A DNA stretch of 63,798 nt from Rhynchobatus australiae. Its lineage: Eukaryota. The notes beneath the pieces were generated by a model. The model did not search any database, had not been told where the DNA came from, and was given only the letters and a program-made list of their open reading frames with translations. How positions within the stretch are numbered: position 1 is the first letter of the stretch; each line of letters starts with the position of its first letter. The position numbers and the translations under genes are program-made. Shown here in pieces: positions 1 to 63,798 of this stretch. The stretch is taken from positions 39,713,432 through 39,777,229 of the forward strand of contig JAUZTB010000027.1 of assembly GCA_034780895.1 (NCBI GenBank), in the 5' to 3' direction.

Positions 1-570
1 CGCACTCTTCAGTCTCTGCCTGTACACAGGAAGAAACACAGCCAGGTAGTTGGATTTACCAAAGTGTGGGTGAGGGATAGAGCGGTAGACATTCCCGATG
101 GTGATAAAGCAGTGATCAAGCTTGTTTGGTCCTCAAGTATTGAAGGTGACATGTTGAGGCCAATTAGGCAGACACTTCTTCAAGCTAGCCTGGTTGAAGT
201 CCCCGGCAATGATGAGGAAGACATTGGGATACACCATTTCGTGCTTGTTGATCACAGTGCTCAATTCCCCAAGTGCTAGCTTGATGTCTGCCTGAGGCAG
301 GATGTAGACTGCAGTCAGAATGATGGCAGAGAGAATGGTAGGCACTTACCACCAGATGTTCCAAGTCAAGAGAGCAAGAATGGCACAAGACCGCCACATC
401 CGTGCACCGTGTCGGGTTTACCATGGAGCAGAGGCTGCCACCTCTTCCTTTCCCTGATGCTGCTGTCCAGTCCATACAGGGGATGGAGAAATCCTCGGGC
501 TGGAGTATCGTGTCCGGAGAGTTGGAGGTGAGCTGTGTCTCTACATTGCAATTTGGGGGGAAAAAAGCAA
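1..570 (-). mobile_element. Rex1/Babar-like LINE, AP-endonuclease fragment (frameshifted)
   Basis: Minus-strand peptides GKGRGGSLCSMVN and ILTAVYILPQAD...IIAGDFNQASL. Confidence 0.8.
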
Positions 571-879
571 CCCCAACTGATTTTCAGTTCCTAGGTAACA
601 AAATATGTCTGAACAGATCTCACATCAATTTCTATGCCAATCCCACAACCATTATATCAATGTCTTTGCCTGCTTAAACATCATTGTAGCATTGCCATTT
701 CCTTCTTAATCAGTCTGTTCAGTGTATATAAGATGAAGTACACAATAGTTATTGAACGTGGCACAAGTGAAGCTCGCTACAGAAGAGAGGGGAGAGTGGA
801 GCTACTACAATGATTAGTGCTTCATGTCTTTGTCTTGCTAAAAGTGAGTTGAAATTCTGTCTGTGATAGCATCAAGTTT

Positions 880-897
880 GTCCACCAGATGGAGCTC
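880..897 (+). promoter_or_regulatory. CTCF-like motif
   Basis: CCACCAGATGGAGC at 882-895 resembles the CTCF core; motif match only. Confidence 0.35.
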
Positions 898-1229
898 CAT
901 CAATGTCTCTTTAGTCCTGCCACACTGAACAACTTTTCAAAAAGCTGAGTACCATCAATCAAATTCATGTGCTGCTGCATTCTCTATGGAACCAAAGGGT
1001 GATGATGTTTAGTAAATTCATTAGTTGTTTTTACGTTGCCTTTGTTTCCATGATGGCACTGCATTAACCAACGTGATCTTCCTGTTTTTTTACCTTTGGC
1101 CAACTATCAAGCATATTTAGACTTGGCAAAATTTGCTTCCTATTTGAATAATTTTGGCATTTAAGGCATTTATTTTATTCTGTGTGTCTTCTTAGGTGTG
1201 CACAAAATTAAGGGTGGCAACAACAACAG

Positions 1230-2140
1230 GAACAAAAATTTTACTGCAGTTTAGCCATCTACTGTGACAAATATACCTGATTGGGATGACCTTTCCCATC
1301 TTCAGGCGGAACGTGCTGTACACCTGAAAGACATGGAGAATACACTGCTTGTGGTTCCAACCTGGACCAAGCAAATCTAGCTAAAGAAGCAAGCAGTTGC
1401 TCCACAGGTCCAGCTGAGTTTCTAGTCAGTGGTGACTAGAAATATTGATGTTGATGGTCTTGCAGATGGTAATGCCATTGAATGTCATGGGTAGATAATT
1501 AGATTCCCTCTTGTTGGAGGTGATCATTACTGGGAACATTTTTTGGCCAAAGTGTTTTTAGTCACTTATTAGGTCATATCTGAATGCTGTCTCGGTCTTG
1601 CTGCATGCTGAGGAGTTGCAAATGGAATTGAACATCATGCGGTCATCAGCAAATATATTGATTTTGTATGACTCCAACTTCTGATGCGTTTTCTCTTTCA
1701 TGCCCATTGACTTCAGTTCACTGGGGTAATTTGATGGCATGCTTAGTTAAATGTTGCCTTGATGTCAAGGGTAGTTGCTCTTATCTCACCTCTGGAAGTC
1801 AACTCTACCAGTTCATATTTGGGTCAATGTTGTAACGAGATCTGGGGTTGAGTGGTCCTCGTAAAACCCAAACTGGGCATCAGCACGTAAGTGATTAGTG
1901 AATCAGTGCTGCTGATTGGCATTCATCAATAACTTCATCACTTTGATGATTGAAAGTAGACTGATTGGACAGTCATTAGCCTGATTGGATTTGCCTGCTT
2001 TATGTGAATGGAATACACCTGGGTGATTGTCAGATAGATGCCAGTGCTGCACTGTAATGGAGTGGTTTGGCTAGAGCTAGTTCTGGAAGACTGGTTTTCA
2101 GTATCAGAGCTGGAATATTGTATGGCCTCATACCTTTGCG
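1230..2140 (-). mobile_element. Decayed CR1/L2-group LINE reverse transcriptase fragment
   Basis: Minus strand gives QFGF..HST, GEIRATTLDIKATF and INIFADD motifs; a related + strand piece lies at about 10250-10440. Confidence 0.7.
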
Positions 2141-3564
2141 TGTGGTGATGTATAACCTTGACTGACTATTTCTAAAGTTATATGTGGCATGGCATATTTT
2201 AAAATAGTCTAGATTTTCATGAAACAGTTGATTTATGAAACAGAAAAATGTCCCTAATCACAACATTGTATCAGAATTTAATTAAAACTGCATTAGATAA
2301 GATGTTGTGAACCTCATGATCTGCTTTTTATTCAACATTGGCATACTCTGACTGTAATTGTGGTGGGGTCCTCACTCATTAGGTTAAGGAAAAGAAAGCT
2401 TTTGATAACTATTATATTGGATTACTATATGTTGTGATTTGGGTTTTTGATCTTTTGCTTTTATTTCAAGAATACTTCCTTAAAATCTTGAGTATGGTGT
2501 GAGAGAACATTGAGGTGTTCCTACAGAGAGAAGAAATGTGCTTCATGAAATTAACTTTATACTCTACATGCACAAATGTCACTGAATTGGAAAAATATTT
2601 ATTCAATTTTCAGTGTCATTATTTCACTAATATGAAGGAGTTTATGAAAGGGAGTAATGTTTTTCTGTAACCTAATTTGACGTGACATCTCTAAGAAACA
2701 TGTGATTATTACTGTTTTAATGACTTCTCTAAATGAAAAATTACACGAATGAGGCAGTTTGAGAATACAGATCTCTGCCCATTTTGCTTTGATGGAGAGA
2801 AATTATTACATGTTTATAAAAGTTGTTCAATAAAAACTTTGCATTAAGTTGCTGAGTGCATCCCAAATTCTTAGCTGCTGATTTTTGAGAAGTCACAGAN
2901 NNNNNNNNNTGAGCTCATTTAGCTATTGACAGATTTGATCACAGATCAATTTAAAAATCTATGGCACTTGAACACAAGGGTAGAAAATATTTTTTTTAAA
3001 AGTGAAAGGAATTGAATGGGAGAAATTGCATATTACACAGATAATAGCAATTGACTGGAAAAGACATGAAGTTGAATGGTTAAATGTAATCTGGGAATTA
3101 TAAACTATTTGTTGGATTTTTTTTACTAAGAAATCTATTGAGAGAGATTGTTGAACATTTAATGAAAATGAAGAATTAGAAGGTTAAGTTTTGGTTTTGT
3201 TCATAATTGCAGACTTTTCACTGATGTGTTGTCAACATGAAGGCCAATAATAAGATGCTAGTGTCATTTGTTTGTTTATTTATAATGATNNNNNNNNNNT
3301 GAGCTTGTTATTTATTAGTCATAGCAAGCAAATTTATTAACTTATTTCCAAACATTATTAGAATGTCCAGGTGAAGATGGGTTTAGACAATTTGAAATTT
3401 AACTTTGGCAACCTTTAACACAGATTAGAGGTGAAAATTGGAGTGCTGTATACAGTGGAATGGTTCACTAGGCACGTTTGTTCACAATGTTTGTCGTGAC
3501 ATTAGTGTTTGTGTTAAAAGATGCCTAAGTTTGCAAATGACATTGCATTGTATGAGAGTACAAT

Positions 3565-3750
3565 AAATACAGAACATTCTGGAAATATTCAGCAGATTTA
3601 GGTAGCAGTGTAGGGGAAAGAAACGGGTTGCAAAGTCATCGTCTTGAAACATTCTATTTCTCTCTCCACAAATGCCGCATGATCTTTAAGTATTTTGAAC
3701 ATGTTCTGCTTTTAGTTTTAGATTTAATCATCTGCACCTTTTTTTTGCTT
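3565..3750. mobile_element. Old Penelope-like terminal repeat in fold-back arrangement
   Basis: cagaacattctggaaatattcagcag...tctctctccacaaatgccgcatgatct...aacatgttctg; same family motifs as 31094-31475. Confidence 0.6.
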
Positions 3751-5444
3751 TTCAATTATTAATTGGTAGAAATATTAAAGAAATATTAAAGAATTAAAGA
3801 AATAAAGTTCTGGAAAATTGGTTAGAAACCTAGCAACTAGCCTATTGAATTTTTAACAGCATTTAATAATGAGTTGTGATCGTTGTAATAAAGGCAGGTG
3901 GACTTGATTATGAAGTCTGTATGTGGCATTTACAAGTCAAGATAAAGATGTGTCTGGTTGTTAATGGAGTATTGGGAGCATGTCACAACATGCATAGATC
4001 TTTTGACATAACTATGAAGAATGGTTGATTGCGTGCAAAGCCCCAGTGCATATCCCCTATTTGGAGGGGCTGGAAAGGACAGGCATGACAATGAGTTAAG
4101 TGCATTCAGTAATAGATTTGCATAAAGAAGTTAATACAGTTGTTTTCTTTTCATACACAAAAGTTAAGGTTACTAGAACTAATAAAGAGATCAGCAAGAA
4201 GGATTTGGGTACGTTTTACATTACATGAATAAAAATGGATGGCTTTAAACAGAAGGACCATTGAGCTTAAAACAAAAGCATTGTTTTGGGGAATATTCTA
4301 CCTCGTATCTTAGGAAATGGTGACTTAATTGAGACACTTAAATGAAGCTGGGTAATCAAACAGCAGAAGGATCTATCCAAAAGTTGACAGAAACAGTCCC
4401 ATCAAGTCCTGAAAAGAACATGCAGACCTTCTCTCATTCTGTAGCTAAAATTTGTAGATATTTGAGGTATTTTGAAGTCAGACTGAACAAACATTAAAGG
4501 TTGTTATCCAAGGAAAAACTTGGATAACTGTATTCAAATTTTAATTTACTCAATTAACATTATTCAAATTTTAAAGGAATAAACTTACTATAGACTTGCA
4601 TATATTACCAATCAGTTGTTCCTCTTTCCTCCTTACCCAGTTGACTTTATTTAACGGCAGTTCTTAATTCTATATTATTTTGTTTTGTACTGTATCATGG
4701 ACAATATAAATTCAAGGATTTTAAGATGGTGATTGATACTGCTTTTATTTAAAATAAGTTGTACTGAGCAGTCAATTCATTCAAAATTATGTCTTTGACT
4801 ATTTGCATTCATCTATTGTCACAGACAGACATTGGGAAATTTGATGTGATGTAACCAGTGGAACAATGAAAACCATCTGGAATGGCATAGTCTAGGGCAG
4901 AATGGGATTTTAATTATTTTATATTTTTATTGCCAATTTTGATTTTTCGTATAGAAGAGTAGATGGGTAAATGGAAATAAATGTTCAATAAGCATTGTCA
5001 ATGAGAGGCTATTGTTACATTTTACAACTTCACTTGATTTCAAGCTCATGGCCAGAAATGTAGTTCATCCCTGATCCATTGCCCAAAGCAGTCATCTTCA
5101 CCTTGGGGAACAGGATATCCTATTGTCATTCGAACATTGCCCCAGCATGAATTTGAAAAGATCTTCTGTGCTTCCAGCAACAATGATTATGTCCTTTATT
5201 TATTGTTTGCCACCTTGCCAATTAAGTGCCAGACATTTGGTATTAATAGATGCTTAGACTCCAACAGATATTAGGCATGAATCCCTCTTAGACAAGTTTG
5301 TCTCTCTCTTGGCATCCTCTATCAAGCCATCCAACACCGTGAGCACTAACCTCAATCATTTCAGTTGACTCTCAGCCTGACCATCCTAACTGTTGCAAAG
5401 GCACATCAAATGTGGGAGGAATAGAACACAAGGAGGGGGAGTTG

Positions 5445-5650
5445 AAGCAAATAATCCAGATGCTGGAAATCCAAAGCAAATGCTGGAAATGCTTAACATA
5501 TGGAGCAGGGTCAGCGGGGAGAGAAATTAGAGTTGATGTTTTGGGTCAAGGTCCATTAGAACTGGACAGCTGAGAAGATGCTTGTTAAGTTGTAAAGAGG
5601 GGAAGGCAGAGAGAACAGAGGGATGTCTGCAAGAGGGTTTTCAACCTCTT
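5445..5650 (-). mobile_element. Penelope-like terminal repeat remnant
   Basis: cagatgctggaaatc...ggagagaaattagagttgatgttttgggtcaag. Confidence 0.55.
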
Positions 5651-5739
5651 ATCAAAGGGGAGGAGAGTAATGCTAGAAATGTATACAATAGATTAGAGCA
5701 TTATTACTACAAATTGTTTTGGTTGCTATATTGCATGAA

Positions 5740-6160
5740 AAATGTGTTTGTACCAGAAAGCTGCAAAGAAGATTTAGGAAGATGTTGCCAGGACTGCAAC
5801 CTTTAGCTGTGAGGAAAATTTGGATAGGCAGTGGTTGTTCTTCAGAATAGAAAGTCTGAAGTGAGACTGATTTGAGGTGCATATACTTGAGGACTCTCAT
5901 AAAACCAAGGGGTATATACAGTAATTGGTAGAAGGATTAGAGAGGAGATGAAGAAACAGTTATTCACACTGATGGTGATAAGGGTTTAGAACATGGCTTG
6001 AAAGAATGGTTGTGGCAGAAACTTTCATCACATTTAAACAGTCCTTAAAGAGCTGTGAGAGATTTTGCAGTGGAATGTGGAATTAGGTTGAGTAGCTGTT
6101 TTCCACTAGCATGGTTGAAAATGTTGTGGGTTCCTGTAATGTAAAACTTGTATGATTCTC
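5740..6160 (+). mobile_element. CR1 LINE 3' fragment, decayed
   Basis: agatttaggaagatgttgccaggactg...ttggataggc...tatgattct, resembling the other CR1 3' ends here. Confidence 0.6.
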
Positions 6161-6249
6161 ATCTTCTCTATTGCCTTGCCATCCTCTAGTAAAACACTTC
6201 TGCAGCTGAGCAGACTGAGTAGGATTCTGCTTGTTTGGTTTCATTCTTA

Positions 6250-7170
6250 TCAAGCCAGTTGTAGCCAGGCATTCAGCAGTAATGGGTTCTTTTCTCTGAA
6301 ATGAACTGCTGCTCTAGGATTTATCCTGTCCTCCTTGTTCTCACTTGTGTGCTACCCATAAAGAGCATAATTTGAAAAGATCTGCACTGAAGTGCAGATG
6401 TCACTCATCTTTATCTTGCTCTACCTGTCTTGACCCCTTCACAAGCTACACCATATTAGACCTCAAGGATAGAATGAGCATAAATTTTCACCAATTGAAT
6501 ATTGGGAAGCTATTTTTTTTTTGTTAGACTCATTCTCTTTGCTTTGATTCCATCCTGCCCACTTGAAGCTGAATCAGACTGTTTGCAACCTTGGTGTCAT
6601 AATTGACTAAGTTGAGTTTCAGTCCTCAAAGACTAAATATTTGCATATTTGTAATGTCCCCTACCCTGCCATGTCTCAACTCACTGCTTAAAGCCTCTTC
6701 CTGAATTTGGCTTTTCCAACACATCGTTGGCTGATCTCCATTGTTGAACCCTTAGTAAACTTAGTTATACAAAACCGTACTGTTGGTGTCCCAGTCGTCC
6801 TTGTACTTGCTGATACTTATATAATAGCTCTCAGTTAAGCAGCGCCTTGATTTTAAAATTATCTTTGTTTCTTTTAAATATAAAGATAATGGTCTTGAGC
6901 CTCCCTCTTTCTGTAATGTTTTCCAGCCCTATAGCCCCCCAAGGTGTATGTGCTTTTCATTTCTGGCCCCTGGCCTGTGCTTTCAGTTGCCAAAGCCCTA
7001 AGCTCTGGATATCTGAAACATCTCCACCTCTCCATTTGCTTTTTTTCCTTTAGAGATGCTCTTTTAAAGTCTACTTCTTTGACCAAGCTTTGGTACCTTT
7101 GTGCTGACATGTGTTAATTCAATAATGATCCTTTGAAGGTTATTGGGATGATTTTGTCACATTAAAGGAA
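6250..7170 (+). mobile_element. L2-like LINE 3' fragment, decayed
   Basis: gcaaccttggtgtcataattgac...ccctaagctctgga...tttgaccaagctttt; parallels 50830-51290. Confidence 0.5.
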
Positions 7171-8559
7171 AGTGCACACATCATTTTTTGGTTTGCTTTT
7201 AGGGAATAATCTATGAGATAACATAGAAATATGGAGTTGAGGATAGACAGCAAATGTTTTTCAAGGTACTTGCCACCATTTCAGATGTATTTGTTGAGTT
7301 TTTAAATTTAAGATTTTTCCTGCATTTTGTTCACAAAAAGGAACATTTGAATGACCATAAGATCAGTAAAGATAGTAAGTAGATAAATGTGAGCATTACA
7401 GCTGGTAAGATATTGAAAAACATGTGAATTGACCAGCTGCTAAGATGCTAAAAATCCTTTAGAAAGTGAGTAGCTGCAAAAAGTGATCAAAAGGGGCATA
7501 TTGGTGAATTCAGCCATTGCGTTCCCAGTGGGTAGAAGAAACAAGTTTGAGTAATAGAGAATTTTCACTTGTACCATGTCTTTCACCCCTAACCAGTCAT
7601 GTCTTTACCCTAGTATTCCATCCACGGTACATTTTAAATTGGGGAGGATGTTTCCATTCCACTGTGGAACAGAGAAACTTTGACTCTGGCACAGCAGAAA
7701 ATTATGCCTTGTTCATGGATGGAGGCTGCAGTTATTAAATGTGGCAGCAAACATGTGGACTTCCTGATTCCCATGNNNNNNNNNNNNNNNNTATAATTCT
7801 GGATGATTCATTCAAATAAGAATGGATTGAAAGAAACGCTTTGTAGATTTAAAAAAAATAATTGGGTAATATTAAATTCTTTGTTATGTTGAGGCTTTTA
7901 AATGGATGAGTAAAGTTGAAATGAGAAAATAGGTAATGATATTCTATCTGCTGAAATATGAAATTTTATTAGTCTAGTTTAAATTGAATTAAAAAGCTAT
8001 TTCAACTCTAAATTCTTCAGAATAGCATGCAATATATAATGATCCACAGCCTTAATATCTGTAACAAATTAGATACTTGCAAAAGTAATTGAAATTTTTG
8101 TTTTTCTCTATTGAGACACAAGTTTTAATTTTGCTTAAATGTCAGCTTGTACTACATTAACCTTCATTAAAAATTTGTTTCTACTTTCAGTAGAAATTTC
8201 CCAGTGGTTCTTTCTTCTAGTAATGATAATGTATTTGCATGTCAGTCTCCTGCTGTGCTTTATTTTTGTTTTGTTTTGGTACTGAAATGTGCCCTCAGTT
8301 TACGAGAGCAGCCCAGTAAGTTGCTTTTCCTTTCCCCATCTTTCCTCCTCATCACTGTTCACAGATAGACTTTCTTGGAATGCCCCTCTAATTGAAGTTG
8401 ATGCTTGGTGTCTGTGTGTGATAGGAAAAATTGTTTTCCAACCAACTTGGTATAATTGTGACAGCCTTGCATACTATTAGGCTGAGGGCAAATCTCTAGT
8501 CAGTAATTATTTAATTGATTTGAAGTATGGTCAGGAATGTTTGCTTTCTCAAAATACTG

Positions 8560-8790
8560 AAGATTCTAGCATGTTTGTAATGGTCTATGTGTACTTTCAA
8601 GATTTCCTGAAGAGTTTCACAACCAACCAAGTACTTTTCAAGTGCAGGCACTGTTGTAATGTAGGACTAACTGTAATAATCTGTTCAAAGCTAGATTCTA
8701 CAAACAAAAGAGATAAAGTGCCAGAAAATCTTCTATACTAAGATTGGTTGAGAGAAAAAATTTCATGTTCCTCTCCCACTGAGCCAAATT
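8560..8790 (-). mobile_element. Deu-domain (SacSINE-like) SINE remnant
   Basis: aagtgcaggcactgttgtaatgtagga...agattctacaaacaaaagagataaagtgccaga. Confidence 0.55.
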
Positions 8791-9394
8791 AACATTTTTC
8801 TCAGTGGTAGATGAATACGAAGAAAAGCAACAAGAATATAAATGGGAATGATGGATTTTGATCTGTCTATCTGGGGAAAAAAAATTTGCATTCTCTACTT
8901 GGAAGCAGTTTATGATTAAAATGTCTGGTGTAGGATAAGCTGATTTGTTTGCAATCTCTGCAAATAAATTTTCAAGTGCATCTTTTTTAAGGTTGATTCT
9001 TTATGGAAAGCTTCATCTGGTTGCTGGGCCAGTCCATCTTCTGTGACATGTAGTCCATTGCAAATTGTCTACCATTGTCTTTTTCATCATCCGTTTCTTC
9101 CCAGATGCTCTTCCAAACTCTGAATGTTTTCATGCCCCTTTCAGAAGCTTCCTTGAATCTTCACCCTGTCCTGCCAGCTGATCCTTTGCCAATTGAGAGC
9201 TACCAGTAAAGGACATCTTCAGGGATTTGTCCATTGACCATTCTGCAGTTATATCTTGGGCAATATTGGTTGGATATGGTGGTAGCACAGCACCCCAAGT
9301 TACCAGACTAGTAAACTAGATTTAGGATTAACAATCCTTGGTCTCTGACAAGCTGTTCGAGTACAGTTACAGCACTTGCACCTACCTGAAAAGT

Positions 9395-10172
9395 GCACTG
9401 GAGGGTTTACACTGGAGAAGAGATTCACCAGGATGTNNNNNNNNNNGCCTTTCAGCTATGAAGCAAGATTGGAGAGGCTGGGTTTGTCTTCCTGGGAGCA
9501 GAGAAAGCTAAGGGGATCCTGACTGGGGTATACAAAATTGTGGGGCACAGATATGATGGATATTGAGAAATGTTTTTCCCCTGAGCAGACATTTGACCAG
9601 AAGACATAGATTTAAGATAAGGATTAGGAGGTTTAGAGGGGATTGGAGGAAGAATTTTTTCCACCTAGAGTGATGTTGAAATCAAGAACGCATTGCTTGA
9701 GGGGATGGTGGAACATTTACGAACTATATGGGCAAGCACTTTAAATGCCATTCTGTAGAGGGCTATGGGCCACGTGCTGGAAAATGGGATTACCATAGAT
9801 AGGCTCTTGATGGCCAGCATGAGCACACTAGGCAAGTAGAGCTGCTGCCTTGCAGCTTCAGCAGCTGGATTCAGCCCTGACTTTTGTGTGGAGTTTGCAC
9901 GTTTTTCCTGTGACCACACGTTTTCCTCTCGATGATCTGATTTCCTCCCGCATCCCAAATGAATGTCGTTTGGTAGTTGGCTGCTGAAAATTGTCCATAG
10001 TGTATGGGTGACTAGTAGAATTTGGGAGGGTGGTGGAGAGGGAGGGCATAGGTATTCATGGGAATAAGGGGAGAATAAAAAGAGATTAGTTTCAGTTGGC
10101 TCTTGATGGTCAGCATGGACTCGGAGGGCTGAAGGTCTTGATCATGCTGTATGACTTTATGATTCTATGACT
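9395..10172 (+). mobile_element. CR1 3' fragment followed by a V-SINE/HE1-like SINE
   Basis: gagaagagattcaccaggatg...atagatttaagataagg; then tgtgtggagtttgcacgttt...tttcctcccgcatcccaaa and a ctatgact-type tail. Confidence 0.7.
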
Positions 10173-11689
10173 CAATGACAGACTTTCCTGCCATTTGAGG
10201 TTAGAAGTGGAGAAGTTAGTTGCTGATTCCTTAACTTTCAATTCGATTAACATCTCTGCAGTCAGCAAGACTGGAAACATTCAGGCATGAGCTGTTAAGT
10301 GGCAAATAACATTCTCAATATGCCAGACAGTGGTCATTCCCAAAAAAGGAGAATTGCCCAACCTGCTCTTGACATTCAGTAGCATTACCATCATTGAGTC
10401 CACCAGCATCAATGTCCTGGGATTCACTGGCCAGAAGCATGTTAATTTTGTGAGAATGAATGAGAAATAGTTAAGTAAAGTTGGGTTAAAAAAAGCAGTA
10501 TGCAGCTTTTGACTTTTTTGGGATGGGGTAAATGGTCACCTTTGGTTATATAAAATTCTGTGTTCTTTAAACGATCCAGAAACAAATGGAGGGACATATC
10601 AAGTATGTCAGATGATGTATGATTGGTAAGTGTTTATTTTGTGGCTTGCTTGATTGCCTTGTGATGATTGGGAGTGTTTCCCGGTACTACTGTTGGAATG
10701 GTCTTTTGTAATTTGTCTTCAGTTCAGTTTTAGCTAAAAGCTTGACTTCTAAACATGCCTTTTTCATATGTTCAAATCTTGTGCAGCTTTGTACTGTATT
10801 TCATTATTGTATTGATCAAGGTACTAACTTCTAGATATAGCCAAAATTTGGAAGAATAGAATTCGTATGTGTACTAATGATCATTGTGGGTGTTCAAAAC
10901 TTCATACTTTCCCAGAATTTTGATGACATCAAGGGTCTACCATGCCAAGAATACAAACCCATAGTTTAGAGCTTAGTGGCACCACTGAAGCTCCAGGGGC
11001 TGGCATGATATGCTTGGAATGCTCCACACTGCTGTGACTGAAATGGAACTTTTTATATTCACGTTATTTGCACTTCACCATAAACAAGTTATTTTGTGAA
11101 ACGCCAAGCTTTTCTTTAACAGGCATTATTGGTCTGCACAAAATGGAGTGTATCAGTTCTGTGGATTCTCCTGCTGTATGTGCAGTGTTGCAATAGGATT
11201 TGCTTGTTGATAATTGGCTCCTCTTTAACGCTGTGTATTTTGTATGCTGGAGTTGTTGTTTTGATTGGTATGTGCTTTGTCGAATTTAAATGCATGAAAA
11301 AAATTTGGTTATTCTAAGTTTGTGGGCTCCTTTAGTGGAATGTAATGTCTTTTTTATTGTTTAGGTTTTAGTTTTCTCATTCATTTGTAAAAGAAAAAAA
11401 TTGGACATCCACTGCAATGATGAAATGTTCAAGATATCCCCTGGAGGTAATTTTCATGAAAGAATATCAATCTGTATAATTTCTTCTCATACATTTTAAC
11501 GTCTTTTTAATATCGCACATCATTCAATTCTGGGTGAGCAAAACATGCAAGATGATTTATTTTCTTTGGTTAGTCTGCGATACCTCTGGCTTCTTTTATA
11601 ATTGCATTAATTTAGGGATTATTCTGTTTGGCTCACAAAATGAGATTGTATGTAGTCACCATGTTCCTACTATAGTCAGAAACTGGTTA

Positions 11690-12034
11690 TGTTACGAACC
11701 AGCAACAAAAGAAACACACTGAGACATGAATAAGTGTTAAAACCTTCTTTATTAATAACTACTTATGATAATAAGTAAAATAAAAGTTAGAATGTTAGAA
11801 ATAAAAATGTTAAACCTCGAACATTAACCCCGAAAACTAACTAAACTTGTCATGTGTGTGGCAAATTCCCAAACTCCACGTCCAGGAATGGTTCTTAAAG
11901 TTCAGTTCAGCAAGCCATAAGGTGAAACNNNNNNNNNNNNNNNNNNNNNNNNNNNNNNNNNNNNNNNNNNNNNNNNNNNNNNNNNNNNNNNNNNNNNNNN
12001 NNNNNNNNNNNNNNNNNNNNNNNNNNNNCACTCA

Positions 12035-12087
<53 letters not shown>

Positions 12088-12152
12088 TATCTAAAAGGGA
12101 CACTCACTAATAGTCCTAGTCCATAACAGTTAATAAGTGCAGCCCTCTTATA
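11690..12152 (-). mobile_element. Possible solo LTR, spanning a gap
   Basis: Starts TGTTACG, has TTTATT (AATAAA on minus) about 60 bp in, and an internal (CT)n; the other terminus is degenerate and no TSD is visible. Confidence 0.35.
12030..12083. repeat. (CT)n microsatellite
   Basis: Directly visible CT run next to a gap. Confidence 0.95.
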
Positions 12153-14635
12153 ATTCATTTGCGTTTATCCACAAGGAATGCCAAAGGACTCTTAACCAAG
12201 ACAGATGGACACCATTGTGCTTTAAGAACTATTTAAACTTTTTTTTAAAGAAAAAGTAAAAATAAAATTAACCACAAATATTCAATTTGCATTAAGAAGG
12301 AAATGAAATAAAATTCAATGCAATTTAATGGTTTCTTATTTGTCAAAGAACTGTTGTTATAACAAAATGTCTCAATATCTGGGAGCAAGGGACCACAATA
12401 TGAAATAGCTGATTTGGGTAATAAATTTCCTTTTATGTATGGTGCCTTTTAACACAAAACATCACAAGTGATTTCACACAGCATTATCAAACGCAAATGG
12501 ACAATTGTAAGATATGAGGGCAGAAGACTTAAACGCTTAGTCAAAAAGGTTGGTTTTTGAATAAGGTGAGGGGACTTGAGAGGTGGTGAGGTTTAGAGAG
12601 GACATTTTGGAGCTTAGTACCAATGAGCTAAAGGTACATTCAGAAAGTGAGGAAAATTGTTTTTGTTCAAGATCCTAGGTTGTGGAGTGTAGAGAAATCG
12701 CTGAGGGTTTGGGAGTTGGGAGGCCATTGAGGGATTTGAAAACTGTTCAAGAATTAAAATTTGAGCCTTGGATTCACTTGGAGCTAAGGTNNNNNNNNNN
12801 NNNNNNNNNNNNNNNNNNNNNNNNNNNNNNNNNNNNNNNNNNNNNNNNNNNNNNNNNNNNNNNNNNNNNNNNNNNNNNNNNNNNNNNNNNNNNNNNNNNN
12901 NNNNNNNNNNNNNNNNNNNNNNNNNNNNNNNNNNNNNNNNNNNNNNNNNNNNNNNNNNNNNNNNNNNNNNNNNNNNNNNNNNNNNNNNNNNNNNNNNNNN
13001 NNNNNNNNNNNNNNNNNNNNNNNNNNNNNNNNNNNNNNNNNNNNNNNNNNNNNNNNNNNNNNNNNNNNNNNNNNNNNNNNNNNNNNNNNNNNNNNNNNNN
13101 NNNNNNNNNNNNNNNNNNNNNNNNNNNNNNNNNNNNNNNNNNNNNNNNNNNNNNNNNNNNNNNNNNNNNNNNNNNNNNNNNNNNNNNNNNNNNNNNNNNN
13201 NNNNNNNNNNNNNNNNNNNNNNNNNNNNNNNNNNNNNNNNNNNNNNNNNNNNNNNNNNNNNNNNNNNNNNNNNNNNNNNNNNNNNNNNNNNNNNGTTAGC
13301 CATTGTCACCCTGGGAAAAAGTCTCTGACTGTCCACTCGATCTATACCTTTTCCTAAAATCAAGTTGACTCTTCTGAAAGGAAATATCAAGAATTTAATG
13401 GATGATTGGTTGCTGATAACCTACATTAGTCTTTAGCTTTTTCTGTCGTACAATATTAACTTGGTCAGTCAAGCATCATTTTGCTATAATTTTTAATTTG
13501 CATGTGGTCTTCTTTCGTGGTCCTCTGTAATTCCTTTAAATTTAAGAATGGCTTTATTTGTCCAAAATGTAGTTTTTTACTTGCTTTGTAATTTTGTATT
13601 ATAAACATTGATATTTCAAACTTATTTTTTTTGAGGCAGGGACTGTATATGCCAGAAATAGATGTATTCATGTAATCCGTGAAGGTAATGAATTCAAGTA
13701 TTGACATTTGAGACACAGGACTTGAATCATGCAGCAGGCTTTTAGTATGGAAATGCATAAGAGAGAGTTTCAATTTATATTTGCAGATTTCTATCTTTGT
13801 CACCTGGTAATGAGAATCAACGGAAATAAAGAACTTTGGAGAGGATGGGAATAAACGTTGATCTCTTTCCTGCAGATATTCCCTTCATCAAATGACAACT
13901 ACCTGATTTACTTTCACACATTCATACTTCGGTCACAATTTTCTATTGAATTGAGTGGTCCATTCATTGATTAATACTGAATGAAAAGAGCCATCTACCA
14001 GTTGTAGCTTCCCCCACAGAAAATGCTTATTTTCTCTTTTGTTTTATGATTTCTGATATTTGAGTGGTAAAATATAAAGAGTGAATGTAACAAAACTGAA
14101 TTCGGTTAATAGTACTTATAATCTTTCTTTTGCATACCTTTTGGCCTTAACTGTCTCCATATATTTAATTTAGCATTTCTTCAAGCCGGTTTCTGTGGCT
14201 GTCTTCATTNNNNNNNNNNNNNNNNNNNNNNNNNNNNNNNNNNNNNNNNNNNNNNNNNNNNNNNNNNNNNNNNNNNNNNNNNNNNNNNNNNNNNNNNNNN
14301 NNNNNNNNNNNNNNNNNNNNNNNNNNNNNNNNNNNNNNNNNNNNNNNNNNNNNNNNNNNNNNNNNNNNNNNNNNNNNNNNNNNNNNNNNNNNNNNNNNNN
14401 NNNNNNNNNNNNNNNATGACTGAAAACAGTCTGGATGCTCCCACTCTTTGAGTACCCAGTTTTTAATTCTGTGTTGGGGAGTTAAATCTGTGGCTTTGGG
14501 AACTTTTGACACAATGATATGTTAATTTTTAGGTGATGTCACATTCAACTTTTAAGTACATCATATTGGCAAATTGAGGTTGGACAGCAGTAAATGTCAA
14601 ATTATTTAATTGTTTTGCAGTCACTTCATTGAAGA

Positions 14636-14759
14636 ATGGACAGTGGGACTGAAGATAGCCTCATTAAGAAACGGTTCGTAACTGAGGCTGAATTAGATGA
14701 AAGGCGCAGAGTAAGACAGGAAGAGTGGGAAAAAGTTCGAAAGCCTGATGATCCTGAAG
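14636..14759 (+). CDS. PSME3IP1: PSME3IP1/FAM192A first coding exon (exon starts at 14621 with 15 nt of 5' UTR)
   Basis: Acceptor tgttttgcag ends 14620; ATG at 14636; reads [41 protein letters not shown]+1 nt, matching the FAM192A/NIP30 N-terminus as I recall it; GT donor at 14760. Confidence 0.96.
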
Positions 14760-16659
14760 GTACAGCACTGTTCTGAGTTGTTTTTGTGTATCAGATCTTG
14801 TGGGGGAAAAAAATATGAGGAAGGATATGGACCATCTTAGTGGGAGAGAAACCTTCAGTTCATTTTCCCCTTCAAAATGTAATATTTCGAGAGTTTTCTG
14901 ATTGTTACGTTGAGCTATCATTGCTCAAGATTTTGTTTTACTGTGTATGATATGTTCATCCACTTTGCTTAGTTATTAAGTGCTGCAATTATCAAAAGAA
15001 AATATTTGCTGTGATTACTAATTTGTATCTGAAACCAAGTTCTAAGGTATGAAGTTAAAAGTAACAAATTTGAAAAGAAGAGAAAATGGACTAAATCCTC
15101 TTCACAAACAATAACCATTGCAAAGATTATAATAAACAACATGCATTTCCAGGGACTATTCTTGTTTTATAAAATTGTAAGTGTTGCTCTGAAGGCAACT
15201 ATACTATGCAATGCTTCTGTTATGTGACCTAAGAGGCAAGGAATATAACTTTTTTCTTCCCATTTTTGGAGGGAGGTGCCAACAATGAAGTTAAGAGGCA
15301 GCCACCAGTGACCAGTGTTATTTTCATATACACAGTCCCTCTGCTTTGGTGCACTGAACTTCCATCCAGTTGCATTAAAAGGTTATTTACCTGAAACATA
15401 TAACTGTTTCTCTCTCCACAGATGCTGAATACTTCCAGCAGTTTCTCTCTTCATTTCATTCAACATTTCAGTTTATGACATGATCTGTGTACTATTTACT
15501 CCTTTGACAACCTTCAAACTGAAAGTATAACCTTCAAACAGCAATGCAGTTGCAAATCTTTGTCAACTAGGGATGTTACATTGCTGTAATTAATCTCCTC
15601 TGTTTGAATTGGCTCATTCCAGCACTTGAGAAATCAGATCAAAGTGTGGAGCATTGCTAACGTTGAAAGTTACACTACACAAATGACAAAATTGACAAGA
15701 GGGAACAATCAAGGCAAAAATACTTACTTTCTGATGTGAAACATATTTTAAATTCCATTTCCTATGTTGATTGCAAGAGTAAATTTGGCATAAACTGTTA
15801 CTGTGCCCATTTTTAAAAAAAAGATAAATCAACCCATAGGAGTCTGTTTTATGCTACTGTGGCAGCTGTCCAAAATCATCCTGATGAGATGCTGTTCCTG
15901 ATCCATGTCCAATTGGGCCGCACCTCTCTCTCCTTAAGGAAGGGAGCTCTTATTTTAGTTAATTTAATGAAAAATGTGCTCATGTGATAGTTTGGAAATT
16001 CCTTCCCATAATGCAATCCACTGTTGGACTGAGCAACTGTCTTGTCCTGTGTTTGTTGCCAGCTGGTCAATGAAAGACATTCCAACTCTGAGACTGTTTA
16101 GAGGAGAGACTGATGCCTAGGGGGAGAAAGGATGATGCCAAGAGTAAAAATTGAGGAAACTTGGGCTTTACATCCTTTGGAAGGAAATCGCTGCATTTAA
16201 GAAGTCTTGCACAACCATATTGGGGGAAAGAAAAATATAATTTTGAAGTGAACATACTAGGATTTAATAAAACTGATTTTTGGGCTCTCATTTCATCTGG
16301 AAACCAACCCCTGTAAAACACCTCTCTTGGTATTATGCAGAAGTTCTTCAAATAGTCTGAATTTCTTCGAGTGCTCTTCAATTTAGAAAAGATGGTTGTG
16401 AAACAACTACATTTTGCTGAGAACTAATCTCTTCCCAGAATTTTGGAAGTGCATTATTATAGATAAGAAACTCAAATTCATTTCAATTTAGTTGCTTTGA
16501 TTTTTGTGTCTTGAGTCTATAAATGGCTTCTCATATGGTGGTTGGCCTCTGTCATCAATGCTATTGCGTCCAATTGAAAGAACAGACCACTGTCCACAGC
16601 TTTAATCTGTTGCTGTCCTAACAATGGAGGAAATCCACTGCGGGCTCAAAGCAGTTCAA

Positions 16660-17810
16660 AGTGAAGAAGTGAGTGTTACAGTGACACTATTACCAGACAG
16701 GTACCTCTTTTCACCCACTTTCTTTCCTCCCCGCCCCCCCCCCCCCTTCATCCAATCTGGGGTATTGCATTCAGTGCTTAGACAATATGATATAAAACCA
16801 TACTCCCAAGAATTGCAATGTGGTCTCCTTTACTATGGGGAAACCAAAGGCAGATTGGACGATAGCTTTTTGGAACACCTTTGTTCAGTCCAAAGGAGTG
16901 ACCTTCCATTTGGCGGTTAGTTTAATTGTCCACTCCACTCTCACTCTGACCTATTTATCTCTTCCCTTCTGTGCTGTTCCAATGATGGCCAATCAAAGCT
17001 TTAAGAACAGCACCCCCTCTCCCATCTGGGCAATTAGTATTTTATTGGTAATGGTTTATTATTGTCAGTTGTACCGAGGTACAGTGAAAAGCTTGTCTTA
17101 CAAACGGATCGTACAGGTTAATTCATTACACAATGCAGTTACATTGAGTCAGCACAGAGTGCATTGATGTAGTACAGGTAAAAATAATAGTACAGAGTAA
17201 AGTGTCACAGCTACAGAGAAAGTGCAGTGCAATAAGGTGCAAGGTCATTATTCAATAGTCTTATCACAGTGGGGTAGAAACTGTCCCTAAGTCTGGTGGT
17301 ATGTGCCTTCAGGCTCTTGTATCTTCTACCCGATGGAAGAAGAGAGAATATCCCAGGTGGGTACGGTCTTTGATTATGTTGGCTGCTTTACCAAGACAGC
17401 GAGAGGTAAAGATAGAGTCCAAGGAGGGGAGGCTGGTGTCCATAATGTGCTGGGCTGTGTCCACAACTCTCTGCAGTTTCTTGCGATTCTGGGCAGAAGA
17501 GTTGCTGTACCAAGCAGACCTGGCATTTATTCTCTTTTTTTTCTCGTTTGTTTTCAATCATCTCCTTCTAATTATATCTCCCCAGGACAGATCAGCTGCA
17601 ACTAGTTACTGGTTATGTTATGCATTCTCTCCTGGTCTCCATTCTTTCACAGATATTCCCTTTGTTCTTTCCACCCTCTCTTCCCTGGAACTTAAGACAT
17701 GTTTGATTTCTAACTTTTCCCAATCCTGATGAAACAGCAAACTGAAATATTAACTCCTTAGATGCTGCCTGATCTACTGAGCATTTCTAGCATTTTCTGC
17801 TTTTGATTAT
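16660..17810 (+). mobile_element. Penelope-like element 3' remnant: GIY-YIG endonuclease plus terminal repeat, interrupted by a LINE
   Basis: SSNLGYCIQC (about 16748) and CGLLYYGETKGRLDDSFLEHLCSV; downstream CTGATGA(17726)...GAAA then agatgctgcctgatctactgagcatttctagca. Confidence 0.8.
17040..17517 (-). mobile_element. Rex1/Babar-like LINE 3' end nested in the Penelope remnant
   Basis: SAWYSNSSAQNRKKLQRVVDTAQHI...KAANIIKDRTHLG; aataaaccattacc tail on minus. Confidence 0.85.
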
Positions 17811-20800
17811 TCAAGAGGTGACAAATTACACTTTGGTTGCCTAAATCTGAAAACTAAGGTCTGGTTTGAAATATTTCTTTGAAGATTGGAAGAAACTTTA
17901 TCACTTGATTTTCACCACACCTTCTGGCTCTTTACCAATAAAGGGATATCAAGGCCAATTATGCTATCTGACCAGGTGCAGTGACTGTAACCTTGCCTCT
18001 GACTTCACCACACTCCCCAGCTGCTGCTAGTTGTTGAACTAGAGTATTTGTAATCTTTGTATTATGCTTGATTTGAAGTTGAACTTCTGATCCCAAGACC
18101 TGCCAATTATTGTGCCTGCTTATTAAATCCATATAAGATCCAGCTCAATGGACTGTTTTTGTAGATTGTTGATAAAATAAATTGGCAAAGGCATCCTTGA
18201 TAATCACCTAAGAAAATAAATTCCAAATTCACTGGTCTGATCTTGCATGGTATTCCAGGATCCGAGAGTGATTTCACAAAACCTTGTGTTCAGTGTACAT
18301 CTTCCAAAAAATCCACTATATGGGATTGATTTTTGTTTAAAATTAAAATAGATAATCAGCATTTTAAAAAAAATGTTGGTACTGTTATGCTTCTTGGCTT
18401 TAGTAAAAGTAAAAGGCATGTCCATCACATTTGATCTACTGACCAAATGCAGTACTTGCTAAGTTTTATGCAGTCAGTGTCCCATCTTATGATTTTAAAT
18501 TTGAGTCTTATATTTTTATTAATGGTGCAAATGACTGTCAATCCCCAAATTTTACCCATTATCTATTTCGCACCTTTAATGTAACTTCTCAAAAACAATG
18601 AGAAGTCCAAGCAAACTTTTAATTAACAAGAGGAAGAAAGTGCATCTAAAGATTAACACTACTGGAGAAAGAAACTGGTTTAGATAAAAATAACATGAGC
18701 TAAAAATAATGCCAAAATCTGTGTGGAAAAAAATTAGGCTTTCATTTTGGGTTTCTTCATCAGGGCCCTTTTTATTTCAGATGCATGTTGTACTGCTATG
18801 TGTTTCTAATAATTTACACTGTAATTTTAGATTTCCAATTATTTTCAGCTGAAATTCACCAGATGCACTCCATAGACTTGCATGTTTTGGTTAATGCAAA
18901 ATTCCCATGAGATTTGTGGGACAGTATGGCCCAGGATGTGTGGAATGGTACATGGACATTATTGCAACTTTAAGGGGTAGTTGAGACAGAGACTGGGGTG
19001 GAGGGGCAGAGCAGGGGAGAGGATAGTAATTAGGGAATGATAATGTCAGTTGGCCAGATAAACGACAATATAGCCATAGATTATGTGGAGTATTATGTGA
19101 AGTATTGGGCTGATGAGGAACACTAAGGAGCAGTTAACCCAGGCCAGATCAATCCAGTCTCCCTTAAAAAGCCAAAGGAANNNNNNNNNNNNNNNNNNNN
19201 NNNNNNNNNNNNNNNNNNNNNNNNNNNNNNNNNNNNNNNNNNNNNNNNNNNNNNNNNNNNNNNNNNNNNNNNNNNNNNNNGTGCAGGATAGTAACTGGAC
19301 AACTAGTGGGATCGAAGCAGCTATGGTGTTAATGCTCTGACCAAGGTTTGAAAATATTGCAGATTAGTAAGCTTGCTGTTTGGATACTTTACTGTAAAAA
19401 CCAAAGGATGGTATGATCTAGGGTTAATGTTGCCTTGAATTCTGACGAGGCTGAGAATGCTTTGGTGAAGATCCCTTCAATAATTAGAGGTAAAGCAAGT
19501 GCTGATGAAGCAAACCTTTACCTGCCCCAGAACTACCTGCGAACATGTGATGCCATCGTGGTCAGCAATGGGATTACTTGTATTTTTTCTGTATGATAAT
19601 TCTAAACCCCAAATATAATTTCAGTGCTTTGGTTTATAATTTTAAAAATATCTCAGGTTGTCCCTTGGCCTCCGGCATTCCAGAGAAAACAACACAAGTT
19701 TGTCCAATCTCTTCTTATAGCTCATACACTCCAANNNNNNNNNNAACATTGGCACAATACATGCTAAGCAACACAAAAATCAGACTGCTTCTTCTCAGTG
19801 AAGGTTGTATCTTAAGTTTAAGCTCTTGGGCTGGCTAACTCTGCTCCTAGCTGTGCTATGTAAATCTTTATTATTTAAAAGGAAACCATTTCAATCAACC
19901 TTACATAGAAGTGCATAAACAACTAGTGTTGGATTGGATTTTGCATTAGAAATAATAATGAATTAAAAATCCTGCCTCCTTTCTAGATCATGCACATGCA
20001 CTGTTCAGCATGAAAATCAAGCAGATTCTATCAGAGGTACCCCACACCACTAGAAAGGGTGCTTTACCATTCCTCACTAGTTGACGTGGCACTGAAATCT
20101 CAGCAATCACTTAATTACCCTGTCTTTCACCAGAGAAAGTTGTTGCTGGAACATTTTGATGTAAATTGCAATCTATGGTGTCAAATGCAGTAAATGACAT
20201 TATTTATAGGTGATAATTGTAGGTAGTTATTTTGGCTCTGAAAATTTCACTTTACAAGCCTGGAGTCTATTGCCATAGAACTTAATGTTGGAGATTTATT
20301 TATACTTGATACAGCAATTTTAAACCCAATTTCTTAGTTGATCGTGCCATTCTTGGTTCAGACTCTGCAGGTCTGTTCTTTTATATTAAATGGCCTTGCT
20401 GTTTCTTCTGCTGCTCATAGACCCTAGCGCTATTATGAGGGCACGATGCTGGATCAGAATCCAGATTAATGCCAGTCTCTCTGATGATCCGCGAAATGTT
20501 GTAGTTGGTGAGGTGAACAGGAAATATCCTCGGCAAAATCCAGACCAATCCCCAATGTGTTTGCAGTAGACATTACACTGAACCAGCTTATCAGTCGGTA
20601 GATAATGTTTGCAATATCTATTCCAAACTAATTATTTTATAATTAGCTTTAATGTACAGAGTTATCCTTGTAATCTTATCAGCCTTGGTAATTAGCCTGA
20701 TCTTTCTGAAAGAAAGCAAATTGATATTTTTAATATTCTGTTCCATGGAGTTGAGTTGTAGTTATGGATGTATATAATTGCTAGTTAAATTGAAAGAAGC

Positions 20801-22930
20801 TCAGTCATTAGCATGACAAAATGAATTACATTGCAGTAACTTTAAATTGTGTATCCAACCTCCTTCCTGCTTGCCAGCAGAAAATCATTTCATAAATTAA
20901 AAAAAATTAATTTGGTTTAATTTAAGTGATCCAAATACTAGTCTTAACACGAATAGAATTTTAATGGATGTGCCAGGTATTTATTCAATTACATCTATGT
21001 TTTTATTCATGAAGTTAACATACAACATTTGAGACAGCAAATTTTAAAATTAGCTATTTGACACTGGAGATCTGGGTTAGCTTGGCTGAGTGGTTGGAAT
21101 GCCATTCAAAGCTCGTCTGTATCTGATTGCTTAGTGAAGCTTTTCAAAGAATGGACTGAATTGAATTGACTTGGAGAATGCAGGCCACAATGTTGCTACA
21201 GGATTTACTGCATTTTATTTTTTTTGGTATACATCCATACAAGGTTTCAATTAGTACTTTGTATGGAACTTTTTTTTTTATTGATGTCAGATCAAGGATT
21301 GTGATTGTGGTGTCAAATGCAGTGAGAGCCACTTAATGTTGANNNNNNNNNNNNNNNNNNNNNNNNNNNNNNNNNNNNNNNNNNNNNNNNNNNNNNNNNN
21401 NNNNNNNNNNNNNNNNNNNNNNNNNNNNNNNNNNNNNNNNNNNNNNNNNNNNNNNNNNNNNNNNNNNNNNNNNNNNNNNNNNNNNNNNNNNNNNNNNNNN
21501 NNNNNNNNNNNNNNNNNNNNNNNNNNNNNNNNNNNNNNNNNNNNNNNNNNNNNNNNNNNNNNNNNNAAACTAAGTTATTGATGTGAACAGCTTAAATCAA
21601 AAGCTAAAATTGGGTCCGATTAATATGCCACCTTAATGGAATAATTCAGTTAACTAACATCAAATGAATGACAATGTTATAATATTTTTTTACTTGTATT
21701 AGTAGTTCAAATGGTATGTAAAACTGATCTCTGGTTTTGATTTAAAGCAACAAGTCTTTTTAAGAACCTTTTAACTTGTAAGCTACTTGCTTCCTGAACT
21801 TTGCTCTATTTTGATTGTAGTTTTTGACCCCTCAGATACTTTGTATATAAGCAATATTTTAATTGACCACGTGATTCCTAAATGGCTATTTTAATCTTTA
21901 ACAAGCCAAATGTAAGTGTTTCCGAGCAATCCTTAATCACCATATAAATTGTATATTTAACCTGATTTTTGTATTCAATGTGGCAGGCTATTGCTTTGAT
22001 TAGGAAATTGGACACTGGCAATACCGCCTGAATTGATTCACTTTTGTTTTTGTGCTTGTTCCACTTTGCATTGTGATCTTTTTGCAGGTTGGCTATCTAA
22101 TTTGCTGTGGAACATTTGATCTTCTTTAATTTGCAGTCAAACAAGTGGGTCAGACCAGTGGGCTGCATTTCANNNNNNNNNNNNNNNNNNNNNNNNNNNN
22201 NNNNNNNNNNNNNNNNNNNNNNNNNNNNNNNNNNNNNNNNNNNNNNNNNNNNNNNNNNNNNNNNNNNNNNNNNNNNNNNNNNNNNNNNNNNNNNNNNNNN
22301 NNNNNNNNNNNNNNNNNNNNNNNNNNNNNNNNNNNNNNNNNNNNNNNNNNNNNNNNNNNNNNNNNNNNNNNNNNNNNNNNNNNNNNNNNNNNNNNNNNNN
22401 NNNNNNNNNNNNNNNNNNNNNNNNNNNNNNNNNNNNNNNNNNNNNNNNNNNNNNNNNNNNNNNNNNNNNNNNNNNNNNNNNNNNNNNNNNNNNNNNNNNN
22501 NNNNNNNNNNNNNNNNNNNNNNNNNNNNNNNNNNNNNNNNNNNNNNNNNNNNNNNNNNNNNNNNNNNNNTCCCAAAAACTGGGAGTTATCGAACTGCAGC
22601 TGAAACTGAATGTCCTTTCCAATAATCTTGCGAAGGACAGCATGTAGATAAGAGGTAAAGGGCGGGGGGGCATATTTAGATCCTTGGGAGATCCCAGAGT
22701 TTGTGATGTGGGAGTGAGAAGAAAAGCCATTGCTGAGTTACTGGCTCCAAATGGATAGATAGTAAAGGAATTATGTGCATGTGATCCCATTCGGTTGGAA
22801 AGAAATGGAGAGAATTTGGAGGAGGGTGGCATGGTTCATTGTCTTGAAAGCTTTAGACAGGTGGAGAAAGATAAACTAAGGATCCTGGTCCTAAGAATGC
22901 CTGAATATCTTTCAAAATATTTACTCCCTC

Positions 22931-22999
22931 CTTCCTCTTCTGAAGACACAGAAGGCCTCCAGACCTGTTGGAGGCCTTCTGTATCTTCAGGAGAGGAAG
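22931..22999. repeat. Near-perfect 69-nt inverted repeat (hairpin)
   Basis: 31-bp arms at 22931-22961 and 22969-22999, 2 differences, 7-nt loop gacctgt. Confidence 0.9.
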
Positions 23000-23134
23000 T
23001 TTGTGTTGTCTCAACTTGGCAGGCTATTTTGCTGTGGAGTACATCTTAGTTGGTTACCTTTCCGTGAGCAACAACAAACATGCACTTCTTGGCTATCAAA
23101 GGATAGAAAGTAGGATTAGAAAGCCCTTTTGAGA

Positions 23135-23215
23135 CGCTGCCCCCAGAATATTGTACGCAAAAGATGTACTTCACTGTGTTTCGATGTACATGTAACTAAT
23201 AAAGATATGTTTAAA
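23135..23215 (+). mobile_element. 3' stub of the V-SINE family
   Basis: gctgcccccagaa...tacgcaaaagatg...actaataaagatat matches the tail of 30116-30412. Confidence 0.8.
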
Positions 23216-24119
23216 AAAAGTCTTATCTTTTGCCTCCTTAAGGTGAGTGTATATAATGTATTTCTTCAAATTTGTTTGACGACTGGCAGTAACTTTACCG
23301 AACGTGTCCCATAGTGGGCAACATCCAGAATTAATGATTGCAAAACACTAGTTTGGGATTAATTCCCGTGCCACATGCAGCAGCACTTTCACTCAGTCAT
23401 GTTTGAAGACAAAAGTCTTCCAGGTAAGTTATTGGTGTCATTATTTGGGCTCTGCATGCCATCACTTCCCTGACATGTGGCTGGCATTTGAAATATGTAG
23501 TTTATGGGTGAGAAAATGTGGTTGAATTTCCTTGCCTTTTCTCTAAGGAACAGCTAGCATTTTAAGAAAAACTGTCTCAGAGATTATTCATTTATTCATT
23601 CCCAGCATCATTTGTTACATTAGTGGACCTGTAATCAGGAATTTCTTCTAAGACTTATCTTCTCATCTAGTTTCTCTAGTGTTACTTCATACACTTTCAT
23701 ACATTTGAGTATTCTTTTAAGAACCTTAGTTATCTCAGTTCTTGATCAAAATAACATTACAGTCATTATATTCAATTTATGCAACGGCCACTCTGTATAA
23801 TATACTACTTTTGCATGGCCTAACCTATCAGGAGTCCTAAAAATATGGTAGTTGATCCAGATAGCATATATGACCATTGAAGTAGAGATTTGAAGGAGTG
23901 AACAAAGTAGATTTGGGTAGATTTCATCCAAAGGGCAGAGGAAAGCTGAAAGTAGGCAGTGTTTCAAAGGTGAAAATAAATAATCTTGTTGAGAAATATG
24001 AAGCTTAATTCTGATTATGTGAACAATCAACAAGAGGAATTTAGTCCTGTTTATTATTTAGTTGGAAGGATAAATGATATTAAGTAAGTATTATTCTGTA
24101 TTATAATGGCTGTGGAGAT

Positions 24120-24345
24120 TCTGGTTATGTAAGCTGTAGTGGTTACCTGATATCCTAGGTCTGGATATAAGAGTTTAAATCCATCACAGCAACTGGGGAA
24201 TTTAATTCCAAAAAATAAATAAACCTGAAATAAAAAGCTAATGTCTGCAATAGTAACCTTGAAACTATTGGATTATTGTGAAAAGTCAACTAATTCACTA
24301 ATATTCTTCGGGGAAGGAAAGCTGCTGTCCTTACCCAATCTGTCA
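24120..24345 (+). mobile_element. Old tRNA-type SINE remnant
   Basis: gagtttaaatccatcacagcaactggggaattt...ttcactaatattcttcggggaaggaaagctgctgtccttacc. Confidence 0.5.
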
Positions 24346-24347
24346 CA

Positions 24348-24845
24348 TGGAGACACAAGAGTCTGCACATCTGGAGCAAAAAACAACCTGTTGGAGGACC
24401 TCGGTCAGTTGAGCAGGATCTGTGAAGTAGAAAGGAATTGTTGACATTTTGGGTCAAGACCCTGCATCAGGACTGAGAGTGGAGAGGGAAGATAGCCGGT
24501 ATAATGAGGAGAGGGGGAAGGGTGAGACAGGGCAAATAGGTGCTAGGTGGACCAAGGAGGGTGAAGGATGATAGGGAGAAGGAGCCGGGAGGGGGAGGGA
24601 TGGCATTGGGAGATAGGGGCAGGTGGTTGATAGGGGGAAGCAGACAAGGGGGGATAAAGGCAGATGGAACCAGGTGGGTGTAGGGGAATGTGAAGATGGA
24701 CACAGAGGGTGATAAGCAGGGACATAAGGGCTATAATCTAGAATCTGATAAGTAAGAAAGGTGATAATGGGAACCATTAAGGGAGAGGTGAAAGGCAGAT
24801 GGAACCAGCTGTGGGAGAGGATACGGTGGGTGACGTGTGTGGGCA
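24348..24845 (-). mobile_element. Penelope-like terminal repeat with purine-rich tract and decayed hammerhead motif
   Basis: Minus strand 24474-24440 reads AGTC-CTGATGC-AGGGTCTTGACCC-AAAATGTC-AAC. Confidence 0.7.
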
Positions 24846-24945
24846 NNNNNNNNNNNNNNNNNNNNNNNNNNNNNNNNNNNNNNNNNNNNNNNNNNNNNNN
24901 NNNNNNNNNNNNNNNNNNNNNNNNNNNNNNNNNNNNNNNNNNNNN

Positions 24946-26670
24946 TGGAATGTCACTACCCACACCGACAGCCTCCAATGCACCTGAACCCACAGTCACC
25001 GTTGCAGATGTAAGTTCAGTCTTCCGGAGAGTGAAAGCACCTGGCCCAGATGGTGTCCCTGGCCATGTCCTTAGATCCTGTGCAGATCAACTGGCAGGTG
25101 TATTTGCAGACATTTTTAACCTCTCCCTGCTTCAATCTGAGATTCTCACCTGCTTTAAGAAGACCACTATCAAGCCAGTACCTAAGAAAGACAAGATAAA
25201 TGCCTTAATGACTACTGCCCAGTGGCTCTGACATCCACCATCATTGAAGTGCTTTGAGAGGGGTCATGGCACGCATTAACTCCAGCCTCCCAGACAACCT
25301 CCATCCACTGCAATTCACATAGCATCCACCTTAGAACCGTTTTGGCTGTATCTCCCTGGCCCTACACTCATCTATGGAGCATCTGGACAGTAAAGACTCT
25401 TGTTTATTAACTACAGCTCCATCTTCAGTACTATAATTCCAAGCAAACTCATCACCAAACTCTGAGACCTAGGACTCAACTTTGCAACTGGATCCTTGAC
25501 TTCCTGACCAACAGACTGCAATCAGTGAGGATAGGCAGCAACACCTCTGTCATGATTATTCTCAACACTGGTGCCTACAAGGCTGCGTCATCGGCTCCCT
25601 ACTCTACTCCCTATACACTCAGGACTGCGTGGCCAGATTTGGGCTCTAACTCCATCTATAAATTTGCAGATGATACCACTATAGTAGGCTGTAATTCCAA
25701 TAACAATGAATCGGAGTACAGGAAGAGGATAGAAAGCTTAGTGACATGGTGTCATGATAACAACCTTTCCCTCAATGTCAGCAAAACAAAAGAGCTTGTC
25801 ATTGACTTCAGGAAAGGGGGCAGTGTACATGCACCTGTTTATATCAATGGTGCTGAGGTCAAGAGGGTTGAGAGCTTCAAGTTCCTCAGCGGACACCATC
25901 AGTAGCCTATCCTGGTCCAACCATGTAGACACCACAGTGAAGAAAGCTGACCAGCACCTCTACTTCCTCAGGAGGCTAAAGAAATTTGGCACGTCTCTTT
26001 TGACACTCACCAACTTTTAATCGATGCACCACAGAAAGCATNNNNNNNNNNNNNNNNNNNNNNNNNNNNNNNNNNNNNNNNNNNNNNNNNNNNNNNNNNN
26101 NNNNNNNNNNNNNNNNNNNNNNNNNNNNNNNNNNNNNNNNNCAGAAAGCATGCTATCTGGATGCATCACGGCTTGGTATGGCAACTGCTCTGCCTGTGAC
26201 TACAAGAAACTGCAGAGAGTTGTGGACACCGTCCAACACATCGCAGAAACCAGCCTCCCTTCCGTGGACTCTCTATACTTCTTGCTGCCTCAGTAATGCA
26301 GCCAGCATAATCAAAGACCCCACCCATCCCAGACATTCTGTCTTCTTCCATTGGGCAGAAGATACAAAAGCCTGAAAACACATCATCAGGCTCAAGGACA
26401 GCTTCTTTCATGCTGTTATGAGAATATTGAATGGTTCTCTAGTACAATAAGATGAATTCTTGACCTCACAATCTACCTCTTTATGACCTTTCTCCTTATT
26501 GTCTACCTGCAATGCGCTTTCTCTGCAGGTGTTGCGCTTTATTCTGCATTCTGTTATTGTTTCACCCAGTACTTAATGCACTGTGTAATGAATTGATCTG
26601 TATGAATGGTACGCAGACATTTTCTGCTGTACCTTGGTACATGTGACGACAATAAACCAATTCCAATTTA
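24946..26670 (+). mobile_element. Rex1/Babar-like LINE, RT plus 3' UTR, frameshifted
   Basis: KAPGPDGVPG..LRSCADQLAGVFADIFNLSL, IYKFADDTTIVG, LSLNVSKTKELVIDFRK, KKLQRVV; tail aataaaccaattccaatt. Confidence 0.92.
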
Positions 26671-28204
26671 ATATCTAATGTTATTAATATCCAAGTTAGC
26701 TGACTGATACCATCACAAAAGTTATGATTAGTGTCATGTGTGAGTAAATGAGGAATGGTAACATTGAAAATATACATTTTTATCCAACTTTACACCCCAT
26801 CTATTCCATTTATGCTACTGACATTTTTAAAGACACTTAATAGACTGAGTCTCCTCGGTGTAGGTAGTGCAGCATGGTCACTAACCAATCCTGACAGAGT
26901 TCTGAACCTTTCGTCATGGACTTGAATCAAGATAACTGCACAGTCCAACAATAATTCAGATAATCAAACCCTGTGATTTTTTTTCTCAAAAATACAAATT
27001 GCCAGTAGTAAAGTTTTTGACAACTTAACAAGGTATTTAAACTTAGGCTTCTCATACCATTGTAATCACTGTGTGAACTAGGCTTTCAAGTTAACCAATG
27101 ATCTGTCTTTCAGCAGTGTGCTTGCAATTTGCAATCCTATATGCAAAACAACCATGCTCCGTACTGCAAAAAAAACTGGTCCCCTTTCCTCCTCCAAATA
27201 CACCTTCTAAACCTGTGTATAGCAATACAAATTCTGCTTCATTTTGATATGTTCATATATAGCTATGGGATGTATTACATTTTTGGGACAATCTATTAAT
27301 CGTGTGATCCTGTTCATAACTGTGTAACTACCAAATGGTCCTTTTGACCCATTAATCATAGGTTTATTACTCCTTTTTATGCTTAAAATGGGACTAACTT
27401 TCATGTCCTTGTGTATGTACTCTTTACAGTTGAATAAATTTCTTTTGTTTGTTCCTGTGAGAATTTCCCAAAATCAGCCAGATGTGTCTCCCTCATTTCT
27501 AGAAGAAAAAACAGTTTTGGCCAAAATGGTGACAGCTTCAGCAATTCTTTAGTTCAGTTTAAAATCTTGTTGGTTTCACAGAGTTATCTGGAAATTTGAT
27601 CAGTTTGTGGAAAACCAGTTTTTAGGTGCATCTTGCATTCCAGCAGTCTGGGGATCTTGGGCTCACAACTCATTACAGTATGTGTTGAGTGAAGGTGTTT
27701 ATGGTTATAGTGGTATTATATCAAATTGTAATGGTTTTTTTTGCTGTAAGACCTTCTTGCTACATCTGTGAATCTACTGCATATGATGCACCAAGCATTG
27801 AATTAACACCTATTTGCAGATTGGTTAATCAGTTTGCCACAGTTCGGATAAGTTATCACTGCTTTCTCCCGAGAAAGAAAATACCATGCCAGGAGACAAA
27901 TGCATGTCATCCAAGTTCCTACATGGGATGATCAATTAAATGACATTACAATTTACCAATATGTAACTGAAGTTAAATATTAAGGAACTACAGTCACAGT
28001 ATACAATCACTACAGCATAGCTACTGAGTAACACTACACTGGTAGTGTAACTGAGGAATTGATTGAGCATCAGCACATATTTGAAGTAAGAAAAGCAGAA
28101 TTAGTATGTAATTGAAATATCCTTTTGAGAGCTCAGTTCTCAGATGTACTGATATGTACAAAAGGCTTTATCTTGACACAACTTTCAGATATAACATTTC
28201 AAAT

Positions 28205-28885
28205 TCACACTGATATGGTGATCAAGAAAGTGCATCAGCATGTTTACTTGGGTGTCTGAGAATATTCGGCATGTCCACGAAGATTCTCTTGAACTTTTAC
28301 AGATGTGCTATGGAAGGTATCCTGATGGGTTCATCTCAGCCTGATGTGGCAACTACTCTGTTCTGGGCCAACGGAACCTGCCGAGAGCAGTAACCATAGC
28401 CCAGTCCATCATAGGCTCATCACTTCCTTCCATCCAATCCACCTTCATGGTGTGTTGCTTCAGGAAGGCTAAGAATATCATCGAGGATGCCTGCCACCCT
28501 GGTCATTCTCTTTTCTCTCTTCTACCTTCTGGGAGAAGATACAGGAGCTTGAAAGCCCCTTCATCCAGACTTCAGCTCCTTCCCCTCTGCGATCAGACTT
28601 CTGAACCAATCACCTCTTTTGCATCCCCTTCCCAGTGGTGCTGCCACATCCTCATACACTTAATTCTACCCCTCTAAGTTATTCTGTTATTGTCACTTTA
28701 GCGTTTCTTTTCTTTTGCACTACTTTAGATTGCACTACAATCTTTACACCATTCTGCTGTTTTGAGGTCATCGTATTTATTGTTTTAATTATTATTACCA
28801 TTTATACTGTGTAGTCTGTGAGCTTCACGTGAACAAGGAATTTCATTGTACACTGGTGTATGTGGCAAACTAGTCTGAATCTGAA
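28205..28885 (+). mobile_element. Rex1/Babar-like LINE 3' fragment, second subfamily
   Basis: KAKNIIEDACHPGHSLFSLLPSGRRYRSL; ctgaatctgaa tail. Confidence 0.85.
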
Positions 28886-29302
28886 ATAGATAATGTGAAA
28901 CTGCTTTCAGCCACTAATTTTGCATTTCATGTTAAAAATGAATCTCCAGGAGAATTCCTCACTATTCAGTTGATTGGAATTTTCCAGATAGGCCAAGTTA
29001 TGAAAACATTGTTAGCTAAGCGGTGTGTAATGGCTGGCACAGAAGAATGAGAACAGGGGAGTTCTCTTCACTATATTGTAGAATTTTTTTACTTCTGTTT
29101 GAGGGCTGGTTTAATGTCTCTTTTTGTGGCAAGAATCTCTGATAATGCAGCCTTCTCTTCCTGTGAAGTGTTCAGGTACTCAAGGCACATGAAGTGGTCT
29201 TGNNNNNNNNNNNNNNNNNNNNNNNNNNNNNNNNNNNNNNNNNNNNNNNNNNNNNNNNNNNNNNNNNNNNNNNNNNNNNNNNNNNNNNNNNNNNNNNNNN
29301 NN

Positions 29303-29855
29303 TCATGTTGCAACTGCACAAGACACTGATAAGCCCACACTTGGGAGTATTGTGAATAGTACTGGTTGCCCAGACGGAGGAAGGATGTCAATAAGCTGGA
29401 AATGGTACAGAAAAGGTTCACAAGGATGTTACCAGGACTGGAGGGCTTGAATCATAAGGAGAGGCTGGATGACTGGGACATTTTTTTCTTGGCACGTAGG
29501 AGACCAAAGGGTGACAAAATCAGGAGGGGCATAAACTAGGTGGATGGTCACAGTCTTTTTCCCAGGGTAGGGGAGTCTAAAATGAGAGGACATAGATTTA
29601 AGTTGAAGGAGAAGGGATTTAAAAGAGGGGAAAAATTTAAAAGGGACCCAAGGGAAAACTTTTTTTTACACAGAGGGTGGTGGGTAAATGGAACGACCTG
29701 CCAGAGGTAGGTACAATTACAATATTTAAAAGCCACTTAAATAAGTACATGGATAGAAAAGGTTTAGAGGGGTATGAGCCAAATGCAGGTAAATGGAACT
29801 AGCTTGGATAGACATCTTGGTTGGCATGGACGAGTTGGGCCAAAGGGCTTGTTTC
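29303..29855 (+). mobile_element. CR1 (HER1-like) LINE 3' end
   Basis: ggagtattgtg...aggttcacaaggatgttaccaggactggaggg...ggcatggacgagttgggccaaagggcttgtttcc. Confidence 0.88.
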
Positions 29856-30115
29856 CTTTCTCACACACTGTGGTGCACCAAGACAAGCACATTCCTTAGA
29901 GACCTCACAAGACCTCTGCCCTTATTCCAGGAGGAAGTCACGTACTGGGAAGCTGCTCGTGGATTGGATGAAGAGCAGTAAAAGGAATCTTAATTCATTA
30001 ACAATGCATGGAAAGGAATGGCATCATGGTGTGGTGGGTCACAATAAAGGAAGACAACTTGGAGATATCTAACGCAGCTGAAAAATCAGATGCTGGTGAG
30101 GGAATGTGAAGGGCA

Positions 30116-30412
30116 GGCATGCTACTGCAGCGGTTAGCGTAATGCTTTACAGCGCCAGCGACTCGGGTTCAATTCTGGCCGCTGTCTGTAAGAAGTTTGT
30201 ATGTTCTCCCCGTGTCTGCGTGGGTTTCCTCTGGGTGTTCCGGTTTCCTCCCACGTTCCGAAGACGTACGGGTTAGGAAGTTGTGGACATACTATGTTGG
30301 TGTCGGAAGCGTGGTGACACTTGCAGGCTGCCCCCAGAACACCCTACGCAAAAGATGCATTTCACTGTGTGTTCCGATGTGCATGTGACTAATAAAGATA
30401 TTTTATATCTTA
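30116..30412 (+). mobile_element. Full-length tRNA-derived V-SINE (HE1-like)
   Basis: A/B-box-like gcagcggttagcg and gggttcaattc; V-domain gttctccccgtgtctgcgtgggtttcctc; tail gactaataaagatat. Confidence 0.88.
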
Positions 30413-30493
30413 TGTGCAGGAGGAGTGAGCTGGGGGGAATCAGCCAGACTTCAGGTACACAGTTACAGCTAACCTTACATTAGAACCAAGCCC

Positions 30494-30572
30494 TGGAGAA
30501 GAATAGAGAAACAAAGGACTGCAGATACTGGAATCCAGATGAAAATCTAGATGAATCTAGATGGAGAAGAAT
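30494..30572 (-). mobile_element. 57-bp Penelope-family terminal stub with 11-bp TSD
   Basis: tggagaagaat at 30494-30504 and 30562-30572 flank agagaaacaaaggactgcagatactggaatc, the same end as the element at about 31105. Confidence 0.8.
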
Positions 30573-31204
30573 GGTGCAGAGAGCTGATGCATAGCTCACC
30601 CACAAGACACAGTATAAACTCAATTATGCATCCATTATGCATTTACTTGATTTCTTGTTTACTGTAAGAATGCTCCTAAATTCTGCAAAACTGATAGAAA
30701 CTGGAATTTCCTACATTGCTTTCCTTGCAAGAGGGCTTAGCTGCCCACGGGGTCGACAAATGTTGCACGACAGATTCTAGATGGGAGTAGAAGGAGGGAA
30801 ACAAAATGCAGCAATAGAGCACTGAGAGCTTTGGCATTCTGAGCAGTGCTGTAGAGGTGGCTGGTTAAGGGGCAGTACATATTCAAACAGTGGGGTAGAA
30901 ATTAGCATACGTGGAGTGGAGGAAAGAGCAGATACATTCCCTGCAGTTGAGTGGCGAGTCACACAATCTAACAGAGTTGAGGCGACACAAAGAGCCAACA
31001 GGGTTGAGGAAATGGTCCGCGATTACCAGCCTTCAGGCAAGTGAGGTCAGCATTATGAGGTGAGAGGAGAGCAGTCTGGATGAACTTGGGGACCAGGTGA
31101 TTTCAGAGAAACAAAGGACTGCAGACGCTGGAATCTGGATGAAAAACACAATGATGCTGGAGGAACTCAGCAGGCCAGGCAGCACCCATGGAGAAAAGCA
31201 GAGT

Positions 31205-31239
31205 GTCAACGTTTTGGGTCAGGACCCTTCTTCAGGACC
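31205..31239 (-). ncRNA. Minimal type I hammerhead ribozyme motif, GAAA box mutated to AAAA
   Basis: Minus strand GGTC-CTGAAGA-A-GGG-TCCTGA-CCC-AAAA-CGTT-GAC; GTC/GAC stem I intact. Confidence 0.55.
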
Positions 31240-31362
31240 TGAGGAAGGGTATTACTGCTCCACTGTGAAGTCTCTTTAAGGATGCCCACTTAGAAGTTTT
31301 CTTCCTCTCTTCAACGGGAGCTTTGTGACTCCCTCTCTTACCGCTCCACTTCTGTAACCTCC

Positions 31363-31399
31363 ATTCCTGAAGAAGGGTCCTGACCCGAAATGTTAACCG
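31363..31399 (+). ncRNA. Minimal type I hammerhead ribozyme motif, partly decayed
   Basis: CTGAAGA(31367)-A-GGG-TCCTGA-CCC-GAAA(31387)-TGTT-AACC. Confidence 0.6.
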
Positions 31400-32399
31400 C
31401 CTGCTTTTCTCCACGGATGCTGCCTGGCCTGCTGAGTTCCTCCAGCATCATCGTGCTTTTCAGGTGATTTCAGAGGCTGGAGTAGTGGGAGTAGCATCCA
31501 TCCAAGACCGGGGTACCAGCGGCTACACATTCAGGCCAATCTTACACTTAACCTTTTGGTTGCAGTTCAAGATTGGGTTCTACTGAGCGTAACTGGTGAT
31601 GGCCGCAGACCAACTGAATGGAAAACCATTCATACATTCATGGGGGCTTCAAAAAGACTTTACTAGCAAGTGCAGATAATCAAACACCTTTTTCAGGCCT
31701 GGTTCCTGACACCAATGGCTCTCCTTCCCCAATAAGCTAGGCAGCCCATTCTGACTAGAAGTTTATAAATGTTTCCTGTTTGCCACATCAGGGCAGAGTA
31801 ATCACAGCTGTTCTTGCAGGACAAAAGGACTGAATATTAAGACATAAAATTCTGAACAGTGCATCAGGAAAGGCTGATCAGTTGATTAATCAATTGCTTT
31901 AAGTGCTGATCAATGCCACGGAGCAGTAAATTATATGGGGCCACAGGACTGGTCAAATATATTGTATGTTTGGGTAATCAGCCAAATTAATCACTACAAT
32001 TGAATTCCATGATCATACTCTATATGGCTAAGAATCAAAATTATCCATTAACTCCTGTTGATGGCCACAATATCTGTCATCTGTTTATCTTGGGCCCACA
32101 ACATTGCTTCCAAACTGCCAACACTGCAAAGACTTAGAACAAGAAATGTGCTGTGAGCAGATTACAGATACTACTAACACAGAATGCCTTTATGAAATGA
32201 CTCCTGTTACTTTAACATTGATGTGAAAGCAAAGTGAGAGATACCATTACTCTGATCAAAGGATGAGTACTTACATTTAATTCTCAGGGATAAATAGACA
32301 TCTAAATAATCAGCCTGTCTGATTTACTTGTTAAATCTAACCGAAATTAGCATATCATCATGAGAAAATGAGGAGTTCCATTTAGACAACTTTCACCAC

Positions 32400-32640
32400 C
32401 TCAATTTGTTCTAATGCACTTTACAGTTCATGGAATATTTTTTGAGAATAGTTTTAATTTTGGAATGCACAGTATAATTTACACACAACAAGAGGCAAGA
32501 AACAGAAAAGAGATAATGGTCAGACAATCTCTTTTTAAGTGCTGGGCAAAAGATATGTATTGACAAGCACACCAAGGAGAATTTCTCTTCTTCAAAATAG
32601 GATCAAGGAATCTTTTACATCCACCTGAGAGGATGAAGCT
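32400..32640 (-). mobile_element. Deu-domain SINE remnant
   Basis: gagataatggtcagacaatct...caccaaggagaa...tcttttacatccacctgagagg. Confidence 0.65.
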
Positions 32641-32799
32641 GCACAGAAAAAAGATCCAAATTAGAAAATCTCAAAAGCCAGCTGTCAGAATAAACAAGGG
32701 GTTGAACAGACCCTTTGCCATTGTAATTCAGTTCACTGGATAACTATTTACACACCTATCATATTTGGTGTTGCTGCAGAGAATGGAGCAGATAACTTG

Positions 32800-33060
32800 G
32801 GCTAACATGTCAGTGCAGTGCTGAGAATGATTGTATAAGCCCCCATCTGGTTTCTGAGGCAGTATATTGATTATTAAAGCACAATTCAGAGTGGAGGAAT
32901 GGAGTAACCTTAATAAAGATTATTTGTAATGCATCTTACAAATAATCTTGCTGTTTGTAGCATCTTTATGTGAATTAACTTCATAATAATGACTGCATTT
33001 CAGAAGCGCTTCATTTGTCTTGAAAGTGCTTTGGTATGTCCCTTTTGGGTGGGTATTATG
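32800..33060 (+). mobile_element. Deu-domain SINE remnant, opposite orientation to 32400-32640
   Basis: tcagtgcagtgctgag...ttgctgtttgtagcatct...gactgcatttcagaagcgcttcatt...aaagtgctttgg. Confidence 0.55.
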
Positions 33061-35559
33061 TGAGTTCTTCCATCTCAATACAGTGCATGGGCAAAGTAAG
33101 ATTCCATAGTTTAAAAAATGATTTGCAAATTCATACGAATAGTTTTCAAAATGCAGAAATGTAACAACTTTGATATTAATATACTGTTATACAGTATTAT
33201 CAATTTGGTGTTTGAAGCATGGCAGTTGTATAGTTAGCAGTGAGATAATTCACTGTTAGGTAGGCAACCTGATTCTTCAGCACTCTGAAGTCAGGAATAC
33301 CTTGTACGTTTTGGACATCACACAATCTGCAGTTTAACTGTGGCTCTCTGCAGAGGCAAGCTTGCAGTGTTCTGAAGCTTTGCATTTTCAACAGATGTTC
33401 TCCAGCTTGTTCTCCATATATCAAAATTTAAGTTGCCGTTAGGCAGCATTTACTGCATGAATGCCGAACTTGAGGGAACTTAAGCATCCACCGCAGATCT
33501 GTGTGCTGTATTGGAGATCCTCTCTGAAAGGGGAAACTAAAATTTCCTATTTTGTAGAAAGTCTTTGATCAAACGTGAACGTATCATTGAGCACTTCATT
33601 GAGGGATATGTTTGGGTGTTAATAATAAAGCTGTTGTTAAGGGTTTGCATGGAAATTGATCAATATTTGTCTGAGAAGTTTTTTAAAAAACTGATGTTCT
33701 TTCTGGTAATAGTTTATCAAAAGACAAAGCACAAGATTGGAAATAAAACTGCACACACTTTCTGTGATTTATTGATGCAAATGACCGTAAGAGTAACTAA
33801 GTTTCTCTTTGTTTTCCTGACTTCTTAGTCTGCACTAACTTGCTTTTTCACCCTTTCATTTGTGTAGCCAATCTTCACTGAATTATTTCATACTGATCCT
33901 AGATGGCAGACAATACAAATGAAATTAATTATATCAAGTGTTGGTTATATTAGAGTTCACTAAATCAACATTCTACTGCTGTAGAAAGCATAACAGGCAA
34001 TGTTGATCCAGCAAGATTCCACAAAAAGTTTATGATTTAGTCTCTCCTTAGTATAAAGCAAGTATAAAACTCAATCCAAAATTGAGTTTTGGATTGTTCA
34101 GGATGCAGGAAAGATCCCTGCTTCTGTTTACTTGTGCCAAGGAAGACAGGGTGACTGTATATGCCTCTTACTAGGAGAAACTGAGCAAAAAGTACATCTC
34201 TAATTACAAGTGCACCTTAAAATTCACATTAGTTGATGGTAACTGAGATCTTAATTTTGTTAAATAAATGGGAGTAATTTTGTTTTAAAATGCCCTATCT
34301 TGATGTACATTACCACTTTATAATTGTAGTTGATCTTGAAAACCAAAATGACGGTTTCCATTCTTGCTTTAATATATTTCTTGTCTTCTTAAAATTTGCA
34401 ATTGCAATGCTCAAAATAGTGCACTAAAAATAAATGTTATTGGTTACTGTTTTGTGCTCTAATTTTGGAATTATTGAATCGTGCAACAATAGCTACAGTA
34501 TTGGAACTTGGAGAAGAGGTAAAACATCCACTTTACACTGAGCAAAAATGAGAGTGCAGTCATGCACATTCTTCGGTTATTTTGTTTTTCTATAAAATCT
34601 TCACGTGACTGATAATGGGATAAAGCTGGTAACTAAGTGAATTATGAAAAGCTGAAATTGTAACAATTCACAGTTAAATCATTGGTGCAGGAATCAATGT
34701 AGATACACTTCCTGTAGTGCATTTGGAAGAAGTAAGTGATGATCATTTATTGAAGATGTAAAGTTCCTGCTGTGTACCTATTTTTATTGTCAATACCAAT
34801 GGGCAAGTGTATTTTGCTTGTAACTCTGGTTAATTGATCCCAACTTTTAATATCCCCCCTCAATCTTGTGCAATTGTCCTGAAGAACTCTTGCACCTTGT
34901 GAATAATAGTTTCTGCTGGACCTCATCATTTGGTATAAACATCATGTATTTTTAATTTCCAGCAGCCAGTGGCTGCCTTAAGGTTAGATGAGCATTTGAC
35001 TAAATGTCTAGGGAATTGAAAGACTTACACCTCCAACGTGGCTGTGGTGTGCTTTTATACAATTTTTAAAAAATGTGAAGGCATACACCCAGAGAAAGTA
35101 TTGTAAATGCAGATTTGGTGTGATTGAAGCCAATAAACATTGGTACCTTTTGTGTTCTTTCTTTTTCCCTTGTATGTAATGTATGCAGACANNNNNNNNN
35201 NAAATACAAATCCATTTATCAATCCCAGTGACTTTATCAAGCCACCATCCTGAGTGTTGGTAGTTTGCAATATTCTGTATTGGAGAAGTCAGTCTTTGGA
35301 TGACTAAAGCAAAACAAAAATTCAATATACCACCAGGTTTTGTCCAACAATGGTTGAATTGGTGCATAATGGCTGTGAAACAAACTGTTCACATTTTTCT
35401 AAGCCTTTTGTTAGGTCTTCTCCAGAACTCCATCTTAAAGTGCACTCAATAATTTGTCTTTTGTTTTCCTTTGTGCACCTCTCAATTTTTCAGTAGGTGG
35501 GTTGATGAGGTGAGGCCATTTTGAATGGAGAAGCCAGTAACAACTAATGATGAGTTAGT

Positions 35560-36330
35560 AAGCCACATATTGAGGTTTTCTGGAGAGATGATGGGTGATG
35601 TTGTAAGCACAGCAGAGGAAACATTAAATTGCAAAAAGCTTTTAACAATTTAAGTGAATGGACAAAACCACACCAAATGGATTTCAAATGCATAAATGTG
35701 TGATCATCCATTTAGGCCTAACAGGGCTGGAACAGAGTACTTGCTAAATGGTGAAAAGCTGAAAGTACTGGATGCCCAAGGATCATTGTGCCTTGGATAA
35801 GTGCAGAAACTAATGAAGAAGGTCATGGATATGTGTCTACATTTAAAGGATTAAAATAATAGCAGGTCTCCAATATGCCTGCCTTTGACAAAACATGCAT
35901 TATTATAGATGTTTCTGACCACTCCACATTTGGAAGACTAGGTTGGCCTTGGCCCAGATGCCATGTAGATTTATCAGAATCTATCATCTCCAAGCATTAC
36001 TATGTACCGAACTATTTACAGAAACTGTTTGTATTCATACGAATTTAAAGGGTGATTTGACTGAGGTTTCCACGATTAAAGGGGAACTGATTCTATTTCT
36101 ACTGATGGAGAAGTTCAGGATTGGGAGACATTGGCTAATTAGAGCTGGACAATGCAGGAGTGAAGATGGGCAATTATTAATTTTAAATCCTGAAGCTAAT
36201 AGTTTTTTGTTAATCATAGGGATGAAGGCATGTAAGGGAAACGTGATGACATTGTCACAGATCAGACAGTACTTACTGAATAACAGAATAACTTGAAGGG
36301 CTAAATGATTTACTCCTTTTCCTATGATTC
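35560..36330 (+). mobile_element. Old CR1 LINE 3' fragment
   Basis: aagtgaatggacaaaacc...ataaatgtgtgatcatccatttagg...tactccttttcctat tail. Confidence 0.6.
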
Positions 36331-38762
36331 ATTGCTGTGAGATCTGGACTGTAACTGCAGCTTGCTACATTTGGCATCGGCTTGGCTTTGGAACTGGCAA
36401 GGAATAGATCTCAAATACCTATGCATAAATTAGTTAATCTAATATCCACTTTAAAGGCAAGATACCATTTTCACAGAATAATAGGCAACTCCCAGAATAC
36501 CTTTTGACATGAATTGAATTTGTCTTGTTTGCTGTTAGTCATTGGTTTTGATGCATCCTTTACATGATGTATAAATCTCTGTTGTTACAAAAATAAAGTG
36601 CTGGTTCTCAGCAGACTAATTGATTTTGCTCATGCACCACATTGTAGGTGCTCTGTGAGGAACATATGTTCAGGGGCACAAATAGAATTCTGGAAGTTGG
36701 TCTCATCAGCAGCATAGCACTGAGTTTGAAGTCCAATTCCCCAGTTTTGGCAGTAACATTCCAAAAGCAGTATTTTCAGTGCTCTCACAATGTATGAACT
36801 CTATTGCTATGACAACCCAAGAGAGTCTAACTTTGGGCTGATGATCTCCAGATACTGTGGCGAAGAGTGTCTCTCTCTCTCTCTCTCACACAAAAGGTAT
36901 AGAAGTAAACAGCCTCATTTTAAAATGGACCTTACCAGGAATTATTCATTAAAAGCACTTGTACTGGGGGGAAAAAATTGCATAAATATTAATTATGCTG
37001 TGTTTTTTTTTATCCTGAATTCAGTGAGCCTCTGGTTTAATATTGCTTTACAAGTCTGTATCATTACATGAAGACAGTCAAACCAAGCCAATTTGATACT
37101 ACTAAATTTCTCAGCACCGAAGGATCACTGCATTTAAGAGTTAATGGGATCTCAATAATTAGATTCCTGAGAGTAAGGAGGATGTTTATTCAAATTTTCT
37201 TGTGTTGCAATGTTATTTATAGCACAGTTTCCAGTAAATTGGGTTGAGCATTTGGACATAACCTGTATGTGAAAATTGCAGTGTCCTCCCACAACACTAA
37301 TAACTATCCTTTCAACATTTAACAAGGTTTTTACATGTGCTGTACAGCTTTTAAAAGTAAACAAGCTGTAACTGACCAACGAGTAATCAGAGGCACAGTT
37401 GGATGCAATTTTGGAATAGCTTAATGGTACTATTTTTACTGTTTATTCCACTGAGATTGGGCAAACTAACTCTTTCCTGTGGTGATGAATCTGTTACACA
37501 TCAACATTCTTCCTCAGCTTGATTGAACATTCCTTAAAATGTGGATCTTTTTGTTTCTAGCAGCATTACCTTAAGCTCTCTCGGTTACCATGCTGTGCAC
37601 AATTCTTTAATCAACCCATTGAGGACTTGATCTATTTTCAAACTTGTCCTGTAATATTTCAAAAATGTATACTAAGTTTAAATCCATGGGGATATAGGTT
37701 TATTGACAAGACAACATGCCTACTCTTTGCATGTTGAGTCTTTAAGCTCATGATACATCAGTTACATTTGAGAAGCAGGCACACCACATTACTCTGCTAC
37801 CCAATACAATTTCAATATAAAAACAGGGATACAAGGAAAATGGTATGAGGCCATTTCAGTTCCCAATGTGTCTATACATTGCTTGGATTCCATCCATCTT
37901 TTCCATGACCCACAATTGAAAATTAATGAATTGTTATGTGAAGATATTTGACTGCAGTTACTGTAAAGTCCTCATCAACTGCATTTAGCATGAAGTTCCC
38001 GTTTCACTTTCAGTATTCGAGTCCAATTGGTAGTCATGGCAGAGCATCTGCAATGCCATTCTGCCTGGAACTCCTCTACCCAATTGTATTAATAAGGTGT
38101 GATTTTGGAATTCTTTACCTAGAGGGCATTGGGGTCTCAGTCATTGGTTATATTAAAACAAATTAATGGATTTCTGGATTTTGAAGGAATCAAAGAATAT
38201 GGTGATAGGACAGCAAACTACTGCTTATGGCAACCAGGATCTTGTTGAATGGTGGCGCAGGCTTGAAAAACCGAATGGCCTACTCTCCCTATTTATTCAT
38301 ATTCCTTTGCATGCCTTTACTCTCAGTATAACCGCTCAGGGCTGTCCGTTGGCCTTCCCTATTCAACATTTAATGTGGTTAAGCTTGATGTGTGATAGTC
38401 TGGTGACACCAGTGCATCCATCCCTCCACATTGAGGCTTGCTGGTCATTTGACCCTGGCGCACCTCTGAATAATGTGCAGCCTGATGCAGAGACAACCTG
38501 CCAAACTCCAGTTGGGAGCTAAAGGGATAGGCTTGCCAAAGATTGCCAAGTAGACGGCAGATCGGGCAATCTGATCCAGTGTCCTGAAGCTGTCATGTTA
38601 TTTGAGGAGTAGGCAGATCACATGACCCTCCTCTGTCATGGTATAAATGTACACCTAGATTTGCAGAAAGTAGCATGTTCCACAATTAGAAGCATTGCAG
38701 AACAAACCCTGCATCTCAGCTTGTTTCAAATGAAGAAAAGAAATACCCTGTTACCTTTCAAA

Positions 38763-39255
38763 GAATCACAGAGCAATACAGGATGGAAACAGGCCCTTTG
38801 ACCTAACTTGTCTGTGCTGATCATGATGCTCAGCTGACCTACTCCCATTTGCCTGTGTTTGACCCATATTCCTCTGAACCTTTCCTATCAATGTCCCTGT
38901 CCCAGTGTCCTTTAAATGCTGTTAATGTACCTGCCTCAATCACTTCCTCTGGCAGTTCGTTCCGTATGTCCACCACATTCTGTATGAAGAATTTGCCCCA
39001 CAGGTCCCTTTTTAAATCTTTCCCCTTTCAACTTAAATCTATGCCCTCTAGTTTTTGATTCCCTTTCCCTGGGGTAAAAGACTGTGTGCATTGACCCCAT
39101 CTATGCCCCTCATGATTCAAAACACGTAACCTACCCAACCTGTCCCTCAGTCCCTCGAGTACTAGCATACTAGCAACATTCTCATAAATCTTCTTTGCAC
39201 TTTCCAGATTAGTTGTATCTTTCCTATAACAGGATAACTAAAACTGTACACAATA
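38763..39255 (-). mobile_element. CR1 (HER1-like) LINE 3' end
   Basis: Reverse-complement relative of 29303-29855 (ggaaacaggcccttt...acttaaatctatgccctctagtt). Confidence 0.85.
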
Positions 39256-39456
39256 CCAATGCATACAATGTTCTAAATGCACTCCTTAAGAAATGAATAC
39301 TCTTTCCATACGTCAGTAGTGTGGTATGTAACATCATGAGCATAAGCAAAATTAGGTACATATAAACTAATTTTCATTGAAATATGACTTTCACAACTCA
39401 ACAAGTTCTTCACAGGCAATTAAATCTAATTTCTATTTTAATGTAAAGTGGTTTAG

Positions 39457-39636
39457 GGGTTAGCGCGATGCTATTACAGCGCCAGCGATCAGGGTTCAAT
39501 TCCTGCCGCTGTCTGTAAGGAGTTTGTACGTTCTCCCGTGTCTGTGTGAGTTTCCTCCAGGTGCTCCAGTTTCCTCCCACGTTCCAAAGACGTACGGGTA
39601 AGTTAACGTGGGTTTAAGAATGGGCGGTGCAGACTC
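39457..39636 (+). mobile_element. V-SINE, 3'-truncated
   Basis: ggttagcgcgatgctattacagcgccagcgatcagggttcaattcc...gggcggtgcagactcg. Confidence 0.85.
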
Positions 39637-40090
39637 GATCTTGTCAGCCAACAAACGTATTTCATTATTAGTTCGTTTTTTCAATCCAGCAGAATATGAA
39701 ATAATTTGACCACGAATATATGCTTTAAAAGTATCCCATATTATCCCACTGGAAATTTCTTCAGTGAAATTAGCAAAAAAGAAAAATGAAATTTGTTCTC
39801 TAATAAATTGGACAAAATCTGAGTCTTGTAATAGAGAAGGGTTAAATTGCCATTGTCTGACATCAAAGGATACGTCTGGTAACAATTGATAAAATCAATG
39901 GTGCATGATCAGAAATGGCAATTGCATCGTATTTACAGTCCGTAGTAAGTGGAGCTAATCTAGCATCAGTAAGAAAATAATTAATCCTTGAGTAATTATG
40001 ATAAACATGAGAGAAGAATGAAAATTCTTTATTGTATGGATGTAAAAATCTCCAAACATCTAAAATTCCGAATTCAACTAAAAAGGAATT
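39637..40090 (-). mobile_element. L1-clade ORF2 endonuclease/linker fragment
   Basis: DVWRFLHPYNKEFSFFSHVYHNYSRINYFL...ISDHAPL; WQFNPSLL...WDTFKAYIRGQIISYS. Confidence 0.88.
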
Positions 40091-40790
40091 GAAATCTTTA
40101 CAAAAGTCCGTGTATACAACATCCACTCCCCTGCCTTCCTCAATCATCTTTGTCGCCTTCCTCAATCATCTTTGTCACCTCCTCAATAAACTCAATCAGG
40201 TTTTTAAGACATGATCTCTCCTGCACAAAGCCATGATGACTATCCCTAATAAGTCTATGTTTTTCCAGAAGCGAGTGGATCCTATCCCTAAGGATCTTCT
40301 TCAATTATTTCCCTACCACTTATGTAAGGCTTACCAGCCAATAATTTCCTGGTTGTCTCTGTGGCCCTACTTAAACAGAGGAACAACAGTGGCTATTCTC
40401 ATTCTCTGGGACCTTGCCTGTGACTAAAGAGGATACAAAAGATCTCTGTCGAGGCCTTAGCAATCTCTTCCCCTGCCTCTCTTAATAACCTGGGATAGAT
40501 CCCTTCAGGCACTGTGGAGTTATCCACTTTAATGTTCTCCAACACCACCTCCTCCTTGATATCCATATGACGTGGAATATTAGCATACCGCTCCATGAAC
40601 TCGCTGTCCCCCATGTCCTTTGCCTTAGTCAATACCAATGCAAAGTATTTGTTTAGCACATCACCCATTTTCTCTATAATCAGGGATAAATTTCCTCCTT
40701 TTTCACTGAGTGGTCCTACCCTCTGTCTAGTGACCCTTTTGTTTTTACTATATGTATAAATTGCCTTTGGATTCTCTTTAATCCTGCTCA
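40091..40790 (-). mobile_element. CR1 ORF2 internal fragment
   Basis: IKENPKAIYTY...LNKYFALV...GIYPRLLREA; GRGVDVVYTDFCK. Confidence 0.88.
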
Positions 40791-41906
40791 CCCTTCTAAG
40801 AACTCCTGCTTTGATCCCATTGGGGACTGCTCAGATTGCATGGAAAGGTCAGGAGTTGGACAGTCAGCAGTTACATGGTTGAAACCTAATGGTTGGCTTA
40901 TGGGACACCACAATGTTACCGGTCCATAGTTTCAGGTGTTCTTGCACTAGGGAAAGTATCATCCCTAAGATAACCCATTTTGCCTTTATTTTCTGCCCTG
41001 AAGTAATTTCTTTTCCCGTGGTTTTAGTCTAGATTTTAATCTCGAAGTGTCACAATGTTGATTTAGATTTTGGGTAAAAAAGACAACCTAGTTGGTAGGG
41101 AAGGTCCAATGAGCAGAGTATATTGAATCCAAGGAGAATATCCATCATTTAAAAAAATACAAGAATAGATTACACACTTCTTATGTGCGTTATGATTATG
41201 GTTTGACCAGCAATCCAGAAGTCTTCACTTCAAATCCTGCCATGTGAAGATGCAAAATGTTAAATTGGGACATGATAACAGTAAATGAATAGTCAACAGT
41301 TAAGGAGTCTGTTGGCCAGTCTACTTTGGTGCAGGTGACTTTTAACATGGAACAGTTCCTACCTATTTGAGAACATGGGATTTAAATGTGTGGCAGGATT
41401 AAAGAGACTAATTTGGATTGTGAGAGATGGTACTAAATGTTGGTAAATGGCTGACTGGGATAAAATTAGGCTGTGAATTTCTGTGATTAGAAATAAAAAT
41501 CATTAAAGGGCCCTGAGAGTAGATTGCTGGCCCCAAAGAGTAATCCAGTGACCTTGCAGTACAAATTGAATAGAATTTAGAAAAGAACATCGAAATTACT
41601 TGCATTTTAATGATATTGCCATTAACATAGGATACTTTGAAAATCAATGGTGATCTAATTCCAATTTATTAAAAGGATAGTAGTCCACATAGTTAGGAAT
41701 GGAAAATAATGCCTGTCATTGCCAAAAATAGATCAAACAAGTAGCACTAAATTATTTCACAAAACACACACAAGGTATTTATAAAAATGTAATAACTGTT
41801 TGCATTNNNNNNNNNNNNNNNNNNNNNNNNNNNNNNNNNNNNNNNNNNNNNNNNNNNNNNNNNNNNNNNNNNNNNNNNNNNNNNNNNNNNNNNNNNNNNN
41901 NNNNNN

Positions 41907-42075
41907 GAGGGATTAAATCGCCTTTGTCTGACATCAGAGGATACACCTGGTAATTTAATTGGTAAAATCAATGGAGCATGATCAGAAATGGCAATTGCAT
42001 CATATATACAGTCCGTAGGACGATGCAAACTTGTTGGGCCAGAAAGGCCTGTTACCACGCTGTAAATAAAATTAG
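41907..42075. mobile_element. Second copy of the L1 segment joined to a V-SINE-type 3' tail
   Basis: 41907-42017 parallels 39836-39943 (DAIAISDHAPLIL); then gttgggccagaaaggcctgttaccacgctgtaaataaaatt. Confidence 0.75.
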
Positions 42076-45000
42076 AAAAGAATTTTAATCCAGCAATTAA
42101 TTTGCACAACAAGCTACAGAAAGAGGTTTCTGCGATGTTTGTTGCAGAATGAATGTTGCCAGGATAAAAGGAGGACTTTTCTGCTCTGAATGGAAGTTTT
42201 GAATATTCACAGAGGAGAGTACACAACTCATTGATTCCTTCATCGTATAGAACATTCAAGATTGTGGATGTGTCATTCTGGTTTATATACTCTACAATGG
42301 AGTGGGAATAAAAGTATGACCACCTGATTCTCGGGTGCAAGTGCTATCTTCTGAACCAAGGCTGACGTCCTGTTGATGCAACATTTAATGCTGTCAGGTA
42401 ATTTGTGGATAGCATGAGATACACCATCTCTGTAGCAAGTCTGAACACCGATAACTCCACTTTTAGCAGAGAATTGCTTAAACTCACAATGCTTCAATTC
42501 TATCTGTTTATCAGTGTGAATTGAATTGTCCATTTCCGAATTACTATTACTGTGTATAATGAGTGAATGTGCTGCAAAGCACTTGCTTAGCATATAAGCA
42601 GTAAATGTGCTCCAAAGCTCTTCAGACACAAGGTTGGATTTTCTGACTGGCTGAAGGAGTTCACTGAGGGTAAATTCTTTCTTCTGGTGCTGCATCGCCC
42701 AGCCTGGCAGGTCTCTGGAATTTACCTGCGTCAGTGCTGAGTTAACTAATCTCGACTAGGATGGTGTTCAAGACTCTGCTCTTTGATTTGGCGTGTTAGT
42801 CGAGATCTCTGCTCCAATCAATCATTGACTCCTGTTGGGTTTTGGGTATAGATTAGGGCTTGTTTTCATGTGATGCCCTCCGTGCTTGAATAATCTCCCA
42901 CACTCACTGAGTCTTCTGTTAGCTGGTTCCTTGGGCAAGGTAACAGAAAGGCTGTAAAACTGTCCTTCCAGGAGACAGCAAAGTAACAAAAGAGAGGACA
43001 TTGCATGTGAATAAATCTTTTAATAATTACTATCTTGATGATAGATGGGAGATATTGAAAATNNNNNNNNNNGATTCGGTATAATTTGGTGCTTATCTGA
43101 GATGTATTAATTGTTAAATATATTTTGTACTCCAAAAACTTTCAATCATATACTTCAATAATTTCTGAATGGAGTTAGTTTATCAACGCTTTATTAAGTG
43201 ATGAATCATTAATTTATTAAATATAGCTGCAAGAATTAAAACGTCCTTCAACAGCAACTGTACAATAAAAGAGGCACATTCTGTTCCAAGTAATGATCTG
43301 AGCACTTAATGTCTGGTTATGTTGCAAAAGATAGTCAGTGGAATGCCATGTTGCATTGGCTATTAACTCTGAAATGTGAAATAGATTGAAATATTGAATT
43401 ATGTCTGTTGAAGTTAAAAAGTCCTTGACTGCAATTTAAGGAGAATTATTTTCATTTTGTCACATTGGTTTCCAAGTGAATTCCATTTCCAGTAAAGGCC
43501 TTCATCGTAATATGAAATTTTGATGGAGAACTGTATCTTCAAGAACGAAATTGTATTTCATCTCAATTATTTCATTCTTGGTACAGAAGGGAAATGAGTC
43601 AACTTTTTCCTGCATTTGCCAAAATTCTCTTTTGTCCCATACAAAATATCTGAACGGGTAAACAACTGGTTGAACAGATTAAAACTAATTCTGAATTCCA
43701 TTGGTGTTCTAGTTTCATGCTGTTGAAGCTCTTGTAACCCCATTGTTTTTGGTGTATGCACTAGTTCTAGACAGCTATTTATCTGTGAGATTTCGTGCCC
43801 CACAATGCCTGAAAGAGAAATGAGGCAGGATACCAGGGTATAGAGAATGCATTAGAAAAGTTGGGAAGTACCCCACTCATCAGGTACCTGTACTAGGAAA
43901 TCTGACGGGCAATTTAGGATGGCCCTGCATGCTTGGGCTGTACACTACCCTTTAAGCTAACATGACTGAATACTCAAGGTTCCCATTCGATGATCAAACA
44001 CAAATATTTCACTGCAAACCTGTTGAAGTATCTTCAGTGACATAGGTGCCATTATTTGAAATGAGACCTTTGCTTGAAATTGAGGAGCCCCTTGAATCAT
44101 CCTTGAGTGTCATTTCAAAGAGGCCTGTTCATTGTAGTCAACCAGAAGTACAGCAATAAGAAATCTAATATAACCGAGGACTGGAAGAGAATGATAGTTC
44201 TTAGTGGGAAAGTGTCTAATCTTGGTATGTCCACCTAATCCCCTCTCTGAGTCACGAGTGAACCCTCGCCCAATTACTTAACACGGTAGTGTCTAAGAAC
44301 TGTCATTGAAAGTCCTCAATGCACTTTTGAGATATTAGTGCATGAAGTACCACAAGCAAGGAGACTAAAAACCTGTATTACAATAGATATAATGGAAATG
44401 TGCTAATTAGTTATTATTGTGCTATTACTGCAATACCAAGGAAAGAATGTGACATTGTGTTCATCATAAAGCTTCTGTTAGCATCTAAGATGGATTGGGA
44501 TGTTGGGAAAACAGATTACTGTAATTGTGTTTCATCATTTGCAAATTTTTGATCCTGGAGTGGATAGGAGAGGGGACAGTGCATTTGGAAGGGAGCACTG
44601 AAATGAAATTGTGGGAATATTGACAGAACATGCTTCAAACTGTCAATAAATCTGGAGTTCAAAACATGGTAATGATAAATTTGCACTTTATCTACTGGAT
44701 TTTTCTGTCATGTGCAACAAATTATTCTACTTGTGCCCTCATTTAAGGTCATAATGTCATTTTATTATTGCAGATTGTTTTGGGTCAATCATCACTTAAA
44801 TTGGTGAGAATTGATGAGATGACTAATTGCTTGTAAATTTCAGCTTGCATTATAAAATAATATTGGCTTCTGATTTTAGAGTATCTTGCATCAGCAATAA
44901 AGTATGGTGGTCAAACATGAGCCTATTGCATTTTTTTTTACAGAGGGATCATTTTCAATCTGTGGAACAATCTTTGGAAGATATAAAATGGATTTTGTGT

Positions 45001-45862
45001 TTACCACTTAAATTTAACTTGTGGTAATGAAGATACCATAAGTTGATTTGCAGTAACTTAAATTACTATTAAATACTGATGTATGCAGAACTCGATACGA
45101 AATTATATATTTTTTCTTTTGAAAGAAACTGGTTCTTGCATCAATATCTCTTTGCACCCTTTTGTGTTATTTCCACTTTCAGACTCTTGATTAACATTTT
45201 CTAGTTCTTCCTTTCAAAAAAGTAGATGACTTTCGTCCAAGATAGAGGGAGATCGTTAAACGATATGGGCCCAGGCAGCTATGTGTACACAGTAATGCAT
45301 GTTTATTTTGCATACTCCTGAAGAAATGGTTAAATTTGTGATCCTGGCCCACCACTGCTTTGATAGTTTTTGTGATAAGCAATTAGACTTGTTTCAGAAT
45401 TATGCAGTAATGTCCTTTTATAGAGTAAAAAAAAAATCATCTTGTTGAAAATTTGGAACACAAAATTTTCTCATTGTCCATGAGTTGCAGTCTACCTACC
45501 CCATTCAGTGATGTCTGGGGATTTAAACTCTTGATAATAGTTAACAGCAACTTGTTTCCTTTGTACGTGCCTGACATATGTTTCAAGGCTAGAATATTTG
45601 ATGCAACTTCCTTAAATAATGTTCACNNNNNNNNNNNNNNNNNNNNNNNNNNNNNNNNNNNNNNNNNNNNNNNNNNNNNNNNNNNNNNNNNNNNNNNNNN
45701 NNNNNNNNNNNNNNNNNNNNNNNNNNCTTAAATAATGTTCACATGTAACTTACAAAAAAGTACTCAATAAATTTAAATTCATAAGAAGTTACAAGACAAT
45801 TTGATTAATTGGAAAAGGACTAACTGGGCACTGCCATTAACGTTTTCTTTGTTCCATTGCAG

Positions 45863-45961
45863 AATGCCCTGAGGAGGTTTATGATCCTCGCTCATTGTAC
45901 GAAAGGCTTCAAGAACAAAAAGAGAAGAAACAGTCTGAATTTGAGGAGCAGTTTAAATTTA
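45863..45961 (+). CDS. PSME3IP1: PSME3IP1 second coding exon
   Basis: Acceptor ttccattgcag; 99 nt; (E)[32 protein letters not shown]; donor GTAAGA at 45962; phase 1 to phase 1, in frame with neighbours. Confidence 0.97.
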
Positions 45962-46532
45962 GTAAGATTTCTTCTCCTGTGCAGTGCTTCTGTGGACTTG
46001 CAGTTAAAATCTTCCATTGCTGTGGCATCTCTCTCAATATGTGTATCTCTCTTTTGGAAGTGAGTTGACTACAGGACTGTTTGTTGAGAGGAAAGAATGT
46101 GTGGTGTAGTTCAATAATATGTATTATTTTGTTGTAGTGAACTGAGACCTGCAAATTTGAATCAAGCAATAGATTGTTCCCTTGCCTGGAGCTGTCAGAG
46201 ACACCTTTGACTGAATGGTGGCTTCTTGCACCGTAACAATTCTCTGACTCTCATCTCAGATTCAGACTTTCAATTGTATATTTAAAGATATAAAATAGGA
46301 GGCAGTGAACTATCCTTGTTAAAGGCTTTTATTCACAAAGGGTATTGCTCTTGTAACCTAATACCATTTTTGGAAAAAAGTTGAGGGCATTATTGTAGTG
46401 GGAACAAATAATTATTGATTCCATTGTCAATATTGTGTTATTCTGGTACACTCCTCCCACTTCATAATTTGTCAGTGCCTTTCGTAGGGATAGACTCTTG
46501 CTTCTACAATCTTGTTCAAACTTTACAATCAT

Positions 46533-46660
46533 TGTAAAGCTCTAATAATCTGGCACCCATAGGACTTTGGTGCTGCCTGATTAAAAGATTTTCCAGACAC
46601 ATTTATTTTACTTGTTACTCAGTAGTATAATAAATTTCCCAGTGAATTTTGTGCTCTTAA
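46533..46660 (+). mobile_element. Possible Tigger/pogo-like DNA transposon end
   Basis: gtaaagctctaataatctggca...cagtagtataataaatttcccagtgaat, similar to 61478-61625. Confidence 0.4.
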
Positions 46661-47524
46661 AGGGAACAGAACCTAATCAGTTTCAGCTTGACCCCGGCTC
46701 TAACTGCAAACCTACCCAGGTTCCTGACCCCTGTGGCTCATGGCTCTAGCTGCTCACCCACTCACAGTGCTAATAAAACACAGCCAATCTCACAAGTATG
46801 CATATCCATGGAAGGTAGGTCTATGGATAATGAGGACTTGCTAACTAATAAGTGAGCCAGATGTCGCACTAAGCATTCAGTCACTAGATTATTGGAGGTT
46901 TTTGTGTATTGGATCCGGAGGCCTATCTGTTTATTATGTTGTTGCATGTGAGGAGCCCCTTCTCTTCCTTTGTGGTATGCTATTGTGGGTACACCAAATT
47001 GGAGTAGTTCTCAGAATGTTAGAACACCACATGAAAAATTACCTGTCACTTCGGATTAAAAAAAAATATTTTTCCTGCAAGGCTTATCAAAATGTCTACT
47101 CTATGAAGTAGACCATAACCAGAAACCTTTCATTGTCAGGCTTGAACATTTTTCTTGGCTGCTCTGTGAACATTGGACTTAATTTAAACCAAAAAATAAC
47201 TTCAGATGCATGTGTTGATGCCGAATGTGTGAAGAGATTGCTAGCTCATCTGGGAACACCTATGTTTTATGCATAAGCAATGTAGTAAATGTACATGTAT
47301 CTCGGTATGATAAATTGTTTTTTTGTTTATCTGTATATTTATTTTCAATGCAGTCCTGGGTATAGAAAAACAAGAATGTATTTTTTGTATACGGTGGTAA
47401 AAAAAATTATGTTCATATAAAATAATTTGTGAATAAGTGAGCTCACTGGGGTTGTCTGTTTATTGGTTTTAATTTTCTTTTGATGAACACTAGAAGATTG
47501 CTGTGTTTTTATCATTTCATTCAG

Positions 47525-47646
47525 AAAATATGGTAAGAGGTCTCGACGAGGATGAAACAAACTACCTTGATGAAGTTTCCAGGCAGCGGTTGCTCCTAGA
47601 GAAGCAACGGAGAGATGAAGATGATAAAGAGCTGAAAGAATACAGA
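47525..47646 (+). CDS. PSME3IP1: PSME3IP1 third coding exon
   Basis: Acceptor tttcattcag; 122 nt; (K)[40 protein letters not shown]; followed by the U12 donor ATATCCTTT. Confidence 0.97.
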
Positions 47647-48987
47647 ATATCCTTTTTGTTCAGCATCAATTGAATCTTGATTGCAAGGACTTGGAAAATT
47701 AGTTTCATTTCATCATAAAACTGAAAGTTTTCTCCTCAGTAGATTCAGCTTAATTATATGGAGTTTTGACTCCTATATTACTTAAAATTGACTCAAATAA
47801 ATTTCCTCCCTTTTCATCTCATTCTTAGTGAATNNNNNNNNNNNNNNNNNNNNNNNNNNNNNNNNNNNNNNNNNNNNNNNNNNNNNNNNNNNNNNNNNNN
47901 NNNNNNNNNNNNNNNNNNNNNNNNNNNNNNNNNNNNNNNNNNNNNNNNNNNNNNNNNNNNNNNNNNNNNNNNNNNNNNNNNNNNNNNNNNNNNNNNNNNN
48001 NNNNNNNNNNNNNNNNNNNNNNNNNNNNNNNNNNNNNNNNNNNNNNNNNNNNNNNNNNNNNNNNNNNNNNNNNNNNNNNNNNNNNNNNNNNNNNNNNNNN
48101 NNNNNNNNNNNNNNNNNNNNNNNNNNNNNNNNNNNNNNNNNNNNNNNNNNNNNNNNNNNNNNNNNNNNNNNNNNNNNNNNNNNNNNNNNNNNNNNNNNNN
48201 NNNNNNNNNNNNNNNNNNNNNNNNNNNNNNNNNNNNNNNNNNNNNNNNNNNNNNNNNNNNNNNNNNNNNNNNATCTTAGTATTTACCGGATAATTTCTCT
48301 GATTATGGGCAAAATTAGGTCACTTTTTTTTCCTCCCATTCTAGTCCTGGCATTTTTGTTTCTGTCACTCAGTCTCTCTAATGTGCTTTTGCTGTCATTC
48401 TACCATCAACTTTTGACACTCTTGTATCTGATCACCTTCCTGTACTCCTTACTCAACATAAACTCTATCTTTCCTGATAATTCTTATGCACTCACTTAAT
48501 ATCTTGTATCCTTTCACTTGACCTGCTTTTTGAATGGGCAGTTGCATTACAGTCATGCCCTTCTTTCCTGAGTTACATGTTTTAATGCCTCCAGTCATGT
48601 TTCTGCTGCTGCCTCTATACCAAAGTCTGTAAAGACACCCCATGGCTTATGACATCACTGCTTGTCCTGAATTGACCAGCAGTCTTTGATGCAGATGACT
48701 CCAATATCCTCCTGCTTCTGCATTTTTTCGTGCATCTCCCCAGAACCTATCCTTGGCTCCCTCCATCCTAATTTACATGCCGCCCCTTGGCAGCAGAGTC
48801 AAAAATGTGGCCTCAGCTTCCATATGTAGTTGATGTACTCAGTGTTACCTCACCGGCTGTGATTGGTCATGCTGTTTGCTTGAGATCCAGTGCAAGGTGA
48901 GCAAAAATTTCCTCCAGCCAAATATTGCGAGGAGCCAAGCCAGTATCTTTGGTTCTCATTGCAAGCACTCTTCTGTCACAGTAAATG

Positions 48988-49145
48988 GAAACAAAAGGAA
49001 ATTGCAGATGTTACAAATCTAAAATAAAAACAGAAAATGCTGAAACATTCAGCAGATTAAGCAGCACTTTTGACCTGAAATGTTGACTCTGTTTAACTTT
49101 CCACAGACTGATCTGCTGAGTGTTTCCAGCATTTTCTGTTTTTAG
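48988..49145. mobile_element. Short Penelope-family fold-back remnant
   Basis: aaaacagaaaatgctgaaacattcagcagat versus atctgctgagtgtttccagcattttctgtttt; internal gacctgaaatgttgac. Confidence 0.75.
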
Positions 49146-49189
49146 CTCATTGACTTGTGTTTCAATGTACTCCTGGTCAGCCATCCTCG

Positions 49190-50790
49190 GTCATAGAGTC
49201 ATACAGCACAGAAATGAGCCCTTTGACCCACTATGGCCATGTAAACCATTAAGTACCTATCTATGCCCATCCCATTTACTTGATCTGTAGCCTTTGTGTT
49301 CAAGTGCTTGTCTTAAATATTATTTCAATGCTGTGAGAGTTTCTGCCTCCACCACTCCCTCAAGCATTGTGTTCCAGATTCCATCCATCTTCTAGAAGAA
49401 CAAAAAACCTCCTCTTTAGAACTTTCTAAACCTCCGAGCTTAAACCTACACCCTCTGCTTTCAAACACTTCAGTTTTGGGAGAGAAGTTTCTTACCATCT
49501 ACTCTATTTATGCCTCTGTCAGGATTACCCCCTCCCCCTCCTCTCAGCCTCCTCTGCTTCAAGAAAATCAAACACCACCTATCCAATCCCTCCTCTTAAC
49601 TGATGCGTCCCATAACTGGCAACATCCTAGTGAATCTCCTCTGCACCATCTCTGTTGTGACCATGTTCTTCCCATAGTGTGGCAACCATAACTGCACAAG
49701 TACTCTGGTCGTGGCTTGACTATTGGTTTATCAAGTTGTACCGTAGTCTTCCTGCTCTTACATTGTGTGCCCCAGCTAATGAACTAAGAATCCCAAATGC
49801 CGCCTTAACCACTTTATCTACCTGTACTCTCATCTTCAGGGATCTTTGAACGTGTACACTAAGATCCCTCTGTTCCTTGGTACTCCTTAGTGCTCCACGA
49901 TTCATTGTGTACATTTTAGATTTCTGTTTTTATATTAGTCCTCCCAAAATCGATCATCTCGTACTTAACAGGATTAAGCTGCATGTGCCATTGGTCTGCC
50001 CATTTTACCAGCTCATCATTGTGATCCTGTGGCCTAAGGCTACCCTTCTCACTGTCAACTACACCACCAATTTTCATGTCCCTGTGAACTTCCTAATCAT
50101 ATTTCAATTATTAATGTACCTAAGAAATAGGGACAGTTCCCTCAGGTGCACCACTGTCACAGGCTTTCAATAACAAAAACAACCCTCCACCACCTGCTTC
50201 CTACTGTTAAGCCAAAATTGGATCTATTTTCCCCAACTTCCCATGGATCCCGTGGGCTCTAGCCTTTTGGACCAGTCTCTTAAGTGGAACTTTGACAATG
50301 GTTTAAAGTCCACATGGACTATAAGCAAACTGCCCTCTTTGATGTATTTTATCTATTCGAAACTTCTAGCCAATTTGATGGAATTTTATCTCTCCCTGAT
50401 GAAGTCATGCTAACTTCTTTAACTCTGTCTCTTAGAATTTTTTTTCCAATAAAGTCCCTGTAGAGTTATTAGCCTTATTCACCTGTAGTTTCCTGGCTTA
50501 TCCCTGCTGCCCTTCTGAGTAAAGATATAACTCTTGCTGTCCTCCAGTCATCTGGCGTGGCAATTGCGGCCGAGCCCCAGCAATTTCTCCCCTTGCCTTC
50601 TGAAGCAACATGGAATACATCTCATGGGGCTCTGGGGATTTATTCATCTTTCAGCCTGCTAAGAACTTTTTTTAATGTTAACTTGTTCTAAATTTTTACT
50701 GTCCTCTTCCCTGAATTCTCCAACTACAATATCATCCTCTTTAGGGAGCACAGATAAGAAACATTAATTCAAGACCTCCTCCTCAATCTA
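49190..50790 (-). mobile_element. CR1 LINE 3' ~1.6 kb, decayed
   Basis: tcatagagtcatacagcacagaaa tail; EQRDLSVHVQRSLKM.VQVDKVVKAAFGIL. Confidence 0.85.
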
Positions 50791-50829
50791 CCCTCCATTA
50801 GTTTAAGATTACCTAAAACTCCATGGCCC

Positions 50830-51290
50830 ATGTCCAAACTTGCTCTAAGTCCCATTCATCTGTTGTCTCTGTTTTTGTTGACCTGCATTGGTTCCTGGTT
50901 AAGCATCATCTAAACTTTGAAGTTCTCGTTCTTGGTTTCATTCTCCTCCATGGTATTTGGCCGTTCCGATTTCTGTAATTTCCTCCATCACTTCAATCCT
51001 ACTTAGAGAGTTACTTCTTGAGTTCTGGCCTCATGAACATCCCTGAATTCAGTCACTCCACTACTGGTGACCATGCCTTCATGTACAAAGGCCCTTTCCC
51101 TGCCTGTTTGCACCTCTTTCCTCTTTTGAGATGCGGTGATGTTCCCTCCATACATCTGGGCTTGTTTATCTGTTTCCTTTCTCAATTAATGCAGATGAAG
51201 GTACTTTGTTTTATGTGATTTTTGCATTAAATTTTGTTTGGCATTAAGCCACATGAAATGATTTGCTGTCTTAGAGATGTTTTAAAAATA
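50830..51290 (+). mobile_element. L2-like LINE 3' fragment
   Basis: gacctgcattggttcctggttaagc...tttgaagttctcgttcttggtttc, resembling the LHWLPV...FKIL motif. Confidence 0.6.
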
Positions 51291-51780
51291 ACTAGTTTGT
51301 ATTACCTTTTCTCCCTCTTCTTTGGTTTCTTGCTTTCTGCAGTACTCTCTGATAAGACTCCATGGATAGGCTGTGGGCCAGGAAGCTGAAGCTCATTGTA
51401 CATGACGGGATCATGTTACAGCTGTTAATGCACATCGAAGAGTGTTTCCTGTCCAGAGGGAGTGAGCTGTTGCACACGAGCTGTTATGTTGCTTTCCCTC
51501 TCAGTTGAAGTTCTTAATGATTGAAGAGAACTATCCTTGCAATTTAATTTTTTTTAAGAATCTTTACCACTTTGATGCATAACAAATCATACAAGCACAG
51601 CTTATTGGTATGGAAAGGTTTACTTGCCTGCAAAGCAGACAGCTGGTTGCTGTTGGATTAAATAGGCTTACAAAAATGTGAAGGATAAAAATTTGAATAA
51701 TTTTGTTTTTAATAAATTTCACATTGGAAATGTGCCTTAACTATCTTTAGTAAAGTCTTAAAATGACCTTAATATTTCAG

Positions 51781-52375
51781 TCATAGAGTCATAGAGCTAT
51801 ACAGCACAGAAACAGGCCCTTCGGCCCAACTCGTCCTTGCCAACCAAGTTGCCTAACTGAGCTAGTCCCATTTGCCTGCATTCGGCCCATATCCTGAAAC
51901 TTTTCTTATTCACGTACCTGTCTTAAATGTCTTTTAAATAATTTAATTGTACCTGTCGCTACCACTTCCTCTGGCAGTTCATTCCATATACAAATCACCC
52001 CTCAGGTCATTTTAAATCTNNNNNNNNNNNNNNNNNNNNNNNNNNNNNNNNNNNNNNNNNNNNNNNNNNNNNNNNNNNNNNNNNNNNNNNNNNNNNNNNN
52101 NNNNNNNNNNNNNNNNNNNTATACAAATCACCCCTCAGGTCATTTTAAATCTTTCTCTTCCCACATCAAATATATGCCCTCTAGTTTTGGACTCCCTTAT
52201 CCTGGGGAAAAGACTGTGGCTATTCACCTTGTCTATGCCCCTCACTATCTTATAAACCACTATAAGGTCACCCTTTAATCTCCCACACTCCGGGGGGAAG
52301 AAAGGTCCTAGCCAATGCAGTCTCTCCTTATAACGTAAACCCTTCAGTGCTGGTGTCATCCTTGTAAATCTTTTA
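51781..52375 (-). mobile_element. CR1 (HER1-like) LINE 3' end
   Basis: LKGLRYKERL...RLKGDLIVVYKIVRGIDKV...KTRGH; tcatagagtcatagag tail. Confidence 0.9.
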
Positions 52376-52824
52376 AATGTTTCTTAATTGCTTGAGTCGC
52401 GAACAAAGATTAAGAGAACATGAACTTGACAGTAGGTTGGTTTGCAGCAAAGAACGTTGAGGCATTTTAAGGAAGAGCTAAATAAATGTATAATTGAGGG
52501 GTGGGAAGGTAGAAGAATATGATGAGTTGGGGAAAAGGGCGATTGAGAAGGCCCATGTACAGCGTAAAACATTACAGACAGGTTGGTTCACGTGGTCAGT
52601 TTTTATGCTGTACATTTTATGTAATTCTATATTTTTAGTCATTGTATGGTCGTTAGTATGCTGGAAGGTGAGGTATCAAGTGAATTTTGTTCCGCGGACT
52701 TTCAGTGGGAGAGGTTGTAGAAGAAGGCCAGGGGACTCATCCTTCAAAATGCTCCATGCATTGAGCAGGCTCCCAACAAGTCGCATTCGATTATAAAACT
52801 GTTATGCACCCAGCAGGTCAGTCA

Positions 52825-52992
52825 ACGTGAGTGGAGAGAGAAATAGAGCCCTGATGAAAGGTCATCAGCCTGAAACATTAACTTTTCATTCACTCTCTCC
52901 AAATGCTGCCAGATCTGCTGAGCATTTCTAGCACTTTTTGTTTGTTGTTTTTTTAATTTCAGATTGCCAGCATCTTTGTTATTTTGCTTTTG
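52825..52992 (+). mobile_element. Penelope-like terminal repeat with intact hammerhead core boxes
   Basis: CTGATGA(52851)-A-AGG-TCATCAG-CCT-GAAA(52872)-CATTAAC, then atgctgccagatctgctgagcatttctagca. Confidence 0.7.
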
Positions 52993-53896
52993 GAGCTTGC
53001 ATTCAATGCTGATGAGCAAAGAGGAATCTTGCTTCAACTTGGCAAAGAGGTTTGCATGATACTGAAATATCGAATTGGGGGACAACTCTGCAAGCATCAA
53101 GATGGGCCCAACAATTCTGCAGTGTCTGATGGCCAACATCTCAACTTTCATTTCAACCTGGAAGCATTTTAATAACATCAAAATGATGTAATGGAACCTC
53201 TGATAATGCCATCACGGCTCTAGATAAAAGTGTGCAAAAGGGATTCTAGGGTATCCCATTCTGTTCCCTGACAACCTTCAGAAAATATGGACTTCTGATG
53301 AGTCATTCTTCTCCTCCTCCTCTTCCTAGAGCTTTGTACATCTTTGCTCTCTCTCTCTGCTCATTATTTCAGTCATGCTCAATGCCTAGAGGAAACTCTG
53401 TTAGCCTTCCAATGCCAGTGAGCCACTTGTTTATGTGCTTATGTTCCATTATAGTTCATTCCTTGCTCATCCCTCTCTCTGATAATGTATTGTTCTTTTG
53501 AAATAGGTTTTAGTTATTGATCAGAAAAGAGTGGGAAGACTCAACAGGGTCAGTTGAATCTGTGGGGAGAAAGTTGATGACTTGTTCTGATACAAAATCA
53601 TCAACCTGAAGCATTTAACACTGCTTCTCTCTGCACATATGTTGCCTTATCTGCTGAGTGCTGGGCACAGTATTGTAAGGTCAGGACATAGTCCATTATG
53701 AATTAAGTAATGCGATGTTAAATATCATTTGTGCAAATTAATTGCAGTCTCCACCTGGTTGTACTCCAGAAACACTACATAAAGCCCTACCTCTTTCTCG
53801 AATGTTATTCAACACAATTTGTGGAGTACTTGTATCTTGAGATACATAGTACCTTATATATATCTATGCTAAATATATCCTTTCGTATTTTGTTTT

Positions 53897-54187
53897 ATAA
53901 GATATCTTTATTAGTCACATGTACATCAAAACACACAGTGATATGCATCTTTCATGTAGAGTGTTCTGGGGGCAGCCCGCAAGTGTCACCAGGCTTCCGG
54001 CGCCAACGTAGCATGCCCACAACTTCCAAACCCATACGTCTTTGGAATGTGGGAGGAAACTGGAGCACCCGGAGGAAACTGACACAGACATGGGGAGAAT
54101 GTACAAACTCCTTACAGACAGTGGCCGGAATTGAACCCAGGTCACTGGCGCTGTAAAGCGTTACGCTAACCGCTACAATGCCGTGCC
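53897..54187 (-). mobile_element. Full-length V-SINE (HE1-like)
   Basis: Reverse complement of the 30116-30412 family from tail to tRNA-like head. Confidence 0.88.
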
Positions 54188-54533
54188 TTGGAATCAGCTG
54201 CTCCCCCAATTAAGTATCTTCTGCTTTCTGCCCTATATGTGACTCAAAATCCACTAATGTGGTTGACTCTTCTTTGCCTCCTTAGCTTGACAATAAATTA
54301 AGACATTAAATTAAGACATTGTCAGTAATGTTTATATCCTGTGAATGAATAAAACAAAATTTAGTCAGTCTGAGTCAGTTGTCTGTTGTTGGAAGATTGC
54401 ATTGTGACCAATGAAGTGTTTTCAATTTTTTGATTCTCACTTGTTCTTAACAGGAAAATTCTGAAGCACAAGGCTCAAATTTCCAGAAATGTAATCTGAA
54501 ATTGTCCTTTTTAATCCTTAACTGTGTACTAAC

Positions 54534-54667
54534 AGTGCCCGCACAAAGCTAACAGCAAATGTTGAATCTAAAAAAGACACTGAAAGGAAAATGGCTGCTA
54601 AGCCTGCAGAAAACAAGACTAAGTTCTCTCAAGCAAAACTGTTAGCTGGAGCTGTAAAACGCAAAAG
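54534..54667 (+). CDS. PSME3IP1: PSME3IP1 fourth coding exon
   Basis: Preceded by TCCTTAAC and an AC acceptor; 134 nt; SARTKLTANVESKKDTERKMAAKPAENKTKFSQAKLLAGAVKRK with the conserved FSQAKLLAGAVK motif; donor GTTAGT at 54668. Confidence 0.95.
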
Positions 54668-57600
54668 GTTAGTATCCATTTTGGGGAAAAAAAATCAGTG
54701 AGACACAATAAATATGACAAGCAATTAAAGACATTGATTTTTCATTATGCTCCAACATTAACAGTGGTCCTGAATAATTAGTTGCCCAAGCTTGATTGTA
54801 CACTTATTTTTCATTCCAATCAAAGTCTTTATTGCTCTATAGTTCTCTTCGGTATCAAGTGAATATTGTTCAATTGAATATTGTTCATTTGGGAACCTTG
54901 ATGGTGCATTTGTCAGGCTATTTGATTACACGGGTCAATGGATAGGGATAATATTCAGGAACCCTAGTCAATGTGAATTAATATTTGCTACTGTTTTACC
55001 TTGGGTGCTCTGAGGTAAATTGTAATCCTTTTATTATGGCCTTGGTTAACACAGCTACTTTGGATAGCTAGCATTTTGAACATAATGCTTCTTCCTGTTC
55101 TGTTTGCCTTGAATGGTACAGGCTACAAATATGCATGGGAGGTTACTGCTGGATCAATGATTTTTATTTTAAGGTTGAAAGAAACTGCTTCAAAAGTTCT
55201 ACATAACACAAGTAGAAAATTTCAAATGGTATCCTATTATGCGATCTCGTATGGCATCTTATTTGCGTATGGTTGAACTTGTTCACCTGCTTATGCTTCA
55301 AAAGAGAAATCATTTGAAGAAAACCAGATTAAACATGTCATTTTACCTTATGTTTTTATATGCAAGGATTCTAACTGAAATTGTCAATTAGTACCAGACT
55401 ATGATTGTTTCGCTGGATGGTCTTGTACTCATTACAAACTGGGTTCACACTTGTTGGCCAATGTGTATTAAAGGAGACATTTAAGCACTTGTTTGGATGT
55501 TGAAAGCAGTTTATCATTGTGGTAAATTGCAATGCAGTTTTGTTTTCTGGAGAGCACATTTATCTTGCCCAATTTGTTTTAAATTCAGCACTTCTGCTCA
55601 CTTTTTCTCCATGTCTGTTTCTCAGGCTCCTCATCTCTTCGATATCTTGGATTTCTGAGCCCTCTTTTTCAGTACAGAGTGTGGAACAATTATGTGCATT
55701 TAAATCCCATTTTCTAGATGTGGAGCTATAATAACATATATAGCATTTGCAAGTTTCTTTTTGCCAGAAATTAATGTCAGTTTCTATGCAAGTATAAACA
55801 ATGTCATCATCCAGATCCACCTGGACAGTGTCTAATCCAGGCTCAAGATTTTTCATTTCTCCAATCCTTGGGTTGTCATTTGGTAATGAACTTAAAACTC
55901 AGAGTATTACTCTACTCTATTTGGGGAACTGGATATTGACTATGCAGTCTTGAGTTCTTAGCTGCATAGATTCTTGATTCATAGATTTTTTATTTTTTTA
56001 AAAAAAGGGTCTTTTAAATATGGGTTTATCAGGGGTAGAATTGTTCAGTCAAATAATCATATCAGTTAATAATGTCTGAGCACTGCCCCCTCATTTGATT
56101 TTTATCTACACAATTTCTCTCTTATTTTGTTGCAGTATGAGCAGAAAACGTTTTATTATTGTCACCGTGGGCTCTGTTGAAATCTTGCAAAGATACATGA
56201 AGTTTAATACAAGAACATTTGCTATATTCGGGCTTTAGTGTTCAACAATACATCCAACACATTTTTGAACAAAAATCAAACTTTGTGTCATCACCTCTGC
56301 ACTGAACATTTTTAATATTCAGCTTCGCAGTACATTTGTAACTCAATAATAACCAGCTTCTGCTTTGGATTGGTTGAGATCTCTACAGCTGGCCTAAGCA
56401 CTTTTGATATTGGGATTTTGGTGGAGGCAAGCAAAGACAGTGGCAGGGGAAAATCAGGCAAAGCCACATCAACAAGCTTCTTGTTCCTTACTGTTGTTTA
56501 GTGACTCCTGCCAGATAGCAAGTGAGGACATTTTAAAATTTGCCCTTTTCATTGATACCTGTAGACTGGAGACGGTATAGATGATCCCCACAACTCCAGT
56601 ATCTTTCTGAAACTGATGAAAAATATCGATAGAAACATTGGAAAATCATTAATTCATGTTTTTTAAAATGAATAATTAATTTTAACCTCTAGAATCCCTG
56701 GACAATGTTGCAGTACAGTTAGAATGGGTTTGGTTAATGCGGGTGCCATTCCCAGTTACTTCTCTCTTCTCCCTTTTGATTCAGGCTGTTACAAAGGAAG
56801 GTGAATATTTATTGTTCATTGTTGATCAGAACGCGCTATCAGAAATAAATTTCAGTGCAAGGTCACTGACCGATGTTGATTGTTTAGAGATTGAGTCGTG
56901 CAATTAACTGAAAGACACAACTGGACACACATCCTGCTTTTAATAGTTCAATTAAAACTAGAAATTCAACATCTCGAGAAGTGAAAGAGGACATATTAAA
57001 ATCAGCTAGTTTGTGGTACTTGGCAATGTTGTTGAAAAAAGCACAGTGTGTTTCCCAGGTAGCCATGGGCCCAATTGCCAGTGGGATGTTGGAGCGTACT
57101 CTGCTTCTTGGCTCACATACTGGCCATAGTAGAGTCACCCTGGTCTCCCCAGTGACCATATATCAGCTTTGACCTCGATCCTACAGATGGGTTGTTGTAG
57201 NNNNNNNNNNNNNNNNNNNNNNNNNNNNNNNNNNNNNNNNNNNNNNNNNNNNNNNNNNNNNNNNNNNNNNNNNNNNNNNNNNNNNNNNNNNNNNNNNNNN
57301 NNNNNNNNNNNNNNNNNNNNNNNNNNNNNNNNNNNNTGATGTATGTGCTCCTTATGTGCCCTGGGGAGTCTGTGAATATCTGGCTTACTATGCAAAGACT
57401 ATAGGCTGGCTTTTGAGCCAGTCTACTCTTTCTCATTGCCACCTTCTAGGTCTCATGTTTGCAAGGGTGATCATAGATTTTTGTTTACTATCTGCAAGTG
57501 ATAGGAGAGCTGATGAGAGCTTCGCCATTTGTGTGCTGCTTTTGTTCCATTCTTCGAAATACCCATTTTACCTTTCATTCCTTGGTATTTAAATAGTGAT

Positions 57601-57915
57601 ATTGTTGAACAGAACTTCCTAATTAATGCCTCAGACCTATTTTCTAAATCCTACTTTTGATTACTTTTTATGAAATATCAGTTAGCCAGAAGCTGATCGT
57701 TGTTCTAAGTTAGGTCTTGAAATTAATGGCAGATTTTCCTGAGCAATCCCGCGATTCTGCGTGGATCTGCAGATATTTTGTTCCAAAGCTGTCAGGGATG
57801 CCCACAAAAACATGCAGGTCCTGAATGTCCTGACAAGCGTTTTGCTGGTTGCACTCTGATGTTGGAATTCTTGAGTCCGGCAGGGGAGCATCAAATTCTT
57901 ACAACTGCCCAGCAA

Positions 57916-57933
57916 GCACGCCCCCTGCTGGTT
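57916..57933 (-). promoter_or_regulatory. CTCF motif candidate
   Basis: Minus strand AACCAGCAGGGGGCGTGC contains the CCAGCAGGGGGCG core; several CpGs retained nearby. Confidence 0.5.
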
Positions 57934-60900
57934 CGGCAACTTTATTTTAATAGAGAGGAATAGCTGTGAGGGAGAGAGTTAGGTTTCAAATCATGTTTTG
58001 AGTTAATTGAGGCTCATGAATGTCCTTTTTTAGTGTTTTTCTAGTGTCCATTTACTTAAAAGACATTTGAGAATACTTCTTGAATGTTCTTGACAGTGGG
58101 GAAATCTAGGGCTGTATCTTTGCCAATTGTCAAACATTCCAGTAGGCAGGACTTGCCATTTACAGCTGAGGGGCACTGCATTTACAAGAACTCACTAACC
58201 TGGTTAAAGCTGGTTTTGTTCATGATGCTGCTTAAAAGATCGACACCAGGTAAGCAGGACCTGGTAGATAGAAGAGTAGCAAGCTGAGAAAAGTTGTCCC
58301 AGTGTTTTTTTTTGCTTTTGATTGGATTCTGGTCCAGTAGCCTTGTTTTAATTTCATTAATGAATGTAGCATTGGTAAGATCTAGCTACCTAATTACTCC
58401 TTTATTAACATTTCTTACCTCCAATTTATTGAAGGTATATAAATATAAATGAGATTAATAGCATTAAAATTAAATAAATGCATAAAAATGGTTTTTTTCA
58501 TTATAAATTGCTATTTGAATGCTCAATAAATTAATAATTCTGGTACTATAAAAACTAACTACCTTTAGAGCAAATAGGAAGATGATTATTGACTTTGCCT
58601 GGGGAGTGGAGGCTGATACTGTCCATTGTATAGGCACAGGCGGTGGATGGTTCCAAAGAAGAGGAGAAAAATATTTTTTAAAAAAAGAAAATATTTTTTA
58701 AAAAGAGAAATATTGTAGGTGACACTTATTTATTCAAAATGCAGCAGTGTTCATTTTCAATACTAAATGAATAATCTTAAATAATTTTAGCCTAAAGCTC
58801 TCAATTGAGCACAGCTGCTGAAATTATCCATTATGTTTATTATCATCTTTTGAAGAGTAATGCTTTGGCTCTACATATTTAGATCTGGAGCTGCAGAATT
58901 TTTCTTTGAACTGTAGCATTGGAGAGTAGTAAGGGAGGATATTTCACTTACTGGAGGCAATTATGTCCTGGATACAGAATGTCATTTTCCATAACTACTA
59001 TGTTATTATATTTTGCATAGTTGCTTTAGTGTACTGATTCAAATCAATTTGGCTCTGCATTCATGTTTCCCCTGTACAGCAATTAATGTAATTATCAGTG
59101 ACAACTTGCTGAAATGTAATTGAAGACCAGCTCTTCCNNNNTAAAGTGATACCAATACATATGGAGATTATGAACAACTTGTAGAAGCAGCTCAAGCTGG
59201 TCAGTCTACTCAGTCATTACCAAGTTGCAATTACTTGGAGACCTTGAATAAAATTTCACCCCATACGAGTATATGTAGACTGAGTGGCCGTTGGACATAA
59301 TTATCTGCTGGGCTTTGCTTATTGGAGAATTTCACAAATGGTGCCCATGATTTCACGAAATGCTGTTGGAACTGGTGTGTAAGGTTTCATTGCTGGACCT
59401 GAAAACCCTTCCTCAAGCTAACTCAAGTACCTATATAAATTTAATTCATAACCTCATCCTCGAGTAAGAGCAGAGTTCTGCCGGTTCAGTGATGCCAGGT
59501 ATGTATCTTAAGCTTTGCTTCATTGTGTAATTCTAATAGGTTTGGGAATAATTGAGTTGCTTTTGAGTCCATAGCTTCAATGCAATGTGGAATATTATAC
59601 TGTGGAATTGTTCCAAAAGATAAGATTAACATTATATCTGAAAAAGGAGCATATTTGAATTTATTCTTGATGGTTGTTGTGAACTCAATAGTTCAATGTA
59701 GTAGCCTAGCAGTTCTCACAGTTTTATCCTGGTAGTTTTAACAGAAAATTATTTTTGGCTATAAGCATGGTCAGTGTACGTAATGTTTCATGGTTTGTTC
59801 ATTTATTTACTTTTCCAATCCGTGTATATTTCACAAGTTACATTAATCAAGTTAGTGCTTTACTTTCTTTCCAACTGTTATTTATTGAAGTAAACAAATG
59901 CACCATGCCCAATTTCACCGTTCAAGTTCCATGATTTACCCTCATATGATAATTACATTAAAATGTAGACTTAAATCATNNNNNNNNNNNNNNNNNNNNN
60001 NNNNNNNNNNNNNNNNNNNNNNNNNNNNNNNNNNNNNNNNNNNNNNNNNNNNNNNNNNNNNNNNNNNNNNNNNNNNNNNNNNNNNNNNNNNNNNNNNNNN
60101 NNNNNNNNNNNNNNNNNNNNNGGATGGTGGGAGGGGATATGACGTGAGGTGAGCTGAGGATTGTTGTTTGGAAAGTGGATTTTATGGAGACAATATGCTG
60201 TGGAACAACAATACTATTGTTGTTCACAAGAAGATTCAGTAAGTGAGAAAGCAGTACTTGCGATGATTTTATTCTGATGTATGTGCCTTGTGTAATGGGC
60301 ATTCCTTGCAACAGAGTATCAGAGGAACCAGGTTGCTGAAGAAAAAAAAATTACAATAGCAGTTCCTGATGCAGTCACCTTCTTTCCAGTGAAGAAACTT
60401 AAACTAGTTAAATGTTTCTTCAGTCGTATATTATTGTAACCCAATGCTCACAGAATTGAAATTTGCTGGTGATTTTTGAGACAAGACAGATGCCTTGCAG
60501 GAGTAATTTCATGTGGTGTGATTGGAAGAGGGAAAGCAAGGAATGCAACTGTACATTCAAAGGAATATTGCAGTGGGGAAGAGTGCAGGGCAGTGGGATT
60601 AGTTTGAATTTCTCCAGCAATGAACTGGCATGGATATAATGGGCTGCAGCTTCCACTATTTGCTGTAAATTTTACAGACAGCAATGGATGGCTGTTCTGC
60701 CAAAGTAACAACCGCGTTGAAATAATTCTTTTCAGTTAATTATTTTCCCTTAGAAGAACTGATTTCTTTTGATTGTACAGTTTTACAGACATTGGTTGTA
60801 TCACCCCACCCCAGTCCCCGGTACTTTGAAATCATTCTTTTTACAATGCGTAGAAATTGACAATGCATTTGACCACATTGGTGCAGTACAATAGGGTCCA

Positions 60901-61477
60901 ATCCTGTCTATTCATAGATACTATATATTTTACGATTATTAGATATTAGATTCAGAGTGGGAAGACTGCTTAATTTTTTTAATACGTTCCTTTAAATTCT
61001 TATATAGAATTCAGTGACAGTTTGTATTGGACTGGGTGCTGCCATCGCACCATGTGGTACTTTCATTAAGTTGGCTATTCATTTTATGGGAGGTTTAACG
61101 CTGATGTTAGGCTGCAAGATATTTACATCTAATTTGAGATGATTCATCAAAAGAAGTCAAGAGGATCTTTTGGAACAACTTCATTTTTTTGTCAGCTAGT
61201 CACTTAGTTAAAACCTTTAAGAATCATGCCAAATATCATGTTGTTCAGTTGATTTAAGTTTTCATCTTATTAAGTTTACTTTTTATACAAATACAAACAA
61301 GCAATGCCATTGTATATACTTAAGCAATAAAATGCATACATAGTGTAATGTGACATTTAGAAAGTATTTAGAAACACTGCTGTATTGCCTACCCATCATT
61401 GCTTTAAGTGGTAGTGGGATTTACAGTTTAGGTTTTACAATTGAGAAGCTTCAGAGATCAATAGGATGTAGCCATGT

Positions 61478-61625
61478 CAGTAAAACTCCAGTAATCTGGC
61501 ATGTATGGTGGTGCTGGACAGCAGATTCTCTGGACTATTGGATGTTATTTATATTAATACCTCAGCACACTAATTCACTTTTTTGATATTATTCAGTAAT
61601 ATAATAAATTTTTCTGTGAATCAGG
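61478..61625 (+). mobile_element. Possible Tigger/pogo-like DNA transposon end
   Basis: cagtaaaactccagtaatctggca...cagtaatataataaatttttctgtgaat, similar to 46533-46660. Confidence 0.4.
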
Positions 61626-63798
61626 AAAGTTTGAAAGGAGTGTGCGAACTGAGGATGCAAAGTGTCTGTTACAGTCAGAAATCAGTCACCTTTATAAGCC
61701 ATGTGACAGGTAGTCTAAGAGGGGAAATGAAACCTGGTGTCCAAAAATTGTTACTTAATTGCTAGACCAGTCAGTTGTTATGCCTAGTGATTTATTATCC
61801 ATCAAAAATGGTCTAAGTCTTAATTATTGATTGCTAGCTTTCAATTAGCAAATATCTACAAGATAACAAAAATGCAGTTGTTTGGTCTTTACCAGTTTGC
61901 AGCTTTAGGAGGGTTAGATGCTCTTTTATATCGGGTGTTGACTGGGGGGAAAAAACGGGCAATAAGAGGTTACAAAAATGCTTCATGAACAAATTTTAGA
62001 AGAACTCCAAACATCACCTTAAAGAGGAAAGCAGACGTGAGGATTAGGTGATCTGATTGTTGGAGTGGTGCAGGAGGATGTCATTGATGTTGATCAGATG
62101 AACCATGAAAGAGCAACTTTTCGACGTACCAAAGATGCAATTTTTGGTTACGTATGTTTCATATTGCTAATGATTCAGGAACTAAAGACAATCATGACTG
62201 TGATCTTCCTCTAAGTTGTTGTGAAAAATAACAGGACCTTTGCTGGCACAAACTGTAAGTTCATTTATTGGTGAATGAATTTGAAATAATTATAAACAAA
62301 TTATTTTTCACTAAGCTCAGTACTGGGAAATATTGTGGCTTCCATATAATTAAAATGACACTGCTAAGTTTAACATGACAGTGAATGTTTTCTCTGTAAA
62401 GACTGTGAATGTGACTGGGTCCCAGTCCAAAAATTAGTAAAAGAGCTTCAGTCAAGCATTCCTGATTTAAAAAAAATGCATTTGATGGTTTTACAGAGTT
62501 GGAATTGGAAAATGATAAGAAAATAATTACTTAAAACTCAAGTTAGAATTCCATGAAAATGCACCAATTCCCAAGAAGTAGCTACCATTGCAGCATTCCT
62601 CAAACATAGCAGTCAATATAAATCAATATCTTGGATTGTGTTCCTGCTGATTAGAAGATGGAGATGTGAAAAGTGTTCTTTTTAATGGAAGGAGTAATTG
62701 AAAAGAACTGTGATAAGTGAAGGGCGCAGTACTATCAGGTGGTATTGTGTAACACAGTATTTATATTTTGATGAACTAATTATTATTTGATTATCCACTG
62801 TCCAGCTTGTTGAAAATTGCAGTTGAAATTGGTAAATGTTTATTTTCAGTTTCTGTAGCTGTTGCTGTCCAACTACACTTGTAATGGAATTCTGACAATC
62901 TGAAATTGTGTGGCAGGTGGAGTCTAATTGTGAAGGAAAGCTGAAGGACAGGTGTTACATGTAGGCCTGGGATGTTTGCAGACCAAGTGGTGCACATGAT
63001 GAAGTCAAAAAAGGTGGAGAGTGAGAAAATTACTTCTTTTCACTTCTACAAATTCCCATTTCCAGAATTGGAGCAATTTAAAAATCTGTTCTGAGTAATT
63101 TCTATTTAACAAGTGTCCATCCTTACCATAACTAAGGTGGAGAAACCCAGTTGTGTTGGCAGAGAGGACTTGTGATACTGTTAACCCACTAACTGCACAT
63201 AAAGACATTGTGCTGTTAAAGAAAGCCTCTTTTTAATGATAAATTAGCATTTTTAATTGGGGCAACTACAGTGGATAGGAGATGGTGGCAGCCCTGAAGA
63301 GTATTTGGATTTTCTTTTGGAAACTCGAAATCGATCAAATTCTTTGAAATTCTACATGCATTGCTTTTGGCTGCAGGGTTTGAACTCTGCACTTAGCTAT
63401 CGTCCTCAAACATTTTCCATGCGGAAACTGAAGTAAATGTCTGTTTCTGTGGCTTCAAAATCAAACCTTGCAGCATACAAGGAGGCCATTTGGCTGCATA
63501 GGTCTGTGACAACTCTGAAAAAAGCTATCTAACTGAGATCCACAGCCCAGCTTTTTCCATGAACCGCGCAAATTAGTTGACTTAATGACCGAGTCCAGAA
63601 GTCCCAGTGGTGGTATTCTTTCTGACTTCCCTTCTCATTATCTAATTTTAACTTGTTCCATTTTATTTCTATCTTTGGCATAAAAACATTAGTCACCACT
63701 CTATCATGTGTTCCCTTTGTTCTCTGCATCATCCTTTCCCTGACCCCAATTTTTTTTGCGATTTAAAACTTTTTTGATTTCTGAATATTTACGCCCGC

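Follow-up and report, generated by a model that had tools for sequence, protein, structure and literature searches.

The insert at 31094-31475 is most probably a single old insertion of an EN+ Penelope-like element (PLE), 5'-truncated and internally deleted, in which an inverted copy of the element's end with its tail stands head to head with a direct copy and the hammerheads are predicted to be inactive. The hairpin formed by the two copies is most likely an ordinary one: it follows a published PLE pattern, and both ribozyme motifs are predicted to be dead. The evidence consists of the layout, the far greater abundance of the arms than of the spacer, the variable head-to-head joints, the apparent sharing of the insert with diverged organisms, and the lesions in the hammerhead cores and stems. 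The Penelope-like origin proposed in the first-pass annotation is supported by the EN+ PLE traits observed here, namely the minimal type I hammerhead form, an inverted head-to-head copy of the end with a palindrome at the junction, a 35-nt tail at one end only and a target-site duplication (TSD). A 5'-inverted truncation of a Penelope family, which that annotation had named as the case speaking against its own reading, fits best.

Layout of the insert

The insert is bounded by the direct repeat CAGGTGATTTCAGAG, which was found at both ends with 100% identity and 352 bp apart by a repeat search of the window (the whole stretch of 63,798 nt analysed here), so that the exact 15-bp repeats reported earlier are confirmed. 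The inverted arms, given before as 97 bp, were borne out with a length of 98 nt each and identity at 88 of 98 positions. The + strand of the element folds with -210.7 kcal/mol (z -16.8), and 0 of 100 shuffles fold as well. Eight of the 10 differences between the arms are transitions and 4 are CpG-type by direct context; the description of the decay as mostly CpG-type was therefore overstated. The main copy of the element contains no ORF.

The two outer ends are unequal, since the left one carries the tail and the right one lacks it. The TSD overlaps the element by 4 nt (AGAG) on the left and by 2 nt (CA) on the right, and the duplicated target is therefore 9-15 bp long; it is not AT-rich. On the + strand the direct half consists of a stub, then the spacer, then the arm, and the 12-nt stub joins the spacer with a 2-nt GT microhomology. 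Both arms share the same first base (TCCTGAAG), and the stub starts one base later. The start of all three hammerhead segments falls directly behind a splice-acceptor-like CAG, as read in another copy in the window (24.4 kb) and in the majority of the loose ends of two sequencing runs, X4 and X14 (see below).

Table 1. Features of the insert and its surroundings (positions in the window)
Feature	Position	Strand	Remarks
Left TSD	31094..31108	+	final 4 nt (AGAG) shared with the tail's end; other copies start at 31105
Tail of inverted copy	31105..31139	-	35 nt, not present at right end
Inverted copy of PLE end module (pLTR 3' part)	31140..31237	-	begins TCCTGAAG
Minimal type I hammerhead, left	31208..31235	-	stem I of 3 bp; A for G12 at 31215 through CpG decay; predicted inactive
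Head-to-head junction palindrome, 27 nt	31224..31250	.	right half 31238-31249 is the 12-nt direct hammerhead-start stub
Spacer	31249..31364	+	lower-copy repeat; likely PLE sequence after tail
Direct PLE end module without tail	31365..31462	+	begins TCCTGAAG; last 2 nt (CA) overlap right TSD
Minimal type I hammerhead, right	31367..31394	+	intact core (CUGAAGA/GAAA), with stem I unpaired and decay of the palindrome at 31391; predicted inactive
Right TSD	31461..31475	+	exact repeat of left 15-mer
Relaxed hammerhead pattern, first match	31211-31235	-	in left arm
Relaxed hammerhead pattern, second match	31367-31391	+	in right arm, opposite strand to the first
Relaxed hammerhead pattern, third match	52851-52876	+	
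Host intron, FAM192A/PSME3IP1-type gene	14760..45862	+	~31 kb if without a further exon inside

According to the available text of the two main sources, PLE insertions have an inverted pLTR, an optional 31-bp tail, TSDs of 8-10 bp, palindromes at head-to-head junctions and microhomology deletions (PMC3846280), and the tail of 30-40 bp is present at one end only (PMC8557442, PMC3846280). The insert shares with complex EN+ PLE insertions such as Pen2a_Av the head-to-head inverted end copy and the junction palindrome (PMC3846280; PMC8557442), as well as the one-ended tail of 30-40 bp, the short TSD and the microhomology at an internal joint. It differs from insertions of the Pen2a_Av type in that the ORF is gone, only 352 bp are left and the first direct copy is reduced to a 12-nt stub, and its TSD of up to 15 bp exceeds the 8-10 bp reported for the rotifer cases (PMC3846280). 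With Poseidon of Anolis carolinensis (PAc), as far as it is described in the accessible part of PMC11167929, the insert has in common that its ends differ by the tail, as two start sites of reverse transcription give, and that the cut site of the hammerhead is not where copies end. However, PAc prefers ATT targets and needs no homology in vitro, whereas the target here is not AT-rich and short matches are present at both ends.

The layout has been in print since at least 2013, and opposed pairs of minimal hammerheads and an intronic expansion of PLEs in a shark are likewise known. In the literature searched, most subscription titles aside, no paper was found on elasmobranch PLE hammerheads or on the arm family, which is not evidence of novelty.

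Decayed hammerhead motifs

A relaxed hammerhead pattern has three matches in the window, compared with 0.04 expected, and 0 of 100 shuffles reach three. Two of the matches lie in the arms (Table 1), in agreement with the first-pass annotation of two opposed motifs, one per strand, and the minimal type I form that it had recognized is present in both arms, in a decayed state. The minimal hammerhead (min-HHR) of metazoan PLEs is of type I and lacks helix III (PMC4209133). Judged by the sections of that paper at hand, the motifs share with it the CUGANGA sequence, the extra nucleotide before stem II, the G10.1-C11.1 pair, GAAA, the palindromic positions 15.2-16.2 and the absence of helix III, but both copies here are damaged, and stem II here has 4 bp. 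The same sections describe pairs of min-HHR in S. mansoni that are opposed and 100-700 bp apart, like the pair here, and characterize the context of such pairs as 'probably related to truncated PLEs'; elasmobranchs are not among the groups that they name for the min-HHR (PMC4209133).

An active hammerhead has a core with G12, which acts as the general base (PMC6155905), and a paired stem I, a combination found in neither motif. The left one has an A at position 12, a stem I of 3 bp and a stem II of 4 bp. In the right one the core is intact, the palindrome has decayed, and 1 of the first 4 pairs of stem I is possible. Both hammerheads are thus predicted to be inactive. According to the folding prediction, the pair probability of stem II is 0.0 in the whole element on both strands and ~0.39 for the + motif alone. 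Because the motifs folded in isolation do not exceed shuffles in stability (4 of 4 tests, z -1.3 to 0.6), the folding energy gives them no support, and no hammerhead model scored in an Rfam scan. The sole Rfam match, SNORD115, was rejected (E 3.5; score 17 bits, cut-off 39).

In most other copies the sequence is GAAACGTCGAC, an intact form of the min-HHR. After GAAAC, most of them have GTCGAC instead of GTTGAC, as read from the loose ends at 31409 in all 4 runs (agreement ~0.6). The stem I of GGTC and GACC that had been reconstructed by combining the two arms is a chimera, its GG being derived from the inner palindrome and the other copies mostly having GTCGAC. The idea that ribozyme cleavage set the ends of the segments was rejected, as no segment stops at hammerhead position 17. 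Nor would the opposed motifs be able to dimerise in cis, because they never share one RNA as ribozymes. A scan for the arm motif gave 0 matches in metagenome contigs and 0 in viral contigs; four matches in prokaryotes, only 20-22 nt long, were taken as chance.

Copies of the element in public sequencing runs

Contigs of 4 out of 15 public sequencing runs (X1, X4, X8 and X14, from organisms A, C, E and F) were aligned at 80% likeness; X1 is possibly the same sample as the window. Taken as orders of magnitude only, since summed contig depth is not copy number, the depth of the left arm relative to the flank is 8.0e4 in X1, 1.7e5 in X4 and 1.1e5 in X8, the three runs covering the flank, and that of the spacer is 128, 448 and 216, respectively. 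The ratio of left arm to spacer is 631, 375, 506 and 1,488 in the four runs, the contigs of X14 not covering the flanks. Among the 15 of 574 joints listed, 10 run from arm to arm and use 6 left and 7 right positions; several of the listed joints have sides of less than 30 letters or unknown letters between the sides, and the breaks at 31238 and 31365 are partly the ends of the reference's own homology. No empty-site joint occurs among these 15 of 574.

Upstream of the hammerhead, the spacer is replaced by a different pyrimidine tract, with CAG at its end, in 228 contigs of X4 and 65 of X14. On the other side, all 4 runs have copies starting at 31105 (82-244 contigs per run), and the loose ends before this position finish in ACT in all four (agreement 0.35-0.36), matching the first bases of the spacer. 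On this sequence evidence, an intact PLE probably continues from its tail into the spacer. Contigs with the spacer only were found in X14 (two) and X8 (one), extending from 31248/31249 to 31346-31355, and one contig of X4 crosses from spacer to arm (31345-31449, with 20 differences), although with only 20 nt on the spacer side it is too short to serve as a bridge. Considering that the spacer is repeated 128-448 times and that this X4 contig lies across the spacer and the arm, a small subfamily sharing the full layout may exist.

The spacer has no second copy in the 64-kb window. Read as the start of an ORF, it gave 0 of 2 candidates in a word-index search, and no match at E ≤ 0.05 was obtained against 63 retrieved proteins. 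When 4 long PLE-type proteins were compared with the element, the best E value was 0.039, on the other strand, and nothing was convincing. In X4, X8 and X14, copies of the spacer (2-3 contigs each) have a 3-nt insertion at 31291, after the ATG at 31282; this insertion would keep a frame, for which no protein match was found.

Flank contigs diverged by 5.4-5.8% run into the element, by 35 nt on the left and 28 nt on the right in X4, and those of X8 enter it by 6 nt on the left and 26 nt on the right; of these four crossings of the orthologous junctions, one is long enough for the 31-letter rule. From these contigs, X4 and X8 appear to hold the orthologous insert, which would be older than the split of ~5.5%, its arms being 10% apart.

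Insertion mechanism and the nature of the template

For the truncated PLE insertion, the following course can be proposed. The GIY-YIG endonuclease of the parent element would have nicked both strands of the target 9-15 bp apart, and each nick would have served to prime reverse transcription at one of the two internal start sites on either side of the tail, the left copy starting at the tail's end and the right copy at the tail's start, with the 4-nt and 2-nt matches to the target helping the priming. For both cDNAs, synthesis would have come to a halt at the hammerhead's 5' edge. The product running rightward may then have switched template into the post-tail sequence and back to the hammerhead start through the 2-nt GT match, after which the two products would have been joined and the copy would have decayed. 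Two start sites of reverse transcription bracketing the tail, as well as cleavage and extension of both strands, are reported in the available text of PMC11167929, according to which hammerhead cleavage is not needed in vitro. Because the same text reports that no homology was needed at priming, the microhomologies at these positions may be chance. Junction palindromes have also been read as self-priming on an antisense template (PMC3846280), and the locus does not decide between the two readings.

As it stands, the insert matters little, being one decayed copy of a repeat end that is very abundant. It is of use as evidence on how PLEs insert, a mechanism not yet settled: the whole difference between the two outer ends is the tail, which is what two internal start sites, as seen in vitro, would lead one to expect, and each of the three inner ends lies on the 5' edge of the hammerhead and not at the cut site. 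[quoted passage not shown]

A different template is conceivable, though unlikely. The insert would still be of PLE origin, but its direct half would have been copied from a spliced or back-spliced circular transcript with an acceptor just 5' of the hammerhead, the junction of stub and spacer being perhaps a second splice junction. This would agree with the common first base of both arms (TCCTGAAG), the stub being one base on, and with the position of that base after a CAG-ending pyrimidine tract in the 24.4-kb copy and in the majority of the loose ends of X4 and X14. In Drosophila virilis, moreover, the PLE intron extends up to the 5' end of helix I, as stated in the consulted part of PMC4209133, and the ACT ends before 31105 (4 of 4 runs, agreement 0.35-0.36) would put a TAG ahead of the spacer's TATT. 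However, the stub-spacer junction has one G too many for a GT-AG splice and is explained by the 2-nt GT microhomology, the alignments of other copies end at 31346-31355 and not at 31364, with no donor seen, and splicing does not account for the inverted arm stopping there too, which an RNA 5' end or a stop of reverse transcriptase does explain. To the extended version we give a similarly low probability: elasmobranch PLEs would make a short spliced or back-spliced non-coding RNA composed of arm, tail and post-tail sequence and closed at an acceptor on the hammerhead's 5' edge, this would have been retrotransposed by proteins of the parent as a mini-element of at most a few hundred copies, and the locus would be a permuted copy of more than unit length. 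If this were true, splicing and not ribozyme cleavage would set the ends of the template, and a spliced template would link PLE introns, hammerheads and the origin of retrozymes.

Comparison with retrozymes

The first-pass annotation had proposed a non-autonomous, retrozyme-like family, that is, a mini-element spreading as a fold-back unit by means of PLE proteins. We regard this as improbable. It is true that the TSD bounds the whole unit, that the spacer is repeated, that PLE proteins are able to move inter-pLTR sequences in trans according to the available text of PMC3846280, and that a Chondrichthyes genome is listed with retrozymes of a mean length of 363 bp in the accessible portion of a preprint (bioRxiv 10.64898/2026.07.22.740005). 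Nevertheless, the arm lies hundreds-fold above the spacer in depth (375-1,488), the joints of the arms are variable, most copies carry other sequence upstream of the hammerhead, and the spacer is single in the 64-kb window. There is no head-to-tail tandem array, the opposed motifs are not two ribozymes on one RNA, and both are damaged.

The metazoan non-LTR retrozymes, as described in the parts of the sources available (PMC7229834; bioRxiv 10.64898/2026.07.22.740005), are likewise non-coding, ~350 bp long and PLE-derived and have a type I hammerhead. They form head-to-tail tandems with an intact hammerhead per unit, all on one strand, whereas the insert is a single head-to-head copy with dead motifs; head-to-tail units with a complete type I hammerhead, by which they are recognized, were not found in it. 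An assignment to the plant-type LTR retrozymes, which have direct LTRs, type III hammerheads and a 4-bp TSD, was rejected, the arms here being inverted, the hammerheads of type I and the TSD 9-15 bp long.

Host intron and remaining alternatives

The placement of the insert in a PSME3IP1-type pre-mRNA, as annotated before, was corroborated. Pfam domain PF10187 (FAM192A_Fyv6_N) matches 2 of 3 exon pieces tested, both on the + strand (14636-14758 and 47521-47640), and a GT donor (14760) and an AG acceptor (before 45863) flank the insert at distances of ~16 kb and ~14 kb. PSME3IP1 is another name of FAM192A. In the host pre-mRNA, the decayed copy, which is probably inert, would form a long hairpin; the mean pair probability of the arms on the + strand is predicted to be 0.90, and the longest unbroken helix of the predicted duplex is 34 bp. 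The earlier suggestion that the fold-back would sequester the + motif is consistent with the predicted pairing of stem II (0.0 in the element, ~0.39 alone), but the point is moot, because the + motif has already lost stem I.

Retention of the hairpin for a regulatory effect on the host pre-mRNA, by editing, splicing or cleavage, is very improbable, in spite of the stable + duplex predicted and of an insertion apparently common to diverged organisms. Of the 10 differences between the arms, 8 break the pairing on the + strand and 2 keep it as G-U, the 10% divergence of the arms is the neutral expectation for an insert older than the 5.5% split, and the splice sites are 14-16 kb away. An intronic expansion of PLEs is also known in a shark, with ~30% of the PLE sequence of the whale shark located within introns, according to the accessible text of 10.1101/443036.

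A MITE or fold-back DNA transposon is less probable still. The insert is short and non-coding, with inverted arms and a TSD, but the left arm is not terminal, having 31-35 nt outside it; solo copies of arm and tail occur in either orientation elsewhere in the window, and the hammerhead content and the tail are PLE traits. A pair of inverted repeats that form both termini and move together, which characterizes a fold-back DNA transposon, was not found. ARAGORN detected 0 tRNA genes in 30400-32000, a search that a decayed SINE head would escape. A chimeric fold-back created by the assembly can practically be dismissed: the whole stretch is unspanned by any listed contig, but the arms differ at 10 of 98 sites, the TSD is exact, and the unique flanks enter the element in X1, X4 and X8.

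Other PLE relics and repeats in the window

Five further PLE relics are present in the window, at 17.7, 24.4, 30.5, 49.0 and 52.8 kb. At 30505-30561 there is a tail-only insert of 57 bp with an 11-bp TSD of its own and the same start boundary as the main element; the insertion as a whole (30494-30572) consists of the PLE tail and a short GAATCTAGAT repeat between the 11-bp direct repeats. An older fold-back lies at ~49.0 kb (48985-49145; score 63, reached by 0 of 1000 shuffles). In it, ends of a related PLE stand head to head; the left side carries tail-like sequence, the junction lies inside the arm, and there is no clear TSD. The relic at 52800-52975 (+) is a hammerhead arm with tail whose core CTGATGA/GAAA is intact; a short inverted piece in front of it is weak, as 2 of 1000 shuffles reach it and one other search missed it. 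At 24358-24845 (-), a hammerhead arm of another subfamily follows a long pyrimidine-rich stretch ending in CAG and is cut by an assembly gap.

The relic at 16786-17810 (+) begins with a GIY-YIG frame that is broken near 17033 by a repeat (17033-17515) recurring in inverted orientation at 26.2-26.7 kb; this inserted repeat is followed by pyrimidine-rich sequence and, at 17726, by a decayed hammerhead arm. The frame (16786-17034) has 63 relatives at E ≤ 0.001 (HMMER); Pfam (0 of 2 readings) and the word index (0 of 2 candidates) gave nothing for it. RVT_1 together with GIY-YIG was found in 4 of 10 relatives scanned, most GIY-YIG scores being below the Pfam cut-off, and 12 of 18 looked up are from whale shark, stingray, skate or sevengill shark. 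The best named relatives are proteins of whale shark, stingray and skate, which bears out the cartilaginous-fish context suggested at first.

The arm at 17.7 kb is 71% identical to the main arm over 55 nt only. In a whale shark gene model (P0062), a reverse-read arm is joined to a GIY-YIG fragment (weak match, tblastn E 0.004-0.014). DNA of a full-length parent was not seen. Through these two cases the arm subfamily would be linked, indirectly, to an ORF of the RT-GIY-YIG kind, although an arm as abundant as this could be joined by chance in P0062.

Three other gene models from rays and sharks (P0004, P0010 and P0014) combine the GIY-YIG fragment of a PLE with unrelated sequence. Their names are those of host genes (mucin-2, receptor-transporting protein 3-like), but they are probably mis-predicted or exonised repeats. 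Broken frames resembling the RT of LINEs are present at 24752-26375 (+), where 25453-25797 weakly matches an RVT_1 protein by tblastn (E 0.005-0.01). A dispersed repeat of ~290 bp, with copies 82-88% identical, occurs at 30115-30407, 39454-39602, 53896-54188 and 23136-23219, one of them 700 bp to the left of the element.
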